Positions 1 to 43,248 of a DNA stretch of 43,248 nt are shown here, in pieces (within the stretch, counting starts at the first letter, position 1; each line of letters starts with the position of its first letter). The DNA comes from a virus, in the IMG/VR virus record IMGVR_UViG_3300045988_178743, one strand, 5' to 3'. The translations under genes were made by a program, and so were the position numbers. The notes below the pieces were generated by a model. The model was given only the letters and a program-made list of their open reading frames with translations, had not been told where the DNA came from and made no database searches.

Positions 1-45
1 CTGATTGTCGGCCTTAGAAGCGCCGAACTTACCGGTGATATTCGG
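1..45 (-). other. 5' fragment of silent fibre cassette V4 (PNITGKFGASKADNQ...), cut by the window edge
   Basis: Bases 1..55 are identical to 42722..42776, where the cassette continues to its stop at 42554. Confidence 0.85.
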
Positions 46-55
46 CGCCGAATAT
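38..55. repeat. Crossover site copy: perfect 18-bp palindrome ATATTCGGCGCCGAATAT between two head-to-head cassette starts
   Basis: Self-complementary by inspection. The same sequence occurs at 42759..42776 and 43194..43211. Confidence 0.9.
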
Positions 56-278
56 AACGGGTCAACTCAATAAATCACCTACGCCTTGGAGCGGCTTACT
101 TTATGAACAAAATGGGGCACTCAAGCCCGTTAACGTAGGTGATACAGCTTATTCCGGTCATACCAACGGTTCAAATTACCGTTTGGAATTTGATGCCTCT
201 TGTTCTAACAAAACCTACGGCAACAGTACAACCGTTCAGCCTCCATCGATTGCGCTCTTGCCGTGTATTAAGTTCTAA
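48..278 (+). other. Silent tail-fibre C-terminal cassette V6 (76 codons, PNITGQLNKSPTPW...TVQPPSIALLPCIKF-stop), no start codon
   Basis: My own translation from CCG at 48. It shares the PNITG start and the VQPP..LLPCIK end with the expressed fibre. It lies convergent with, and overlaps by 11 nt, the stop of gene 268..774. Confidence 0.85.
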
Positions 279-774
279 TGCAGGGGAGCAGGGAGATAGA
301 GGGCGGCTGAACCGTTGCCGAAGATCCGTAGATTGATGAAGTTCTGGATGCATAAAAATTGACAGCATTAGTGCTTGAAGCGCCCCCACCCGGAACATTT
401 ACATTCTGACTGACCATTGAAAACGCTCCGGATGATTCAGTAACCCACGGGGTTCCATTATGAGATCCGCTGATATTCGGTAAGCCCGCGCTTTTAAACG
501 TTCCGGCTGACCCAATTGAGGTTGTGCCCTCGACAAAACGATTCGCTAAATTTGGCAAGTTAAAAGTTGTACTTCCATCACCACTGCCATGTTTTGTACC
601 AATAACTGCGAAAAGCGCTGCGTATGTCGATCGACTCACAGCTGCACCGTTGCAGAGAAGCCAGCCATCAGGAACTGAATAGAAGTGTCCAAGCATTCCT
701 GTTGGCATGCTCAACGGCTTTAGCTTAGGGAGCAGATCATTCAATGCCTGAGAAATTTGAGTAAGAGTTGCCAT
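268..774 (-). CDS. Tail fibre distal subunit with a phage tail-collar-type domain; residues 99-168 are cassette V5 in the expression slot
   Basis: 168 aa. The motif DGWLLCNGAAVSRSTYAALFAVIGTKHGSGDGSTTFNLPNL is typical of the tail collar / MdpB-like domain. It lies last in the baseplate-fibre operon. The C-terminal 70 codons follow the CCGAATATCA junction. Confidence 0.85.
   Translation of the reverse strand: MATLTQISQALNDLLPKLKPLSMPTGMLGHFYSVPDGWLLCNGAAVSRSTYAALFAVIGTKHGSGDGSTTFNLPNLANRFVEGTTSIGSAGTFKSAGLPNISGSHNGTPWVTESSGAFSMVSQNVNVPGGGASSTNAVNFYASRTSSIYGSSATVQPPSISLLPCIRT
471..480 (-). repeat. Half crossover site inside the expressed fibre gene (sense CCGAATATCA = Pro-Asn-Ile-Ser)
   Basis: This is the same 10-mer that opens every silent cassette. 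The 480-bp terminal repeat ends exactly here. Confidence 0.8.
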
Positions 775-791
775 GCCAACCTCTTCAGATG

Positions 792-1391
792 TCAGATGTT
801 CACAGTTTCACCACCCAGCTTGGCAACAGCCTGGGTCAACTGAGTGACAATTATTTTTAAAGATTCGACTTCTTGTGCAGTTGTGCCGCCAATCGGTCGT
901 CCGCCTGGCGTAGCACCATCACCCGCATAAAGTGTCCATGTTTCTGTATTCAGTACAACTTCTCGATCTGCAGGAATTATTTGAGCCAGTTCGGCAGTCG
1001 TGTAGCCTTTAATTTGGATAGCTACACCGCCTGCCTGAAAATCGAGAGGTGTTGCGAGTTTCTTTGCTGTCACTGCTCGCTCAGCAAGATGCAGCTCTTT
1101 CACTGATCCTGCCTTGAGCGCAGCACCATCAAGAGCCCCATCTTTAGTCCATTTGAAAGACTGCAACGCCTCAAGAAACTGTGTGATGCTCGGCGGCTCG
1201 ACTTGCGTCATGCCGCATGCATCGATCACCGAGATGCGCATCTGATCTATCAAATAGAACCACGCAGCCCCTGGTTTGGTTGCGGGAGTCCCGGTTTTTG
1301 GATTGCCGGACGTTGGATAACCTTTTGAACTCAAAGTGCTTAGCGACGGCGGCGAATCGATCGCTGACGCCTGCCAATAACCTGATGTCAT
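792..1391 (-). CDS. Tail fibre proximal subunit
   Basis: 199 aa with an N-terminal GTPATKPGAAWFYLIDQM-type motif as in P2 H / Mu S-like fibre N-termini. It lies between the baseplate gp48-like gene and the collar-domain gene, and its ATGA overlaps the upstream gene. Confidence 0.7.
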   Translation of the reverse strand: MTSGYWQASAIDSPPSLSTLSSKGYPTSGNPKTGTPATKPGAAWFYLIDQMRISVIDACGMTQVEPPSITQFLEALQSFKWTKDGALDGAALKAGSVKELHLAERAVTAKKLATPLDFQAGGVAIQIKGYTTAELAQIIPADREVVLNTETWTLYAGDGATPGGRPIGGTTAQEVESLKIIVTQLTQAVAKLGGETVNI

Positions 1392-1993
1392 GCTTCTTCC
1401 TCATAGATGAAAATTACGTATACGTGTGCAGGTGCAAGCGCACGTATCATGCACTCGAGAAGTGCATTACCCCATCGGGCAAGATGCTCATCAACACCCC
1501 ACGTCACATCGAAATACTCTGCGTTTCCGTCGGACCTGATAGTGATGCCAAGAGTCATCACCGTCGTCCATTGTTCGTCCCAGAGCGCGTCGTCAACTGT
1601 GCTGTCGACTGTGTGCTCCGTGAATGTCGTCACTTTTGCCTGATAGCCGAGAGTGCCGGCGAGCGACTCGAAAAATGCAGCCGTCAATCCCAAATTTGAA
1701 GTGATCTTTGCGAGCAGTTCCTGCCGCATTTGTTCACGAGATGGATCAGCAATCGCTGCGAGACACTCTGACGGGATACCCCACTCGTCGAACCATCGTT
1801 CAAGCTCCTCTATTGAGGAGCGCGGATCAGCCTCTTCAAGTACAGCATTTGCACGCTCGTCAACTCTTGCAGCCTCTCGAGCTAAGGCATACAGAATTGC
1901 GTCAAGCATGCCGCCCTGCCGACGATGCCAGATCGGGCCCCGCGGAAGCAGAGCCTCAACTTGATGCGCATAATGTTTTTCCGTCAGTGCCAT
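1388..1993 (-). CDS. Baseplate/tail protein, Mu gp48-like (DUF2313 family)
   Basis: 201 aa. The N-terminus LLPRGPIW...LDAILYALAREAARV is characteristic of the family. Its position after the baseplate J gene also fits. Confidence 0.75.
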   Translation of the reverse strand: MALTEKHYAHQVEALLPRGPIWHRRQGGMLDAILYALAREAARVDERANAVLEEADPRSSIEELERWFDEWGIPSECLAAIADPSREQMRQELLAKITSNLGLTAAFFESLAGTLGYQAKVTTFTEHTVDSTVDDALWDEQWTTVMTLGITIRSDGNAEYFDVTWGVDEHLARWGNALLECMIRALAPAHVYVIFIYEEEA

Positions 1994-1994
1994 A

Positions 1995-3020
1995 TCACAC
2001 CCATGTGATCGTGCCAGGAACGTAGATCTCTCCTACGACCGTACTCACATCATCTGTTGGCGTCACAATGCGATAACTCTTCACCTCCGAGACGCCGCTA
2101 ATTGCTCGATCTATTGAGGTTCGCAAAACGGCGCCGCCTGGGACAGCTTCAGCAAGCACAACGCTCTCGATCGCAGACTCGATCTTGGCCTTCACGGCTT
2201 CATCGTCCGGGAGTATGTCGAGCGTGATGTCGAGCGGTTTCGGGACTGGCGCGACTACGTGCAGTATTGCCGTCACCGGCATTTGTGAAGTGATGTACTC
2301 ATCGACGCGTTTCACCATCGTCTCTGTCGGTATCCCGTTTGACGTCATGCCGTCTGTCATAAAACGCACCGTCACATGACCTTGACCGAGCTCCTGGGGA
2401 TAGCACCACGCTCGAGTGACACCTGAGACCGCAAGCGTCCAAGCAACGTAATCCGCCCTTGTCCCAGCTTTGGGCGGGCTTTTCTGGCGCAGAAGCAAGC
2501 GCTCGCGCAAGCTCTCATCGTCCTCTGCCTCCGCGCCGCCAGTAAGTTCGTCTGCAGTCGCTATGCTCATGATCCCCGCTATAGGACTGACGAGCGTAAG
2601 TTCCATGCCGGCTTCTGAATTGCCCGAGGCACCTGCCACTGTAGCTTCGATAGGAGCTTTACCATCGATGCTTGCTGCGGTAGTTACGTAGACGCTGCCA
2701 TCTTCAGCTTGAAGCTGTGTACCGACCGGCACGGTGCCAGTGCCGATGAAGGAGACTTCACCAGTCGCAGCTGAAGCTGCTTTGCGGTAGATGCCGTATT
2801 CGGACGCACGGCGCTCAAGATACGCACCTTCTGCTGTCGTCGTGAAGCACTGTCGCAACACGAAGGCGATAAATCCATGCAAACCATGCGAAACGCCTGA
2901 GATAACTCGCACTAGCACAGGTACGAGCGACCAGCGCATAGCCTTCTTTCCCATGCGGCTCTCGGCATCTGCCTGCACACGTTTAATAATCTGCGAAAGA
3001 GTTGGTCTTTCAAAAGACAT
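1995..3020 (-). CDS. Baseplate J-like protein (Mu gp47-like)
   Basis: The long ORF is trimmed to the MSFERPTLSQII start typical of Baseplate_J proteins. Synteny with the gp46- and gp48-like genes supports the call. Confidence 0.8.
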   Translation of the reverse strand: MSFERPTLSQIIKRVQADAESRMGKKAMRWSLVPVLVRVISGVSHGLHGFIAFVLRQCFTTTAEGAYLERRASEYGIYRKAASAATGEVSFIGTGTVPVGTQLQAEDGSVYVTTAASIDGKAPIEATVAGASGNSEAGMELTLVSPIAGIMSIATADELTGGAEAEDDESLRERLLLRQKSPPKAGTRADYVAWTLAVSGVTRAWCYPQELGQGHVTVRFMTDGMTSNGIPTETMVKRVDEYITSQMPVTAILHVVAPVPKPLDITLDILPDDEAVKAKIESAIESVVLAEAVPGGAVLRTSIDRAISGVSEVKSYRIVTPTDDVSTVVGEIYVPGTITWV

Positions 3021-3021
3021 G

Positions 3022-3435
3022 TCAGCTCCAAACGTTTTGGAAACGAGCGGCAAGCGCTTGCGTGTCGTCAGGCTTGAAACAAACGACTGTGAGCGTCAAT
3101 TGATCTATATCGCTACGCTCAGCAGTCACCTCGATGCGAGCGACAACGGCATCTTCAGTGAGCCATTTAAGCGCCTCTTTGGCGTAGGCCTCAGCGCGTC
3201 TGAGCATCTGCGGAAGCATCTTCTGACGCTGCAGCAACCACAGCCGCGAACCGATCCGGTCACCAGTTTCCTGAGCAAATGTGTCGCCCCACCAACCCTG
3301 GCGGTATGGCGCTACCGGACCATCATCTGCAGCCGATTTACGCCATGAAAAAAGGCTGATAAGTACAGCTTGCGCTAGCTCATCAGCCTCAAAGTCAGAA
3401 ATGTCTGCTGTCTTTCCGTTGAGAATTAGTTCCAT
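3022..3435 (-). CDS. Baseplate protein, GP46 family (Mu gp46-like)
   Basis: 137 aa from MELILNGKTADISDFE. The motifs WWGD and GSRLWLL are typical of the GP46 family. The ORF-track N-terminal extension overlaps the upstream gene and is probably not translated. Confidence 0.75.
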   Translation of the reverse strand: MELILNGKTADISDFEADELAQAVLISLFSWRKSAADDGPVAPYRQGWWGDTFAQETGDRIGSRLWLLQRQKMLPQMLRRAEAYAKEALKWLTEDAVVARIEVTAERSDIDQLTLTVVCFKPDDTQALAARFQNVWS

Positions 3436-3442
3436 AGATACC

Positions 3443-4078
3443 TTAGTTTTCAGCTCCTCCGGTTTGGCCACTGCCTGGTTGCACGCCAGAGTGTTTGTGA
3501 GTTTTGAGACCAATGCCGTCCGCTGTGACATCACCCCCCGAAACCTTGATGTCACCCGTGACAGCCGCACCGTTGCCTCCAGAGATAGCCATGCCGCCGG
3601 TGCCGGTGATAAGGTTTGCCACTTTTAGTGCGCCAGTGATTTCAACCGTTGGAGCATCGATCTTCACTGAAGCCGCTTTGAGAGTCGCAGCACCGCTCAC
3701 TGTTGCGGTCAGTGTGCCGCCGACGGTCGCCTCGAGCTGTTTGTCTGTGTGGATCACAATTCCATCGCGCGTGAGATGCACCTTCTGTCCTTGGTCGTCA
3801 TAGAGTGCAACTTCACCGGCTTTCAATTTCGTCAGCCGATAGCGCCGGTCAGCGATACAAAAAACTATGCCGTGGCTGCGATCGCCGCCGAAGAATGCTG
3901 CAAAAGCTTCCGGCTGTTCATCGTCGAGCGGCTCAGATGTAAACCCATAAGGCTCAACATGCTCAAGATCGTCGCGTACTTCATCTGCAAGCAGCCTCAC
4001 CTGCACCACGCGCATCTTTTTTGTGCCGTCCGCCGCGGATACCGTCCCGCGGGCAAGCACATCATCCAATCTGCCCAT
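3443..4078 (-). CDS. Baseplate hub/spike protein (Mu gp45 / gpV-like)
   Basis: The start MGRLDDVLARGTV...VQVRLLADE...EPYGFTSEP and the C-terminal HKHSGVQPGSG match gpV/gp45-type assembly proteins. I chose the start at 4078 to avoid overlap with 4137..4421. Confidence 0.75.
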   Translation of the reverse strand: MGRLDDVLARGTVSAADGTKKMRVVQVRLLADEVRDDLEHVEPYGFTSEPLDDEQPEAFAAFFGGDRSHGIVFCIADRRYRLTKLKAGEVALYDDQGQKVHLTRDGIVIHTDKQLEATVGGTLTATVSGAATLKAASVKIDAPTVEITGALKVANLITGTGGMAISGGNGAAVTGDIKVSGGDVTADGIGLKTHKHSGVQPGSGQTGGAEN

Positions 4079-4136
4079 AAAAAAAACGGCCACATCTCTG
4101 CGACCGTCCTCATTCGTATATTCGTATGTGACTGGT

Positions 4137-4421
4137 TCAATGCATGCGAACCCACTCACCTTTTGATGACTCGTGCCACTCTTCTTCCTGCCCGTCGCGC
4201 CCGTAGCGTTCGACAAAGACCCGATCATCTTGCACCTGTATTCGCTTGATATCTCCGTCTTTATGAGGCGTCACAATATTAGGATTCAGCTCGCTGTGAT
4301 AAACGCAGTTTCTGTCACTCAACAGACCGTACTTGTTGATGTATTTCTCACAGACAAACGCACCGGCAAAGCTCGTCTGAGCCATCGCAATTAAGCTTAA
4401 TGCCGCAACGAATCGCCTCAT
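4137..4421 (-). CDS. Small secreted protein (signal peptide) inserted in the baseplate module
   Basis: 94 aa from MRRFVAALSLIAMAQTSFA/GAF (hydrophobic core plus an AXA-like cleavage motif). Its ATGA overlaps the stop of the gp44-like gene. I recognise no structural family. Confidence 0.55.
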   Translation of the reverse strand: MRRFVAALSLIAMAQTSFAGAFVCEKYINKYGLLSDRNCVYHSELNPNIVTPHKDGDIKRIQVQDDRVFVERYGRDGQEEEWHESSKGEWVRMH

Positions 4422-5572
4422 TTCACACCTTTCCAAGCATTCTTAGTTACCACGTTACTTTGAGATGATACATCTCGCTTAAATGCCGACGGCAAACTAA
4501 CTTCCAGAGTTGTAATCATTCCGCTCGCAGAAAGCTGAAAGATAATTTTTGTCACCAACATCAAATCGCTGCGCTTCAGAATTTCGTCTTCAACACGAAT
4601 AAATTGATTAGGACGCCACAGAGTGCCGTCGCTTTGACGCCATCCTTGTATTGTGTATGACGCTTTCAAAGACACTCCACGGCGATATGCGGCTTCAAAG
4701 TTAGCTCTCGCAGCACACATCTGCCCGCCACTCTGACCAGAATCCTTCAAAACCAGAAGTCGGAAGCGGCCTACATCAGAATCTGTTGCTGTACCTTTGT
4801 CTTCCGCTGCAGATCGACCAAAGTCAGTATCAATTCCTGCGTGTTGACCAACAGCGATGTAGTGCGAATAACGCTTTGAGAAATCGAATGCCGAACTGCC
4901 AGCAAGTATGTTGACGCCCAATTCAAGCGCGTCCGCCGCTTGTCCGGCGCTCCCGGGCTCTGTGATCACGAGATTTCCTTGTTCGTCATCCATGACGACT
5001 AAGTTCTCTTTCGTAATCAAGCGGTTAATTGACTCAAATACCTTTTCGCCGGGATTTACTGTGTGATTTGTGAGCGTCTTACCTATGCCGACTTCATCTT
5101 TCACAGTTACACCGTAAGGCTTCGCTAAATCCGCAATGATTTGGGAAACGGACTGATTTTTCCATGAAGTTGCGGGATTCGTACTCGTCGTTGTTATCGC
5201 TGTGCCACTTTTGCCCTTTACACCAACCCAAGCGTTCTTCGATCCCGCTACCGCATATGCGGCTGATGGAGGACAACACTCCACCAAATCGACCGTTCTC
5301 GACTTTCCTTGTATCTGCACCTTAACAGACTTCCCGTCATACTGGATTGGTGTCGAGGAGATCCATCCGGTGCAAACCAAATCATCGCCGATGTAAACCT
5401 GCACTAAATCTCCGTTTCGAAAAAAACCGAAGTCGGTACTGCCCGGGAATTTCTCTGTCACCTCCAGAGCGAACGCGCGAGATAGCTGCTCGATGCCCGT
5501 TTCGATTCTTACAGATTTCCAACCACCAAAGCGGCGGCGGCCAATACGAACCTCAACTCTGTTGTCAGTCAT
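4418..5572 (-). CDS. Baseplate/tail protein, Mu gp44 (P) / late control D-like
   Basis: 384 aa. Called from size and position between the DNA-circulation and gp45-like genes, plus ATGA coupling. Confidence 0.7.
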   Translation of the reverse strand: MTDNRVEVRIGRRRFGGWKSVRIETGIEQLSRAFALEVTEKFPGSTDFGFFRNGDLVQVYIGDDLVCTGWISSTPIQYDGKSVKVQIQGKSRTVDLVECCPPSAAYAVAGSKNAWVGVKGKSGTAITTTSTNPATSWKNQSVSQIIADLAKPYGVTVKDEVGIGKTLTNHTVNPGEKVFESINRLITKENLVVMDDEQGNLVITEPGSAGQAADALELGVNILAGSSAFDFSKRYSHYIAVGQHAGIDTDFGRSAAEDKGTATDSDVGRFRLLVLKDSGQSGGQMCAARANFEAAYRRGVSLKASYTIQGWRQSDGTLWRPNQFIRVEDEILKRSDLMLVTKIIFQLSASGMITTLEVSLPSAFKRDVSSQSNVVTKNAWKGVK

Positions 5573-6855
5573 TCACTCAAAATCCTTAACGGAGACGCTG
5601 GACAGAAGCCTTCATGACGAACCCCATTCCGGAGTGCTATTTCCGAATCGCGAGTTGCATCATCGTGATAATCGTAGGCAAGCACCACAGCAGGAACAAC
5701 ATCCGTTGGCGTCACAGTGATTAAGCGCTGCTGCAAATCTGCACGTGATGTAAGTACCTCAAAGACTGCGACGCGGGCATCTTCGATCTTTTTGTACATC
5801 TCATCGTTGGTCTCGAGCAGAAGCTCCGTATCGAGCGCCTCTGTGAGCACCGTACGAGTTTCAATGAGTTCATCGTAGCTCCTGACATGAACTGTCATTT
5901 CGGAAAGATCGTCCCGAGTCGTGAGCGTCGTGCCTGGCGCCGAAGAGTCTTTGTCAGAGCCCACGAGAGCGCTCACGCCGACCATCTGCGCGATAAGAAG
6001 CTGACGCGTCAGCGTTTCTACCGCCGCACGATTCTTCATCACAGTCTTCTGCACATCCGAGAGTGTCGTCCCTTCCTCAACGACCTTTCTGTAAGCTTTA
6101 GTGCCAGACGAAAGTTTGTCGTGCCCAACCAAATTTTCGAGCTGCTTCGCCACACTGCGCCACGCAGAAACAGTTGTTGCCCACCGCGAAAGTCCTAGCG
6201 CACCGGCGAGCTTCGTCGCGAAGATCTTCGGATCAGTTGAAAGCAGTGACATGGCCTTCGACGCAGTCTCAGCTACTCCCTCAGCAAAATCGAAGATTTT
6301 GGAGAGTTCCGAGTTACTAATGATCCCTAGGCAGTCGAGAATGTCGCCCTGGAGCGCAGAGTCGATGTACTCGTTGATCGTCTTAAGATCGATCGACGTC
6401 ACAAACCGATCAATAGCCGACTCTTCGACAGCATCTGCAACATCGAATGCTTCACTCTCAGCGTCCACCGAAATCGTCGGAAATTCGAGAATGCCGGCCT
6501 CTGTCGCGGTGATCACCACCGACGCAACTCCGAGTGCCGCATCAAATTTGAGCTCTGAGATAGAGGTAATCGTCACCTCCATCTCGCCCAGCCAAGGGTG
6601 TATGAGCGTGCCAGACCCAGGAGCCTCCAGCTCTGCCATTAAGGATTGAGCCTGAGCGATATAGTCATCACCAATAACGAACGCAGTGAGAGTGATCTGT
6701 CGCGTCGCTCGCCCTAAATCTTCAACAAATGGCTGATCCTTTTGAGGATATTCGTGGACCACCGTACGGCGCCCAATTTTCAAACCTGACGCAGTCACCT
6801 CAAAGGGTATACCTCTAAAGCTTGCCGGCTGAAGCTGATCAGAGAACTTACTCAT
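5569..6855 (-). CDS. DNA circulation protein (Mu gp43-like)
   Basis: 428 aa. The N-terminus ASFRGIPFEV...GRRTVVHEYPQKDQPFVEDLGR is the signature of the Mu DNA-circulation N-terminal domain. Confidence 0.8.
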   Translation of the reverse strand: MSKFSDQLQPASFRGIPFEVTASGLKIGRRTVVHEYPQKDQPFVEDLGRATRQITLTAFVIGDDYIAQAQSLMAELEAPGSGTLIHPWLGEMEVTITSISELKFDAALGVASVVITATEAGILEFPTISVDAESEAFDVADAVEESAIDRFVTSIDLKTINEYIDSALQGDILDCLGIISNSELSKIFDFAEGVAETASKAMSLLSTDPKIFATKLAGALGLSRWATTVSAWRSVAKQLENLVGHDKLSSGTKAYRKVVEEGTTLSDVQKTVMKNRAAVETLTRQLLIAQMVGVSALVGSDKDSSAPGTTLTTRDDLSEMTVHVRSYDELIETRTVLTEALDTELLLETNDEMYKKIEDARVAVFEVLTSRADLQQRLITVTPTDVVPAVVLAYDYHDDATRDSEIALRNGVRHEGFCPASPLRILSE

Positions 6856-6863
6856 CCAAAACC

Positions 6864-8630
6864 TCAGTATGAGTAACGGTCGGCATAACCGACGGAGCCA
6901 AGAATGTCGAGGCCGCCACTGCCTTGAGCGTCAGTGATCGCCGCCGATGCGCCGCCGGTCGCAGTTACGTCGACCGCGACGCGGCCACTCACATGCTGCG
7001 ATGCAGTTAAGTTCACTGGCTCGACCCGCTGCACGGTTGCGGACTGTGTGCTGCCCGATGTTTTCGAGTCGCTCGAGAACCAGTTCTTCACGAAATCAGG
7101 CACGAGGGAAGCGAAGTCGAAGTTTGCGAAGAAGTCACGGATGATTCGACCAACATTTTGTACGCTTTTCTTGACACTCTCATACCAACCAGTACAAGCC
7201 TTCGCCCACGAATCTGGAAGCAAGTTGAACACGCTCTTGATGACATCATCAATACTGCGGAGCACCGCTGGAAAATCTCCGCGGAAAACTGCTTTAGCCG
7301 TTGAAAGTATCGAAGAACCTACTGCCCCAAATCTCTCGGTGAGACGATCCCATGCTGCGGCGACAAAATCGACACAGGCCTGAGCACCTTCCTTGATTGC
7401 TGGCCAGATGCGATCCCAGTTCGCGATCACAAGCCCCGCAGCAATTGCAACGGCGCTGATCACGAAGCCGACGGGTCCGAGTGCACCTGCCATAGCGACC
7501 CCGACTGTGCGGGCGATAGTCGCAAGCGTGCTGAATGTCTGAATCATCGTCATCACACTCGAGCCGAGAGCGACGACAGCCATAATCGTCTTTCCTGCCA
7601 TAATCGCGCCCATCGTGTACAAGACTGTATTGAACCCACCTACAGCATTGAAGGCACGAATCGCGTAATCCGCAAAAGCCAGGATCCCACTCACGATTCC
7701 TTCGAAATCAATACTCTCAAGCGATTGCGCGAAGCGCTCAGCAACTTGGGCGAACTTCTCAGAGAAAGCCTCCCGATTTGCGACGATCATGGTCTGGATA
7801 CGCCCAGTCATGCGTGTGATTGTCGGCGCTAATGATGAAGCTATTGTGTTGCCCACTGAAGTCACAACAAGGTGTAAGTTTGTGAACCCCGTGCTCAGAT
7901 CAGAAGCTGATTTCACCGCATCCCGACTCATTACGATGCCAAGTCGATGAGCTTCGGCACTCATATCGTCGAGCCCTGCAGCTCCAGCAGTCAGCATCGG
8001 TAAGAGCTTACGACCGCCCTCACCGAAGACGGCCATTGCCATCGAGGCTCGCAACGTCGGATCCTCGTTTCTCTGTATTGCGTCAGCAAAGTCACGGAAA
8101 ACGTCTTCAACCGAGCGCATGTTTCCGGCAGCATCTTTCATCTTGATGCCAAGAGCGTCGAAAAGCGTTGCCGCTTTCGATGTCGTGTCCATCCCCGTTG
8201 CGATTTCAGTCATGTGCTTGCCGAAATCCTTGAGCGCATCTTCAAGCGTTTCCTGAGAAGCGCCAGCCTGCACAGCCGCGTAGCCCCACTCTTGCAGGCG
8301 TTCGACACCCACTCCGACGCGCTGACTCATCTTGTCGAGCCCATCGCCAGTTGCTGTGAAACTCGATACCGCCTGTTGCATACTGAAGCCGACAGATCCA
8401 GCTGCCGCGGCAAGAGGACCGCCAACAATACTGCCGAGGTTTTTTGCGTTCTCGGCAACGTCCATCACAGACCGATTGAAGAGTCTTAACTGCTTCTGGA
8501 GACCCGTGAATTTCGTCGACTGAACGACCTTGGCAAGTCCAACCCATCGGGCGGAGAACGCTTTGACCACTGGCGATGCAACGTCTCTGATCGCAAGAAC
8601 GGCAGTCAATCTAAAGTCTTTACCCGCCAT
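6864..8630 (-). CDS. Tail tape measure protein
   Basis: About 588 aa from MAGKDFRLTAVL, Ala/Gly-rich with hydrophobic C-terminal segments. It follows the chaperone and its frameshift region. Confidence 0.85.
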   Translation of the reverse strand: MAGKDFRLTAVLAIRDVASPVVKAFSARWVGLAKVVQSTKFTGLQKQLRLFNRSVMDVAENAKNLGSIVGGPLAAAAGSVGFSMQQAVSSFTATGDGLDKMSQRVGVGVERLQEWGYAAVQAGASQETLEDALKDFGKHMTEIATGMDTTSKAATLFDALGIKMKDAAGNMRSVEDVFRDFADAIQRNEDPTLRASMAMAVFGEGGRKLLPMLTAGAAGLDDMSAEAHRLGIVMSRDAVKSASDLSTGFTNLHLVVTSVGNTIASSLAPTITRMTGRIQTMIVANREAFSEKFAQVAERFAQSLESIDFEGIVSGILAFADYAIRAFNAVGGFNTVLYTMGAIMAGKTIMAVVALGSSVMTMIQTFSTLATIARTVGVAMAGALGPVGFVISAVAIAAGLVIANWDRIWPAIKEGAQACVDFVAAAWDRLTERFGAVGSSILSTAKAVFRGDFPAVLRSIDDVIKSVFNLLPDSWAKACTGWYESVKKSVQNVGRIIRDFFANFDFASLVPDFVKNWFSSDSKTSGSTQSATVQRVEPVNLTASQHVSGRVAVDVTATGGASAAITDAQGSGGLDILGSVGYADRYSY

Positions 8631-8787
8631 CTGTTCTCTCCATTGCGATGCGATTCCATTGAGCCACGTAAAGATCTTGTTCCGAAAAGGACATCTGCAT
8701 AGTCTTCGAAGGAGCGAGCCTCCACACATACGCGAGATCAAAGCATCGCGCCAGGATGTCTTCTACTCGGCCCCTTCCCCGAAAAAA
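8620..8787 (-). CDS. -1 frame extension of the tail chaperone (frameshifted long form)
   Basis: The slippery TTTTTTC lies at 8781..8787 (minus sense). The -1 frame stays open to 8620 and ends overlapping the tape-measure start. Confidence 0.6.
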   Translation of the reverse strand, partial: FFRGRGRVEDILARCFDLAYVWRLAPSKTMQMSFSEQDLYVAQWNRIAMERTDGG

Positions 8788-9035
8788 CCCATCACCATCC
8801 AACACAGCACATTGAAGTCTTTGAGTGCGAGTGTTTCAATTACCGAAGGCGGCAGCCCTGCGAGTTTTGAAATGTAAGCTGCGCACACAGCAGTGTTGAG
8901 ATGAGGCATGCCGTCAAGATCTACTGTGTATGGCATACCAAGCTGTTTGCACATCTTTGTAGTCGGCTCCTTCAGATCGAGCTCGCTAATCTTCTCGCCA
9001 GCGTGTTCGATCGGATGCTTCAATTCGTACTTCAT
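8763..9035 (-). CDS. Tail assembly chaperone (gpE/gpG-like short form)
   Basis: 90 aa between the tube and tape-measure genes. It ends just after a T_TTT_TTC slippery heptamer. Confidence 0.7.
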   Translation of the reverse strand: MKYELKHPIEHAGEKISELDLKEPTTKMCKQLGMPYTVDLDGMPHLNTAVCAAYISKLAGLPPSVIETLALKDFNVLCWMVMGFFGEGAE

Positions 9036-9391
9036 GCCAAATCTCCATCCAGCCCTTCAAACCGAAGGCTGATCGTTCCGTCTACAGGCTTAAAGGCTGC
9101 ATCACCTACAAGCCACGCATCACTAAGTGTGTAAACCATACCGTTTGCGCATTCAGCAGTGATCGTCATGGATTCACTTTCCATGAGCGTTTCAGTAGGA
9201 AAGTCAGAAGTCACAATGAAGTCGCCTGCGATATAGGGCGTAGCGATCGTCTCCTTGAAGCCAACTGGGCCACCCGTCGAAGCCATCGTCTCACGAGTAA
9301 CTTTTGCCATTGGGAACTCTAGGTTCCCCTGCAGTTCGAGCTGCTGACCGTCCACTTTGAAATAGCAAGTACCTGCTAGTCGCTTACCCAT
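9032..9391 (-). CDS. Tail tube protein (Mu gpM-like)
   Basis: 119 aa, directly downstream of the sheath gene. Confidence 0.75.
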   Translation of the reverse strand: MGKRLAGTCYFKVDGQQLELQGNLEFPMAKVTRETMASTGGPVGFKETIATPYIAGDFIVTSDFPTETLMESESMTITAECANGMVYTLSDAWLVGDAAFKPVDGTISLRFEGLDGDLA

Positions 9392-9394
9392 TTG

Positions 9395-10888
9395 TTATTC
9401 CTCCGCGTACTGAAGACGGAACTGGTTGAGAAGTGCGAAAACACGCAGCTGATTTACATAGTCTGGCGGGAACAGCACATCGAGACGATTTGGATTGTCC
9501 GCATTGCGTTCGACGATGAGGTACTTCTTGAAAAGGTCCCTGTTCTCACAAATGCCTGAGGTCTCTAGACGTGCATATTCAGCTACGAGTTCGCCGCGGA
9601 TCACAGACGGTGTAACTATTGCCTGACCAGCGCCGTAGCGAGTACCGTCGCTCGCGAGCTTATGGCGCGCGTACTTCGACGTGATGATTGATTTGAGTCG
9701 GCGCAGCACGTAGGCAGACGTATGCAGCGTCTCGGAGTCGAGGTAGGACGCATCGGCGTCCCCCATAGAGTTCCTCTGATACGTCGTGATCGCCCTTTCG
9801 ATCTGCACCGTGCCGCTCACAGTCGTGAGCGTGGCGATGCCGTTCTCCAACAGTGTCTGGCGCTCCGTGAGAATGAACCGATTCTGCGTCGGCGAGGCCA
9901 TGACGCCGGTAAGAGCTCCAGTCTGCGTCGGACGGGCCGGATCGGCCGAGATGAAGACAGCAGTGCGCGCGACGTAGGCCGCGAGCACCTCTTCAACCGC
10001 AGTTGGCATCGAAGGCTCGACGCCGACGATCGTCATGTGCTGGTCGTTGCGAGCCGCGCCGAAGGTCTTGAGCTCTTCGAGCGTACCGCGCTTCGCGGTA
10101 TACACGTGACCGTAGATTTGGCGGAAAGGAGACCAACGGCCCGATGTGTCGTTCATCTCTGTCTTGAACGCATCGAGCACGACGGCGTCCGAGTAGGGAC
10201 AACCGATGAAATCGTACTGCTCGTCGCCCATAGCTTCGATTGCCTGATCAATCTCAGGATCAACCGTTCCGCCAGACATTGGCGTGATTGTCACGCTGAT
10301 ACCGGAAGGTGTCGCCTCGCCATTGATGAGACCACGAAGGTTGAGTGCAAGCTGAATGCCATTTCCGATCGTACCCTTCGTTCGTGCTGCAATCGTGCAG
10401 ATTCCGTCAGCGGCACCTGCCGTAACCGGCAGATCCTTTGAAAGAGAGATTGAGTCTGATAGTGCAATCGCGATTTGAGCACCCGTATCACCTTCTTTCA
10501 CGGCCACCAGCAGGCGTTCGCCTCCAATGTAGAAGGAGAGCGTACCGGCCTCGAGGGCGGTTCCTGTAATCTCGACCTTGCCTGCTGCCGCCCCTGCAGA
10601 CTGACCATCGGCTAATGGGATACACACGAGCTGACCGAAGCTGTCGACGGTACGATAGGCATCTACCATACGTGCGAGCATCGAACCGCGACCGAAGAGT
10701 TTCTTCGCCATCGCTACAGTCGAAACTGTCACCGGCACGCCCTCTTCGGCCGTTCCCGACTCAAGCTTCTGACCAATCAATAAACTCTGAGAAGTATTAG
10801 TCGGCGTGTAAGCCGCAGAATTATCCATCTCAGCATAAAAAAGCGGCACTCGAATGCCGCTCGGAATGGTATTGAAAGAAATACTCAT
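9395..10888 (-). CDS. Contractile tail sheath protein (Mu gpL-like)
   Basis: 497 aa. Called from size and position upstream of the tube gene. Confidence 0.8.
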   Translation of the reverse strand: MSISFNTIPSGIRVPLFYAEMDNSAAYTPTNTSQSLLIGQKLESGTAEEGVPVTVSTVAMAKKLFGRGSMLARMVDAYRTVDSFGQLVCIPLADGQSAGAAAGKVEITGTALEAGTLSFYIGGERLLVAVKEGDTGAQIAIALSDSISLSKDLPVTAGAADGICTIAARTKGTIGNGIQLALNLRGLINGEATPSGISVTITPMSGGTVDPEIDQAIEAMGDEQYDFIGCPYSDAVVLDAFKTEMNDTSGRWSPFRQIYGHVYTAKRGTLEELKTFGAARNDQHMTIVGVEPSMPTAVEEVLAAYVARTAVFISADPARPTQTGALTGVMASPTQNRFILTERQTLLENGIATLTTVSGTVQIERAITTYQRNSMGDADASYLDSETLHTSAYVLRRLKSIITSKYARHKLASDGTRYGAGQAIVTPSVIRGELVAEYARLETSGICENRDLFKKYLIVERNADNPNRLDVLFPPDYVNQLRVFALLNQFRLQYAEE

Positions 10889-11451
10889 AGATCCACCTTG
10901 ATATGTCCTTCGAGCCGGCCATCCGGCTGATCTTTCTGCATCGACGGATCAATGCAGTCCACATCGACATCCATGCCATCGAACGGCGACAGGGCATCGA
11001 GCTCGACCTTCTGGTAAGTGTCAGAAGTATCGATGTAGGTCTCAAAAGAAAACTCAAACTGATAGGCAGCACGTGCCGCGTCGATGTAGATGAGAACTCC
11101 GCCTTCGTAGACGATCTCACTGAACTCATCCTTGGGCTTCATGTGCCACGAAAGAATCGCTCGAAAGATCTCTGGACGCAGTACTTCAAGCCACCGACCG
11201 GCATCCTGCCCACGTTCGTCTGCACAGTTCGGCACGACTACGATCACCCCGAAGGTATTCGTAATCACCTGGTAATACCCGTTATTGGACTCCTGCGCTC
11301 CAGCATCCTCACGAAGCGGAGCAACGTAGGCAAAAGGCACGGGCGCATTCTCAGCGCGCTCAAGGCCTGCCCACTGCGCTGCGCCGCCAACCCTCTGGTG
11401 AAAGGAAGGGCAACGCTCTCGCAATGCGCTAATGATTGGATCCAGCTTCAT
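10885..11451 (-). CDS. Tail terminator/completion protein (Gp37/DUF1834-like)
   Basis: 188 aa between the connector genes and the sheath gene, with ATGA coupling. Family assignment is from memory only. Confidence 0.5.
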   Translation of the reverse strand: MKLDPIISALRERCPSFHQRVGGAAQWAGLERAENAPVPFAYVAPLREDAGAQESNNGYYQVITNTFGVIVVVPNCADERGQDAGRWLEVLRPEIFRAILSWHMKPKDEFSEIVYEGGVLIYIDAARAAYQFEFSFETYIDTSDTYQKVELDALSPFDGMDVDVDCIDPSMQKDQPDGRLEGHIKVDL

Positions 11452-11912
11452 ACAATCCCCGGCTTAATGGCGTTTGCTAGCGCGTTTGCCATCGTTTCAT
11501 GAAATGTTCCTGAATACTGCTCGGCCGCTGCTGGAACAAAGTTCTTACGCGGCTTCGCTACCTTCTCACCTGGTCGTTTTTTGTGACGCCGGGATTGCTC
11601 CAGCGTTTCTGATCCTGGCCCACGATGCCCATAAACGACAAATGCCGGGTAATAAACCGGCATTCGCTGAGTCTTCGTCGGATAAACCGCGACGGAGTAG
11701 CCTGATCGGGACACTTTGACGCGTAGAGAGCGTTGCATTTCACCAGAGTCGCGGCCCGGAAAGTCACCAGCCTCGGAAACAGACCGTCGCGAAATCAACT
11801 TTCTGGCAAGTTTACGAACGTCATTACCTGCTTTCCGGAGTGGCTTACGCAACTCTTTCGAGTCGTAATCAATCGTTCGAAATCCAGGATCGACGCGTGT
11901 TTGAACCAACAT
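11448..11912 (-). CDS. Head-tail connector/tail completion protein, HK97 gp10-like
   Basis: The start is trimmed to MLVQTRVDPGF. The motif GEMQRSLRVKVSRSGYSVAVY...YYPAFVVYG resembles the HK97 gp10 family. Confidence 0.6.
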   Translation of the reverse strand: MLVQTRVDPGFRTIDYDSKELRKPLRKAGNDVRKLARKLISRRSVSEAGDFPGRDSGEMQRSLRVKVSRSGYSVAVYPTKTQRMPVYYPAFVVYGHRGPGSETLEQSRRHKKRPGEKVAKPRKNFVPAAAEQYSGTFHETMANALANAIKPGIV

Positions 11913-12261
11913 TTGCTTTCTCCTCGACGTCAAGCACAGTGAACCGGTTGACCCCGCCAAGATCAGCAACGCGCTGCACGCGGTAGCGAATGCCGTCAAC
12001 CTCAAGCTCAACCACCCCGGCGAAGTCCTGCGGGCGAGTGCGACCATTAATGCGACGTACCGTGATGCGGTGCGTCACGCCGGAATCGACCTGCTTCGCG
12101 CCCCAGTAGATAGTCGCGCCCACGGGTTCGATCTTCCCCCAGACCTCATCCTCGTGAGCTGTCGCCTTCGAGAAGCCTAGGCGATCATCCGGGAGATGGA
12201 CGGTGAAGAAGATCTTCACGCGGCGGTTGAGCTCTCCAATCTGCGGAAGATTCATAGCCAC
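11869..12261 (-). CDS. Head-tail adaptor (head closure) protein
   Basis: 130 aa. The pattern VWGKIEP...THRITVRR...RYRVQRV is typical of the Phage_H_T_join family. Confidence 0.65.
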   Translation of the reverse strand: MAMNLPQIGELNRRVKIFFTVHLPDDRLGFSKATAHEDEVWGKIEPVGATIYWGAKQVDSGVTHRITVRRINGRTRPQDFAGVVELEVDGIRYRVQRVADLGGVNRFTVLDVEEKANVGSNTRRSWISND

Positions 12262-12593
12262 ACCCTGTAGGGATCAAGCAGCGCATTAACGAATGGCAAT
12301 GGCTTGAGCTCTCCGGCAGTTGCGGCCTGGCGCTGTTCGTAGAAGTGTGCAACCTGAACCAAGATCCACTGTCGGATGCCCGCTGGGATGTCTTCAGCAT
12401 TGGTGCCGAATCCTTCGACTCCATCACGAGTGATTAGACCACGTTGAAGCTCGTGTTCAGCCATCTGCGTAGCAGCTAACACGAGACTGCGGATGAGATC
12501 ATCGTCCCCGTGCCAGTCCACGCGAAGGTGCTCCTTTGCGGCCTCGAGGCTCACTGCCCCGACGGCCGTTGAGGTGTCGATCGTCATCCGCAT
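12252..12593 (-). CDS. Head-tail connector, gp6-like
   Basis: 113 aa. The motif SLEAAKEHLRVDWHGDDDLIRSLVLAAT is typical of gp6-like connector proteins. Confidence 0.7.
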   Translation of the reverse strand: MRMTIDTSTAVGAVSLEAAKEHLRVDWHGDDDLIRSLVLAATQMAEHELQRGLITRDGVEGFGTNAEDIPAGIRQWILVQVAHFYEQRQAATAGELKPLPFVNALLDPYRVWL

Positions 12594-12599
12594 CTCCGT

Positions 12600-13763
12600 T
12601 TATTTCGTCGAGACTGGAAGTACGAGATCTCCACCACAGAGAGCTTTAGGACGCTCGACGCCAAAGCCGAGACGACGCTCTGCACGGATCGTAACCAAAT
12701 TCTTCTGTACGTTATCCATGTCCTGTTCGAACATCTCGACAGTCATGCCCTGGCGCGGCCAAAGCGTGGCGGCCTGCGTGAAGTCGCCAACGAGGAACTT
12801 CTTCTGCGGGATTGCCGGCGTCGGCCAGATCGGCAGGCCCCAGAGAGCCTTCGGAGCAATTGAGGCAGGATGACCGAGATAGTAGTCGCCCGAGCTGTTC
12901 TTCTCCATCTGCAGCCGCGACCAGTCGACCGGATTCAGAAGAATCACGTTCGGACGGAAGAAAGCCTGTTCAACCTTCGTCTTCGCGTGAAGGATAAGAT
13001 CAAACAGCGTCGCGCTCTTCGCAGGAAGATCGTCGGTCGTCGCGTCATGCGGCGTGTACTGTCCGGCAGCAAAAATGCCAAGCAAATGATTCGTCGAGCC
13101 GTCGCCGGAAACAAGTTCGTCTTCGACGACTAGATCAACGCCGTAAACAAGTCGCTGATTGATGTACGCGGCGAGCGCGGGTCCGTCAGCCATCAGCTGC
13201 TTCGAAACGCGAGCCATATGCGCGATCGTCTGGATCGTGCCCTGCTTGAGGGCGTACCCAGTCGAGCCGAAGGGCTTCTGACCACCTTCAGGGACGAAGG
13301 CCGCGCCATTTACGAGCTTCGTCTCGTCTTCCATCACGTACTCGTACGCATTGGTGGTGATCGGAATCGTCGGGAAGAGCGATTCGATTGTGAGCGGACG
13401 GTACGCACCGGCAAGAATTCCGGGGCGGCGGTAAGCCTGAACGACACCGCCGGCCGGGGTGGTGATCGGATTCTGTGCCTCAGCCTTCGTATCAACCTGT
13501 TCGTCAATATCAAAACGAGCACGGCCAGCACGACCAGCAACCATCGCCTTAAAGTTCTCACTTTCGACGAACATTTCACCGGCCGACTTCATGCGGACGG
13601 CCTCTTGCACCTTAACGCCCTTCTGTTGCACGTCAAGCAACTGTCGCGCAAGCTTCGTCTGTTCTTCACCGAGACGCTTGAGCTCAGCTTTGTTCGATTC
13701 GGAGGTAGCTGCCATCTTTTCTTCGATGCGGTCGATGGCCTCCATGATGTCCTTCGTTTCCAT
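12600..13763 (-). CDS. Major capsid protein, HK97 family
   Basis: 387 aa from METKDIMEAIDRIEEK (coiled delta-like N-terminus). It follows the prohead protease gene. Confidence 0.85.
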   Translation of the reverse strand: METKDIMEAIDRIEEKMAATSESNKAELKRLGEEQTKLARQLLDVQQKGVKVQEAVRMKSAGEMFVESENFKAMVAGRAGRARFDIDEQVDTKAEAQNPITTPAGGVVQAYRRPGILAGAYRPLTIESLFPTIPITTNAYEYVMEDETKLVNGAAFVPEGGQKPFGSTGYALKQGTIQTIAHMARVSKQLMADGPALAAYINQRLVYGVDLVVEDELVSGDGSTNHLLGIFAAGQYTPHDATTDDLPAKSATLFDLILHAKTKVEQAFFRPNVILLNPVDWSRLQMEKNSSGDYYLGHPASIAPKALWGLPIWPTPAIPQKKFLVGDFTQAATLWPRQGMTVEMFEQDMDNVQKNLVTIRAERRLGFGVERPKALCGGDLVLPVSTK

Positions 13764-13776
13764 TTTCGGTTCCTTG

Positions 13777-14451
13777 CTAGATGGATTCCTCGAGCTTCTT
13801 GAGTCGCTCGAGTAGGTCTTTGGATGCCTTCTCTTCGGCCTCAGCCTCCCGCTGATCCAAGAAAAGTTTCCGGGATTTAGCGACGATTGCCGTCGCCATC
13901 GACTTCGAGAAACCGCCTGCATCCCGCAGGAAGTTCTCTAGATTTCGAATAGAGTCAATTTCGTCGAGGTCTTCGGACCTAACATCAGTGATGCGCGCCG
14001 CATCGTCTGCGGGGTAGCTCACGATCGATATTTCGAGGAGCCGACCGATCGACTTATACTCACGACCGCCACCATCAAGCTCTCGGCATTCAGCACCACG
14101 AGAAGAGAAGCCAACAGAAAGTCCATCGACAGTTCCATGCTTGAGAGCTGCGAGCACGGCATCAGACTGTGGATTGCCCGGCGTAAGCTCACCCTCGACG
14201 AGAAGCCCTTTTTCATCCTCGGCCGCAAACGTCCACTTGCCGATCGGCAAGTCCCACCGATGTCCGAAGAACATCTTCGGCATACCGTAGGTCTCAAGAG
14301 ACTTCTTATAGGCACCGGGAAGAATCACGTCGCCATAACTATCCTTGCCGTTGAAGACAGAAGCGTAGCCACGGAACTTTCTCGTGCTCCCTTCCATCAT
14401 CTTTAGCTCAACATCCTGAAGCGGGATGCTTTTGTACTGCACTGCCATCAC
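13777..14451 (-). CDS. Prohead protease, HK97 family
   Basis: 224 aa. The motif FRGYASVFNGKDSYGDVILPGAYKKSL is typical of the S78/U35 protease family. Confidence 0.85.
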   Translation of the reverse strand: MMAVQYKSIPLQDVELKMMEGSTRKFRGYASVFNGKDSYGDVILPGAYKKSLETYGMPKMFFGHRWDLPIGKWTFAAEDEKGLLVEGELTPGNPQSDAVLAALKHGTVDGLSVGFSSRGAECRELDGGGREYKSIGRLLEISIVSYPADDAARITDVRSEDLDEIDSIRNLENFLRDAGGFSKSMATAIVAKSRKLFLDQREAEAEEKASKDLLERLKKLEESI

Positions 14452-15680
14452 TGCCTCACAGGTTCGCCGTTTACAGGCGAATTAGCCGGTTGCACCTTTC
14501 CAAGTCGATGCAGCGGCACCAAGTTACTCTGAGCTGTGAGATCGTCACCGCCCGGAACAGGCGGGAGATTCTCCAGCTTCCGAATCTCGTTACGGCTCAT
14601 CACGCCGTTTTGGGCCATCTGAGAGTAGAACGCCGCACGTGTCTGTTGATCTGTGCGAAGGAAGGCGTCAGTCTTGAACTCGATTGTGAGTTCTGTTTGA
14701 TCGACTCCGATCAACCGACGCTCAAGAGCCTGCTCGAGCTGCTTACAGAGCGGCCCAATGGTGTATGTGTGAAAGCCTTTCGTGATCTGCTCGATCCTAG
14801 AGCCCCACGTGGTTACACCGCTTGCTCCTACAAGCACACTCGGTACGCCAAACCAACGGCAGATTTCCTCTACCGAAAAACGTCTCGTCTCAAGAAGCTG
14901 AGCGTCCGCCGGCGAAAGCGACATCTGCGTGTACTTCAGACCGCGATCAGCGATGATCAGGCCGCCAGTGCTCGATGTCATCTGTACCTTGAAGCGACTC
15001 ATCAGATTCTTCAGCTGATTCTCGTTGAGAGCGCTGTCGGTATACAACACGCCCGTCGGCTTGCTGCCTTTTCCAAAGAGTGCATTTGCGTTCTCTTGTG
15101 CATGCACAGCTTCGTTCATCGAAGCTCGCATGAACTCGAGCTTTGAGAGCCCCATGAACCCGTTGCCAATACCCTTCCAATGAATGACGTTTTCAGGCGC
15201 CCAGACCGAAATCGCGCCGTCCTGATAGTAGGTGTAGACCTCACCTCCCCCCACGACAGAAACTTCCATCTGATCTGGAGACACCGGAATGAGCGCAATG
15301 GGTTCTCCGGAACTGTCACGCTCAATACGTGCGTATGCATTTCCTCTAAGTAAACGGTTAACAGTCATCGCAGAGTAGAACTCAGATGGTGTCATCCATG
15401 CATTTGGACGCTCATGAAGGAGCATCCATAGGCGACTGCTGCGAGCCGGTACACGACCTCCACCTTCGTCTGCGTAGACAAAGAGTGGCAACGTCCCAAT
15501 TGTGTTCGCCAAAAGCTCAACACACGCATACACCGCAGAAATTTGCAGTGCAACATCTGACGGAATCTCTCGCGTCTGATCAATCACCGGCGCGAGAGGT
15601 AGCGGCACCTGCATCCCTGATGCAGTCCCGAGCGGACCTCCCCAACTCGTGATCCAGTTGACCAACCGGCGAACGAACAT
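14448..15680 (-). CDS. Portal protein, HK97 family
   Basis: 410 aa with an SAVYACVELLANTIGTLPLFVY-type motif. Position after TerL fits. Confidence 0.85.
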   Translation of the reverse strand: MFVRRLVNWITSWGGPLGTASGMQVPLPLAPVIDQTREIPSDVALQISAVYACVELLANTIGTLPLFVYADEGGGRVPARSSRLWMLLHERPNAWMTPSEFYSAMTVNRLLRGNAYARIERDSSGEPIALIPVSPDQMEVSVVGGGEVYTYYQDGAISVWAPENVIHWKGIGNGFMGLSKLEFMRASMNEAVHAQENANALFGKGSKPTGVLYTDSALNENQLKNLMSRFKVQMTSSTGGLIIADRGLKYTQMSLSPADAQLLETRRFSVEEICRWFGVPSVLVGASGVTTWGSRIEQITKGFHTYTIGPLCKQLEQALERRLIGVDQTELTIEFKTDAFLRTDQQTRAAFYSQMAQNGVMSRNEIRKLENLPPVPGGDDLTAQSNLVPLHRLGKVQPANSPVNGEPVRQ

Positions 15681-15685
15681 CTAAG

Positions 15686-17386
15686 TCACCATGAAAAAAA
15701 GGTTTGATCGGACGACTCTACAAAGCCAGCCCATCGGTCGTTGTCATCAACGATTGCGTTGCCGAGTCCCATAATTAGTGCGACTACACCATCGATCTTC
15801 TCTTCGTAGCGCTCTTTGCGCGGAAAGATGTTGTCCTTCGCGTCAACCTTCGCAACAACGTTGCCCATCATCCAAGTGAGCACCGGGTTACCGTCGTGGC
15901 AAATACGGTGATCGAGAACAAGTGCTTCGAGTGATTTCATCGGGTCCGACATGTTCTGCACGGTATTCCGGCACTCGATCATCGGCGCATCGTCCTCTGC
16001 GAGCGATGTAGCAAGCTGTGTTGCCTGCCACGGGTCATAAACAATGGCACTGACCTCGTATCGAGAGAGATCAAGTCGCAAATCCTCCTCAACCACGTTG
16101 AAGTCGGTCATCGCACCTTCTGTAACGATCAGATAACCCTCTTCAGCCCACCCCACGTACTGAGAGTTTGTGGACTGTTCTACTGCGCGACGCGGCAGAT
16201 AACACTGACAGAAGACGGCGTAGGTCGTACGGCCCTCATCATCTTCACCGGGGAAAATCAAGACCTTCGCCGTCAAGTCAGATTTTGAGCCAAGGTCAAG
16301 GCCGATAAAGCACTTACGCCCCTCGAAATCCGTGATGGACATCTCTGGCACTTCGCAGCGTTTCCACGCCTGCATATCCATCCATGCTGTTGAAGCGGAG
16401 CACCATACATTGAGATGCTTTGTTTTGAAGTTGTTCATCGCCGATGGCAGCGCTATTGCTTTCTTTTGCAGCGACAGAACCATCTCTGGCATTACTGAGA
16501 CGCCCCAATTCGGGTTCGCCTTCATGAGCGCTTCCTCAGTAGTCCAATCATCACCGTCGTCAAGACCATAGATGATTCCAAACTGAGTCTCATCACTGAT
16601 CTCTTTTCCTAGCACTCGTGTGACCATCATGCGCACTTCGTAGCAGATACCCGAAGTATCAAAGCCGGCAGTCGTAATGACCCAAAGCAACGAGTTCAGG
16701 CGCTTACCTAAGGACGTTTCCACTACGTCATAGACATCACGTGTCTTGTGAGCATGCAACTCATCAATGACCGCCAAGTGAGTGTTTAAGCCGTCCAGCG
16801 TTGATCCTTCCGCACTCTTGGCTTGAAAAGTAGAGTTTGTCGATGGTACATAAAGGGCATTGGCCAAAACTTCCAAACCGAAGCGTTGGCGCAGCGGCTC
16901 GTTTTGTTTGGCCATCTGCTTCGCGTCACCGAAGACGATCTTCGCCTGATCACGAGTTGTCGCGAAACTGTAGACCTCTGCACCAGGTTCTTTATCGGCA
17001 ACAAGACAATAGAGGCCCACACCACTTGACAGACTGGATTTGCCGTTCCCCCGTGGCACTTCAATGTAGACGCGCCGAAATCGACGACCGCCATCAGCAC
17101 GTCGACGCCATCCGAAACTTGTCGTCAGGATGAAGATCTGCCAAGGCTCGAGCACGATTCTTTTCCCAGCGAGCGCGCCCTTAGTGTGTGTCAGGAGCTC
17201 AATGAACCGACAAACTTCGTTTCCCTTAGCGTCATTGAAAATGTAAAGACCTGAAGCTGCGAATCGCTCCAGGTCTTCTTTTTGGCGTTGACACGCAAGC
17301 TTGACCCACTCGCATGCAACGATCACTCCAGAAAGCACGCCCTCCATGTACTGGCGAGCGATACCACAGTAATTCTTAGAAACCAT
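15686..17386 (-). CDS. terL: Terminase large subunit
   Basis: 566 aa with a Walker-A-like VPRGNGKSS. Size and synteny match Terminase_1. Confidence 0.9.
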   Translation of the reverse strand: MVSKNYCGIARQYMEGVLSGVIVACEWVKLACQRQKEDLERFAASGLYIFNDAKGNEVCRFIELLTHTKGALAGKRIVLEPWQIFILTTSFGWRRRADGGRRFRRVYIEVPRGNGKSSLSSGVGLYCLVADKEPGAEVYSFATTRDQAKIVFGDAKQMAKQNEPLRQRFGLEVLANALYVPSTNSTFQAKSAEGSTLDGLNTHLAVIDELHAHKTRDVYDVVETSLGKRLNSLLWVITTAGFDTSGICYEVRMMVTRVLGKEISDETQFGIIYGLDDGDDWTTEEALMKANPNWGVSVMPEMVLSLQKKAIALPSAMNNFKTKHLNVWCSASTAWMDMQAWKRCEVPEMSITDFEGRKCFIGLDLGSKSDLTAKVLIFPGEDDEGRTTYAVFCQCYLPRRAVEQSTNSQYVGWAEEGYLIVTEGAMTDFNVVEEDLRLDLSRYEVSAIVYDPWQATQLATSLAEDDAPMIECRNTVQNMSDPMKSLEALVLDHRICHDGNPVLTWMMGNVVAKVDAKDNIFPRKERYEEKIDGVVALIMGLGNAIVDDNDRWAGFVESSDQTFFSW

Positions 17387-17834
17387 CGAATTCGTTCACT
17401 GGTTCATCTTTTGTCGCAACGTTCACGCGCGCGCGCGAAGAAGGCGTAAAACCGAGCTCCCTTTCGCAAGCAAGTAAGACTGTCTGAATCTGAACAAGTA
17501 GCTTTGCATCAGGATTCAATTCACGCCGTACGGTACCGTCAGTTTTCTCTGTGACGATCGTCGTGCCGTCGTGGTCAACAGCTTTAGCGAGCTTGCGATA
17601 GAGCGCGTAATTTCGCGCCCATCTTTCGAGTACGGTGAAATCGGTAACCGCCAATAGACCTTTCGGCGCATTTTCGACAGCGATCCTCCACGCCTCACGT
17701 GCTTCCTTCGTCAAACACTTCGGTGGTTGAGAAGAAAGTTCCGTGTTCGTTTTGGCTTGCACTTCTAGTGAACGACACGGCTGAAAAGTTCCGAGCGCTT
17801 TTTTCTCGGCGTCCGGTTTCCTCGGTCGTCCCAT
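17376..17834 (-). CDS. terS: Terminase small subunit, P27 family
   Basis: 152 aa with an MGRPRKP... start and ELGFTPSSRARV near the C-terminus. Confidence 0.8.
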   Translation of the reverse strand: MGRPRKPDAEKKALGTFQPCRSLEVQAKTNTELSSQPPKCLTKEAREAWRIAVENAPKGLLAVTDFTVLERWARNYALYRKLAKAVDHDGTTIVTEKTDGTVRRELNPDAKLLVQIQTVLLACERELGFTPSSRARVNVATKDEPVNEFDGF

Positions 17835-17885
17835 AGCTGAAACCTATCGATTTTGCATGCGTAAAAATTTAGGTAGGGGCGCGGT

Positions 17886-18320
17886 CTAGAACGCTTTCGG
17901 CGGGACTTTTGACCCGCCCCTCCCCCTCGAATTCCCGAAGCCGCCATCCTCTCGTGCAGTCTTCTTCGAGTGACACCGATGACAGAGCGGCTGAAGATTG
18001 CTCTCATCCCACATCAAGTCTTGATCACCTCGATGCGGTTGGATGTGGTCAACGTCGGTGGCAGGTGTAACCCTGCCGAGCCTGGCGCAGTCTACGCAGA
18101 GCGGATGCTCGCGGAGAAAGCGAGCCCGAAGCCGCTGCCACCGGGCGCCATAGCCTCTTGCCGAGGCGGAACCCTTGAGCGCTTCTCGGCGCCGATCCCT
18201 CTGGCGGTGTTCGGTTTGCTGTCGGCGTGCCGCATCTTCTTTATGCTTCTCGCAAAAGTCCTCACCACGCGGCACCGGATGCCGACAACCAGGATGTTTG
18301 CATAGAGTAAAGAGAGGCAT
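17886..18320 (-). CDS. HNH endonuclease (packaging-associated)
   Basis: The motifs CVDCARLGR...DHIQPH...NLQPLCHRCHSKKT are present, upstream of terS as in HK97-like cos phages. The start is trimmed to MPLFTLCKHPGC. Confidence 0.85.
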   Translation of the reverse strand: MPLFTLCKHPGCRHPVPRGEDFCEKHKEDAARRQQTEHRQRDRRREALKGSASARGYGARWQRLRARFLREHPLCVDCARLGRVTPATDVDHIQPHRGDQDLMWDESNLQPLCHRCHSKKTAREDGGFGNSRGRGGSKVPPKAF

Positions 18321-18322
18321 GT

Positions 18323-18679
18323 ATGGACCAACTCGAAGACCTAGTAAAGGATTTCCAAACACCCAAAGTCGCCAAAGTGAATCTCAAAGCTCTTCGAGAT
18401 CGAGATGAAGCCAGCGGCAGATTAGTGGTTGATGCTTTCACACCGCGATTCGTGGACTTGGAGCAGCGTTTAGATCGTTTGGAACGCAATTCCCGAAAAA
18501 CCTTCCGCCGGACGGTCCTTGCCGGGATCATCGGCGGATTCGGTGCGGCAGCACTTTGGGCGGCTGCTTCCTATTTGCTCAAGAGGTATGTCATCACACC
18601 TGACACAACGCCAGCTACAACACCAACGACCACTGCACATAAAAGCCACAACGCTTCAAATGACATGGCAACCCCCTAG
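18323..18679 (+). CDS. Hypothetical membrane-anchored protein, encoded antisense to the late operon
   Basis: 118 aa with a coiled-coil-like N-terminus, one TM segment (VLAGIIGGFGAAALWAAASYLL) and a Thr/Pro-rich tail. The opposite-strand ORF here looks like noise. Confidence 0.5.
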   Translation: MDQLEDLVKDFQTPKVAKVNLKALRDRDEASGRLVVDAFTPRFVDLEQRLDRLERNSRKTFRRTVLAGIIGGFGAAALWAAASYLLKRYVITPDTTPATTPTTTAHKSHNASNDMATP

Positions 18680-18697
18680 AAATTGTGTCTACATGGA

Positions 18698-19048
18698 TCA
18701 AGGCACCTGAGGCGCGGGCTGAGGCGCCTGCACCGGCGTCGCAACCTCTTCCTTCTTGTCATCAGTCAGAGCATCGTAGACCGCGCTGCCCGCCATGGAG
18801 CCAACTGCAGCACCTGCCACGCCGCTCCAGAAGCCGCCGCCCGAAGAACTTGAGGGCGCCGACTGGATGATCGTCGTGTTCTTCTTGATGACCGTGGTTC
18901 GGCTCGGCGCATAGACGCGAGCCGGCGCCGACTTCGAGAACGACCTACCCCCGCTGAAGCCGCGGGCGCCGCCGAAGCCGCCGCGGGCTTCTACGGCAGT
19001 GGTCGCAACAAGAGCAGCTACAGCAGTGAGCACCAGCAACTTCTTCAT
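18698..19048 (-). CDS. Secreted glycine-rich / glycine-zipper protein
   Basis: 116 aa with signal peptide MKKLLVLTAVAALVATTAVEA, GGFGGARGFSGG repeats and GVAGAAVGSMAGSAV. It is the first ORF after the post-Q terminator. Confidence 0.6.
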   Translation of the reverse strand: MKKLLVLTAVAALVATTAVEARGGFGGARGFSGGRSFSKSAPARVYAPSRTTVIKKNTTIIQSAPSSSSGGGFWSGVAGAAVGSMAGSAVYDALTDDKKEEVATPVQAPQPAPQVP

Positions 19049-19070
19049 GACAGATCCTTAAGCAACAACG

Positions 19071-19107
19071 CAAAAAGCCCGCACTCAATCTCAATCGAGC
19101 CGGGCTT
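19071..19107 (-). terminator. Intrinsic terminator between the Q-like gene and the late genes (tR'-like)
   Basis: Minus sense: AAGCCCG...CGGGCTT stem followed by TTTTTG. Confidence 0.6.
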
Positions 19108-19190
19108 TCTTCTACTTTCTCTGGGCGCAAAAAGACCGCTCCTCCAGAGCAAGTCTTTCGCGTCTGAGACGGTATATAATTTTTGAGCAA

Positions 19191-19583
19191 TTATAGAGGA
19201 CGATGCAGAATTTTTTCAAGTCGGTTGCGAATGACCGTGCGTCCACGTGTAAGAAAGTTATCCACGTCACGATAGCGCATGCGTAGTTTGAAATGGCGCC
19301 ATATCAAGGACAGCATATGCTCTCGGGAGACTGGGTATGCATAGAGCGCAGCTATGAGCGCCTTAATGCACCTGTCAGAATGCGTAGTGCACGGCATTCC
19401 TTGCCAGGCACGATTGACTTGAACTGCCTTAGCGATATCAACGGGAGAGTCACTTTCGAAAATGCCGCTCATAGCCCCGGCCTCAGCTATTAGGCGAGCC
19501 ATAGGGGATCTTCCAGGACCTCTGCTTTCTCGACTCCATCTCCCCCAGTTGACTAAATAGTCTTCAAGTTCGTCGTCAGTCAT
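19191..19583 (-). CDS. Putative late-gene antiterminator (Q-like)
   Basis: 130 aa. The N-terminal LVNWGRWSRE resembles the ERWGAWA motif of phage 82-type Q proteins. It sits after RusA and before a terminator. Confidence 0.5.
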   Translation of the reverse strand: MTDDELEDYLVNWGRWSRESRGPGRSPMARLIAEAGAMSGIFESDSPVDIAKAVQVNRAWQGMPCTTHSDRCIKALIAALYAYPVSREHMLSLIWRHFKLRMRYRDVDNFLTRGRTVIRNRLEKILHRPL

Positions 19584-19960
19584 TCTTCCTCCCAGTCAAT
19601 TGCGATCACAATCGTTCCCGGCTTCTTAGGACTCAGCCATACCTGTTCTCGATGGTGGAAAAGACAATCGTCAAATCCAAGTGCATCGGCGATTCCGTCG
19701 TAGAACGACTTGCAACGTTCAACCATGTTCGATTCGTCACGGCGCCGGCGATCGGGAGGTTGAATGATCAGCTGCACGTTCAGCCGAGTTCCGCTCTTGA
19801 GCGTTGCAGGTTGTCCCATGAGCTCCTGTTTAGCTTTGACGAATGCTTCCTGCCGCGCAGCCTTCACTAAAGCTGCTTTTGCCGACCAATGACTCCGGCC
19901 GTTCTGTGAAAGCTTGACTCCCGGCCAAGGAAGGTCTTTGACCAACAGCGTCCTTTTCAT
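19580..19960 (-). CDS. rusA: Holliday junction resolvase RusA-like
   Basis: 126 aa. NGRSHW and RRRRDESNMVERCKSFYDGIADAL match the RusA acidic-residue/Lys pattern. Confidence 0.8.
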   Translation of the reverse strand: MKRTLLVKDLPWPGVKLSQNGRSHWSAKAALVKAARQEAFVKAKQELMGQPATLKSGTRLNVQLIIQPPDRRRRDESNMVERCKSFYDGIADALGFDDCLFHHREQVWLSPKKPGTIVIAIDWEEE

Positions 19961-20238
19961 GAATCCCCCCGAAACTTTCTTCCGTAGTAATCGAGTGCTT
20001 TGAGGCGTTGTTTCTTGACTTCATCTGGCGCCTCGTCGAAGTTCTTGCATTGCCTCGGCGAATCAATGCGCTGCAGCACATTCCAGTCACCCTTTTTGAT
20101 ACGAAGCGAGCAATAGCCTGACTTTTTTGCTAACAGGAAGCCTCCTTGGTCATAAGCCGCTCCAGCAAAGTGAACGCAGCTGAGACACACAACCGGACAC
20201 GTGCCATAGACCTTTAGAGCAGAAAAGAGATCTGTCAT
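19957..20238 (-). CDS. Hypothetical Cys-rich protein
   Basis: 93 aa from MTDLFSALKV. It has ATGA overlaps on both sides. Confidence 0.45.
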   Translation of the reverse strand: MTDLFSALKVYGTCPVVCLSCVHFAGAAYDQGGFLLAKKSGYCSLRIKKGDWNVLQRIDSPRQCKNFDEAPDEVKKQRLKALDYYGRKFRGDS

Positions 20239-21062
20239 TTGGTCCTCAATCGGAAGTCTTCCCAGTCGAACGCAAAGCACTGCCCACCATCAGATAGACG
20301 ACTGATGGCGGCATCTCCAAGAACTGTTCGAAGTGAAGCATTCTGAATATCCTTGCCGACGAGAGGCAGATTTGAGATTGCAATGGTTGGTCGGCACTGC
20401 TTGTAGCGACCGTCGATGATTTCGAAAAGTCGGTCAGCCCCGTGGGAAGAAATGGGGCTGCGACCTATCTCATCGATCACAAGCACATCCAGATCAATGT
20501 AGGCACGGATGAGTTTTGCAGCTTCACCTTTCGCACGTCCGGCATCATCTTTGCCGTACGTCTCATAAATCTCAGAGAGCAACAGGCTACAGTCGACGAT
20601 CTTTGCGACGAAGCCTTTGCGGAGTGCGCCCATAACAATTGCTGTGCCTAGATGTGTTTTGCCAGTGCCAGTCTTACCGACAAAAATGAGCGATTTTCCG
20701 CGGTTAACACTTGTCTCAATGTCTTCCCCCCAGGCTAGAACTGCGCTCTTGACCTCTTCCATCTTGGTGTTGAAGGTCTGCCAGGAAGTCACAGTCATGC
20801 CTTGGAATCGCGGAGGGATTTCAAGTGATAAGTGCTGCGCGAGAAATCTTTGCCGAGAGCACTCTGGACAAGACGAAAAATGGAACGTGCAGGAGTCGTC
20901 GACCCAATACGAACGATACCTACCATGCCGAGAGCACTCATCCCACCGCACCTCGAACCGGGAGTCCGTAGTTGTAGTCGATTTCTGCTGTGTTTCTTGC
21001 GCCGAAGCCCGCATAGCCCTGGCGCGAGCGATCAGATCGGTGATTCCCTGCATAGTGTTCAA
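20235..21062 (-). CDS. DnaC/IstB-like AAA+ helicase loader
   Basis: Walker A GKTGTGKTHL and Walker B VLVIDEIG. The start is uncertain (21062, 21053 or 21014). Confidence 0.8.
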   Translation of the reverse strand: MNTMQGITDLIARARAMRASAQETQQKSTTTTDSRFEVRWDECSRHGRYRSYWVDDSCTFHFSSCPECSRQRFLAQHLSLEIPPRFQGMTVTSWQTFNTKMEEVKSAVLAWGEDIETSVNRGKSLIFVGKTGTGKTHLGTAIVMGALRKGFVAKIVDCSLLLSEIYETYGKDDAGRAKGEAAKLIRAYIDLDVLVIDEIGRSPISSHGADRLFEIIDGRYKQCRPTIAISNLPLVGKDIQNASLRTVLGDAAISRLSDGGQCFAFDWEDFRLRTK

Positions 21063-22011
21063 ATCCTTTCTTTTCTCTGCCGATCCAGCCGAGGAATTGA
21101 GTCTTCCACTGCCGCATGGTCTTGGTTGTTGTGTTGTTTGCGCCTAGCCAGCAACGCATCTTGGTGAAAGTTGCTTGAGCATCAATCTCAGGCCTGAGCT
21201 TCTGAGCGTCGACCCGCCAGTCATCCGGAATGTCTTCTGGAAATCGCACGCGAGGAATTCGCTCTTTGCGCGGTTGCTTCGGTTTAGAACAGGCCTCAGA
21301 TTTGCGTTTTGCGGCGTTCTGATCCTTGGTTGGCGTATCGGTACCAAAAAGCGAATCGGATGTCGTAGCGAAAAGCGCATCGATGTTCTCGATGGGTGTT
21401 TGACCGATAGCCGAGCAAACGACCTCTACGTTCACCTCACTTCCGAGACTTTCGGATGCAACTCGTGCTGCCTCGTTGAAAAGTTCGTCATCAAACGGAG
21501 GGGCTTCGCATGTGTGTGCGTCACTACTCTTTTCTTCTTCTCTATTCAGTTCTCTATTCCTTCTCTCTTCGGGGTTCACTTCTGAACCCGGTCCCGGTTC
21601 ACTTCTGAACCCGGTGGGGGTGCACTTCTGAACCCCCTCCCCGTTCACTTCTGAACCCGGTTCACTTTTGAACCCGGTGCACTTCTGAACCGGGGTCAAT
21701 TCCTTACCGGGTTCAGTTCTGAAAGTGGCAATCTTTGACGGCGGTAAAAGATTTAGATGAACTCGGTAATAGCGCTTCTCTCCGTTCTCCTGACGAAAGC
21801 TCAAAAGGCCCCTGTTCACGAGCTCCTTCAATGCAGCACGAACAACATTGCGCGACTTTCTAGCAATGGTCATGATCGACGTAATCGCCGGATAGCACTC
21901 AGAAGTCAGATCTCGATCGTCTACGAAGACCGCAACCGCTTCCAAAACGTCGGTCAACGTTCCATCTTCGAGGCCGCTTACGCGGACGGAAAAAGAAGCT
22001 TTCCAACCCAT
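20938..22011 (-). CDS. Replication initiator (O-like) with N-terminal winged-helix domain; contains the origin iterons
   Basis: 357 aa. The HTH-like segment is SIMTIARKSRNVVRAALKELVNRGLL. The internal peptide repeats GFKSEPGSEVN/GFRSEPGPGSEVN reflect DNA iterons. Confidence 0.7.
   Translation of the reverse strand: MGWKASFSVRVSGLEDGTLTDVLEAVAVFVDDRDLTSECYPAITSIMTIARKSRNVVRAALKELVNRGLLSFRQENGEKRYYRVHLNLLPPSKIATFRTEPGKELTPVQKCTGFKSEPGSEVNGEGVQKCTPTGFRSEPGPGSEVNPEERRNRELNREEEKSSDAHTCEAPPFDDELFNEAARVASESLGSEVNVEVVCSAIGQTPIENIDALFATTSDSLFGTDTPTKDQNAAKRKSEACSKPKQPRKERIPRVRFPEDIPDDWRVDAQKLRPEIDAQATFTKMRCWLGANNTTTKTMRQWKTQFLGWIGREKKGFEHYAGNHRSDRSRQGYAGFGARNTAEIDYNYGLPVRGAVG
21574..21725. repeat. Origin-type iterons: seven copies of GT(T/G)CA(C/G)TT(C/T)TGAAC
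   Basis: Copies start at 21574, 21597, 21620, 21643, 21660, 21677 and 21711, giving spacings of 23, 23, 23, 17, 17 and 34 bp. Each has GTTCA/TGAAC dyad symmetry. Confidence 0.8.
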
Positions 22012-22020
22012 GAGGGCACC

Positions 22021-22254
22021 TCAGAAGTTGCGAACTTCGACTGATTTCATGACAGGATGATTGCGATATTTCTCCCGAAGAAAGTAAACCCAAGCGGACG
22101 GCATCCCATAGCGGCGCCACTCAGAAACAGTTTGAGGTGTACGGGAGCAAATCGATGCTACGCATGACGTACCTCCCAACTCATCAATGACGATTGATGT
22201 CGATCCGGGAGAGAGCCTGCGTGACCTTGCGATTTCGATTTTCTTAGTTGCCAT
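22021..22254 (-). CDS. cro: Cro/YdaS-like HTH regulator
   Basis: 77 aa from MATKKIEIAR. The HTH segment is GGTSCVASICSRTPQTVSEWRR. It is divergent from the CI-like gene. An alternative GTG start at 22290 is in the ORF track. Confidence 0.65.
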   Translation of the reverse strand: MATKKIEIARSRRLSPGSTSIVIDELGGTSCVASICSRTPQTVSEWRRYGMPSAWVYFLREKYRNHPVMKSVEVRNF

Positions 22255-22298
22255 AGCCGTTAATTTCGATTTGTCGAACTTTAGTGACACGGCAATTA

Positions 22299-22357
22299 TA
22301 CGGTTTTCCGTACTTTTCGCAAGAACTATCAGGCGTTAGACTATGCGGAAAACCGCA
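22299..22357. promoter_or_regulatory. Candidate operators in the CI/Cro intergenic region
   Basis: TACGGTTTTCCGTA (22299..22312) and TGCGGAAAACCGCA (22344..22357) are each 5-bp dyads. Their cores CGGTTTTCCG and CGGAAAACCG are reverse complements of each other. Confidence 0.55.
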
Positions 22358-22376
22358 ACATTATTGAGATATCTAT

Positions 22377-23081
22377 ATGTCTTCCACTCTTTCAGCAAGG
22401 CTGACCGAAGCGCTAGATGAAGCCAAAGAAAAAGATCCGACCAAATCGAAATCTGGCCTGGCAAAGTTTTGTGGCGTCCGTCCGAGTACCGTAACTGACT
22501 GGTTCAGTGGAAAAACGCGCGGCATCACCGGTGAGACTGGCCCCAAAGCAGCAGAATACTTGTGCGTATCGACACGATGGCTTCTTAGTGGTACAGGAGA
22601 GAAGCACTCGACGTCAGTCGTAGCTTTCGACAATGCTGATGATTTTGATGATGACGATTGGGTTCAGATTCCCGAATTTCAAGCTCGATGTGCCGCAGGC
22701 GACGGTCAAGAAGTGCTCTTCGACGAGATTACTAATTCGACCCCTGCGCCCTACAGACGTTCATGGTTCCAATCTCGACAGATCAACCCTGACAATTGCA
22801 AACGCTTCAAAGTACGCGGCACGTCAATGGAACCATACATTTGGGACGGTGACACTATTTTGGTGGATTGCTCGCCTCAGCCAATTCTCTCCGGGAAAAC
22901 ATATGCCTTCATGTTGAATGGAGAGATGCGAGTCAAAATCCTGCACCCACTGATACGCGGTGGTTACGTTGTTCAATCAGTTAACCCTGACGTACCAGAG
23001 GAAAGACTGACAGATGGAGACCTAGAAACGTTCAGACTAATAGGACGCGTTCGTGATCGCTCCGGTGATGGCATGTTCTAA
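22377..23081 (+). CDS. cI: CI-like repressor (HTH plus S24 LexA-type autopeptidase)
   Basis: 234 aa. N-terminal HTH GLAKFCGVRPSTVTDW. The C-terminal GTSMEP...MRVKIL gives a Ser/Lys dyad pattern. Confidence 0.85.
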   Translation: MSSTLSARLTEALDEAKEKDPTKSKSGLAKFCGVRPSTVTDWFSGKTRGITGETGPKAAEYLCVSTRWLLSGTGEKHSTSVVAFDNADDFDDDDWVQIPEFQARCAAGDGQEVLFDEITNSTPAPYRRSWFQSRQINPDNCKRFKVRGTSMEPYIWDGDTILVDCSPQPILSGKTYAFMLNGEMRVKILHPLIRGGYVVQSVNPDVPEERLTDGDLETFRLIGRVRDRSGDGMF

Positions 23082-23138
23082 CCTTCAATCACTCAGCAGG
23101 GAGTGTGGTAGATCTTTACACTAAGAACTTGTAAACAT

Positions 23139-23432
23139 ATGCCAGATACAACATACTCCATTAAGATAGTTCGCAACATGGAGCATCACATGAATACCTC
23201 TATCACCGCCGACCGCAAGAGTGACGGCTTCTGGCGAGGATTCACGAGCGGGCTCACCGCTCCTTTTTCCGCGTTCGGACATCGTCGAGTCTCTGTTGAT
23301 GTTGATTCTGAGTTATTGACTAACTCATACCGCCCGCCCTCGGAAGACTGCGAGAACATTCGCAAGTACTTTAATAAAGCCTTGGACTATGCCTTCACAG
23401 AAGCCGAAGCTAAAGCGAACGAACACAAGTGA
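23139..23432 (+). CDS. Hypothetical protein
   Basis: 97-aa ORF. No recognised motif, and the start is uncertain. Confidence 0.35.
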   Translation: MPDTTYSIKIVRNMEHHMNTSITADRKSDGFWRGFTSGLTAPFSAFGHRRVSVDVDSELLTNSYRPPSEDCENIRKYFNKALDYAFTEAEAKANEHK

Positions 23433-23868
23433 CGCAGTTCGTGCGGCCACTCCTCCTCCCACATCACTCATCGCCGCGCAAAAGCGAGAAGTATTTGAGG
23501 GACCGCTCCCACATCCTGATATTCTTCAAAAATACGAACAGATAATTCCTGGTATTGCTGAAAGAATTGTTCAAATGGCTGAGCGAGAACAAGATATACG
23601 TGCACAAACCGTAGCCTCAGAAGATGCTCGGAAGGATGCGTTAGTCGCTCTGGCTCAGAATGAAAATGATAGAACTCACCGAGCCTTGAACAAGGGGCAG
23701 AATGTTGGGCTTTTCATTACTGTCGCTTGCGTCATCGCAGCATTTGTAGGAATGCTGATGGACAAAAACCCTTACGTCTGCACCGGTTTTCTGGCAATTC
23801 CGACGGCGTCTTTCATCGCCTCCTTTATGCCTAAGTTATGGAAGCGGAATCGCGATCATAAGTCCTGA
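23389..23868 (+). CDS. DUF2335-like membrane protein
   Basis: PLPHPDILQKYEQIIPGIAERIVQMAEREQ followed by two TM segments matches DUF2335 as I remember it. Confidence 0.6.
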   Translation: MPSQKPKLKRTNTSDAVRAATPPPTSLIAAQKREVFEGPLPHPDILQKYEQIIPGIAERIVQMAEREQDIRAQTVASEDARKDALVALAQNENDRTHRALNKGQNVGLFITVACVIAAFVGMLMDKNPYVCTGFLAIPTASFIASFMPKLWKRNRDHKS

Positions 23869-24039
23869 AAACTTCAACGTTATCGCGTGTAGCGTTAAAT
23901 ATTTGCTTTATTGGCCTCGTTGCTTCTGCTGCGAGGCTTTTTCATTTTGACTTCCGTCAATATTTCGGAATTCCGCAAAATAACCCCTTGCCTATCGATA
24001 CGGATTTCCGTAATATTCAGATAACGGTTAATCGCAACA

Positions 24040-24275
24040 AACCGAATTAAACCGTTATCCCTCGCGTTAGCGGGGCACGCGACAGTGAATAGCTGGAGCG
24101 GCAGACGAAAGGCCATAAGAAGACGCGGAGCCAGTACCTCCGCGTCGAGCGCACAAAAGCGCAAAGGCTTAAGGATGCAGTGTCGACCGGCAGGTCTGAT
24201 GCGGTACGCCGCACCACCTTGCCGGCCGAAAAGGCCAACTACTGCGCCTGCCTCACGGGCGCAGTTGTGGGTCTT
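24040..24275. ncRNA. Candidate structured RNA or regulatory island of unknown class
   Basis: GC-rich non-coding stretch with many perfect hairpins. Examples: GACGCGGAG-N7-CTCCGCGTC (24112..24136), CCGGCAGG...CTTGCCGG enclosing TGCGG-TACG-CCGCA (24178..24215), and CTGCGCC-N8-GGCGCAG (24232..24253). The overlapping ORFs look spurious. Confidence 0.3.
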
Positions 24276-24357
24276 TTCAACTCAACCCATTTTTTGGAAC
24301 CGTAATGCAACCAGAATGTCTGTCTTAATAACTTCCCAGAAGTGGGGGCAGGAATGT

Positions 24358-24408
24358 TTGACAAGTGTCGTAAGATGGTTTAGAAGAAATTCTTTTCATC
24401 TAAACCAT
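24358..24408 (+). promoter_or_regulatory. Candidate promoter and operator of the PanA operon
   Basis: TTGACA at 24358, a 17-nt spacer, then TAGAAG. A perfect 10-bp inverted repeat ATGGTTTAGA-N14-TCTAAACCAT (24375..24408) overlaps the -10 element. Confidence 0.45.
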
Positions 24409-24428
24409 CTTGACAAAGGGAGGCCAAC

Positions 24429-24902
24429 ATGACGAATGAAAATACGACGTTTCGCCCGCTGGATAGCCTCCAGGTGATGGCGTACATCGTTGACATGTGT
24501 CGGAAACAACATATCGAAGTCAACGTGACGAAACTTCAAAAATTGCTCTACTGCTGCTACGGCGTCGCCTTGGCTCAACTCGGCATCAGGCTCACAAAAG
24601 AATCGCCTCAAGCATGGCAGTATGGCCCCGTATTCCCGAAAACTCTTGAGTACTTTCGCAAGCACCCCATTGAGAGCTTAACTGACTCCTCTGTGTTAGA
24701 GTCGACGGCTAGTGATGAGCTCAAAAAGTTGCTTATCGGGACATTGACCTACTTTGGACAATTCTCGGCATCACAGCTTTCTACCTGGTCGCACCAAATC
24801 GGCTCGCCTTGGTATCGCTCTTCAAATGGTGGTGCCAATCTTCGTGAAGAGATTGATGACACCTCCATCAAGTGCTATTTCAGGAACGAGGTTTTGGCGT
24901 GA
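24429..24902 (+). CDS. Panacea/DUF4065 (PanA, SocA/GepA-like) putative antitoxin
   Basis: 157 aa. VTKLQKLLYCCYGVALAQLG...AWQYGPVFPKTLEYF matches the DUF4065 core. An SD (AGGGAGG) lies upstream. Confidence 0.75.
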   Translation: MTNENTTFRPLDSLQVMAYIVDMCRKQHIEVNVTKLQKLLYCCYGVALAQLGIRLTKESPQAWQYGPVFPKTLEYFRKHPIESLTDSSVLESTASDELKKLLIGTLTYFGQFSASQLSTWSHQIGSPWYRSSNGGANLREEIDDTSIKCYFRNEVLA

Positions 24903-25219
24903 GCTTCCCAAAATTCAAAGAAAGCCTCAAGCCTCAAATTGACTCCAAGTCCGAGGTGACACCCGACACCGACCTCCTGCTGATTCAGGTTGCACATCAG
25001 AAAGACGAAGAGAACAATCGGCACAAGATCAAGATCTACGCCTTGCGCCTCTTTGCTGGTCTCGGCGGAACGATGATCATTGTGTACATCTACCATCTGC
25101 TCATGCCTTCTTGGGCTCGATGGCTTTCGCCTTCCGAGATGGCTGCAATCAAAGATCTCGCGCTTTCGATCATGACTGGCGTATCCGTGAGTTTGGCGAT
25201 CAAGTTCACTACGAAATAG
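24872..25219 (+). CDS. Small two-TM membrane protein, candidate toxin partner of PanA
   Basis: TM segments are LRLFAGLGGTMIIVYIYHLLM and LALSIMTGVSVSLAI. An alternative GTG start at 24899 overlaps the PanA stop (GTGA). Confidence 0.5.
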   Translation: MLFQERGFGVSFPKFKESLKPQIDSKSEVTPDTDLLLIQVAHQKDEENNRHKIKIYALRLFAGLGGTMIIVYIYHLLMPSWARWLSPSEMAAIKDLALSIMTGVSVSLAIKFTTK

Positions 25220-25240
25220 CATCACTCCACATCACCTCAA

Positions 25241-25275
25241 AGGCCTCGGCACTCCCCTGCCGGGGCTTTGTTTTT
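25241..25275 (+). terminator. Rho-independent terminator
   Basis: AGGCCTCGGCA-CTCCCC-TGCCGGGGCTT stem-loop followed by TGTTTTT. Confidence 0.75.
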
Positions 25276-25378
25276 GACATGTGCATCCAGATCGAGTACT
25301 CTTCCCCTGTCAGCGCGAAAGCGGCGCTGATCGGGCCGCAATAGCGGCTTTTTTCGTATTTGCCTCTAGGGGAATGAA

Positions 25379-25810
25379 ATGAAGCGAGATCTTAAGACCC
25401 TCGTGACGCTGCTTGAAAGAATCGAAGACGATAACCTTGAGCAATTCATTGATCACCCCCTTGGAGAAGACATTGACGAGCGCAAACTTGGGAAGCTCAT
25501 CTCCAACAAGCGGCGAATCTTACTTGGTCACCTCCTTCTGCTTAAGGAGGCTGGGTACACGGGACACTTGACTGTTACGGTCAACGAGGGTGAGGACGGC
25601 CTAGAGCTTTGTTGTTCGATCCCCCGCCTAACCATGAAGGGACACGACTTGCTTGCAATGCTTCGTTCAAAAACTCTTTATCAGCGAATGAAAGAGATTC
25701 TTGATGGCACCGGTCTGCCCCTTACATCGGATACGCTGGACTTGATTCAACATGAGGCCTCTGACGAGTTGATTCGAGAGTGGGCATCTAAGAAAAAACT
25801 CCAATCTTGA
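25379..25810 (+). CDS. DUF2513-like (winged-helix) hypothetical protein
   Basis: 143 aa. The MKRDLKTLVTLLERIED start is typical of DUF2513. Confidence 0.55.
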   Translation: MKRDLKTLVTLLERIEDDNLEQFIDHPLGEDIDERKLGKLISNKRRILLGHLLLLKEAGYTGHLTVTVNEGEDGLELCCSIPRLTMKGHDLLAMLRSKTLYQRMKEILDGTGLPLTSDTLDLIQHEASDELIREWASKKKLQS

Positions 25811-25815
25811 TCACA

Positions 25816-25845
25816 TTGACGAAAGCGCCTTGGTTCGGGTAACAT
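25816..25845 (+). promoter_or_regulatory. Candidate sigma70 promoter
   Basis: TTGACG, an 18-nt spacer, then TAACAT. Confidence 0.45.
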
Positions 25846-25851
25846 CCTGCG

Positions 25852-25942
25852 CAATGCTTCACATGAAGCAGGACGGGATTGGCGTCCCGAACTACTCATA
25901 CGGTGCATAGCCGCCTTGAAGCTCACAAAAGCGGCTTTTTTG
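25852..25942 (+). ncRNA. Candidate ~90-nt sRNA or terminated leader upstream of the Bro-N gene
   Basis: It lies downstream of the candidate promoter. Hairpins are GCTTC-ACAT-GAAGC, GGACG-N7-CGTCC and the terminator AGCCGC-N16-GCGGCT plus TTTTTT. Confidence 0.4.
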
Positions 25943-26120
25943 TTGTCTATGCGAAGGGTGTAAGCCATCCTTACACCCTTGCAAGCCTCCTATTATGGGC
26001 AGGCTTGTGGGCTCCTTCGGGAGGCCGCTTCCGTATGAGTGGTACGCCAACCTGCAAGCCTGCCCACCATCGATTGGCGTCGATGAGGGCAGATCAAAGT
26101 CTGTTCATACGGAGGCATCC

Positions 26121-26975
26121 ATGTCTGATGTCATCGCCTTCTCTTTTGAGAACAACAAAGTTCGCACTCTTGGTACGCCAGAGACTCCTCTTTTTATCGC
26201 AGCCGATGTCTGCGCGGCTTTGAAACATAGCAATCCTCGTCAAGCTCTTCGCGACAACGTCGACCCCGAAGATCAAATCAAGGTCGAAATCGAAACCAAT
26301 GGCGGGCGCCAGACGGTCAACGCCGTCAATGAGTCTGGTCTCTACGCCCTGATCTTCGGATCAAAGCTCGATACTGCCAAGCGCTTCAAGCGCTGGGTCA
26401 CGTCCGAAGTCCTGCCGACTATTCGCCGCACGGGACGATACGAAGCACCGAAGCCTGAGTACATCACGGTTGAGCACCGCTGGGCGATTCAAAAAGCCGT
26501 CGGCCGAAAAGCGCGCGGGCAGTCGGTCAACTATCAGACTGTCTATCGCGCTCTGAAAGATCACTTCAAGGTTGAGAAGTACACGCACATTCTTGAGGCC
26601 GACTTTGATGCAGCAATCGCCTTCATTGAGTCGTTACCGCCGATGCAGTTGCCACCGTTGAACGCCCCCGCACCGAGACAGTTGTCTGCCGCACCTCAGA
26701 AGGAACCAAGAAAGTTCCTCGTCGATGAGAAGTACCTGGAGCGTCAGCGTACGTTCATCTACAACTGGAGGTATCTCTACAAAGATAGCCTTGAGCTCAT
26801 ACTAGAGCTTCTCTATCGCATGCAGTCTCCGCTCGCGCCCGCTCTTTGGGAAGCGATTCACGACATGTACTTATGGAAAGCAGAGCGCGATTTAGCAAAG
26901 CTCGGCTACGACGTGAAGGAGCTTGACTGCTACAAGTCCTGGGCTTCGCACCAGCCCAAGCGCCTAACAGCGTAA
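26121..26975 (+). CDS. Bro-N domain antirepressor-like protein
   Basis: The start is trimmed to MSDVIAFSFENNKVRTLG. The motif ESGLYALIFGSKLDTAKRFKRWVTSEVLPTIRRTGRY is the Bro-N signature. Confidence 0.8.
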   Translation: MSDVIAFSFENNKVRTLGTPETPLFIAADVCAALKHSNPRQALRDNVDPEDQIKVEIETNGGRQTVNAVNESGLYALIFGSKLDTAKRFKRWVTSEVLPTIRRTGRYEAPKPEYITVEHRWAIQKAVGRKARGQSVNYQTVYRALKDHFKVEKYTHILEADFDAAIAFIESLPPMQLPPLNAPAPRQLSAAPQKEPRKFLVDEKYLERQRTFIYNWRYLYKDSLELILELLYRMQSPLAPALWEAIHDMYLWKAERDLAKLGYDVKELDCYKSWASHQPKRLTA

Positions 26976-26992
26976 TCACCCAATTTTTCTTA

Positions 26993-28886
26993 CCCAAACT
27001 CCCGGGGATGCACCTAGTCCCGGAACACTCGCGGTGGCAAGGGCAAACCTAACAGGGTAAAGAGATCTCGGATTTTCTTCGGGATCTCTTTTGTTTTCCA
27101 AGCGTTGCGATCAGTTGGTTTATTGGCCTTCAGATAACGCAGCTGCATAAAGGCCTTCGTCAAAGAATTGCTGGGCAAACGGTTCGTTGCCGTTTCGTTG
27201 CGCCGACATGCCATACGCATCATCAGGCGCAGTGACTGGGCCAATACCTGGACAAACAGCTTGCCCATGTAGGTGCTTGAGGTCGCGTAGAGACGATCTC
27301 CAGCAGTTTGATTCTTAAACTGCTGGAAGCTCTGTTCGACAATGTTGCGGGCCCGATAAATGCTCAGAGCGATAAAAGGATCCTGGACGACGTTCGTGCG
27401 GATCACAAAGTTGCCCATGTAGCGGCACGCATCTGCCACTGCCGCGGCATTGCGCATCCAGTGCTGAGGCTCCTTTTTGACCAGGTACCGATGCATTTCT
27501 CTGAGCTGCTCCGAATCCACTTTTTTCCCTTGGTTGAGACGGTCAATCGTTTCATCGAGATTCTTTAGAAAGACTCGTTTCTGCTCGGCCCGCAGACACC
27601 CGTCCTGATACAAATGCAGTGTGTTGTGAATGTGCTGGCGTCCGGCTGCACCGTCTTCCTGCCACATTTCTGTCGTGGTGTACGCCGCCACTTCTAAGCG
27701 GCCATCGGTAAAAGCAGGATCGTCAAGGGAAACGCGGTGCTGATCAAAGAGCCGCCGAACAGAGTCTTCAGCTCGAGTTACACCTTGGACGAATTTCAGT
27801 TCCAGGTTGATGAGTTTTTGCATGTTCATCAAGCTGTGATAACCGCGATCCGTCACCAGCACGGTGTTGGAGAGATCAAATTGATGGTCGATCATGCGCT
27901 GCACAATAGCCAGATAGAGCTGCTTATCGTTAGTCGAGCCTTCGCTTTCGTAGGCATAGCAGACATCTCCCGTCTCGTAATCCACCCCTAAAGACAGATT
28001 CACTTGCCGCAGATGAGGATCCTGTCGGGCATGGCCATAGGCAGCCGAGGCGATGGTCTCTGAGTAAGTGCTGATGCTGGTGGAATCCAAAGCCAAAAAC
28101 TGCGGGATATCGGCAGCTGAGACCTTTTGTCGTGCTTTTAGCAGACGGTCGTGTCGACGTTTGAAGTACCGGTCCATCAGGCTCTGATCAACCACCGCGA
28201 GCTGCTCACTAATGCGCTGGCTCGATAAAGGCTGGGCTTGCGGCAGCCAGACCAAAGCCAGCCAATCCGCGTAATTCATCATGCCGCTGTCTTCCCCGCA
28301 GAGGCGATAGATGGCAAAGCGAAGCAGTTCCGTACCCGTATCTTCGCCAAAAGTCTCCTGTAAGTCCTCGAGCAAGCCATGGTCCACAGCGAATTGCCAG
28401 GCTGCCCAAGTCAACCCCAGTTCGACATCTTCCCCGCGCCAAGACGGCTGCGGTTCGTTGTCCGTATCCGGCTGCTCGAACGGCTCTTGTTCAATGAGCT
28501 GATTATTGTCGTAAAGCCAAAACTTGCCGGCGTATTCCGGGTTATTCGTGAGGAATTTGCGCCCGAGATGGACCTGCCCAGTTTGCGGATCCAAACGCCC
28601 GACATGGCATCGTTTCTCAATGCGTGACTGTTTCTTTTCCGGATCCCAGCGATTGCGATAGCCGTAGACATAGGTACGCCCATCGGCATCCGTGTACGTA
28701 GAGAAAGACCAAGGTTTTGGCGAAGATGGCATGATGTTGTCTATATTAAATAACTATAGACTATGATAAAGATAAAGCAAAGGCTTGTCAAGTTTTTATT
28801 AAATAAAAACAATGGATTAGGAAGAATAAATAGGCCGACTTTGCGTCAGATCAGGACCTCCCGGAGCTAGTCTCCGGGAGTTTGGG
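26993..28886 (-). mobile_element. Intact IS4-superfamily (IS1634-like) insertion sequence, 1894 bp
   Basis: Terminal inverted repeats are CCCAAACTCCCGG (26993..27005) and CCGGGAGTTTGGG (28874..28886), extending imperfectly inward. A 6-bp direct target duplication TTCTTA lies at 26987..26992 and 28887..28892. Confidence 0.85.
27014..28732 (-). CDS. DDE transposase, IS4 superfamily
   Basis: 572 aa with LALDSTS, VTDRGYHS and YRARNIVEQSFQQFK, the last matching the Y-2-R-3-E-6-K signature. Confidence 0.85.
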   Translation of the reverse strand: MPSSPKPWSFSTYTDADGRTYVYGYRNRWDPEKKQSRIEKRCHVGRLDPQTGQVHLGRKFLTNNPEYAGKFWLYDNNQLIEQEPFEQPDTDNEPQPSWRGEDVELGLTWAAWQFAVDHGLLEDLQETFGEDTGTELLRFAIYRLCGEDSGMMNYADWLALVWLPQAQPLSSQRISEQLAVVDQSLMDRYFKRRHDRLLKARQKVSAADIPQFLALDSTSISTYSETIASAAYGHARQDPHLRQVNLSLGVDYETGDVCYAYESEGSTNDKQLYLAIVQRMIDHQFDLSNTVLVTDRGYHSLMNMQKLINLELKFVQGVTRAEDSVRRLFDQHRVSLDDPAFTDGRLEVAAYTTTEMWQEDGAAGRQHIHNTLHLYQDGCLRAEQKRVFLKNLDETIDRLNQGKKVDSEQLREMHRYLVKKEPQHWMRNAAAVADACRYMGNFVIRTNVVQDPFIALSIYRARNIVEQSFQQFKNQTAGDRLYATSSTYMGKLFVQVLAQSLRLMMRMACRRNETATNRLPSNSLTKAFMQLRYLKANKPTDRNAWKTKEIPKKIRDLFTLLGLPLPPRVFRD

Positions 28887-28894
28887 TTCTTAAC

Positions 28895-28931
28895 AGGCCT
28901 CGGCACTCATCTGCCGGGGCCTTTCTTTTTT
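28895..28931 (+). terminator. Rho-independent terminator, near-copy of 25241..25275
   Basis: AGGCCTCGGCACTCATCTGCCGGGGCCTTTCTTTTTT. Confidence 0.7.
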
Positions 28932-28942
28932 CCGAGAACGCC

Positions 28943-29104
28943 ATGACGTTGAAAAAACTTCTCGGCCACAACGAACGTACTGGGTTCAGCGATACCGCAA
29001 TCATCTTCTGCGCCTTTCTGACTGGCGCCGGTATCAGTGCTCTCGGTATCTCACTCTGCCTGCTCATGCAGTGGGCAGTTCTTAATGGTTACGTACTTTT
29101 TTAG
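28943..29104 (+). CDS. Small (53 aa) membrane protein
   Basis: My own translation gives MTLKKLLGHNERTGFSDTAIIFCAFLTGAGISALGISLCLLMQWAVLNGYVLF. It is below the ORF-track length cutoff. Confidence 0.4.
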   Translation: MTLKKLLGHNERTGFSDTAIIFCAFLTGAGISALGISLCLLMQWAVLNGYVLF

Positions 29105-29115
29105 GAGTTCAACCA

Positions 29116-29391
29116 ATGAACGTCAAAGTCATCACCACCGCGCTGCAACACTTAGTTGGCGGCGCCGCTTTGAATGTTGCTCTGGGCGCAAGACTCGAAT
29201 TAGCGACCCAAGAAGCAATCGCAGCCAGCGGACGTGAGGCAATTATCGTTTACCAATGGTACAGCCGCTGCGTCAAAGATCCTTCACTTGAGGATTTTGA
29301 ATCGTGGCTAAGTAAAAAAATCAGCAAGAACAAGGAATTCAGCCAACTCGTTCAGGATTGGCACAATTTCTACAAGTCCCGCGGGGCGTAA
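29116..29391 (+). CDS. Hypothetical protein
   Basis: 91-aa ORF with an AGGAG SD upstream. Confidence 0.5.
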   Translation: MNVKVITTALQHLVGGAALNVALGARLELATQEAIAASGREAIIVYQWYSRCVKDPSLEDFESWLSKKISKNKEFSQLVQDWHNFYKSRGA

Positions 29392-29403
29392 TGAGGAGCC
29401 TGC

Positions 29404-29586
29404 ATGATGAGCATTCCCTCCCACCCACATCGGCGCCCTAAGCACGAATTGAGTCGTGATGCACGTAGAGCAATCAAAACGCGGTCAGCACGTGCAAAGA
29501 AAGCTAGAAAAGCTGCGCAGCCGCCGACGCATTCAAAGACCTTCATCGCTCGCATCCTCGCTTTCTTTCAAAGGAATGCCGCATGA
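29404..29586 (+). CDS. Hypothetical basic protein
   Basis: 60-aa ORF, Arg/Lys-rich, overlapping the next ORF via ATGA. Confidence 0.35.
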   Translation: MMSIPSHPHRRPKHELSRDARRAIKTRSARAKKARKAAQPPTHSKTFIARILAFFQRNAA

Positions 29587-29840
29587 AGCCCGTCTACTTC
29601 TTCGGCACTCGCGCCAAGGAACTGGCCAAGAAACTTCACCCAGTGACGAACACTCGCTGCTTGGATCTCTGGACTGACGGCGCCGAACACTATTACCTGA
29701 GAACTATGCGTGCCTGCGGCAATCGGTGGCGACTTCACTCCTTCCTTCTATTGCCTGATTGGCGCATCAAAGCTAAGAACAACCATGCTCAGAAACCTCA
29801 TCACCTGGATTCTCTTTGCCTTCATCGGAGCGCACCGTGA
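29583..29840 (+). CDS. Hypothetical protein
   Basis: 85-aa ORF coupled to its flanking ORFs. Confidence 0.4.
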   Translation: MKPVYFFGTRAKELAKKLHPVTNTRCLDLWTDGAEHYYLRTMRACGNRWRLHSFLLLPDWRIKAKNNHAQKPHHLDSLCLHRSAP

Positions 29841-30595
29841 CTAATCGGATTGAATGGCTTAAGGCTCGACAAAAAGGTATCGGTGGATCTGATGTTGCTG
29901 CAATTCTCGGTATCAATCCATACCGCACTCCTCTTGACATCTACAGAGAGAAGACCACAGAAATCACCGAGGACCGAGCACCTAGCGAGGCTGCTTACTG
30001 GGGGACTCAACTTGAGAGCATCGTGGCTCAAGAATTTTCGAAACGAACTGGATTCATGATTCAGCGCGTCTACCACCAGCTTGCTTCTAACCTCGATCAC
30101 TACATAGGCACAAGCACTCCAACTCAGTGGGCGCTAGCAAACATCGACGGAGCAGTGATCAATCACCGGATTTCTGCCGCTGTTCGCCTCACAAATCCTG
30201 CGTCAATCTGGAACGTCCAAAAATTGATGCTGACAACAGACACCTTGCTCGAATGCAAGACTGCGAATGCCTTGATGGCTGAACACTGGGGACTTTCGCA
30301 AGAAGCAGAGATCATCAAGAGGGAGATCACCTCCAAACACAAGATCCCGCTCTATTACGAAACACAAGTTCAGTGGTACATGGCAGTCACTGCCGCAAAG
30401 CTTTGTTATGTCGCTGTATTGATCGGCGGCCAAGACTTTCGCATCTACGCAGTCGACCGGAATGAATCGATCATTCAAATGATCGCTACTCGGTGCTTCG
30501 ACTTTTGGATGAAGCATGTCCGAGCAGGCGTACCCCCAGAACCAATCATTGATGATGACGTCAAAAACCTCCTTCAGAAATATTTAGACGTCTGA
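29837..30595 (+). CDS. YqaJ-type viral recombinase exonuclease (lambda Exo-like, PD-(D/E)XK)
   Basis: EWLKARQKGIGGSDVAAILGINPYRTPLDIY...LECKT is present. The GTG start overlaps the upstream stop. The ORF track gives an alternative TTG start at 29816. Confidence 0.8.
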   Translation: MTNRIEWLKARQKGIGGSDVAAILGINPYRTPLDIYREKTTEITEDRAPSEAAYWGTQLESIVAQEFSKRTGFMIQRVYHQLASNLDHYIGTSTPTQWALANIDGAVINHRISAAVRLTNPASIWNVQKLMLTTDTLLECKTANALMAEHWGLSQEAEIIKREITSKHKIPLYYETQVQWYMAVTAAKLCYVAVLIGGQDFRIYAVDRNESIIQMIATRCFDFWMKHVRAGVPPEPIIDDDVKNLLQKYLDV

Positions 30596-30606
30596 TCGTG
30601 CCGCTT

Positions 30607-30662
30607 TTCCTGCCCTGCACTCTGAGGCGAACGTAATGACTTCCTGGGGTGTAGGGCAGGAA
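30607..30662. repeat. Long imperfect hairpin (14-bp stem, 13/14 paired, 28-nt loop)
   Basis: TTCCTGCCCTGCAC (30607..30620) pairs with GTGTAGGGCAGGAA (30649..30662). No T-tract follows. Confidence 0.5.
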
Positions 30663-30682
30663 GCTATACGGAGATTTTTAAA

Positions 30683-31036
30683 GTGAGTAGCAACTACCCC
30701 CTCTCATCGTTGAGAACCCTAACGCAGTATGCAAAAGACGCTGAGACAAGCCAGTCTGATGCATTGCGTGAATACATGTACGCAATGCTGTTGGTGACGC
30801 AATTTAGTGTCTTGCAAATGAAAGCTGCGGTGCGAGGAAAAAAGACTGCCGATACCGGCCTCTGGACGATCCTTGCAGAGATGCTCACTCGAATGGCGAT
30901 CTTCATCCATGAAGGAGATCACCGGCGTGAGGTTTCACGAAAGAGCTGCGCACGTTCTATCGCAATCGCTGCTACCGAGCTCTATCGGCGTGAGCTTGAT
31001 AGAAAGCGCGGAAACAAGAAGAAACCTGAACTTTGA
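30683..31036 (+). CDS. Hypothetical protein
   Basis: 117-aa ORF with no recognised motif. Confidence 0.45.
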   Translation: MSSNYPLSSLRTLTQYAKDAETSQSDALREYMYAMLLVTQFSVLQMKAAVRGKKTADTGLWTILAEMLTRMAIFIHEGDHRREVSRKSCARSIAIAATELYRRELDRKRGNKKKPEL

Positions 31037-31057
31037 AGAAATAGTCGGAGAAGAACG

Positions 31058-31300
31058 ATGATCTTCAGTGAACTCACCATCGACGAGCTGAGAGACAAAG
31101 CGAATTGGTGTCGTTCGTACCTGCCTTTCGCGGATATCGAGAAGTGTAAAGAAAAGGCAAAAGAGATGATCGACGAGGGTGAGAACCTTCAAAACATCAT
31201 CTCCTACCTCGCATTAATCGAAAAACAAATCAAAAAGCTCGAAGATGAGGGCACTGAAAGCTCATCTTGCTGCTACGAACAAAAGGAGATCACAAAATGA
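31058..31300 (+). CDS. Hypothetical acidic protein
   Basis: 80-aa ORF overlapping the AlpA-like start via ATGA. Confidence 0.45.
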   Translation: MIFSELTIDELRDKANWCRSYLPFADIEKCKEKAKEMIDEGENLQNIISYLALIEKQIKKLEDEGTESSSCCYEQKEITK

Positions 31301-31557
31301 GAGCTAGGAATACTACTGACATATCTCCCATTGGGGTATTGATGCTTGATGTCAAACAGGTAGCAGCCTCCTGTGGGATCGGAACATCAACCGTCTGGAA
31401 ACTAGTAAAGCTGGGCACCTTCCCGCGACCGGTTTACTTTGGTCCTAAAGTTGCTCGATTCAAAGCTGAAGACATCCAAAAATGGGTTGCAAACCTTGAA
31501 CCCGCCGCCACTCCACTGATAGGCAGCCATACGGAGCAAGTGAAAGAAACTGCGTAA
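31297..31557 (+). CDS. alpA: AlpA-family DNA-binding protein (excisionase/regulator-like)
   Basis: LDVKQVAASCGIGTSTVWKLVKLGTFPRPVYFGPKVARFKAEDIQKWV matches the AlpA/MerR-type HTH family. Confidence 0.7.
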   Translation: MRARNTTDISPIGVLMLDVKQVAASCGIGTSTVWKLVKLGTFPRPVYFGPKVARFKAEDIQKWVANLEPAATPLIGSHTEQVKETA

Positions 31558-31612
31558 GCAAAACCCCGCTCAGCTACGTTGCTGTGCAGGGCTTTGTATC
31601 TGATTAATTTAG

Positions 31613-32047
31613 GCTCTCCCGACTTTTTGGGTAAAGGAGAGTTTTGCGGCCCCCTCATCAGAGGGCGGGAACAGCTTCTCGCTGAGAGATTTGCAAAGCC
31701 CCATCTTTAATTACCAAAATCGAGCCTAACGTCTGGCTTGAGCCTACTTTAAGCACACAGCCCTCCATCTCCACCAAGCAGCGCCTGATGAAGTTGAGCG
31801 GCCTTTTGACGGCGGCTCACGCCGCCGGGTAATTAAAGAGGAGGGGCCTCTCTCGTTCCATGCCGAGGTCTGTGTGACAGAGGCGCGACTTGATCACTGC
31901 AGTCCACTCTCCAAGCAACAGGAGCGGGTTGCGACCTCTGCCCGGGAATGCGGCCTTGAGCTTTAGTGCGAAATACTCAAAGCTCTTGTAGCCGTAGGCA
32001 ATGCGCTTGATGAGCTTGGCTCTCGTGTTCACCCCCTCCAGTGACCC
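31613..32047 (-). mobile_element. ISL3-like IS remnant (transposase C-terminal fragment plus putative end)
   Basis: The minus-strand reading ...SLEGVNTRAKLIKRIAYGYKSFEYFALKLKAAFPG resembles ISL3 transposase C-termini. GGCTCT at 31613 is a typical ISL3 terminus. No N-terminal part is present. Confidence 0.5.
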
Positions 32048-32168
32048 GACCTTCCCGCAGCCGATCTACTTCGGCCCCAAGGTAGCCCGCTTCAAGGTGG
32101 AAGACGTCCGCCGATGGGTGAAGCAGCTCGAAGCTGGAAAGCCGACCGAGGATCCTTTGGCCGCATGA
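32048..32168 (+). pseudogene. Truncated second AlpA-like gene (C-terminal part only)
   Basis: It translates to ...TFPQPIYFGPKVARFKVEDVRRWVKQLEAGKPTEDPLAA-stop, parallel to residues of 31297..31557. The 5' part is replaced by the IS remnant. Confidence 0.6.
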
Positions 32169-32171
32169 ACG

Positions 32172-32212
32172 AAGCCCCACACAGCAACAAAGCTGTCGGG
32201 GCTTTTGTTATT
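32172..32212 (+). terminator. Hairpin terminator between the AlpA fragment and the convergent Bro-N gene
   Basis: AAGCCCC/GGGGCTT outer stem and CAGC/GCTG inner stem, then TTTTGTTATTT. Confidence 0.6.
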
Positions 32213-33071
32213 TCAACTTCTTCAGGTCTTCTGCTTCAATGATCTCATCTGAAGAGGTTTCAGCAAGAAGGTCTTGTGCGTTCTTCTTGGAAACAATAGA
32301 GTGACCGATCTGCTTTTCTGCATCGCGTCTCGCTCGTCCGGCAACGCCACCACTCTTCTGAGCGACCATCTTGTTTTCCTCAAATGTTTGCGGATTTTGC
32401 GACTTCGTCATTTCGGTAGCCGTTGCTTCAGCAAACATCGTCAAAGCGGTCTCAAGGGTCGTCATGTTATCTCGTAGGTTGCCGCCCTTCATTCCCTTCA
32501 GTTTCTTATGATCCTTGACACTGATACCAAAAGCTCCTGAATGAATGATGTTTGTCAGTGTCGCGTATTGAAGGCCTTCTTGCACGCCGTGAGTCTTCCA
32601 TTGATCAGTTAACTCGTTGCGAACCTGAATACCCTGAATTCGCTGATTGATCCAGGCAGGGCTATACCCTTTCGCCTGATACGTCATTTTTGCGCGGACA
32701 ATAGCCTGCTCAGGGTCGACAGTTTCTTCTATTCGTTCCTTCCCAACAGAAGCTAACCATTGCTTAAAAGGCTCCGCCTTAGGTGACGGGATAGACTGAA
32801 CGATTCGCAGTATTTGTTCAATTGACGCTGCATCCGTTAATCTTCCTTTCCCGTCTGGCGCAGTCATTTTCAACCGTACGATATTTTCGTACGTTTGATT
32901 GGCCCCCTCTTTTTTCAGCTTCCGCTTTAGATCGCTCCAATACCGTTTAGGTTCAGAGCTGCCGGTAAGTACGCTGACAACGTCAACCACGCTGAAAAAC
33001 CTCTCTTCCTTCTGATCATCCCAAGCAGATCGCACTTGATGATCTTCAAACAATTGAATCTTCCCTTTCAT
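32208..33071 (-). CDS. Bro-N/DinD-like (DNA-damage-inducible protein D-like) protein
   Basis: The start MKGKIQLFEDHQVRSAWDDQKEERFFSVVDVV overlaps the integrase stop (ATGA). SPKAEPFKQWLASVG is the Bro-N-type motif. Confidence 0.6.
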   Translation of the reverse strand: MKGKIQLFEDHQVRSAWDDQKEERFFSVVDVVSVLTGSSEPKRYWSDLKRKLKKEGANQTYENIVRLKMTAPDGKGRLTDAASIEQILRIVQSIPSPKAEPFKQWLASVGKERIEETVDPEQAIVRAKMTYQAKGYSPAWINQRIQGIQVRNELTDQWKTHGVQEGLQYATLTNIIHSGAFGISVKDHKKLKGMKGGNLRDNMTTLETALTMFAEATATEMTKSQNPQTFEENKMVAQKSGGVAGRARRDAEKQIGHSIVSKKNAQDLLAETSSDEIIEAEDLKKLK

Positions 33072-34414
33072 TTCATCTCCTTCCAACAAAATTCTCCCCA
33101 AGCTTCGTAGACATCTCTCATGTCGCCCAGCGCCTGCTCACGGTCGTAAGCGCACTGATAGCTTTCATTACGATGATCAAGGCAGCTCTCTCGCAGATCA
33201 CGCGGGAAAGCCTTGTGCCCATAGCCCTTCGCATCCTTCGCCCAGGTATTGAAAGTCGCACGAGCAAGGCCGTGCAGCGTCACGATTCTAGGCTGCCCGT
33301 CCCGCGTTTTTTCGTCCAGATCAACCCAGCCGACGCCGTCAATCTTCTTCTGCTTGACGTGCATGCGCTTCAGCAGCGCTCGCACAGAATCACGGCTGAA
33401 AGCGGAGAGACGGCCCTTGTTGATGTTCGGAAAGATGAAGCCCTTCTCATCGTCCGGAAACCTCGGCGCACTGTCGAGAAGCGCTGTCGCCTGCGGACTT
33501 AGAGGCGTCTTTCGGTCAAAAGGAATCTTGTCGCTCTTCATCTTCATGCGACCACGAGGAATGACATGCAGCCAATGGCCGTCATCGTCCTGCTGAATTT
33601 CGTCCCAAGTTGCTTCACGTGCCGTGGTGTTCCGCGCTGATGTAAGAATGGCAAAAGCAAGGCAACGTGCAGTCTGGCTTTGCGGCACCAGCTTCATAAG
33701 CTCGGCAAAAAAAGCTGGCATTCTCTTCGGATGAAGAGCTGGTTCGTGACCACCATCCGGTCGATCAAGCGCGAGAAGGTCACCGAGCTTTCCATTTTTC
33801 ACCTGACACGGATTGAGCATGGCCGGGATCATCTCCTGTCTCATAGCCCAGTCATATGCATTGCGCATATCGGACAAGATGCGTTCTGGCGTGTCTATCA
33901 TCGTTCGCCACTTCTCTCCGATTTCCTCATGTACTCGTTCGGCAGTCAAATCCTTCGCCGACATGGAGAGCAGTGATGCAGATAAGTGATTTCGGCAGTA
34001 ACCATCCCAGACAAGCTCTTTTGGCTTTAAGGCATTCTTCCACCGTCCACGTTCTTCATTGAACCGGATCCAGCTGTAGACAATGTCTTTAACTGAAGGT
34101 TCTCGCGGAGACTCTAGCAGCCTTGTAAGCTGCTCTGCTTTTTGCTTCTTGACTTCTGAAGGATCTATTCCATCATCCAGCATCCGCCGCCAATCCGCAG
34201 CCATCATAAAAGCTTCACTTAAGCTCAGCTGAGGGTAAGAGCCAAGATTAAAGCACCGTTTAGTGCGACGATCCCGCAGAACGAAATATTTGACAATCGA
34301 ACCGTCACTCCTGCTGCGTGGACGGACATACAGACCAGGAACTACCCCACAAGCCGTTTCGGAAGTAACGCTTCGGAGTTTTTTATCGGTCATTTTGACT
34401 GCGACTCTAGGCAT
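33068..34414 (-). CDS. int: Tyrosine integrase (P4/CP4-57-like)
   Basis: 448 aa. The N-terminal GLYVRPRSRSDGSIVKYFVLR is an arm-binding type motif. Catalytic candidates are R (TSARNTTAREA), HxxR (HGLARAT) and H...Y (LDHRNESYQCAYDRE). It is adjacent to the att-like region. Confidence 0.85.
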   Translation of the reverse strand: MPRVAVKMTDKKLRSVTSETACGVVPGLYVRPRSRSDGSIVKYFVLRDRRTKRCFNLGSYPQLSLSEAFMMAADWRRMLDDGIDPSEVKKQKAEQLTRLLESPREPSVKDIVYSWIRFNEERGRWKNALKPKELVWDGYCRNHLSASLLSMSAKDLTAERVHEEIGEKWRTMIDTPERILSDMRNAYDWAMRQEMIPAMLNPCQVKNGKLGDLLALDRPDGGHEPALHPKRMPAFFAELMKLVPQSQTARCLAFAILTSARNTTAREATWDEIQQDDDGHWLHVIPRGRMKMKSDKIPFDRKTPLSPQATALLDSAPRFPDDEKGFIFPNINKGRLSAFSRDSVRALLKRMHVKQKKIDGVGWVDLDEKTRDGQPRIVTLHGLARATFNTWAKDAKGYGHKAFPRDLRESCLDHRNESYQCAYDREQALGDMRDVYEAWGEFCWKEMK

Positions 34415-34426
34415 AAGCTAATCGTT

Positions 34427-34497
34427 GCTCCCAAAAAATCCGAGTGATATTTCCATTTTATGCTCCCACGTGTTTTTATGGGAGCTTAAATGGGAGC
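34427..34497. repeat. Int-proximal arm-type repeats (TGGGAGC, four copies)
   Basis: GCTCCCA at 34427 and 34462 (inverted) and TGGGAGC at 34479 and 34491 (direct). Confidence 0.6.
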
Positions 34498-34602
34498 ATT
34501 AGCCGCGAGCTAGAGACACTTCGATGCGGACTTTAATACGCCAATAAGCAGCAACTTAATATCGCGTCATCCTTAGAGAATCAAGGAATGCGAGACGATG
34601 AC

Positions 34603-34633
34603 GCAACAAAAAAGGTCATCTTACGATGACCTT
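34603..34633 (-). terminator. Hairpin terminator immediately 3' of the tRNA-like core
   Basis: AAGGTCATC-TTAC-GATGACCTT. In minus sense it is followed by TTTTTTG, and in plus sense by CTTTTG. Confidence 0.65.
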
Positions 34634-34645
34634 CTTTTGTTGATC

Positions 34646-34665
34646 TGGTCGGGGCGGCGGGATTC
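34646..34665 (-). other. att core resembling the 3' end of a tRNA gene (partial, not a functional tRNA)
   Basis: The minus sense reads GAAT-CCCGC-CGCCCCG-A-CCA, which is T-loop end, T-stem 3' strand, acceptor 3' strand, discriminator and CCA. No matching 5' half lies upstream. Confidence 0.6.
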
Positions 34666-34710
34666 ATACATTCCTGCTACAGAGGCAGATTAAAAGACCA
34701 TATCAAATAA

Positions 34711-34729
34711 TGGGAGCTTCTATGGGAGC
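34711..34729. repeat. Distal arm-type repeats (TGGGAGC, two copies)
   Basis: AATGGGAGCTTCTATGGGAGCA lies on the other side of the core from int. Confidence 0.55.
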
Positions 34730-34742
34730 ATCCGCCAAGTGC

Positions 34743-35162
34743 TTACTTGATATTAGTGGACACTAGGGCATCGTGAACTGCGGCGTTTCTAAGAAGTAGG
34801 CTGCGACCTTCTTCGATAAGTCCGACGCTTTCTCTGAGAAGTTTTTCGCATCGGGCAACTGCTGCCTGCTCAGCGTTACAGGCAGCGGCGCTGGCTTTTC
34901 GCAGGCGACTTTCATATGCCCTGCGCATCCTGTCAGTATCACTGCGAATACGCTCAATGTCAACATCAGCAGCAACGACTTGATCCACTGCGGAAACCAG
35001 TTTTGCATAGTCTTTTTTCCCCTGTTCAGCACGCGCTACGGCGGCTTCGAGCTGATACGACTTGAGAGCCGCATCCCCGCGCGCAGAAGCCAGCTGATAG
35101 CCCGCCGCAAACACCACGAATACAAGCATCGTGACAGCGGCATATTTCAACCAATTTGTCAT
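34743..35162 (-). CDS. Rz: i-spanin (Rz-like)
   Basis: 139 aa with an N-terminal TM (AAVTMLVFVVFAAGY) and a coiled-coil periplasmic part. It is the last gene of the lysis cassette. Confidence 0.75.
   Translation of the reverse strand: MTNWLKYAAVTMLVFVVFAAGYQLASARGDAALKSYQLEAAVARAEQGKKDYAKLVSAVDQVVAADVDIERIRSDTDRMRRAYESRLRKASAAACNAEQAAVARCEKLLRESVGLIEEGRSLLLRNAAVHDALVSTNIK
34763..35008 (-). CDS. Rz1: o-spanin (Rz1-like lipoprotein) embedded in another frame of Rz
   Basis: MQNWFPQWIKSLLLMLTLSVFAVILTGC carries the lipobox LTGC. It lies entirely inside 34743..35162. Confidence 0.65.
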   Translation of the reverse strand: MQNWFPQWIKSLLLMLTLSVFAVILTGCAGHMKVACEKPAPLPVTLSRQQLPDAKNFSEKASDLSKKVAAYFLETPQFTMP

Positions 35163-35281
35163 TTAAGAGCATCCCGCCAAGCCTTAACTACTTTCGCCGC
35201 CAAGAGCAATGCAAAGAGGATGCCGAAAGCGATCAGAACGCCGTAAACGAACGCCGCTTGCAACGTAAAATTCGGCTCCAT
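35159..35281 (-). CDS. 40-aa single-TM protein in the lysis cassette
   Basis: My own translation gives MEPNFTLQAAFVYGVLIAFGILFALLLAAKVVKAWRDALK. It overlaps both neighbours (TGATG, ATGA). Confidence 0.5.
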   Translation of the reverse strand: MEPNFTLQAAFVYGVLIAFGILFALLLAAKVVKAWRDALK

Positions 35282-35433
35282 CATGATTTCACCGCTTGGG
35301 TAATCTGAACTAAATAGTTAATAAGCGCCACAAGCCCCGCCACACCAATCACAGCTGTAGCGAAGCCACTCGCAAACCCTTTCCAGAACGTGATCGTTTT
35401 ATCGAGTTTCATCAGTTGCTCTTTGGATTTCAT
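35281..35433 (-). CDS. Small single-TM protein in the lysis cassette
   Basis: About 50 aa from MKSKEQLMKLDKTITFWKGFASGFATAVIGVAGLVALINYL. A longer ORF-track version is possible. Confidence 0.45.
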   Translation of the reverse strand: MKSKEQLMKLDKTITFWKGFASGFATAVIGVAGLVALINYLVQITQAVKS

Positions 35434-35534
35434 GTAAAATATTCCTAAGTCTCTTGTTTTAGACACCAAAAGCCGCACGGAAGGCGATCCGCGCGGCTTT
35501 GCTTTTTGGTGCTCATGGGGCGCTATGAGCATAC

Positions 35535-35972
35535 TCACCCCTGACGCATCAACTCCGCTTCTCTGCGACGACGAGCAACAAGCCCCGCCAGCCCCCCATT
35601 AGTAACGTCCAAAAACTCATTGGCGGCAGTTTCGTAATCGCCAGCATTGAGTGCGCGCAGCATCTTGGGGCACTTTTGAACAACGCCCTCAGCGCCCATG
35701 TTGTATGCCAAGCTCAGCAGCGCAATGAACTGATTTGCTGAAACAGGGACGTTGATGTACTTTGCAAGGCCGGTTTGTGCAGACTGCAAGTCACTGCGAA
35801 TCCATGCTTCGGCCTGCTCTCTGGAGCAGGTGTCTTCCTCTTTGACGCCGCCCGTGTGGCCCCAACCTATAGTCCAAACCCCCTTCGGACACTTGTATGC
35901 TTTGAGGCGCAATGTCTCTTCAGCCTTAACGAAAGGCATAGCTAGTTCGTAGCTATAACTATCAAAATTCAT
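35535..35972 (-). CDS. Endolysin, GH24 lysozyme-like
   Basis: The pattern EETLRLKAYKCPKGVWTIGWGHTG matches the catalytic-region spacing (E-8-C/D-5-T). Confidence 0.85.
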   Translation of the reverse strand: MNFDSYSYELAMPFVKAEETLRLKAYKCPKGVWTIGWGHTGGVKEEDTCSREQAEAWIRSDLQSAQTGLAKYINVPVSANQFIALLSLAYNMGAEGVVQKCPKMLRALNAGDYETAANEFLDVTNGGLAGLVARRRREAELMRQG

Positions 35973-36460
35973 TTTTTATCTTCCTTGTCTTCAAGACCAA
36001 CAGCGTCGAGTTTCTTATCAACTGCATTGGTCAGTCTTTCTTCCAGCGTCATAAAGATCTTTCTTAAAGCGGGCGGCAAAGCGTCGCCGTATCCAGCACG
36101 CTCAATGTTTTCCACGATCGACCCAAACTCGCCGCAGCAGTACGCGCAGAGCGTGACCGACTGAAAGACAGGAAGATCTTTGAGCACATACCAAAAACTC
36201 ACGTCGAGCCCATGTGCCAATATGATGATGAAAAAGGCAATCCCTTTCTTCACCATGCCGGAATACAACGTCTTCGAAGAAAAGCCGGTAGTTTTAATTC
36301 CTGCCCACACGCCCGTGATGAGGTCAGCGATCACAAAGATCGCAAACCACCATGCAAGGGGAGCGACGTTCTGAAGTGTTGCGCTCCAAATCAGACCTAG
36401 CCAACCGCCAAGTACTGCCAGCGCACCTTCGACAGTTTTTGGGAGTAGATCGTGGAGCAT
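35969..36460 (-). CDS. Holin (LL-H/Phage_holin_4-like)
   Basis: 163 aa with multiple TM segments. ADLITGVWAGIKTTGFSSKTLYSGMVKK and GSIVENIERAG match holin family motifs. It is directly upstream of the endolysin. Confidence 0.75.
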   Translation of the reverse strand: MLHDLLPKTVEGALAVLGGWLGLIWSATLQNVAPLAWWFAIFVIADLITGVWAGIKTTGFSSKTLYSGMVKKGIAFFIIILAHGLDVSFWYVLKDLPVFQSVTLCAYCCGEFGSIVENIERAGYGDALPPALRKIFMTLEERLTNAVDKKLDAVGLEDKEDKK

Positions 36461-36463
36461 GAA

Positions 36464-36688
36464 TTACCCCACAAAAGCGTGGAGGTACCATCCCGCGATG
36501 CAACATAGAGCCGACGACACGATGCAGACAGCCCCCCAGAACATGCGACACTTTCTCCGTGTCTCCGTATCAAGTGAGGTTTTCTGGTCGTCAAGCCACG
36601 CCTGCGCTCGATAAAGCGCAGCATCTTTCAGCTCTTCAGCGCTCACGCCGAGCGAAGCGAGCATCTTTTTCAAGTCTTCAGAAATCAT
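36464..36688 (-). CDS. Small C-terminal-TM protein upstream of the holin
   Basis: 74 aa with TM segment MFWGAVCIVSSALCCIAGWYL. Confidence 0.45.
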   Translation of the reverse strand: MISEDLKKMLASLGVSAEELKDAALYRAQAWLDDQKTSLDTETRRKCRMFWGAVCIVSSALCCIAGWYLHAFVG

Positions 36689-36738
36689 CTTTCGTGTCCA
36701 ATAAAAAAGCCCGCAGGGTTTTGGCCTGCGGGCTCGTG

Positions 36739-37014
36739 TTAAAAGGGCTGCGTCTGCCCGCCGAGTTTGGCTAATGCGTTTGCAATCTGCGCTTGATTTT
36801 GAGTGAGCTCCGTGACCGCAGTTTCCAAAGCATTTATGCGATCTGCATAGTTAGAGCCAGATGAGATCTCTGATCGCACTGTCTTGAACTCAGCTGCGAT
36901 GCGCTCGACTGCTAGATTGATTTCTTCAGAAGTCGAGCCGAGCGCCCGTGCGGCAGCCATAAAGGCCGCCGCTTTGACGAGCAGATCGCCGGCATCGTAT
37001 GCGGCGTCTGTCAT
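36739..37014 (-). CDS. Small fibre-associated protein
   Basis: 91 aa. It shares AEFK(T/S)VR(S/A)EI with 38155..38895 and a C-terminal AKLGG(Q/E)T with 792..1391. Confidence 0.5.
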   Translation of the reverse strand: MTDAAYDAGDLLVKAAAFMAAARALGSTSEEINLAVERIAAEFKTVRSEISSGSNYADRINALETAVTELTQNQAQIANALAKLGGQTQPF

Positions 37015-37022
37015 TACAACTC

Positions 37023-38129
37023 CTACTTCAATGCAGCCTCAAAGGTCGCAACAAAATCAGTCGAAGCTCCAAGAGCAGTCCTAAGCGTCGAAATGTCTGA
37101 AGCATTCGCCTGGATTGCTGCTGTGTTCGTGTCGACCTGATTTTCGATAGTTGAGAGTTTTGACGTGTGACCATCAACAGTTGTCTTCACGCTTGCGATT
37201 GTCGATGCGTTGGTCGCAGCAGCTGTCTGTGCAGCATCAGCAGTCGACTGGACGGTGTTGAGCTCTGTCTTCGTGGCGTATCCCGAGAGATCGGGCTGGG
37301 CGCCAATTTCAGAAAAGTCAGTCCACGTAATCGATTCCGGCGTATCACCAGCCGCGGCAGTGATCGTGCCAATTCGGCCGTACAGCTGATACCGACTGTC
37401 ATCTATACCACCGACGAGCTGGACGATAACAGAACCTTTACGTCGAACGCTCACAAGAAGCGGATCAGCGCTGAAATTCGTCGGGCGTTCGGTGGGCGAG
37501 GTAACGATGTACTCACCTTCCGCCGTCAGCGACGAAAGTGCGACCTTTTCACCTTCTGCAGCAGGCGCCTTAAGCACTGTAGCATCAAGCTTCGAAGCAA
37601 GACCGGTCACCAAGTCACTATCGGAGGCAGCGCCGACGTTATCGCGTGCTTGCTTCTTCTGAGCGTCTGTGATTGTCTGAGCTTGATCGTAGCGGATGTG
37701 AGCGCCAGCCACCTCATTGAGCGCAGTAATTGCATCTTTATTAGTTGTGATTGCGTCTTGAAGTTCTTTCAGAGTATCGAACTTATCACCCGCGCCATCG
37801 AGCAACTCGTCCTTTACGGCCTGCTTCGCAGCCGTGATCGCGTCTTCAATCTTTGTACTTGAGTATGTTGCCGTCGCAGAGGTATCCGCGTCGTTGATCT
37901 CAACTTTCTTCGCTAGTGCATTTTCAGCTGCAGCGATCTTACCTTCTGCTGTTTCGACCCGCTTCGTGAGCGCCGTCACTGCTGTTCCGCCGCCGTCTGC
38001 TTTTTCAGCAATTTCGTCCAAAACAACATCCAACCGCCGCCCATCGGAATGATCGATGTCGACAGTATCAGCCATGCCGAATGTGCCGTTGTTTTTCGGT
38101 TTGATTTTGTCGATGAGATAGACTGCCAT
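37023..38129 (-). CDS. Second tail fibre / fibre-like coiled protein
   Basis: 368 aa. DTLKELQDAITTNKDAITALN...IRYDQAQTITDAQKKQARDNVGA is a common phage fibre repeat motif. Confidence 0.7.
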   Translation of the reverse strand: MAVYLIDKIKPKNNGTFGMADTVDIDHSDGRRLDVVLDEIAEKADGGGTAVTALTKRVETAEGKIAAAENALAKKVEINDADTSATATYSSTKIEDAITAAKQAVKDELLDGAGDKFDTLKELQDAITTNKDAITALNEVAGAHIRYDQAQTITDAQKKQARDNVGAASDSDLVTGLASKLDATVLKAPAAEGEKVALSSLTAEGEYIVTSPTERPTNFSADPLLVSVRRKGSVIVQLVGGIDDSRYQLYGRIGTITAAAGDTPESITWTDFSEIGAQPDLSGYATKTELNTVQSTADAAQTAAATNASTIASVKTTVDGHTSKLSTIENQVDTNTAAIQANASDISTLRTALGASTDFVATFEAALK

Positions 38130-38154
38130 TTTTAAAGATCCCCCTTCAATTTAA

Positions 38155-38895
38155 TTAAGCAATGACAACCTTCGTTGCGCCAAGATTCGCATTCGTCGAC
38201 TTGTAGACGTCGTAGGACTCGGTATAGCCTGCCGGATTTTCGTAGTCGAAGGTCTTAAGCAGACTAAAACCACCTTCAAACCCACCAACCGTAAACGATG
38301 GCGTGCCGAGACGATGAGGAATGGCGTAGTAGATAAACTCACCTTCTCCAGCTGTGACATCGATCGTGCGGGCACGTGAGCCCGAAAGTACCTTCGTAAG
38401 GCCTGCGACGAATGCTTTATCAGCGCCATCAACGTCAACTGTGCCCACACCGTAGTAGCAGCCATTGAGAAAGCTGATTGACGTGGTCTTAGTGGCTTTA
38501 GCGTCTCGATCGTCGGTGGCGGTCAAGGTGTAAGTCTTGTTCGCAGTGATCGTCAGCCCAGTAAGCACTTGCTTCGTAGAAGCAACATCAATTGCAGTGC
38601 CATCAAGTGTGAGGCTCTTTGCCGTCTTGTTGAAGCTGTAGCTCAGCGTCACGTCAGTGACTGTCGAGCCCATTTCGACGGTACCAACGTCATTAGTGAA
38701 CGAATTAATCGCGATCGCTTTGTAGTTCAGATCGTCGAGCGCTTGCTGTACGGTCTTATCACCGTACGAAACCTTATCGGCAGACGTTGCCTGACCGCCT
38801 GCTACGATTTCGGCGCGGACAGACTTAAACTCCGCACCAACCCGGGCAAAGCCCTCGTTTGTACGCGTGTCAATTGACTTAACTTCATCAGCCAT
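38155..38895 (-). CDS. Virion/fibre-associated protein
   Basis: 246 aa with a beta-rich composition, inside the fibre cluster. Confidence 0.5.
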   Translation of the reverse strand: MADEVKSIDTRTNEGFARVGAEFKSVRAEIVAGGQATSADKVSYGDKTVQQALDDLNYKAIAINSFTNDVGTVEMGSTVTDVTLSYSFNKTAKSLTLDGTAIDVASTKQVLTGLTITANKTYTLTATDDRDAKATKTTSISFLNGCYYGVGTVDVDGADKAFVAGLTKVLSGSRARTIDVTAGEGEFIYYAIPHRLGTPSFTVGGFEGGFSLLKTFDYENPAGYTESYDVYKSTNANLGATKVVIA

Positions 38896-39325
38896 TGTTT
38901 ATTTTCTCCATAAAGTTTGACTCGGATAGAGCAGCTTCAAAAGTCTGGACAAAGTCGTGAGGTTCACCGAAATGCGCCGCAAGCTTCGCACCAGACCACG
39001 TTGTGTCGGGACCATCCCTTTCATCATCAATCTGCACACCTACTGTGCCGACAACTTCACCGACGGTGAAAGTCGACTCCGAGACGGCGGTAATGAGAAA
39101 AAGTTGCCCCGATGAGTTGACAACCTGATCGCCCGCTTGGGCTCCGACCGCAGGTTGTAGATTTGTGAGCGACGCTGTCTGCTCCGGGTCGAGGGAACTG
39201 CAGAAGCGACAAGAAAAACCTTGAGACCCTTTTTGGCCTGGGGGGCCTTGGAGGCCGGGAACACTTACACGAACGATTCGACGACCAAAATTTGGCTGGC
39301 AGCACTCCCCTAGCGGGGGGATCAT
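38888..39325 (-). CDS. Fibre-associated protein with a short collagen-like GXY run
   Basis: The start MIPPLGE overlaps the upstream stop (ATGA). GLQGPPGQKGSQG is the GXY run. The C-terminal DFVQTFEAAL is shared with 37023..38129. Confidence 0.5.
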   Translation of the reverse strand: MIPPLGECCQPNFGRRIVRVSVPGLQGPPGQKGSQGFSCRFCSSLDPEQTASLTNLQPAVGAQAGDQVVNSSGQLFLITAVSESTFTVGEVVGTVGVQIDDERDGPDTTWSGAKLAAHFGEPHDFVQTFEAALSESNFMEKINNG

Positions 39326-39681
39326 GCAGTTTCCGGATAAGGCCATCTGGTCACCTCCTTCGAGACAATTAAGCGGCCGCAGAGTACTCGAGTCACCTCA
39401 CCGCCAGACGTAACGAGCTCGAGGTCGTAAACCCAAGTGCCTTCAGGAAGGGCTTCAGTTACGGCATGCGGCCAGTACACTATGAGAGATGATCCGCGGA
39501 TAGTGATGCGCCCGTTCTCGGTTGTGAGCAAATCGACCACTCTCTCACTTGATGCAGATGGACGCACCTCCATGCGCGCTGTGCACCCAGTCAAATCGAG
39601 TTCTGAGTAGTCGTCCAAAAAACACAAAGGGCACCGACAGTCGGTGCCCTGATCGATGTGAAAATCGAGCTTCACAGTCAT
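39322..39681 (-). CDS. Hypothetical structural (Ig-like?) protein
   Basis: 119 aa. The pattern LDLTGCTARMEVR...YDLELV...GRLIVSKEVTR is common in phage tail accessory ORFs. Confidence 0.45.
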   Translation of the reverse strand: MTVKLDFHIDQGTDCRCPLCFLDDYSELDLTGCTARMEVRPSASSERVVDLLTTENGRITIRGSSLIVYWPHAVTEALPEGTWVYDLELVTSGGEVTRVLCGRLIVSKEVTRWPYPETA

Positions 39682-39920
39682 CTCTCCCCCCTCATACTTG
39701 GCGGAAGTTGACGTCGATGTATTTCTGCCAAATAACTTTCATAGCAATGGTCTTCATCGAACCAAAGTAGTGTGTCAATAAACGTTTTCGGCCACGTAAA
39801 ACCCTCTTGAGACAATCGATATGCACGACTTGATAACGATTCATCGGCATATCCACCAAGCAACGCGTTCAGCAGTTGATCGATAGCGATGAGTACTTGC
39901 TTCAAGCGCCGCCACATCAT
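39678..39920 (-). CDS. Hypothetical protein
   Basis: 80-aa ORF coupled to both neighbours. Confidence 0.4.
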   Translation of the reverse strand: MMWRRLKQVLIAIDQLLNALLGGYADESLSSRAYRLSQEGFTWPKTFIDTLLWFDEDHCYESYLAEIHRRQLPPSMRGER

Positions 39921-40675
39921 TCGCTCACAGAAAAGTCGACGGGATGAAACTTGATTTCGATAGCTTCAAGCTCATCTTTCGACGTTGCGGCGTTGATAGC
40001 ATCGCGCAGCTTCCACTTCTCCTGATAAGCAGCGGTACCGGCCGCAATGATTTCGAGCTGAAGTGTCTTGAGATCTGAGAGCGTTACTTTGTGAGCTTCA
40101 TTGTTGGCATCCATAAAGAGCAGACCAGTCTCGGCGAACGTAGTACTGGCTTCTGCCGCTACGATGAGACCGGTAACGTCTTGCATCGCACGGCTATCGC
40201 TGTCAACTTCAAAGCCGAGTGAACTTACAAGCGTTGCGCCATCGGCATACCAAGTTGTAAACGTCGAATCGAGTTGAGCTGTTTTTTCAGCTTTGGCATC
40301 TTCGAACGTCTTTTCGGGAATTTTCTCGACCCTCCAAGAAAGGTTGTCACCTCTCACAACGTGGTACTCACTCGATCCTTCGGTCAGTTTCTGGAAAAGT
40401 TCGCGCAACTCACTGCAGTGAGCCGTCTGCGATTCATGCGAGATAACACCACACGCAACACACTCGGCGGCAGTCGTCGGCTTCTTTTCTGCATCAAAAC
40501 CGTCACGCGTCGCGTTTAACTTGTAAAAGAAATGTTCCGTGTCTTCGGGCACGGCAGCTTCTGCAACATTGGCTGGGAGGCTGATCCCGCCTCCCATCTG
40601 CACCGAGCAGACGCCTTCAAAATAGCCGTCCTCGTCTACAAAAGGGAGGTCTTTGAGCAAATGATTGGATGGCAT
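39917..40675 (-). CDS. DUF4376-like protein (fibre assembly/accessory)
   Basis: Start MPSNHLLKDLPF. The C-terminal ...LSDLKTLQLEIIAAGTAAYQEKWKLRDAINAATSKDELEAIEI resembles DUF4376. Confidence 0.55.
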   Translation of the reverse strand: MPSNHLLKDLPFVDEDGYFEGVCSVQMGGGISLPANVAEAAVPEDTEHFFYKLNATRDGFDAEKKPTTAAECVACGVISHESQTAHCSELRELFQKLTEGSSEYHVVRGDNLSWRVEKIPEKTFEDAKAEKTAQLDSTFTTWYADGATLVSSLGFEVDSDSRAMQDVTGLIVAAEASTTFAETGLLFMDANNEAHKVTLSDLKTLQLEIIAAGTAAYQEKWKLRDAINAATSKDELEAIEIKFHPVDFSVSE

Positions 40676-40677
40676 GA

Positions 40678-41847
40678 ATGCGCTCCTCCTTATCTTCAAA
40701 AAAAATTGCGGCCTTAAAGCCGCGTGAAAAACGATTCGCTGTGGCTGACGGCCACGGTTTGTGTTTGCGTATCTATCCTTCTGGCGTTAAAAGTTGGTAC
40801 CTGCGCATCTCATATTCAGGCCGCGTGACAGACATCGCACTCGGTCGATGGCCAGAAATCAGCTTGATGCAAGCTCGACAGGAAGCTCGCAGGCGACGAA
40901 AAACACTTGGTCTTGAACCACCGAGAGGCTATGTCTTAAATGACGCCTTCAAACTTTGGTGTGGTCTAAAGAAAGGCCGCATCGTGAGTTACGCCGACGA
41001 ACGTCGACGATTGGAGCGCTATCTCATCAAACCCCTCGGAAGACGCCAGATTGACGAAATCTCTGCACCACTCGTCATTACAACCGTTAAGCACATCGAG
41101 GCAGAGGGGCATCAAGCAACACTGAAGCGCGTTCTCATGCGAACACGTGAAATACTTGACCTCGCCGTGTGTGCGGGCTACATCCATCACAATCCTTGCG
41201 AGCGTTTGAGCCGTGTCTTTGCAGCTCCCGTTGTTACGCCCATGCCGGCACCGGAGTGGCATGAACTACCAAACATCATGCAGGTGATGAAATCCGCTCC
41301 CGTACGTATGCGAATTCTTTTCCTTTTCTCGACCTGTTCAATGCTGCGTCCTGGGGAAAACGCAAAGCTCAAGCGTTCATGGATTGATGGCGACATCCTC
41401 ACGATCCCCGCCAAAGAGATGAAAATGGGGCGTATGCACCGTGTTCCGCTCACTGTCTTCATGAAGCAACTCCTCGAAGCTGAGCTACGCCTTTCTCCCC
41501 ATCCCAGAGGAGATGTCATCTTCGCTGCCAAACAAGCGGGCAAACATATCAGCACTCAAACGCTTGCTAAGTATCTGCATTCAACGCAACTCTCCGGGAA
41601 GCTCGTGGCCCACGGTCTACGTTCGATGGCACGATCGTGGATGGCAGATCAAGAGATTTCTTTTGAAGTCGCTGAAGCATGCCTTTCACATGTTGCTGGC
41701 TCTTCTGTATCGCGGGCCTACCAAAGAAGCGACTTTCTCACAGCACGCGTTCTAGTTATGACGCGCTGGAGTACCTTCATCAAGCGCTGTGCCCGAGAAG
41801 CCGATATGCTCGATGGAATCCTTGAACCCGAGCGGGACAAGATCTGA
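40678..41847 (+). CDS. Tyrosine recombinase, P4-integrase-like architecture; candidate fibre-cassette invertase
   Basis: 389 aa. The N-terminal IAALKPREKRFAVADGHGLCLRIYPSGVKSWYLR is DUF4102-like. Catalytic candidates are R (MLRPGE), HxxR (AHGLRS), H (LSH) and Y (SRAYQRSD). It is immediately upstream of the cassette array. Confidence 0.85.
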   Translation: MRSSLSSKKIAALKPREKRFAVADGHGLCLRIYPSGVKSWYLRISYSGRVTDIALGRWPEISLMQARQEARRRRKTLGLEPPRGYVLNDAFKLWCGLKKGRIVSYADERRRLERYLIKPLGRRQIDEISAPLVITTVKHIEAEGHQATLKRVLMRTREILDLAVCAGYIHHNPCERLSRVFAAPVVTPMPAPEWHELPNIMQVMKSAPVRMRILFLFSTCSMLRPGENAKLKRSWIDGDILTIPAKEMKMGRMHRVPLTVFMKQLLEAELRLSPHPRGDVIFAAKQAGKHISTQTLAKYLHSTQLSGKLVAHGLRSMARSWMADQEISFEVAEACLSHVAGSSVSRAYQRSDFLTARVLVMTRWSTFIKRCAREADMLDGILEPERDKI

Positions 41848-41872
41848 TCTAATCACCCAATATGACATGTGC

Positions 41873-41909
41873 CTAGCCCTGCGTTTAGAAGTACAGACCG
41901 CAGGGCTAG
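41873..41909 (+). terminator. Hairpin after the recombinase gene
   Basis: CTAGCCCTGCG-N15-CGCAGGGCTAG (11-bp stem). The T-tract is weak (AAACGTGCTTTT). Confidence 0.45.
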
Positions 41910-41926
41910 AAACGTGCTTTTGATGA

Positions 41927-42142
41927 CCGAATATCACTGGTCAATTTCAGGGTGGTGACCACCTTGAGACACTGGCTTCCGGCGCCTTTGGATACGCAAA
42001 AGAATCCACATCTACCCTTGGTGGAGGCGCTTATAAGTTAGATATCGGAGATTTCAAGGCTTCTCGAAGCTCTTCCGTCTACGGGGGCTATTCTGGCGTT
42101 CAACCACCAAGCATTGCCATGCTCCCATGCATCAAAATTTGA
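41927..42142 (+). other. Silent fibre cassette V1 (71 codons, PNITGQFQGGDHLE...GVQPPSIAMLPCIKI-stop)
   Basis: My own translation. In-frame TGA TGA precedes it directly and there is no start codon. The site at its 5' end is only a half-site. Confidence 0.85.
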
Positions 42143-42347
42143 TACAAGGAAGCAATGCCATTGCCGGAGGCTGAACAGTTGAAGCTGAGCCGTAAATCGA
42201 AGATGATTTAGACGCATTTATGTACAAGTTGGTACCGTTGTCTGCTCCGCCCCCAGGACCTCTTGTGGTTTCGCTTTTGTACAAAGCTCCGGCTTCAGCA
42301 AGGCCACCCCATGCGTAAGACATATTGATGTTGCCGGTTATATTCGG
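42132..42347 (-). other. Silent fibre cassette V2 (71 codons, PNITGNINMSYAWGG...TVQPPAMALLPCIKF-stop)
   Basis: It is the C-terminal part of ORF-track ORF 42132..42464. The stop overlaps the V1 stop by 11 nt. Confidence 0.85.
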
Positions 42348-42356
42348 TCCGAATAT
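42340..42356. repeat. Crossover site s1: 17-bp palindrome ATATTCGG-T-CCGAATAT between V2 and V3
   Basis: Seen by direct inspection. Flanking arms are imperfectly symmetric out to about 35 bp. Confidence 0.85.
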
Positions 42357-42564
42357 CACAGGTAACGTCAATGTCGCTAAAGGGTGGGGCAGCATCGCAG
42401 ATGCCGGCGCTTTATATAGAGAGGGGACTACACAAGCACCGGGGGGCGGTGCCGCAAACGGCACTTATGTGTACTTAGTGGCGTCTAGATCTTCCTCAGT
42501 TTTCGGCTCTTCTTCTACTGTTCAACCGCCATCCGTTGCGTTGTTGCCATGCATCAAAATTTAA
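42349..42564 (+). other. Silent fibre cassette V3 (71 codons, PNITGNVNVAKGWGS...TVQPPSVALLPCIKI-stop)
   Basis: It is the C-terminal part of ORF-track ORF 42325..42564. Confidence 0.85.
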
Positions 42565-42766
42565 TGCAAGGTAGAAGCGCCATCGCCGGAGGCTGAACAC
42601 CAGAAGAGCGGCCGAACGTCGAATCGGACGACGAAGCGTCAAAAGAGAATTGAACCGCAGAGGTTTGACTACCATTTGCCCCATTCAAGTAACCGGCATT
42701 CGAAAACGCACCTGAAATGGTCTGATTGTCGGCCTTAGAAGCGCCGAACTTACCGGTGATATTCGG
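42554..42766 (-). other. Silent fibre cassette V4 (70 codons, PNITGKFGASKADNQTISGAF...GVQPPAMALLPCIKF-stop)
   Basis: My own codon-by-codon translation. An in-frame TGA lies 3 codons upstream of PNITG. The stop overlaps the V3 stop by 11 nt. Confidence 0.85.
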
Positions 42767-42776
42767 CGCCGAATAT
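42759..42776. repeat. Crossover site s2: perfect 18-bp palindrome ATATTCGGCGCCGAATAT (22 bp if the TG..CA flanks are included)
   Basis: Seen by direct inspection. It is identical to 38..55. Confidence 0.9.
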
Positions 42777-42981
42777 CAGCGGATCTCATAATGGAACCCC
42801 GTGGGTTACTGAATCATCCGGAGCGTTTTCAATGGTCAGTCAGAATGTAAATGTTCCGGGTGGGGGCGCTTCAAGCACTAATGCTGTCAATTTTTATGCA
42901 TCCAGAACTTCATCAATCTACGGATCTTCGGCAACGGTTCAGCCGCCCTCTATCTCCCTGCTCCCCTGCATTAGAACTTAA
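42769..42981 (+). other. Inverted duplicate of cassette V5, the tip currently in the expressed gene
   Basis: It is the exact reverse complement of 268..480 and here is joined to the V4 flank instead of the constant part of the gene. Confidence 0.9.
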
Positions 42982-43201
42982 TACACGGCAAGAGCGCAAT
43001 CGATGGAGGCTGAACGGTTGTACTGTTGCCGTAGGTTTTGTTAGAACAAGAGGCATCAAATTCCAAACGGTAATTTGAACCGTTGGTATGACCGGAATAA
43101 GCTGTATCACCTACGTTAACGGGCTTGAGTGCCCCATTTTGTTCATAAAGTAAGCCGCTCCAAGGCGTAGGTGATTTATTGAGTTGACCCGTTATATTCG
43201 G
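42971..43201 (-). other. Inverted duplicate of cassette V6
   Basis: It is the exact reverse complement of 48..278. Confidence 0.9.
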
Positions 43202-43211
43202 CGCCGAATAT
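43194..43211. repeat. Crossover site copy (mirror of 38..55)
   Basis: The same 18-bp palindrome. Confidence 0.9.
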
Positions 43212-43248
43212 CACCGGTAAGTTCGGCGCTTCTAAGGCCGACAATCAG

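Follow-up and report, generated by a model that had tools for sequence, protein, structure and literature searches.

Does the long inverted repeat at the ends of this viral contig mark a linear genome with inverted terminal repeats (ITRs), or does it have another origin? The window, by which we mean the whole stretch of 43,248 nt that was analysed, starts with 480 nt (1–480) that are the exact reverse complement of 42769–43248 (100% identity). A self-comparison of the window shows that this identity breaks off sharply at base 481. In addition, its first 55 nt recur as a direct repeat at 42722–42776, which is exactly 55 nt long and 100% identical, and which sets a period of 42,721. Both repeats had been described from the sequence alone, and the extents given then hold to the base. 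Our results indicate, with a probability of about 0.93, that the inverted repeat of 480 bp at the ends of the window arose during assembly, as an artefact of a real, active DNA-inversion system.

Cassette array of the tail fibre

The left end of the window is occupied by an expressed tail-fibre gene of 168 aa (268–774, minus strand), which consists of a constant N-terminal part (481–774) and a variable part contributed by cassette V6 (268–480, minus strand). The constant part carries a Collar domain (PF07484, E = 8e-22), and the fibre also matches long and short tail fibres in the PDB. V6 is in frame with the constant region and is joined to it at a crossover core, ATATTCGG (473–480, plus strand), which is also the inner boundary of the inverted repeat. 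Cassette V5 (48–278, plus strand; 76 aa) is silent. It converges on V6 with an 11-nt overlap at the stop codons, and V5 and V6 together make up invertible segment 3. In two related loci (L002 and L025), a V5-homologous cassette is joined to the constant region.

The remaining cassettes lie at the other end of the window. Segment 1, including its two flanking cores, spans 41927–42347 and holds V1 (41927–42142, plus strand) and V2 (42132–42347, minus strand). Segment 2, again with two flanking cores, spans 42349–42766 and holds V3 (42349–42564, plus strand) and V4 (42554–42766, minus strand); in the coordinates of the circular unit, V4 covers 42554–42721 plus 1–45. Its 5' end therefore occupies 1–37 of the window (minus strand), followed by the back-to-back cores ATATTCGG-CG-CCGAATAT between segments 2 and 3 (38–55, with the cores at 38–45 and 48–55). 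Hence, the 55-mer at 1–55 with its direct copy at 42722–42776 (plus strand), which we call K, comprises 37 nt of the V4 5' end, a core, the CG spacer and an inverted core. The sequence-only reading had described the inverted block as one V6/V5 cassette pair with a crossover site and 37 bp of V4, and re-annotation arrived at the same anatomy. Base 480, where the inverted repeat has its inner boundary, and base 55, where the direct repeat ends, are each the last base of a core.

We counted 10 copies of the 8-bp core in the window, where 0.81 would be expected by chance; none of 100 shuffles gave as many, and all 10 copies lie at cassette starts. This enrichment and the anatomy of the repeats are not due to chance. 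Within the unit there are six cores, arranged three times as a segment between two outward-pointing sites. The site at every cassette start reads CCnGT(G/T)ATATTCGG and codes for PNI(T/S)G, a consensus derived from 42 distinct sites. Each of the six cassettes is open from core to stop (70–76 aa). Across loci, ten different cassette families were seen joined to the constant region, and the pool across contigs comprises at least 23 families.

The locus thus has more than the two segments with inverse sites expected of a shufflon, in-frame alternative 3' ends and an adjacent recombinase. We conclude that it is a tyrosine-recombinase shufflon, in which three invertible segments carry six C-terminal cassettes of ~70 aa for a Collar-domain tail fibre. 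Flipping one or several segments would join the constant part of the fibre to any one of the six C-termini, and such an exchange presumably alters receptor specificity or host range. Some arrays, such as that of L018, may serve two convergent fibre genes at once, which is a weaker addition to this picture.

Assembly path through the inverted segment

The two arms of the apparent ITR differ in status. The left arm (1–480) is genuine single-copy sequence: the start of V4, the core pair, segment 3 and the core at the junction with the constant region. In the right arm (42769–43248), segment 3 is read a second time, as an artefact and in reverse orientation, and this second reading exits via the reverse complement of K. 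The second copy of K (42722–42776, plus strand) marks the closing of the circle, so that the unit is 42,721 bp. The right arm lies outside this genome, and trimming 42722–43248 leaves the correct length of 42,721 bp.

In the tail of the window, segment 3 has a CG spacer and a V4 end on either side. The genome has only one of each; its other spacer is T. Likewise, a V4|V5 junction (1–110) and a V4|V6 junction (42722–42830) are both present in the window, although the genome has a single V4. An origin in population heterogeneity, as proposed from the sequence alone, is borne out by this coexistence of two junction types despite one V4 and one CG spacer per genome. We modelled two isomers, A and B, whose only difference is the inversion of 56–472, with segment 3 in either orientation. 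The 527-nt tail of the window matches neither isomer in full. Its first 480 nt (42722–43201) fit isomer B, and its last 480 nt (42769–43248) fit the reverse complement of isomer A.

A de Bruijn graph of the two isomers at k = 55 holds every (k+1)-mer of the window, in agreement with the earlier suggestion that the assembler had walked round the circle and then through the opposite orientation of the segment. In this graph, K is a branching node, entered by one edge and left by two. The first and last 55-mers of the window are branching nodes at k = 55 only, and not at k = 31, 33 or 77. The largest default k of metaSPAdes is 55. Together with the geometry of the repeats, this suggests that the contig was probably produced by metaSPAdes at k = 55.

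The following course of events would explain the contig. The sequenced population would be a mixture of two or more isomers in which both orientations of segment 3 occur, and in the k = 55 graph their nodes would be common except for four short junction paths. An assembler starting at the branching 55-mer K would pass through segment 3, follow the full circle and reach K again. On this second arrival it would take the alternative branch, the V4|V6 junction, re-read segment 3 on the opposite strand, exit via the reverse complement of the starting edge and stop at the reverse complement of K. Such a walk would leave both a 55-nt direct repeat and a perfect 480-nt terminal inverted repeat.

Continuity and inversion in related phages

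The true unit is circular, with a length of 42,721 bp. That the molecule is circular had been proposed from the repeats, and the proposal is supported by relatives (numbered with L here), in which the junction from 42721 to 1 is uninterrupted: it is found in a contig of Sutterella wadsworthensis DSM 14016 and in many independent metagenome contigs. The 161-kb contig of this isolate (L010) runs through window positions 34604–41943, six cassettes and window positions 466–8821, with 96–98.6% identity to the window. More than 10 metagenome contigs show the same contiguous order of recombinase, cassettes and fibre, and the recombinase, the cassettes and the constant fibre part are contiguous in L002, L003, L005, L006, L020–L022 and L026–L028. 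Unlike the right arm of the window, these relatives run from the cassettes into the constant region. A megablast search with window positions 1–25000 against 50,697 phage records gave no match.

Isomers coexist, as is apparent from both junction types in the window, both flank junctions in L001 and near-isogenic rearranged pairs. These pairs come from sister phages of the window's phage. L023 and L025 share one segment (99.7% identity) that lies in opposite orientations in the two contigs, next to constant regions that are 99.6% identical. In L002 and L012, the segment and the constant region are both 100% identical, and the segment occupies a different position in the array. Both orientations were seen for cassette families A, B, C, D, F, G, H and L. 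Among the contigs found, none carried the window's exact six cassette alleles in another permutation.

Contig L001 shows a similar ending. A direct comparison revealed that it terminates in 65 nt that perfectly repeat, in inverted orientation, the flank on its recombinase side. This copy stops at a core, and its length matches no standard k. The segment of L001 has a 100%-identical copy in L024, where it is followed by the constant region. Furthermore, six contigs terminate 0–7 nt past a core. The cores are far shorter than the k of any assembler, and breaks just past them in contigs from many samples imply true branching in the reads. Three contigs with an identical recombinase all break 0–3 nt past the first core, and hence the permutation of their arrays is unreadable there. 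The pairing of cassettes in segments varies by lineage: A occurs with E or F, and B with D, N, C or W. Such lineage-specific pairings go beyond what site-specific inversion alone can produce, and homologous recombination must also shape these arrays.

Alternative explanations

In formal terms, the perfect 480-nt repeat at the two ends is the kind of structure that detectors of ITRs search for, and the window might accordingly be a genuine linear genome, replicated either by protein priming, as in phi29- or PRD1-like phages, or through hairpin telomeres, as in N15-like phages. We consider this extremely improbable. Replication genes of these kinds had been singled out beforehand as the finding that would speak for linear ends, and Pfam scans of all plausible ORFs contained none: no protein-primed polymerase (PolB), terminal protein or protelomerase was present among the ORFs judged to be genes, including all those of at least 350 aa. 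(The ORFs were scanned as pseudo-proteins concatenated with GS linkers; the 'Serglycin' matches are artefacts of the linkers.) Moreover, the phage has an attP and an integrase, iterons and terminase genes, and the supposed ends are internal and contiguous in an isolate's prophage and in many contigs. The boundaries of the inverted repeat fall exactly on recombination cores, the start of the window lies exactly 55 nt from a branch point, and a linear genome would leave the additional 55-nt direct repeat unexplained.

The window might also derive from a real head-to-head dimer, in which two circles were fused when the V5-side core of one genome copy crossed over with the V6-side core of a second molecule. 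Tyrosine recombinases can act between molecules, and many genome copies are together during replication. By reasoning, a crossover between two copies would give V4, CG, inverted segment 3, CG and inverted V4, exactly as observed. Even with a dimer, however, the contig would have to stop exactly at the reverse complement of K. This point lies 55 nt from the branch, and only the walk through the assembly graph predicts such an ending. Dimers would also be a minority species with inverted packaging sites. Entry and exit by the same flank recur in the unrelated assembly L001, whose segment is 100% identical to one that runs into the constant region in L024. We therefore regard a dimer as very unlikely. 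Only slightly less unlikely is a static array of paralogues, whose orientations would reflect slow rearrangement or a mixture of strains, and in which the artefact would stem from co-occurring strains. The lineage-varying pairings do show homologous recombination at work. Yet, the two junction types of the window differ by a precise, core-bounded inversion with zero other differences over 480 nt, and the pairs L023/L025 and L002/L012 are 99.6–100% identical outside the rearrangement. A static array is also at odds with a dedicated recombinase, with candidate catalytic residues, that is conserved beside every array, and with the breaks just past cores in many samples, which need true branching of the reads. 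Hence, a walk through two coexisting isomers of one circular genome remains our explanation for the terminal repeat.

The recombinase beside the array

The gene adjoining the array encodes a tyrosine recombinase of 389 aa, Int389 (40678–41847, plus strand), of P4-type architecture. Between its stop codon and the first core there are 80 nt. The protein has arm-binding, central and catalytic domains (Arm-DNA-bind_3, E = 3e-16; Phage_int_M; Phage_integrase), and string and motif matching gave R224, H312-x-x-R315, H338 and Y348 as candidate catalytic residues. Int389 matches solved arm domains of CP4-like integrases and shows about 30% identity to phage integrases resembling CP4-57 IntA. Its sole NCBIfam match was a generic integrase-domain model, below the cut-off. 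Judged by its domains and similarity, Int389 is a member of the P4/CP4-57-type tyrosine integrase family.

Int389 adjoins the array in every relative, and this also holds for homologues of 78% and 64% identity. This conserved adjacency suggests that Int389 is the shufflon invertase, acting on inversely oriented cores. Alternatively, inversion may be catalysed by the separate integrase Int448 or by a host factor. We also considered Int389 as the phage integrase, with an attP before the cassettes. This was rejected, because the prophage edges are at 34604–34665, beside Int448, while Int389 sits ~6 kb inside the prophage.

Homologues of Int389 (62–100% identical) have so far been found in Sutterella and in gut-metagenome contigs. 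We lean, with some reserve, towards the view that Int389 and these homologues form a clade of arm-domain P4-type integrases that was recruited as dedicated invertases of Collar-fibre shufflons, beside a separate integrase. If so, this invertase architecture would be unreported among the invertases compared here, and the target of the arm domain in an inversion reaction would become a new question. To our knowledge, Rci, FimB/E and Tsr are without arm domains.

Comparison with known inversion systems

Shufflons of this kind have already been published, namely the Rin system and that of BV01-like phages; what is new here is an example with a P4-type, arm-domain recombinase. In the R64/IncI shufflon (Rci, sfx, pilV), a tyrosine recombinase carries out multiple inversions that join a constant N-terminal part to switchable C-terminal tips of an adhesin. 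The gene of the recombinase lies directly beside the array. Conservation of the sites is one-sided, and recombination takes place only between sites in inverse orientation. Our locus shares the multiple inversion, the constant part with switchable C-termini, the flanking recombinase gene and the one-sided, inversely oriented sites. However, it acts on a phage fibre rather than on the conjugative-pilus adhesin of a plasmid, and the site sequences are unrelated. Int389 has an arm domain whereas Rci is described as lacking one, and by this description Int389 falls outside the Rci type. In a tblastn search with Int389 against 72,556 plasmids, 474 records matched. None of the best 40 of these 474 was annotated as rci; the annotations among the best 40 were arm-type or site-specific integrases and unnamed proteins.

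The Rin system of Bifidobacterium prophages (Mavrich et al., 2018; PMC6109161) has, like our locus, a tyrosine recombinase at one end of the array and the constant N-terminal part at the other, with alternative C-terminal cassettes of a receptor-binding protein that each start with a short asymmetric crossover site. In that system, prophage and virion genomes show inversions, and a separate canonical integrase is located elsewhere in the prophage. Rin is described as XerD-like and without an arm-type domain (PMC6109161), a description that sets Int389 apart from it. The two systems also differ in their sites (TTCCCTAACCC for rix versus CCnGT(G/T)ATATTCGG here), in their targets (a lactococcal-type receptor-binding protein of a siphovirus versus a Collar-domain fibre of a myovirus with a Mu-like tail) and in their hosts (an actinobacterium versus a betaproteobacterium).

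Tail-fibre C-termini are also swapped by site-specific inversion in the Gin, Cin, Pin and Min systems (of Mu, P1, e14 and p15B, respectively) and in the gin-driven shufflon of phage FRphi (PMC13418256). Inversions in these systems alter host range, and Min and FRphi have several segments. In contrast to the tyrosine recombinase that we infer here, Gin-type systems use serine invertases with an enhancer and Fis. Pfam detected no serine recombinase of the resolvase/invertase family in any scanned ORF of the window.

A similar setting is that of a BV01-like Phocaeicola phage, which is described (PMC13596623) as another temperate gut phage in which a recombinase flanks a multi-cassette 3' end of a tail-fibre gene. 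As given there, its shufflon region of ~1.7 kb has six isoforms, and every configuration was seen in reads. According to the same source, its host belongs to the Bacteroidota and its sites share the 10-bp motif TGGGAGAACT, as opposed to Sutterella and the ATATTCGG core here. It further describes three cassettes in which inversion moves the position of the stop (PMC13596623), while our locus has six discrete convergent cassettes. Among the papers covered by our literature searches, none pairs Sutterella with a shufflon.

Implications for phage catalogues

Viral databases, according to two sources, take inverted ends of at least 20–21 nt as a signal of completeness and list such contigs as putatively complete ITR genomes (PMC12807716; PMC9610469). 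The 480-nt repeat exceeds this length, which agrees with the sequence-only reading that completeness tools would label the window a linear ITR genome. One of these sources already found such calls in gut data suspicious: it states that vOTUs with ITRs are more widespread than expected, and that 87 vOTUs have both members with direct terminal repeats and members with ITRs (PMC9610469). The passages on CheckV-style ITR calls give no mechanism, whereas here it is explicit: a segment traversed twice in a de Bruijn graph. The authors of the FRphi study pointed out that shufflon heterogeneity confounds assemblies (PMC13418256). Our literature searches found no paper that explicitly blames invertible segments for false ITRs.

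The window thus offers a worked example of how an invertible segment can lead to a false label of 'ITR, complete, linear' on a circular temperate phage. To screen for similar cases, one could ask whether the first nucleotides of a contig recur further inside in the same orientation, one true unit length away and over a stretch exactly as long as the k of the assembler. A second sign would be an inverted repeat whose boundaries coincide with a short motif that recurs where cassettes begin. The system also matters for predicting host range, and for measuring phage phase variation from the reads of gut metagenomes. As far as the artefact is concerned, this is a lesson in quality control that opens no new mechanism or new biology.

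Host and lifestyle

Sutterella, a gut bacterium, is the host of this temperate myovirus, whose circular replicative form measures 42,721 bp. The host species is Sutterella wadsworthensis, and the phage integrates at tRNA-Pro(GGG). The prophage integrase, Int448 (33068–34414, minus strand), is separate from the shufflon recombinase, and the exact Int448 protein adjoins the host genes pheST-ihfA-tRNA-Pro in L029–L032. The attP core (34646–34665, minus strand) is identical to the last 20 nt, at the 3' end, of the host tRNA-Pro(GGG). This core is unbroken in the window, which indicates that the window derives from the excised or replicating circular form. The other prophage edge lies at about window position 34604, as seen in L010. 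ARAGORN detected no tRNA in the window or at this edge of L010, and tRNA-Pro appears only at the Int448-side junction. Further genes and features of the phage include a cI-like repressor, lambda-like iterons, an IstB-like loader and the packaging genes for HNH, TerS and TerL, with the terS/HNH region at about 17.8–18.5 kb. The prophage is very common in the gut, and in the collection's index 2,614 blocks contain the sequence of its integrase.

Terminal repeat and genome form

The window ends in an inverted repeat of 480 nt: the reverse complement of 42769-43248 equals bases 1-480 exactly, and the match collapses at base 481. In addition, 42722-42776 is an exact copy of 1-55, with a length of exactly 55 nt, which gives a period of 42,721. 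The inverted block consists of 37 nt of tail-fibre cassette V4, a pair of cores (the 8-bp crossover motif), the invertible V5/V6 segment and a junction core. This geometry is as first described in the sequence-only reading. Positions 480 (inner end of the inverted repeat) and 55 (end of the direct repeat) are each the last base of a core. In the window tail, V5/V6 has a 'CG' spacer and a V4 start on either side. Such a neighbourhood is impossible, because the genome has a single V4 and a single 'CG' spacer; its remaining spacer is 'T'.

We inverted 56-472 of the 42,721-bp unit (isomer A) to obtain isomer B, and built de Bruijn graphs from both. All (k+1)-mers of the window were present in the combined graph. 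At k=55, isomer A has four branching nodes (1-55, 48-102, 426-480 and 473-527), and the first and last 55-mers of the window branch at this k but not at 31, 33 or 77. The complete 527-nt tail was found in neither isomer of this graph test: its first 480 nt match isomer B, whereas its last 480 nt match the reverse complement of isomer A. The graph fit, and a tail fitting no single isomer, identify the contig as a walk from the 55-mer K (window 1-55) to its reverse complement. This walk would have passed from K through the A-junction, V5/V6 and the whole circle back to K, and then through the B-junction and the reverse complements of V5/V6, the A-junction and K. The largest default k of metaSPAdes is 55, and its circular genomes have a k-long terminal overlap.

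Continuity across the array is seen in relatives. A 161,677-nt contig of Sutterella wadsworthensis DSM 14016 (L010, NZ_QNRV01000004.1) has the order window 34604-41943, six cassettes, window 466-8821. Independent contigs likewise run from the recombinase through 2, 4 or 6 cassettes into the constant fibre part (L002, L003, L005, L006, L020, L021, L022, L026, L027, L028). Geometry, the k=55 graph, continuity in relatives and the lifestyle genes thus all support the earlier proposal of a circular unit of ~42,721 bp with a misread inverted terminal repeat (ITR), and of an assembler walk. The terminal repeat is no genome end. Window 1-42721 is the correct genome, a circle of 42,721 bp, and the remainder (42722-43248) should be removed.

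A linear genome with true ITRs is effectively excluded. The sequence-only reading had looked to protein-primed or telomere-resolving replication as a sign of real ends, and no such genes were found: none of the sizeable window ORFs encodes a protein-primed polymerase, a terminal protein or a protelomerase. Alternatively, a head-to-head dimer might have formed by intermolecular crossover, which would yield the same local order. However, a dimer leaves unexplained why the contig starts and ends exactly one k-mer from branch points. Moreover, L001, a related locus from another metagenome, shows the same pattern, which points to the graph explanation.

Evidence for active inversion

The window carries both a V4|V5 and a V4|V6 junction, which bears out the population heterogeneity at the shufflon that had been suggested. 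Relatives are also rearranged. L001 terminates in 65 nt that repeat its own recombinase-side flank perfectly in inverted orientation, ending at a core, and hence has both the flank|G and the flank|H junction (letters denote cassette families). L024 carries a segment 100% identical to that of L001, but then continues into the constant region. In L023 and L025, a B/N segment of 99.7% identity lies in opposite orientations, while the adjoining constant regions are 99.6% identical. L002 and L012 share an I/J segment and a constant region, both 100% identical, yet the segment differs in array position. A static array in a mixture of strains is therefore unlikely, since such near-isogenic pairs are 99.6-100% identical beyond the rearrangement and the junction states in the window differ solely by a precise core-bounded inversion.

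Across 25 loci we found 23 cassette families, with both orientations for A, B, C, D, F, G, H and L, and ten families fused to the constant region. Contig ends lie 0-7 nt past a core in six cases from different assemblies; half of these are Logan contigs, whose recombinase is identical to that of the window. Such breaks require real read branching, because the 14-nt site is much shorter than the k of any assembler. Segment pairings vary by lineage (A with E or F; B with D, N, C or W), so core-to-core inversion is insufficient and the conserved 3' ends of the cassettes must also undergo homologous recombination. This 3' stretch is a likely substrate for re-pairing cassettes between lineages, and we infer that such recombination reshuffles arrays over evolutionary time.

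Shufflon array and crossover site

The core ATATTCGG occurs 10 times in the window, against a chance expectation of 0.81. Six cores belong to the non-redundant unit, at 41927(-), 42340(+), 42349(-), 38(+), 48(-) and 473(+), and each begins a cassette that is open for 70-76 aa, starts with PNI(T/S)G and ends with VQPP..LPCI(K/R)x. Downstream of the recombinase Int389 lie three segments, V1/V2 (41927-42347), V3/V4 (42349-42766) and V5/V6 (48-480), each with two convergent cassettes between inversely oriented cores. Among 42 distinct sites of the window and relatives, the consensus was CCnGT(G/T)ATATTCGG, a site of 14 nt, 8 of them invariant, with conservation on the cassette side only. Neighbouring cores are separated by 1-5 nt (T, CG, GC, ACAGA or GCTGT). 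Since cassette flanks are retained and spacers stay fixed in place, exchange occurs within or at the edge of the core. In contrast to these short spacers, ~373 nt of unrelated sequence separates two invertible segments in L011 (7095-7467) and L019 (6015-6387).

Within a segment, the stop codons of the two convergent cassettes lie in an 11-nt overlap (window 255-290, 42132-42142 and 42554-42564; L033 6850-7012). As each cassette of the pair codes for the conserved C-terminus VQPP..LPCIK, on opposite strands, every segment centre forms an imperfect palindrome; in L033 it has 81-nt arms of 70% identity, and in the window it corresponds to repeat family D1.

A hairpin with an 11-bp stem (CTAGCCCTGCG ... 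CGCAGGGCTAG), located at 41873-41909 after the Int389 stop codon and before the first core, is kept in all relatives, and its outer edge is the exact end of the L001 contig. It may act either as a terminator that insulates Int389 from the silent cassettes or as an accessory site of the recombinase.

Fibre gene and tail module

The constant part of the fibre gene (481-774, minus strand) follows the last core and belongs to a 168-aa tail-fibre protein with a Collar domain (PF07484, E=8e-22), which resembles solved long and short tail fibres. Upstream on the minus strand are an Mtd_N-domain protein and then a Mu-like baseplate/tail module in the order gp48, Baseplate J, gp46, gp45, gp44/P, DNA_circ_N, tape measure, tube, sheath. 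With its constant 5' part, switchable 3' cassettes and a recombinase at the far end, the locus has the layout of a shufflon.

In L018 (OGRA01011127.1, 4120 nt; locus coordinates 1-1674), a 340-aa Collar-domain fibre gene with its own constant region runs into a four-cassette array, whose far end holds the first 31 nt of a window-type constant region in the opposite direction, with no recombinase between. This is either two convergent fibre genes with one cassette pool or a shufflon-induced chimera of two phage types sharing cassette O.

The opposite-strand genes immediately upstream of Int389 (37023-40699, minus strand) include one for a DUF4376 protein (39917-40699); the 368-aa and 246-aa proteins of this interval gave no family matches. 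The gene at the DUF4376 position in L034 has a Phage_tail_APC (tail assembly chaperone) domain, and hence Int389 may lie between two tail-fibre-related modules.

Comparison with known systems

In functional terms the locus is a shufflon. Phage-encoded tyrosine-recombinase shufflons acting on receptor-binding proteins have been published before. Rin of Bifidobacterium prophages was termed the first phage tyrosine invertase (PMC6109161), and BV01-like Phocaeicola phages are described as having a tail-fibre shufflon with six isoforms (PMC13596623). The classical analogues are the serine-invertase systems Gin, Cin and Min and the gin shufflon of FRphi, whose authors remark on assembly problems caused by the shufflon (PMC13418256). 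Int389 differs from Rci and Rin in having the full P4/CP4-57 integrase architecture with an arm-binding domain, and by sequence appears neither Rci-like nor Rin-like. Our literature search found no paper linking Sutterella with a shufflon. An arm-domain invertase is potentially the sole new twist of the system.

Catalogues take inverted ends of at least 20-21 nt as a sign of a complete ITR genome (PMC12807716). In the available sections of a gut-phage survey, ITR vOTUs are suspiciously common and 87 vOTUs mix members with direct (DTR) and inverted repeats, with no mechanism given there (PMC9610469). The window provides a mechanism for such suspicious ITR calls. It is a clean, instructive case for quality control and adds a new, well-populated example to the phage tail-fibre shufflons, the mechanism of which is not new.

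Recombinases and prophage lifestyle

The window encodes two tyrosine-recombinase-like proteins. Int389 (40678-41847, plus strand; 389 aa) has Arm-DNA-bind_3, Phage_int_M and Phage_integrase domains, and motif matching gives R224, H312-x-x-R315, H338 and Y348 as candidate catalytic residues. It lies ~6 kb inside the prophage, and the first core is always 80 nt away. Its homologues in L034 (78%) and L033 (64%, with another baseplate type) are convergent with Collar-domain fibre genes, and their segments of ~400 nt are flanked by inverted cores CCGAACATCAC. Int389 is probably the invertase.

Int448 (33068-34414, minus strand; 448 aa) is the integrase, since it lies at the prophage end beside attP. 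Pfam finds its arm-binding domain alone; the catalytic domain was not detected by PF00589 at E<=0.01, being too divergent for this model. In four long contigs the exact Int448 protein adjoins the host genes thrS-infC-rpmI-rplT-pheS-pheT-ihfA-tRNA-Pro(GGG), and the match to the window (99.9%) starts within the tRNA, at its last 20 nt (window 34646-34665). The opposite prophage edge lies at ~34604, as seen in L010. Because both edges map to 34604-34665, attP is intact in the window, whose DNA came from a circle that was excised or replicating. The index of the contig collection lists the exact 448-aa sequence in 2,614 blocks, which marks the prophage family as very common in human gut metagenomes. 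Two doublets of ATGGGAGC, with 12-nt spacing within each, lie on either side of the attP core 34646-34665 (34478-34497 and 34710-34729) and nowhere else on the window plus strand; they are candidate arm-type sites for the Arm-DNA-bind_3 domain of Int448.

Other phage genes encode a cI-like S24 repressor, an IstB/DnaC-like loader, and HNH, TerS and TerL, a combination typical of cos packaging. Iterons of GGTTCACTTCTGAACCC at 21548-21723, spaced 17 and 23 nt (families D2 and D3), lie within an ORF (20938-22011, minus strand; 357 aa) with a weak winged-helix match, which the IstB/DnaC-like gene (20235-21062) adjoins. This resembles an origin of the lambda O type, in which the iterons lie within the initiator gene, and fits circular theta or sigma replication.

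A 71-nt repeat of 73% identity (31417-31487 and 32049-32119; D4) has its first copy in an AlpA/HTH_17-like gene (31267-31557), so that a pair of paralogues resembling excisionases or regulators may be encoded near Int448. The early region also contains an IS element with a 572-aa DDE_Tnp_1 transposase (27014-28732, minus strand). The prophages of L029 and L031, 99.9% identical to the window, instead carry a different IS at ~31962-31967 (IS 8583-10184 in L029/L031), where L032 has none; IS content thus varies between nearly identical copies. In L031, the host pst/phoU genes follow the IS, which suggests that this prophage is truncated.

Follow-up and report, generated by a model that had tools for sequence, protein, structure and literature searches.

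The DNA analysed here (the window, one stretch of 43,248 nucleotides) is the circular genome, about 42.7 kb long, of a temperate phage whose host is Sutterella wadsworthensis; the phage is a myovirus, and its baseplate is Mu-like. A megablast search of positions 39900-43248 against GenBank phages and PLSDB plasmids returned no match, so the region has no annotated close relative there. Analysis of the nucleotide sequence revealed six start-less cassettes of 70-76 codons, located between a collar-domain tail-fibre gene and the gene of a 389-aa tyrosine recombinase. The features of this region are as follows.

774..268, minus strand: collar-domain tail-fibre tip gene (PF07484, E 8e-22), with V5 directly after the site at 471-480
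481..774, minus strand: constant part of the fibre tip gene, 98 codons; last gene of the Mu-like baseplate/tail operon
473..480, minus strand: crossover core CCGAATAT at the constant/variable junction (slot 1), encoding Pro99-Asn-Ile of the fibre protein
268..480, minus strand: cassette V5, 70 codons, fused to the constant region and hence the expressed tip
48..278, plus strand: cassette V6, 76 codons, silent in the main arrangement
40678..41847, plus strand: 389-aa tyrosine recombinase with arm-binding, central and catalytic domains, P4/CP4-57-type, the putative shufflon invertase
41873..41909: GC-rich hairpin CTAGCCCTGCG...CGCAGGGCTAG with a T run behind it, lying after the recombinase stop and before the first site
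41927..41934, plus strand: recombinase-proximal crossover core CCGAATAT (slot 4), whose left flank 'ttgatga' stays fixed
41927..42142, plus strand: cassette V1, 71 codons, silent in the present arrangement
42132..42347, minus strand: cassette V2, 71 codons, silent; tail-to-tail with V1 (unit A)
42340..42356: internal double site, V2 core (minus) and V3 core (plus) head-to-head with a 1-nt spacer
42349..42564, plus strand: cassette V3, 71 codons, silent
42554..42766, minus strand: cassette V4, 70 codons, silent; tail-to-tail with V3 (unit B)
42759..42776: internal double site, V4 core (minus) and the next core (plus) head-to-head with the 2-nt spacer CG
42769-42981 (plus) and 43201-42971 (minus): duplicate copy of V5 and V6 (unit C)

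Cassettes, sites and the fibre tip

All six cassettes were found in the positions and orientations given by an earlier note on this DNA, with shared starts and ends and dissimilar middles; each opens with CCGAATAT(C/A)A, and the deduced proteins start with PNI(T/S)G and close with VQPP...LPCI(K/R)x-stop. The 3' ends of the cassettes have about 45-60 nt of similar inverted sequence in common. The motif CCGAATATMA is present in ten copies in the window against 0.15 expected by chance, a number reached in none of 100 shuffles, and all copies are confined to the array or to the duplicate of the array. The crossover core is the 8-bp CCGAATAT, which encodes Pro-Asn-Ile and is followed by (C/A)A-S-N-GG; a site thus written (also as CCGAATATCANNGG) comprises the core and about 6 bp in common, its right side, MASNGG, being conserved and the left flanks unconserved. 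The sites occupy four fixed slots: one at the constant junction, two formed by the internal head-to-head double sites, and one at a distance of 80 bp from the recombinase stop. We rejected the view that the internal palindromic junctions form full, symmetric sites with the crossover in their middle, since the spacers stay in their slot while the cassette heads move, and it is also contradicted by the two outer slots, which have no palindrome.

The fibre tip protein consists of 168-174 aa, in which 98 fixed codons are followed by the 70-76 codons of one cassette, and the expressed gene carries V5 right after the 10-mer, as had been described. The protein is probably an intertwined trimer; an AlphaFold2 monomer model based on a 60-sequence alignment was poor, with a pLDDT of 50 and a pTM of 0.29. 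The other cassettes are silent because they have neither a start of their own nor the constant part. The earlier note had attributed their silence to in-frame stops just upstream, and such stops do precede V1, V4 and V5, but none lies immediately before V2 or V3, and it is not the stops that silence the cassettes. Upstream of V2 and V3, spurious open reading frames read across the palindromic junctions. A diversity-generating retroelement was considered on account of a neighbouring gene with an Mtd_N domain and was rejected because a reverse transcriptase is absent and the variation consists of exact cassette exchange; no reverse transcriptase family occurred among the Pfam matches listed for the 50 open reading frames, five weak families lying outside that list.

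The hairpin between the recombinase stop and the first site folds with -28.4 kcal/mol (z = -4.4), and the equivalent spacer of nine other lineages also carries a strong hairpin of different sequence. Its probable role is that of a bidirectional terminator, separating transcription of the recombinase from the convergent transcription of the fibre and cassettes. A scan of 40300-43248 for promoter and terminator consensus sequences gave matches no commoner than in shuffles and missed this long-loop hairpin.

Cassette orders and junctions in independent assemblies

Comparison of the six predicted fusions of the constant part and a cassette with independent assemblies revealed that five occur exactly and the sixth as a 97% variant. 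The constant+V5 protein is exactly WP_337945504.1 of S. wadsworthensis, the exact constant+V2 protein was present on 13 contigs, and the exact proteins with V1, V3 and V6 were likewise found in other assemblies. The constant+V4 protein was found only with a 97%-identical V4 variant (P0175), the exact fusion being absent from the protein collection searched. Alternative constant-to-cassette junctions, which the earlier note had proposed to look for in support of a receptor-binding-tip shufflon with six alternative tips, are consequently present in public assemblies for every cassette, and that proposal is upheld by the six cassettes and their fusions. At least 28 different tips were found joined to this constant part (at least 98% identical).

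Among contigs whose cassettes are 100% identical, at least eight signed orders were observed, and single inversions connect them. Inversion of the whole array of contig L023 gives the order of the window, L024 corresponds to L023 with unit B flipped, and L035 corresponds to L028 with block AB flipped. The breakpoints always fall inside CCGAATAT and the flanks of the four slots are invariant; contigs from three other samples end at 41934-41937, within the first site. In the window itself the V4 double site is joined both to V5 (42769) and to V6 (at 45/48), which shows inversion within the sample. Positions 1-480 of the window are the exact reverse complement of 42769-43248 (480 nt, 100%; unit C and the V4 head), and this terminal inverted duplication is an assembly artefact, the assembler having walked the invertible V5/V6 unit both ways in a circular genome of about 42.7 kb. 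The V5/V6 stretch at 48-480, previously taken for a separate second copy, has to be discounted as such.

Orders that differ between samples could in principle be fixed strain differences, but the 100% identity and the heterogeneity within the window argue against this. Arrays of one, two or three units occur within a lineage of 98-99% identity, and units are therefore gained or lost. Directly repeated sites coexist in the full six-cassette loci, where no deletions were observed, and no mechanism of inversion bias is evident. Judged from the assembled sequences, the shufflon is active.

It is extremely improbable that no programmed switch exists and that the orders are assembly artefacts, or rare RecA-dependent rearrangements at short repeats that became fixed in different strains. 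Short-read assemblers do mis-join at repeats, the window contains an assembly artefact of its own, and the cassette 3' ends carry similar inverted sequence over about 45-60 nt; the breakpoints, however, were never in these longer similarities and always in the 8-bp core, which disfavours the RecA route because the core does not offer the length that RecA needs. Independent assemblers and sources (Logan, ENA, NCBI isolates and IMG) moreover gave fusions in frame for every cassette, the wobble positions of the core are uniform within arrays, and the architecture recurs in about 100 loci.

The adjacent recombinase and the probable lysogeny integrase

Pfam searches with the 389-aa enzyme identified PF13356 Arm-DNA-bind_3 (3.2e-16), PF22022 Phage_int_M (6.5e-14) and PF00589 Phage_integrase (4.2e-16), in agreement with the P4-type N-terminus (DUF4102, that is Arm-DNA-bind_3) recognised before. 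The N-terminal domain matched 3jtz and 3ju0 in the PDB, and the domain is kept in homologues down to 42% identity; arm-type sites were not identified for this enzyme. The residues R224, K249, H312, R315, H338 and Y348 are invariant in 13 homologues (62-100% identity). The closest annotated relatives in GenBank phages, at about 30-32% identity, are all called integrases, and the enzyme scored 164 bits against NCBIfam PRK09692 'integrase domain-containing', below the cut-off of 434.

The earlier note had also stated that the enzyme is neither Rci-like nor Gin-like and that no frame encodes a serine invertase, and both statements hold. BLASTP of the 389-aa enzyme against R64 Rci gave E 0.94, and the enzyme is not Rci-like because it keeps the P4-type arm-binding domain. 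None of the 50 open reading frames of the window (at least 110 aa) carries a Resolvase domain (PF00239). A serine invertase in small or broken frames was rejected, since tblastn with Mu Gin in all six frames gave a best E of 0.22 over 32 aa.

Homologues of the 389-aa enzyme (42-99% identity) were found in about 100 Sutterellaceae/Succinatimonas loci, nearly always 60-130 bp upstream of arrays with 2-21 sites, and the linkage holds across Sutterella, Duodenibacillus, Ca. Aphodousia and Succinatimonas. In S. wadsworthensis DSM 14016 the array is located at about 140.7-142.0 kb of contig NZ_QNRV01000004.1. Genome loci with 3 kb or more of sequence beyond the recombinase have at least two sites within 6 kb downstream of it in 13/13 cases, the first site lying 80-163 bp past the recombinase stop in 11/13. 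Among IMG/VR loci with at least 1.5 kb downstream, 61/64 carry at least two sites, usually with the first one 63-130 bp past the stop, and sites downstream on these contigs reach 16 times background density. In most lineages a collar-domain fibre gene forms the far end of the array. Within one array all cores agree in their wobble bases, which differ by lineage (CCGAATAT, CCGAACAT, CCGGACAT, CCTGACAT, CCAAACAT, CCCAACAT, CCTAATAT and CCAAATGT); this points to a constraint at the DNA level. From the conserved linkage we infer that the 389-aa enzyme catalyses the inversions, and it is most likely a dedicated invertase derived from a phage integrase.

The claim that this recombinase is the only one nearby had overlooked a second arm-domain enzyme, which adjoins attP.

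33068..34414, minus strand: 448-aa arm-domain integrase (PF13356 5.2e-11; PRK09692 2.8e-16), outside the shufflon
34604..34665: attP core, the 62-bp overlap of attL-side and attR-side homology

Contig L001 matches the window from 34604 upward and contig L039 from 34665 downward. The 448-aa integrase, the probable lysogeny integrase, is located at the prophage end beside host ihfA/pheST, and the prophage/host junctions lie 190-250 bp from its start and about 6 kb from the 389-aa gene, which is internal to the prophage and not at its end. No tRNA turned up when the window and the attL locus were scanned, and the att site is therefore not a tRNA gene. The position of the 448-aa integrase beside attP leaves the 389-aa enzyme free to be the invertase and strengthens that reading.

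On this arrangement it is very unlikely that the 389-aa recombinase serves lysogeny, either as the phage's integrase or as an enzyme with both integrase and invertase functions, and that its vicinity to the array is incidental. The GenBank-phage relatives (about 30-32%) called integrases and the match to PRK09692 speak for such a role, but the score of 164 is far under the cut-off, and the junctions at 34604-34665 lie beside the 448-aa integrase and some 6 kb from the 389-aa gene. We also consider it unlikely that the inversions are real and are catalysed in trans by a recombinase encoded elsewhere in the Sutterella chromosome, the 389-aa protein having another role as a second integrase or an accessory recombinase. 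Master invertases acting in trans exist, such as Mpi of Bacteroides fragilis (cited in PMC6109161), and the 389-aa enzyme has the full integrase architecture including the arm domain. Against a catalyst in trans, the layout from recombinase to first site is kept from 42% to 99% identity and in 61/64 viral contigs with nearly fixed spacing, the module travels on virome contigs, and the att core adjoins a different integrase while a second att-like role for the 389-aa enzyme is absent.

The preferred reading is therefore a six-tip tail-fibre shufflon with the adjacent 389-aa recombinase as its invertase and a separate 448-aa lysogeny integrase, to which we assign a probability of about 0.78. Conservative site-specific recombination between two oppositely oriented cores would invert one, two or three units, so that another cassette follows the constant part in frame. 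The DNA 5' of the core keeps its slot, while from core position 9 on the DNA moves with the cassette, and the three units allow 48 signed orders and six proteins. The putative catalyst is the adjacent convergent 389-aa enzyme, lysogeny would be handled by the 448-aa integrase next to attP, and a population of lysogens would be predicted to shed virions with differing receptor specificities.

All dedicated invertases known to us (FimB/E, Rci and Rin) are without an arm domain, which makes an arm-bearing invertase unusual. Tentatively, the arm domain or the conserved hairpin spacer by the first site may control the preference for inversion over deletion, and this would represent a mechanistically new class of tyrosine invertase.

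Relation to known switches and significance

The earlier note knew of no characterised equivalent, which was overstated, since the Rin shufflon, described by Mavrich et al. in 2018 from prophages of Bifidobacterium breve/longum and Eggerthella lenta, is a predicted tyrosine-recombinase shufflon of a phage receptor-binding protein (PMC6109161; PMC8778435). Rin is XerD-like without an arm-type domain, and an 11-bp asymmetric rix repeat (TTCCCTAACCC) precedes each variable cassette of its arrays (PMC6109161), whose orders differ between prophage and virion genomes (PMC6109161; PMC8778435). In both systems a constant receptor-binding protein gene is combined with start-less C-terminal cassettes, and the array is flanked by a tyrosine recombinase other than the integrase of the prophage. 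By the description of Rin, the 389-aa enzyme with its Arm-DNA-bind_3 and Phage_int_M domains is set apart from the armless Rin; the sites also differ (TTCCCTAACCC against CCGAATAT-MASNGG), and Rin belongs to siphoviruses of Actinobacteria with TP901-1-like receptor-binding proteins, whereas the host of the present phage, a myovirus with a collar-domain tip, is a betaproteobacterium.

In plasmid R64 the sfx sites have a conserved core and one conserved arm, the other arm being unconserved, and inversions of single segments as well as of whole blocks give many orders without deletion. The present array resembles the R64/IncI shufflon in its invertible segments with tail-to-tail alternative 3' ends, in the recombinase gene at the array end, and in the sites, since those of the Sutterella phage have an unconserved left arm and a conserved right side. 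The sfx sequence is nevertheless unrelated to the CCGAATAT sites, Rci (R64, NC_005014) has PF00589 only, to which the 389-aa enzyme adds PF13356 and PF22022, and the target of R64 is the type IV pilus adhesin PilV of a conjugative plasmid, in contrast to the PF07484 collar-domain fibre of a prophage.

The serine-invertase fibre switches Gin/G of Mu, Cin/C of P1, Pin of e14 and Min of p15B, the last with multiple segments, invert segments of about 3 kb including chaperone genes by means of 26-bp sites and a Fis enhancer. They share with the present array the choice of an alternative fibre C-terminus by inversion beside the gene of the recombinase, where the tail operon ends, but here the enzyme is of the tyrosine type, the cassettes are of about 215 bp, the core is of 8 bp and no chaperone is co-inverted. 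Integrases of the P4/CP4-57 type (Arm-DNA-bind_3) have the same three domains and the catalytic R-K-H-R-H-Y of the 389-aa enzyme; unlike theirs, its gene is away from att and adjoins the inversion array, and its identity to integrases of GenBank phages is at most 32%.

Switches of this kind are thus already known, while this type of enzyme and this group of phages appear undescribed. No paper in open-access text contained both 'Sutterella' and 'shufflon', and open-access text on Sutterella prophage inversions or tail-collar inversions held no description of this system. Sutterella and its relatives are prevalent in the human gut, and to our knowledge hardly any of their phages have been characterised.

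The array is compact, with an 8-bp core, cassettes of about 215 bp and one enzyme, and it is abundant in public data and easily testable. Such arrays break short-read assemblies and produce terminal inverted duplications like that of this window. They might be turned into a programmable tool for multi-state inversion, or be used as a library of natural receptor-binding tips. The finding extends phage fibre shufflons with a tyrosine recombinase beyond the Actinobacteria of Rin, and it suggests that inversion can be taken over by an arm-bearing enzyme of the integrase type, which bears on the control of directionality in tyrosine recombinases. The shufflon provides a concrete and widespread mechanism by which prophages of the Sutterella group would vary their receptor specificity, with a predicted effect on host range. 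If the reading of a new class of invertase is true, this class would power libraries of 2 to about 20 tip cassettes in prophages of Sutterellaceae that are common in the human gut.

Cassette array, fibre gene and terminal duplicate

Re-examination of the sequence found the six cassettes exactly where the earlier note had placed them.

Features of the fibre-tip module
41927-42142, + strand: start-less cassette V1
42347-42132, - strand: start-less cassette V2
42349-42564, + strand: start-less cassette V3
42766-42554, - strand: start-less cassette V4
42769-42981, + strand: start-less cassette V5
43201-42971, - strand: start-less cassette V6
774..268, - strand: expressed fibre gene, 168-aa Collar-domain protein (PF07484, E 8e-22)

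All cassettes start with CCGAATAT(C/A)A, coding Pro-Asn-Ile-(Thr/Ser)-Gly, and end with ...VQPP...LPCI(K/R)x-stop, their middles being unrelated; this 10-mer was observed ten times in the window against a chance expectation of 0.15. Paired tail to tail, the cassettes make up three units, A (V1/V2), B (V3/V4) and C (V5/V6), whose heads abut as near-palindromes with a spacer of 1 nt or 2 nt. The last 70 codons of the expressed fibre gene are V5. A profile of the fibre family aligned from end to end, the cassette part as well, with the solved phage fibres 9cuy (short tail fibre), 8kec (long tail fibre) and 1ocy (T4 gp12), which places the crossover site inside one receptor-binding domain, at the conserved LP(N/D)(I/V) motif. 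Exchange of these tips would be expected to alter host range.

Directly upstream of the fibre tip, the gene at 792-1391 (- strand) carries an Mtd_N domain (PF18454), the domain found at the N-terminus of the tropism determinant of Bordetella phage BPP-1; its product is probably a fibre shaft or adaptor bearing the collar-domain tip. Among the Pfam matches listed for the phage there was no reverse transcriptase.

Positions 1-480 of the window, read in reverse complement, are identical to 42769-43248. This terminal inverted duplication spans 480 bp without a mismatch, and a further 55 bp pair between 42722-42776 and 43194-43248. Terminal inverted duplications are typical when an assembler passes through an invertible segment in both orientations. 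The second copy of V5 and V6 listed in the earlier note is accordingly an assembly artefact, the assembler having traversed unit C both ways. The actual genome is circular, about 42.7 kb long, and closes at the V4 head. Because both orientations of unit C were walked, the V4 head has two different partners in the window, V4|V5 at 42766/42769 and V4|V6 at 45/48, and these junctions are within-sample evidence for inversion of unit C.

Alternative orders and crossover point

Fusions of the constant part of the fibre gene (98 N-terminal codons) to each of the six cassettes were built in silico and looked up by exact sequence. Independent assemblies, NCBI S. wadsworthensis isolates among them, contained those with V1, V2, V3, V5 and V6 as full-length exact proteins, and the constant part fused to a 97%-identical V4 variant was also found (P0175, a fibre protein of the collection), so that the alternative junctions expected of a shufflon do occur. 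In the contigs bearing these proteins every cassette showed 100% nucleotide identity and the signed orders differed.

Signed orders of units in the window and in contigs from other assemblies, in fibre orientation
Window: C, -B, -A
Window, alternative junction: -C ...
L023: A, B, -C
L024: A, -B, -C
L028: -A, -B, C
L029: -A, B, -C
L035: B, A, C
L031 / L032: -A', -C, -B (one cassette replaced)

Flipping the whole array of L023 gives the window order, while flipping its unit B or unit A gives the orders of L024 and L029, respectively; a flip of block AB converts L028 into L035. Cassette loss was not found among the full-length loci compared. In three other samples, contigs terminate at 41934-41937, inside the first site. 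The shufflon is thus active in nature.

All arrangements compared share four invariant slots, and any cassette head is able to fill any slot.

Left flanks of the four slots
Constant junction: 'gggctta'
First internal double site: 1-nt spacer
Second internal double site: 2-nt spacer CG
Recombinase-proximal slot: 'ttgatga'

Sequence 5' of CCGAATAT is fixed in the slot and sequence from core position 9 onwards travels with the cassette; this limits strand exchange to the 8-bp core. Beyond the core, conservation is restricted to the right side (MA-S-N-GG), the left flank not being conserved, and the sfx sites of R64 have the same established one-sided asymmetry.

Recombinases, host and prophage variation

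Pfam scans over 50 ORFs of the window show a temperate myovirus with portal, HK97-type capsid, terminase, sheath, tube and Mu-like baseplate (gp44-48) genes, together with lysis genes, an S24 repressor, a YqaJ exonuclease and an inserted IS. Sutterella wadsworthensis is the host; its type strain DSM 14016 carries the prophage with a 99%-identical recombinase (L004).

Recombinase genes and att core
40678-41847: 389-aa recombinase (Arm-DNA-bind_3, Phage_int_M and Phage_integrase domains)
33068-34414, - strand: 448-aa integrase (arm domain, match to integrase model PRK09692)
34604-34665: att core, 62 bp, 190-250 bp from the 448-aa gene start, upstream of the gene

Residues R224, K249, H312, R315, H338 and Y348 of the 389-aa recombinase are invariant among its homologues. 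The 448-aa integrase is divergent, with R, H..R, H and Y motifs and no PF00589 match at E<0.01; the public collection indexes it in 2614 blocks, which makes the prophage family a very common one. Two types of contig located the prophage junctions. In integrated copies such as L001, homology to the window begins at 34604 and runs upward, and host pstSCAB lies beyond it; in contigs with the 448-aa gene, homology begins at 34665 and runs downward, host pheST-ihfA being the neighbour. Together they delimit the att core. The prophage site in S. wadsworthensis lies between ihfA/pheST and pstSCAB, with the 389-aa gene 6 kb inside the prophage. Judged by gene position, the separate 448-aa enzyme at attP would be the natural lysogeny integrase, leaving the 389-aa enzyme without an integration role. 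The 389-aa enzyme does lie beside the array, as the earlier note stated, but is not the sole candidate recombinase implied there. A serine invertase is indeed missing: no Resolvase domain was detected in the 50 ORFs, and six-frame tblastn of the window with Mu Gin gave a best E of only 0.22.

The IS of this phage copy, at 27014-28732 (- strand) in the early region, encodes a 572-aa DDE_Tnp_1 transposase; other prophage copies carry a DDE_Tnp_1 IS (533 aa) elsewhere, adjoining the Bro-N gene at window ~31962-31967 (L039 7583-9184). In L041 (ENA ERZ28657413 scaffold_617, 5001-11347) host pst permease genes come straight after the integrase, Bro-N gene and IS; this looks like a prophage remnant after loss of nearly the whole phage, possibly by IS-mediated deletion. 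The DUF4376 gene (39917-40699, - strand) is divergent from the recombinase, which its annotated start overlaps by 22 bp; this domain is common in tail-fibre or chaperone-like proteins. The stretch just past its 3' end measures ~1 kb in DSM 14016 (L004 8265-9258) versus ~0.2 kb in the window (~39716-39932), adding a second variable region close to the fibre module.

Enzyme-array linkage and known shufflons

Homologues of the 389-aa enzyme were collected from 19 genome loci (Sutterella, Duodenibacillus, Ca. Aphodousia and Succinatimonas; 42-99% identity) and 80 IMG/VR loci, and the arm domain is kept even in distant ones. Thirteen genome loci extend 3 kb or more past the recombinase; every one has at least two sites within 6 kb downstream, the first being 80-163 bp past the recombinase stop in 11 of them. 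Likewise, of the 64 viral loci in which 1.5 kb or more follows the recombinase, 61 have two or more sites of the form CCNRAYRTYA, the first usually 63-130 bp past the stop codon. An array holds between 2 and 21 sites, downstream site density is 16 times background, and in most lineages a collar-domain fibre gene, transcribed towards the recombinase, forms the distal end. Core wobble bases are uniform inside one array and differ between lineages, which indicates constraint at the DNA level, not the protein level. One constant region was joined to at least 28 distinct tips. We infer from this conserved linkage that the 389-aa enzyme catalyses the inversions.

The lineage at 98-99% recombinase identity has arrays of one, two or three units; the IMG/VR loci L044, L045, L047 and L103 hold one or two units (2 or 4 sites) versus three in the window, reflecting either fast gain and loss of units or assembly collapse. 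Larger arrays in related phages have 21 sites (L108 7239-12665, IMGVR_UViG_3300045988_174001), 15 sites (L070 6806-10200) and 17 sites (L011 11240-15548); these also contain head-to-tail cassettes, with the site immediately after the preceding stop codon, and head-to-head site spacers of 0-7 nt. With so many directly repeated sites, the inversion bias must be strong; deletion may be avoided through the arm domain or the spacer beside the first site. In every lineage a strong GC hairpin, not conserved in sequence, occupies the spacer that separates the recombinase stop from the first site (41873-41909 in the window), with equivalents in L008, L011, L018, L022, L048, L057, L070, L108 and L120. 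It is probably a terminator, and may also serve in recombinase binding or regulation.

The present system shares its logic with Rci-type shufflons, but its enzyme is not Rci (BLASTP E ~1): R64 Rci has the catalytic domain only, whereas the 389-aa enzyme has an arm domain as well. Gin-type systems use a serine recombinase, which this phage does not have, and the description of the enzyme as neither Rci-like nor Gin-like therefore holds. Its identity to any integrase in GenBank phages is at most 32%. Among published systems, the nearest analogue is the Rin shufflon, known from Bifidobacterium prophages and also reported in Eggerthella lenta; it was described as the first phage-encoded tyrosine-family invertase and predicted from synteny and prophage-versus-virion genome inversions (PMC6109161, PMC8778435). 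Rin is a precedent for a system of which the earlier note knew no characterised equivalent; its enzyme is described as XerD-like and lacking an arm domain, and its rix site as 11 bp long (PMC6109161, PMC8778435), while the 389-aa enzyme is integrase-like with an arm domain. In our search of open-access literature, no publication described such a system for Sutterella or for collar-domain fibres, and a broad inversion survey lists tail-fibre targets without the present module (PMC9881135). That survey includes a long-read-confirmed inversion (CP084655.1 816997-818571) whose target is a PilV-N-terminus/phage-tail-collar fusion in a pilus operon (PMC9881135); collar-domain tips like the present ones may have been exchanged between phage fibres and conjugative-pilus shufflons.

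The original reading of the locus was largely right, although it missed the second integrase, the artefactual nature of the duplicate and the precedent of Rin. The system is a variant of a kind of shufflon already known; its support is good, it occurs widely in the human gut, and it is easy to test.

Follow-up and report, generated by a model that had tools for sequence, protein, structure and literature searches.

In the R64 shufflon, the tyrosine recombinase Rci swaps the C-terminal segments of one adhesin-type gene, which encodes the pilus tip PilV, by multiple inversion. The recombinase gene adjoins the array, and several inverted sites flank the alternative 3' ends of the gene. The sfx sites of R64 have a core of 7 bp between two arms of 12 bp, the left one variable and the right one conserved, and a proposal reported in the same source holds that this asymmetry limits Rci to inversions (PMC11852207). 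The closest phage precedent for the locus described here is the Rin shufflon of Bifidobacterium prophages (PMC6109161). There, a phage tyrosine recombinase is located beside an array of receptor-binding C-termini, a separate integrase is present elsewhere in the prophage, and a short asymmetric repeat of 11 bp is found before each cassette and inside the expressed gene. The evidence came from inversions between related prophages (Mavrich et al. 2018, PMC6109161) and is of the same type as ours. The Gin, Cin, Pin and Min systems (Mu, P1, e14 and p15B) also produce alternative tail-fibre C-termini by inversion at the boundary between a constant and a variable part, and recently described phage "shufflons" such as FRphi use Gin (PMC13418256).

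We compared these systems with a locus in a stretch of viral DNA of 43,248 nt, called the window below, the features of which are collected in Table 1. Upstream of the expressed fibre gene the window contains Mu-type baseplate genes and genes for sheath, HK97-type capsid, portal, terminase and an S24 repressor, and the element is therefore a temperate myophage. Its host is Sutterella, as S. wadsworthensis DSM 14016 has a collinear prophage and a recombinase with 99% identity. About 35 related arrays were compared; the close relatives number 23, originate from viral and metagenome contigs and contain arrays of 2, 4 or 6 cassettes. Taken together, these data make it very probable that the locus is a shufflon with one asymmetric site per cassette, most likely run by the adjacent 389-aa recombinase. 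A tail-fibre shufflon with a tyrosine recombinase is a known trick, run here, most probably, by an integrase-type enzyme, and the locus is most likely not a new kind of system. Three further ORFs of the phage genome were recorded: an ORF with a DDE_Tnp_1 transposase domain (27014-28732, minus strand), probably an insertion sequence, and, at 24429-24902 (plus strand) and 17886-18362 (minus strand), taken in the order in which they are listed, an early-region ORF with a SocA/Panacea antitoxin-type domain and an HNH endonuclease adjoining the small terminase gene.

Table 1. Features of the window, with positions counted from its first letter.
Feature	Position	Strand	Remarks
V4 (partial, 1-45, minus) abutting V6 (48 onward, plus), CG centre	38..55	.	
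Cassette V6, family F16, silent in this orientation	48..278	+	
Expressed tail-fibre gene	268..774	-	last 70 residues are one cassette; Phage Tail Collar domain
Cassette V5, family F04, fused to fibre gene, currently expressed	268..480	-	
Solitary site within expressed gene	467..480, core 473-480	-	left flank encodes Ala-Gly-Leu, free wobble positions
Constant N-terminal part of tail-fibre gene	481..774	-	Pfam Collar E = 8e-22; PDB long tail fibre 8KEC E = 6e-9
Second tyrosine recombinase, 448 aa, likely lysogeny integrase	33068..34414	-	Arm-DNA-bind_3; R..HxxR..Y motifs in translation
Candidate shufflon recombinase, 389 aa, CP4/P4-type tyrosine integrase	40678..41847	+	Pfam Arm-DNA-bind_3, Phage_int_M, Phage_integrase
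Hairpin (41873-41883 / 41899-41909) and T-rich stretch 3' of recombinase gene	41873..41926	+	read from sequence; non-conserved left flank of first site
Solitary site, recombinase end of array	41927..41940, core 41927-41934	+	
Cassette V1, family F14, silent	41927..42142	+	
Cassette V2, family F10, silent	42132..42347	-	tail to tail with V1, 11-nt overlap at stop codons
V2/V3 starts back to back	42340..42356	.	1-nt centre, T at 42348
Cassette V3, family F00, silent	42349..42564	+	
Cassette V4, family F12, silent	42554..42766	-	first 45 nt repeated at window 1-45
V4 abutting V5, CG centre	42759..42776	.	alternative orientation of V5-V6 segment
Reverse-complement copy of 1-480	42769..43248	.	V5 + 42769-42981, V6 - 42971-43201, partial V4 + 43204-43248

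The 8-mer CCGAATAT is present ten times on both strands of the window, against 0.88 expected copies, and 0 of 100 shuffles reached this number. All ten copies sit at a cassette start and open a P-N-I-(T/S)-G reading frame, after which each frame adds 65–72 residues and closes in a conserved ..VQPPS.ALLPCIK block. The precise form of the site is CCGAATAT-(C/A)-A-(C/G)-N-GGN, so that a Thr or Ser codon precedes the Gly codon. An earlier, sequence-only reading of this region had described two internal palindromes and two half-sites, and all strings quoted there were recovered: ATATTCGG-T-CCGAATAT at 42340..42356, ATATTCGG-CG-CCGAATAT at 42759..42776, TTGATGA followed by CCGAATATCA at 41927, and GGCTTA followed by CCGAATATCA in the expressed gene (core 473..480, minus strand). 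As claimed there, both "palindromes" are pairs of cassette starts set back to back, with the centres T and CG. The same reading had counted seven cassette starts. The right-hand array does show seven (41927, 42347, 42349, 42766, 42769, 43201 and 43204), but since 42769..43248 is the reverse complement of 1..480 the last three are copies of V5, V6 and V4.

Outside the core, the flanks of the solitary sites vary. The flank of the first site, tgcttttgatga, is kept in the closest relatives and differs in homologues of 62–78% identity, and the gene site is preceded by gcgggctta, gctgggtta, gctggatta or gctggggta among relatives. The position of the solitary site at the recombinase end hosts 11 different cassette families across relatives. 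Tail-to-tail cassette pairs overlap by 11 nt (42132-42142, 42554-42564 and 42971-42981, the last equal to 268-278), and there the final codons and stop of either cassette, read on the opposite strand, become those of the other (..CIKI* / ..CIKF*). The plus-strand cassettes V1, V3 and V6, the latter in its orientation at the start of the window, are mutually direct repeats.

The ends of the window provide a view of the rearrangement itself. Positions 1..480 are the exact reverse complement of 42769..43248, and positions 1..55 are identical in direct orientation to 42722..42776; both identities stop exactly at an 8-mer edge. This terminal inverted duplication is an assembly fold-back through the invertible segment and not a set of extra cassettes. 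In relatives the array leads directly into the fibre gene, and another contig (L001) contains an equivalent fold-back at the recombinase end. It follows from the fold-back ends that the real molecule is a circle of ~42.7 kb, with the order recombinase, V1(+) V2(-) / V3(+) V4(-) / V6(+) V5(-), constant fibre part, and that it carries six distinct cassettes instead of seven. The third CG-centred pair (38..55, equal to 43194..43211) is the same physical site with the V5–V6 segment in the other orientation. Thus, the V4/V6 and the V4/V5 junctions are both present in the sequenced population, and the exchange is confined to CCGAATAT: the flanks of the two switched sites differ at position -1 (CG vs TA) and at position 9 (A vs C). 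The 480-nt inverted ends could wrongly be taken for true inverted terminal repeats or for an indication that the genome is complete, and shufflon arrays of this type break or fold assemblies.

The evidence for shuffling stems throughout from the comparison of assemblies and from such fold-backs. The cassettes of the 23 close relatives belong to about 19 families, and the same families recur with other orders, orientations and expressed cassettes. The array of L014, for instance, reads int / F09 F15 / F12 F07 / F10 F16 / gene and that of L026 reads int / F16 F00 / F09 F15 / F07 F12 / gene. The centres stay in place while the flanking cassettes change: TCTGC is found between F15 and F12, F07 and F15 or F00 and F12, depending on the locus, and the CG centre likewise has different cassettes beside it in different loci. 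This is the pattern that inversions with a crossover between centre and cassette body would give. Array sizes of 2, 4, 6 and 10 cassettes across the whole set would fit occasional, rare deletions between direct sites. Two deletions between direct sites could turn the six-cassette array of L028 into the two-cassette F05–F06 arrays, and any bias towards inversion and suppression of deletion may accordingly not be absolute.

Some candidates from this comparison were discarded. Starts encoding PNIRG (CCGAATATCAGGGGTA; L010, L026 and L044) had been considered as hybrid junctions proving a crossover to the right of position 11, but one C-to-G substitution would account for them just as well. The pattern scan of viral contigs also picked up palindromes that arose by chance and have nothing to do with fibres (L012, L013, L020, L022 and L024), and these were dropped. 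The array region had no match at the DNA level in the phage collection, and the distant array L025 (CCGAATATTAC) had no other representative in the viral contigs. In L029 (3965) a cassette of family F02/F03 is frameshifted near its 3' end and reads past the usual stop; either the silent cassette has decayed or low coverage led to an error in the assembly.

Compared with R64, the layout of the locus is similar. The sequence-only reading had likened the sites to those of R64, with a core, one conserved arm and one variable arm, and the comparison is apt, because R64 (record NC_005014) has back-to-back pairs as well as solitary sites. In both systems the cassettes are arranged tail to tail, and the sfx pairs (28715-28760 and 29216-29261 of the R64 record) stand back to back with their cores facing an 8-nt centre; the alternative 3' ends of the R64 gene correspond to the six cassettes by the fibre gene. 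However, the 389-aa recombinase has no detectable similarity to Rci (BLASTP E = 0.94). Rci consists of a Phage_integrase Pfam domain with a C-terminal extension, whereas the 389-aa enzyme has Arm-DNA-bind_3 and Phage_int_M in addition. The conserved part of the site comprises 19 bp in R64 and 8 + ~5 bp here, and the target is a phage tail fibre in place of a pilus tip. A search for sfx (GTGCCAA core plus TCCGGTNNNTGG arm) with the query GTGCCAATCCGGT yielded only three scattered matches with two mismatches, none of them at a cassette start. The likeness to R64 holds, in our view, as an analogy by convergence and not as homology.

The differences from the other described systems are of a similar kind. 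Rin is XerD-like and armless, whereas the 389-aa enzyme has an arm domain, and the rix repeat TTCCCTAACCC gave 0 matches at up to 1 mismatch. Rin acts on the receptor-binding protein of a Gram-positive siphophage and its cassettes are mostly tandem, in contrast to the tail-collar fibre of a Sutterella myophage and mostly tail-to-tail pairs here. The Gin, Cin, Pin and Min systems depend on a serine recombinase and on 26-bp dyad sites with a 2-bp crossover, together with Fis and an enhancer; neither such a recombinase, among 39 ORFs scanned, nor the other elements were found here. The CP4-57/P4-type integrases share the domain architecture of the 389-aa enzyme (arm, core-binding and catalytic domain with R-K-H-R-H-Y), but the 389-aa gene is attached to an inversion array inside a prophage and apparently not to an att site, although its product might still have a part in integration. 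Full-text searches of the literature revealed no description of this Sutterella system.

To put these elements into one scheme, a multiple-inversion system would change the C-terminal ~70 residues of the tail-collar tail fibre in a temperate Sutterella myophage. One asymmetric recombination site would open each cassette. Its 8-bp core would have to match between partner sites, with the strand exchange, and hence the cleavage positions, presumably within this core (CCGAATAT here, CCGAACAT or CCCAACAT elsewhere). The cassette-side arm is only partly conserved (N-A-(C/G)-N-G-G), largely because it encodes Ile-Thr/Ser-Gly, and the outer arm is without conserved sequence. As the core is not its own reverse complement, oppositely oriented sites would invert the intervening DNA; recombination of the gene site with an oppositely oriented cassette start would then place a new tip on the constant part. 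The palindromes would arise because cassettes are stored tail to tail in pairs, so that two sites happen to abut. The predicted enzyme is the 389-aa tyrosine recombinase of CP4/P4 type encoded next to the array, the product of a second integrase-like gene that would be dedicated to inversion.

The properties of this protein are in line with such a function. Its N-terminus matches the arm domain of a CP4-like integrase (3JTZ, E = 1.3e-15), and the candidate catalytic residues R224, K249, H312-x-x-R315, H338 and Y348 are invariant in 8 homologues with 61–100% identity. The best NCBIfam match is PRK09692 with 164 bits, which is below the 434-bit cut-off of this family, and the 661 homologues found at E <= 1e-20 are annotated only as generic integrases. 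In every homologue inspected (62–100% identity) the order fibre chaperone (minus), recombinase (plus), array, Collar fibre (minus) is kept; in L040 the recombinase is located 3 kb away from the Collar array. With this gene neighbourhood as the basis, the 389-aa recombinase is most likely the enzyme of the inversion.

Because the assignment is made from the neighbourhood, a real inversion could also be the work of a different recombinase, for example the 448-aa integrase or, in trans, an enzyme of the host, with the 389-aa gene being otherwise employed. The full integrase architecture of the 389-aa protein, including the arm-binding domain, speaks for this possibility, as do known trans-acting invertases such as Mpi, cited in PMC6109161. 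On the other hand, the 389-aa gene stays beside the array even where the rest of the tail module differs, and in S. wadsworthensis its homologue is internal to the prophage. Furthermore, in an array-less homologue the gene is reduced to a remnant of 39 residues, as if the shufflon module had been lost, and other prophages of the group likewise carry a separate integrase near their end. We regard the action of another enzyme as unlikely and retain the 389-aa protein as the candidate. The remnant is found in the array-less phage L041 (4501-4617) between the fibre and the chaperone gene. In L041 and also in L008 and L009 we observed two complete tandem tail-collar fibre genes and no array.

The 448-aa recombinase is divergent and unrelated to the 389-aa enzyme, and only its arm domain reaches Pfam significance. 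The homology to the integrated S. wadsworthensis prophage starts at 34604, ~190 nt from the start of the 448-aa gene, and this boundary makes it likely that the gene encodes the lysogeny integrase. Judged by the same homology boundary, attP is probably located at about 34415-34700, just upstream of the gene. A string resembling a tRNA 3' end lies at about 34648-34670; analysis of the matching prophage border region of L028 with ARAGORN identified no tRNA gene.

The sequence-only reading had proposed the asymmetric half-site as the functional unit. The opposite view, that the palindromes are true symmetric sites with both arms bound specifically and that the solitary sites are weak or special half-sites, draws on the almost perfect palindromes, 17–30 nt long, at the internal sites of the window and of many close relatives. 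The spacing between abutting starts argues against it: the centres measure 1, 2 or 5 nt in close relatives and 6, 7, 11, 13 or 373 nt in homologous systems, and a range of 1–373 nt leaves no fixed spacer. Moreover, L040 and L047 contain tandem direct cassettes without any abutting pair, two-cassette arrays have two solitary sites only, and cassettes swap partners across one and the same centre. The alternative junction of the window used the solitary gene site, and in L044 two solitary sites recombined. Symmetric sites are therefore very improbable, and the variable centres, the arrays without a palindrome and the L044 inversion identify the single asymmetric site as the working unit, as had been proposed.

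A more detailed view of the L044 inversion revealed that the solitary site at the recombinase end had recombined with a pseudo-site, CCGAATATGGGCGG, that lies 75 nt further upstream in the fibre gene, in the codons for the collar motif LPNMGGRF. A segment identical in 75/75 nt to the intact gene of L010 now lies inverted at the recombinase end, and the expressed gene of L044 reads ..TFGL/PNITGQIG.., so that both reciprocal junctions are located at the 8-mer. The partners have no palindromic mate, and the pseudo-site has only the 8-mer and GG (positions 13–14) in common with the other site. This aberrant natural inversion (6089-6163 and 7451 of L044) deletes 25 residues from the expressed fibre; it should be reversible because both junctions keep the core. 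Junctions outside the conserved 10-mer, or a need for both palindrome arms, had been named in advance as observations that would count against the half-site. In the assemblies, the junctions of the window and of L044 fall at the 8-mer, solitary sites recombine and arrays without palindromes exist.

The linker PNITG had also been proposed to be constrained both as DNA and as protein. The double constraint stands, but the unit at the DNA level consists of 8 nt (positions 1–8) and not of the 10-mer. In the position table, positions 1–8 are invariant, positions 10, 11, 13 and 14 are conserved and the upstream bases carry little information, with the qualification that the search pattern had partly pre-selected positions 1–14. 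When close relatives were scanned in six frames for the peptide motif alone, without recourse to the DNA pattern, 98 PNI(T/S)G starts came up; 96 of them are CCGAATAT and the remaining two, the sites of array L032, are CCGAACAT. This independently confirms the asymmetry of the position table. In L047 positions 10–11 differ (TCGGGG, TACCGG, CTCCGG), which shows that the 10-mer is not a unit, and coding alone can explain the conservation of positions 10–11 and of the cassette-side arm.

The wobble bases of the core behave differently. Positions 3 and 6 are uniform within every array inspected and differ between arrays (CCGAATAT, CCGAACAT, CCCAACAT), whereas most arrays show internal variation at positions 9, 12 and 15, likewise wobble positions. 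Two controls support a constraint on the core at the DNA level: the residues of the VQPP..LLPCIK block use all synonymous codons (first Pro: CCG 22, CCT 19, CCC 6, CCA 5), and a related phage without an array encodes PNITG as CCTAATATC. The conserved 3' ends of the cassettes, examined as potential arm-type sites, use their codons freely and show no constraint at the DNA level. A core that is uniform within arrays and differs between them is what would be expected of the strand-exchange (overlap) region of a tyrosine recombinase, in which the partners must match, and heteroduplex could spread a core change within an array.

These findings also bear on the idea that no dedicated site-specific system exists and that a conserved PNITG motif is simply accompanied by general or micro-homology recombination. 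PNI(T/Y/K)G is indeed conserved in array-less fibres. However, the wobble positions 3 and 6 are frozen in arrays, whereas equally conserved codons elsewhere drift; the junctions are precise and reciprocal, and a recombinase gene is always attached. An identity of 8–14 bp is very short for RecA-type exchange. We give general recombination very little credence and continue with the site-specific shufflon. A serine invertase of the Gin/Cin/Min type, cutting the 2-bp centre of a 26-bp dyad-symmetric site as in the classical phage tail-fibre inversion systems (PMC6109161, PMC13418256), would suit those centres that are the dinucleotide CG but is extremely unlikely, as a Pfam scan of 39 ORFs (80 aa or longer) detected no Resolvase-type protein, some centres are 1, 5 or more nt long, the junctions are inside the 8-mer and not at the centre, and the "centre" TA of the gene site against CG elsewhere is incompatible with a 2-bp staggered exchange.

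A survey of related phages for covariation between site and recombinase, suggested by the sequence-only reading, showed no strict tracking. Recombinases with 87 and 74% identity are combined with the core CCGAATAT, one with 69% with CCCAACAT, and those with 78, 67, 64, 63 and 62% with CCGAACAT; the enzyme of L032 is 99% identical and its core is CCGAACAT. Consequently, the core says little about protein recognition. Position 9 (C/A) is the sole difference over 213 and 219 nt in two independent pairs of otherwise identical cassettes (L010:4530 vs L011:1236 and L011:1239 vs L016:997), which may mean that exchange now and then extends past the 8-mer by one base, or that this base mutates unusually often. 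Scans of the array for promoters and terminators gave results at chance level.

We lean slightly towards a wider reading, in which a clade of arm-domain CP4/P4-type integrases has turned into dedicated shufflon invertases in Sutterella prophages, with minimal sites whose only strict DNA requirement is a partner-matched 8-bp core in the codons of PNI(T/S)G. If true, tyrosine-recombinase shufflons would have arisen independently three times (Rci, Rin and this clade), here with an integrase-type arm domain serving inversion and perhaps setting its direction. Tail-fibre shufflons set phage host range, and the Sutterella shufflon appears widely in human-gut Sutterella prophages. The locus also indicates that a conserved protein motif can house a very small site, and that comparative data tell bases that must match from free ones. 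An integrase-type enzyme performing multiple inversion on conserved sites of ~14 bp could be an orthogonal tool beside Rci, for instance in barcoding or shuffling circuits.

A second inverted pair was observed in L040 (5748-7921), where two ORFs of ~400 aa lie start to start beside the recombinase with 62% identity. They share a 15-nt inverted repeat, CTGAAAGTCAC(T/G)GGC, which encodes LKVTG and has a 7-nt centre, and additionally an 18-nt perfect inverted repeat, the copies of which are 2138 nt apart; contig L039 ends at this point. The pair may represent a second invertible fibre locus with a related site.

Follow-up and report, generated by a model that had tools for sequence, protein, structure and literature searches.

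A six-cassette tail-fibre shufflon in a temperate phage of Sutterella wadsworthensis, with a probable inversion junction preserved at the contig end

The stretch of viral DNA analysed here (43,248 nucleotides, IMG/VR record IMGVR_UViG_3300045988_178743; the window in what follows) carries at positions 42722-42790 a junction that very probably arose when a phage shufflon underwent site-specific inversion. The module to which the junction belongs is, by its structure, a shufflon of three segments and six cassettes: three adjacent segments hold six crossover cores, three per strand, one constant 5' part is combined with alternative in-frame 3' parts, and permuted arrangements of identical DNA are found in independent samples. 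The array exchanges the C-terminus, 70-76 residues long, of a tail-collar fibre protein of 168 aa.

The fibre gene is located among the baseplate genes. Between it and the gene of a tyrosine recombinase lie three convergent cassette pairs (V1><V2, V3><V4 and V6><V5), and the parts of the module are the following.

268-774, minus strand: collar fibre gene, whole, 168 aa (translation)
481..774, minus strand: constant N-terminal 98 codons of the fibre gene (Pfam PF07484 Collar, E=8e-22)
268..480, minus strand: cassette V5, 70 aa, fused to the constant region and currently expressed; core 473-480
48..278, plus strand: silent cassette V6, 76 aa; core 48-55
42554..42766, minus strand: silent cassette V4, 70 aa; core 42759-42766
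42349..42564, plus strand: silent cassette V3, 71 aa; core 42349-42356, 1 nt from the V2 core
42132..42347, minus strand: silent cassette V2, 71 aa; core 42340-42347
41927..42142, plus strand: silent cassette V1, 71 aa, PNITGQFQ...CIKI; core 41927-41934
41848..41926, plus strand: spacer from the recombinase stop codon to the outermost site, fixed (sequence reading)
40678..41847, plus strand: tyrosine recombinase, 389 aa, candidate shufflon invertase (Pfam PF13356, PF22022, PF00589)

The constant 5' part ends in ...GGC TTA and is followed by the 8-bp core CCGAATAT, which encodes Pro-Asn-Ile. All six cassettes start with the core, are in frame with it, run for 70-76 codons and share the end motif VQPPS.ALLPCIK. 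The five silent cassettes are promoterless and have no start codon of their own; upstream of each there is either the core of its neighbour on the opposite strand or the fixed spacer. The end of the spacer (...TTGATGA) serves as the left flank of the outermost site, and the spacer as a whole is 95-100% conserved in relatives and keeps its position in every arrangement. It also contains an 11-bp inverted repeat (41873-41883 / 41899-41909), which we considered as a terminator hairpin and dropped, since a consensus terminator scan did not call one there.

Several further observations concern the same region. In each pair the two cassettes share 11 nt that span the stop codons (268-278, 42132-42142 and 42554-42564; for example TCAAAATTTGA), and the common C-terminal motif gives rise to a long imperfect palindrome in the middle of the segment in each pair. 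A pseudo-core with one mismatch, CCCAATAT, is found just past the recombinase stop codon (41856-41863), is oriented like the V1 core and is conserved in three related contigs (L003, L005 and L007). A pair of relic cassettes upstream of the recombinase, suggested by the repeated 9-mers TGCATCAAA and GGAGGCTGA, was rejected on sequence and translation. The gene just upstream of the collar gene (792-1391, minus strand) has an Mtd_N domain, the N-terminal domain of the major tropism determinant known as the target of the diversity-generating retroelement (DGR) of a Bordetella phage. A DGR was considered owing to this adjacent protein, and no reverse transcriptase was found among the window ORFs scanned (the 30 largest).

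The evidence for the inversion starts at the two ends of the window, where three features have to be distinguished.

1..47, minus strand: V4 start and CG linker, duplicate of 42722-42768, the parental left flank (repeat search)
42722..42790, no strand assigned: recombinant junction, V4 start with CG linker and core joined to V5 (sequence reading, repeat search)
42769..43248, no strand assigned: redundant inverted copy of 1-480 (repeat search)

A repeat search of the window identified a direct repeat of 1-55 at 42722-42776 (100% identity), an inverted repeat of 1-480 at 42769-43248 (100% complementary) and a third, again inverted and 100% complementary, between 42722-42776 and 43194-43248. The first 45 nt of V4 thus recur at window 1-45, and the V4 flank with the 18-bp palindrome ATATTCGGCGCCGAATAT is present both at 38-55 and at 42759-42776. 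From position 56 the palindrome continues into AACGGGTCAAC, which is V6, and from 42777 into CAGCGGATCTC, which is V5 and equals the reverse complement of the end of the expressed gene (473-480 and downstream). The initial annotation had described one V4 flank with these two partners, a direct identity ending at 55/42776 and an inverted identity ending at 480/42769, with both breakpoints on the edges of CCGAATAT; the repeat search gave exactly the same ends, and reading of the sequence the same partners and edges. Its proposal that V4-V6 is the parental and V4-V5 the recombinant junction of one inversion is likewise supported, with the site at 48-55 and the gene site at 473-480 as the two participants. 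Two details have to be revised. The palindrome at 38-55, which had been taken for one site, is made up of two back-to-back sites, the V6 core at 48-55 being the one that took part; and what had been called a half-site in the gene is a full equivalent site, consisting of the 8-bp core and the cassette-side flank.

Could the V4-V5 junction simply be a chimeric join made by the assembler, a pure artefact with no recombination behind it? The last 480 bases are indeed a redundant inverted copy, and at its end the contig returns to its own start in reverse complement, which is physically implausible. In this respect the earlier concern about an assembly error was justified for 42769-43248, but it does not extend to the junction itself. 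The V4-V5 sequence overlaps its other parent, the constant region joined to V5, by 8 bp only, and since the parents have no more than this in common at that point, the junction is not a misjoin in the assembly graph: such an overlap is far below the k-mer or overlap length of an assembler, and the junction must therefore exist in the reads. Moreover, independent samples contain, at 100% identity, the reciprocal junction as well as numerous further joins between these cassettes. We consequently regard a pure artefact as extremely unlikely. The last 527 bases instead reflect another route taken by the assembler through a mixed population, with the V6/V5 segment reversed, and not a second physical copy. 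Positions 42777-43248 correspond to the flipped V6/V5 segment followed by the reverse complement of the first 55 bases of the contig. In a population with both orientations of this segment, the assembler would have left the branch node twice, and one state of the segment would have been written at the contig start and the other at the contig end. The repeat length of exactly 55 bp suggests an assembly k of 55. A related contig, L003, has the same fold-back signature at the spacer site, and an 80-kb contig, L001, stops 3 nt past the outermost core, the base after the core being different. In short, the terminal block is assembly redundancy that preserves a genuine recombinant junction.

The crossover site can be delimited from the distribution and conservation of the core. 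There are 10 copies of CCGAATAT in the window compared with 0.88 expected, and none of 100 shuffles reached 10; in the non-redundant part (1-42721) the number is six, all at cassette starts. Back-to-back cores are separated by 2 nt (V4 and V6, linker CG) or 1 nt (V2 and V3) in the window and by 0 to about 5 nt in relatives, and because the spacing varies in this way, the palindromes represent two sites each rather than a single dyad. Within a locus the cores are uniform: 23 of 23 distinct sites in the clade of the window are CCGAATAT, all 16 sites in locus L024 and all nine in L027 are CCAAACAT, and all 10 in L033 are CCTAATAT. Between lineages there are only synonymous differences in the codons for Pro-Asn-Ile/Met (CCGAATAT, CCGAACAT, CCAAACAT and CCTAATAT). 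The base after the core, which is the wobble position of the Ile codon, varies within loci. The invariance of the cores together with the variability of the next base indicates that nucleotide identity is selected over exactly 8 bp. To the left of the core there is no conservation, and to the right only.A..GG recurs, a pattern confounded by Thr/Ser-Gly coding. Counting of k-mers gave nothing convincing beyond the cores that could represent arm-type repeat sites. In known tyrosine recombinases the overlap between the staggered cuts is 6-8 bp, and the 8-bp core would contain this overlap region.

If the array is shuffled by inversion, other arrangements of the same cassettes can be sought in public data. 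We looked up the six predicted fusion proteins as exact sequences in public assemblies and found five of the six, namely the constant part with V1, V2, V3, V5 and V6; the public collection contained no exact protein for the fusion with V4. V1 is fused to the constant part in L058 and L059, V2 in L040, L041, L043 and L044, and V3 in L056 and L057. The contig L038, from an independent sample, has the constant part, V6 and inverted V5 in this order, each with 100% identity to the window, and it contains the exact 35-mer AAAGCGCGGGCTTACCGAATATAACGGGTCAACTC, that is, the reciprocal junction of the constant region with V6 that had been predicted from the window. The arrangements of the array, with > and < giving the cassette direction, are these.

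Window: const>V5 V6<CG>V4 V3<A>V2 V1<spacer
L040: const>V2 V1<CG>V4 V3<A>V5 V6<spacer
L041: const>V2 V1<CG>V3 V4<T>V6 V5<spacer
L056: const>V3 V4<CG>V1 V2<A>V5 V6<spacer
L058: const>V1 V2<T>V3 V4<CG>V6 V5<spacer
L060: const>V5 V6<T>V3 V4<CG>V2 V1<spacer
L043/L044: const>V2 V1'<CG>V6 V5<T>V4 V3<spacer

These seven arrangements are built from the window's cassettes as exact matches, and in five of the seven all six are exact; the exceptions are V1' in L043/L044, a diverged V1 allele, and V6 of L060, which is not exact over its full length. Since the arrangements come from short-read assemblies, full orders may be mosaic paths, while each single junction is real. L058 corresponds to the window after one inversion of the whole array between the gene core and the V1 core, and L060 to the window after one internal inversion between the V6 and V2 cores. 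The linkers and flanks (...CTTA of the constant part, CG, A/T and ...TGA of the spacer) are only moved or flipped and are never recombined away from their sites. In other words, every sampled crossover falls inside the 8-bp core. Sister strains represented by the JGI contigs L046, L050 and L052 show the same behaviour, a cassette being silent in one contig and fused to the constant part in another. Within a single sample, the evidence of switching is the window's own two junctions only. The exact V4-V5 junction was not found again in the other public sequences searched, nor was the exact V4-CG-core flank in JGI metagenome contigs or IMG/VR; in L043 and L044, V5 does lie beside V4, but across the other linker.

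Inversion does not appear to be the only source of variation in these arrays. The Logan contig L059 (SRR5274068) reads const>V1 V2<T>V3 V4<spacer and is missing both the V6/V5 segment and the CG linker, which could be due either to a deletion between directly oriented cores or to a mosaic short-read path. In L004, L017 and L039 the flanking genes are 98-99% identical to those of the window, while the cassette repertoires and pairings are partly different; in L004, for instance, the partner of a V3-like cassette is V6-like. Differences in repertoire among phages with such similar flanking genes imply that cassettes are also exchanged between phages, by a route other than inversion.

The enzyme most likely to act on these sites is encoded next to them. 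The 389-aa recombinase has three domains, at the N-terminus an arm-binding domain of the CP4/P4 type, then a central and a catalytic one, with PF00589 matching the last at E=4e-16 and PF13356 the arm domain at E=3e-16; residues 4-79 also match the arm domain of the CP4-like integrase 3JTZ (E=1e-15). The R..K..HxxR..H/W..Y residues of the tyrosine recombinase superfamily are all present in the catalytic domain (R224, K249, H312, R315, H338 and Y348, with roles assigned from motif position), and none of them varies among 12 homologues with 62-100% identity. The gene sits in the late region, adjoins the cassettes and reads towards the array from its far side. Its ATG (40678) is 1 nt away from the ATG of a divergent DUF4376 gene (complement of 40674-40676), which leaves room for a recombinase promoter only within the coding sequence of that neighbour.

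A survey of loci in one-genome-per-species contigs, with recombinase homologues down to 42% identity, revealed that cassettes and/or the collar gene adjoin the recombinase in 16 of the 17 loci for which the sequence extends far enough downstream. The order of recombinase, cassettes and collar gene is kept down to 42% identity, in Sutterella, Duodenibacillus, Ca. Aphodousia and Succinatimonas, and the module recurs in Sutterellaceae prophages with arrays of two to at least 16 cassettes. The largest array, in Ca. Aphodousia gallistercoris (L024, 5240-9134, core CCAAACAT), reaches the end of the locus with at least 16 cassettes; L033 (3479-5554, core CCTAATAT) has 10, several of them back-to-back with 0-nt spacing, and L025 has four in a single orientation. 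On the strength of this adjacency and co-distribution, we infer that the adjacent recombinase catalyses the inversions.

A serine invertase of the Gin/Cin/Min type, encoded by the phage or by the host as in Mu, P1 and p15B, would lead to an equal outcome, the switching of a tail-fibre C-terminus by inversion, and its 2-bp staggered cut would fit inside the 8-bp core. Nonetheless, such an enzyme is a very unlikely agent here. There is no resolvase-type Pfam hit among the 30 largest ORFs of the window and no serine-recombinase catalytic motif in any of its open frames. The sites are not 12-2-12 dyads, as follows from the unconserved left flank and the variable gaps between cores, and it is a tyrosine recombinase that co-occurs with the array across divergent lineages.

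Another set of readings takes the adjacent recombinase for a second integrase and attributes the junctions to host homologous or microhomology recombination, or to two fixed strains that diverged long ago. These are somewhat less improbable, yet still quite unlikely. It is worth pointing out in their favour that the protein has a full integrase architecture including the arm-binding domain, whereas the shufflon invertases described so far are without that domain. However, the phage already has an integrase at its attP. Eight base pairs are too short for RecA-type exchange, and the breakpoints are precise in every case. Synonymous core changes keep the sites of a locus identical, which points to selection for site identity, and the 480-bp arms are 100% identical, contrary to what would be expected of long-diverged strains. 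We therefore retain site-specific inversion by the adjacent tyrosine recombinase as the preferred reading.

The integration site bears on the roles of the recombinase and of the phage integrase. The feature concerned lies outside the switch.

33068..34414, minus strand: phage integrase, 448 aa; attP near 34646-34665

In lysogen contigs the gene of this 448-aa integrase is directly beside host pheT, ihfA and tRNA-Pro(GGG), and homology between lysogen and window starts within the 3' end of the tRNA-Pro gene, at window position 34665; the window thus carries attP and represents the circular phage form. The attP core overlaps the 3' end of tRNA-Pro(GGG) downstream of pheT-ihfA (window 34646-34665; L012 9693-9769). 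The shufflon recombinase has only marginal similarity to this integrase. It shares the domain architecture of CP4/P4-type integrases, but it does not share their other characteristic, that of integrating at an att site next to which the enzyme is encoded: the prophage edge beside tRNA-Pro is occupied by the other integrase, and integration is attributed to that enzyme.

The genome in the window belongs to a temperate phage of Sutterella wadsworthensis with a Mu/P2-like tail and is present in its circular form, with a length of about 42,721 bp. This size follows from the 55-bp direct repeat, through which position 42721 continues into position 1, leaving 42777-43248 as surplus. A Pfam scan of the 30 largest ORFs identified terminase, portal, protease, capsid, sheath, tail terminator, a tape-measure-like protein and baseplate proteins of the Mu gp44/45/46/47(J)/48 type, as well as an S24 repressor, a YqaJ exonuclease and an IstB-like loader; holin and lysozyme domains occur on neighbouring genes in a related contig. 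As to the host, public sources name the recombinase and fibre proteins as Sutterella wadsworthensis, and strain DSM 14016 of this species has a copy of the recombinase with 99% identity. The exact 448-aa integrase is indexed in 2,614 blocks of a public collection, and the phage must accordingly be very common in gut metagenomes. When 20 kb of the window were compared with the GenBank phages by megablast, there was no match, so that no described close relative was found. Two features of the genome outside the switch deserve mention. Clustered 17/23-bp iteron-like repeats (GGTTCACTTCTGAACCC) at 21548-21723, inside or beside an unannotated gene (20938-22011) and near the gene of the IstB-like loader, are probably the replication origin. 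An IS4-family DDE transposase is encoded within the phage early region (27014-28732, minus strand); a 533-aa transposase of the same Pfam family is found at the corresponding position in the lysogen contigs L012 and L014 and is absent in L013, L015 and L016, which indicates a recent insertion polymorphism.

According to the proposed mechanism, the recombinase would synapse two inverted cores, exchange strands within their 8-bp identity and flip the DNA between them, and the flip would fuse another cassette in frame to the constant part. By our own calculation, three segments would allow six isoforms of the protein, and the number of arrangements would be 48 if both the order and the orientation of the segments are counted. 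The isoforms presumably differ in host or receptor specificity. A more far-reaching idea, which we put forward tentatively and consider possible rather than probable, concerns the evolution of the enzyme. In Sutterellaceae prophages, an entire clade of CP4/P4-type integrases that retain their arm domain might have turned into dedicated shufflon invertases acting on an 8-bp Pro-Asn-Ile overlap, and the arm domain might control synapsis and directionality, giving inversion and not deletion, unlike in the armless Rci and Rin.

In a full-text search of the literature on Sutterella prophages and shufflons, no description of the present system was found. The principle is known from the R64 shufflon and from Rin, whereas the phage group and the type of enzyme appear to be undescribed. 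The system is a widespread addition to the short list of phage shufflons driven by tyrosine recombinases, is common in human-gut metagenomes and would diversify receptor binding. It is of moderate interest, owing to the integrase-type invertase, the 8-bp core embedded in codons, the size of the arrays and the abundant public evidence; public data alone place the crossover within 8 bp. Arrays with at least 16 cassettes amount to a natural library of swappable fibre tips on one scaffold, which may be of use in host-range engineering, and with an invertase that retains its arm domain one can examine what makes shufflons prefer inversion to deletion. Finally, active invertible DNA has a recognisable assembly signature, in which a contig breaks off at the core or turns back on itself there.

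Among known systems, the shufflon of R64 and other IncI plasmids consists of convergent pairs with 19-bp sfx sites beside the gene of the tyrosine recombinase Rci, and its target is the pilus adhesin PilV. The sfx sites are asymmetric, with a conserved core and one conserved flank, the other flank being free. The Sutterella array resembles it in the adjacent tyrosine recombinase, the convergent pairs, the constant N-terminus with in-frame C-termini and the asymmetric sites. It differs in its target, a phage tail-collar fibre, and in the invariant block, which is 8 bp within Pro-Asn-Ile codons as opposed to the 19-bp sfx. Rci has no arm-binding domain (PMC8138268), and the Sutterella recombinase with its CP4-type arm domain is set apart from Rci as described by this architecture.

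A second comparable system is the Rin shufflon of Bifidobacterium and Eggerthella lenta prophages (PMC6109161, PMC8778435). Rin is a phage-encoded, XerD-like, two-domain tyrosine recombinase without an arm-binding domain (PMC6109161). It acts on asymmetric 11-bp rix repeats at cassette starts, its variants are seen in prophage and virion reads, and its target is the receptor-binding protein of TP901-1-type siphoviruses in Actinobacteria (PMC6109161, PMC8778435). In both systems a phage tyrosine recombinase flanks receptor-binding C-terminal cassettes, the constant part lies on the opposite side and the host is a human-gut bacterium. The present phage differs from the Rin phages in its contractile tail, Mu-like baseplate, Collar-domain target, betaproteobacterial host and core. 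Its recombinase is not of the XerD-like armless type, as the arm-domain matches to PF13356 and 3JTZ indicate, and judged by predicted architecture it is no orthologue of Rin.

Inversion of tail-fibre genes is also carried out by Min (p15B), Cin (P1), Gin (Mu) and Pin (e14), which are serine recombinases with dyad sites and a 2-bp exchange; the Min system has multiple invertible segments. The switching of phage tail-fibre C-termini by DNA inversion is common to these systems and ours. Unlike them, the window has no resolvase-domain enzyme among the ORFs scanned and no dyad sites of about 26 bp. The shufflon of BV01-like Phocaeicola phages, described in a 2026 preprint, produces six isoforms from three cassettes, with a directional motif of 10 bp and a recombinase at its flank; all of its configurations are seen in gut samples, and its cassettes alter the position of the stop codon (PMC13596623). 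It is thus similar to the present system as a tail-fibre shufflon with six isoforms and a flanking recombinase. The host phylum, the motif and the fibre protein are different, and here a uniform 70-aa module is swapped. A Collar-domain (PF07484) protein, the PilV-tail-collar fusion, has likewise been reported as a target of programmed inversions (Milman et al. 2023, PMC9881135). The two systems share a Collar-domain protein as the inversion target, but in that case the protein belongs to a conjugative-pilus operon, whereas in the present one it belongs to a phage tail.
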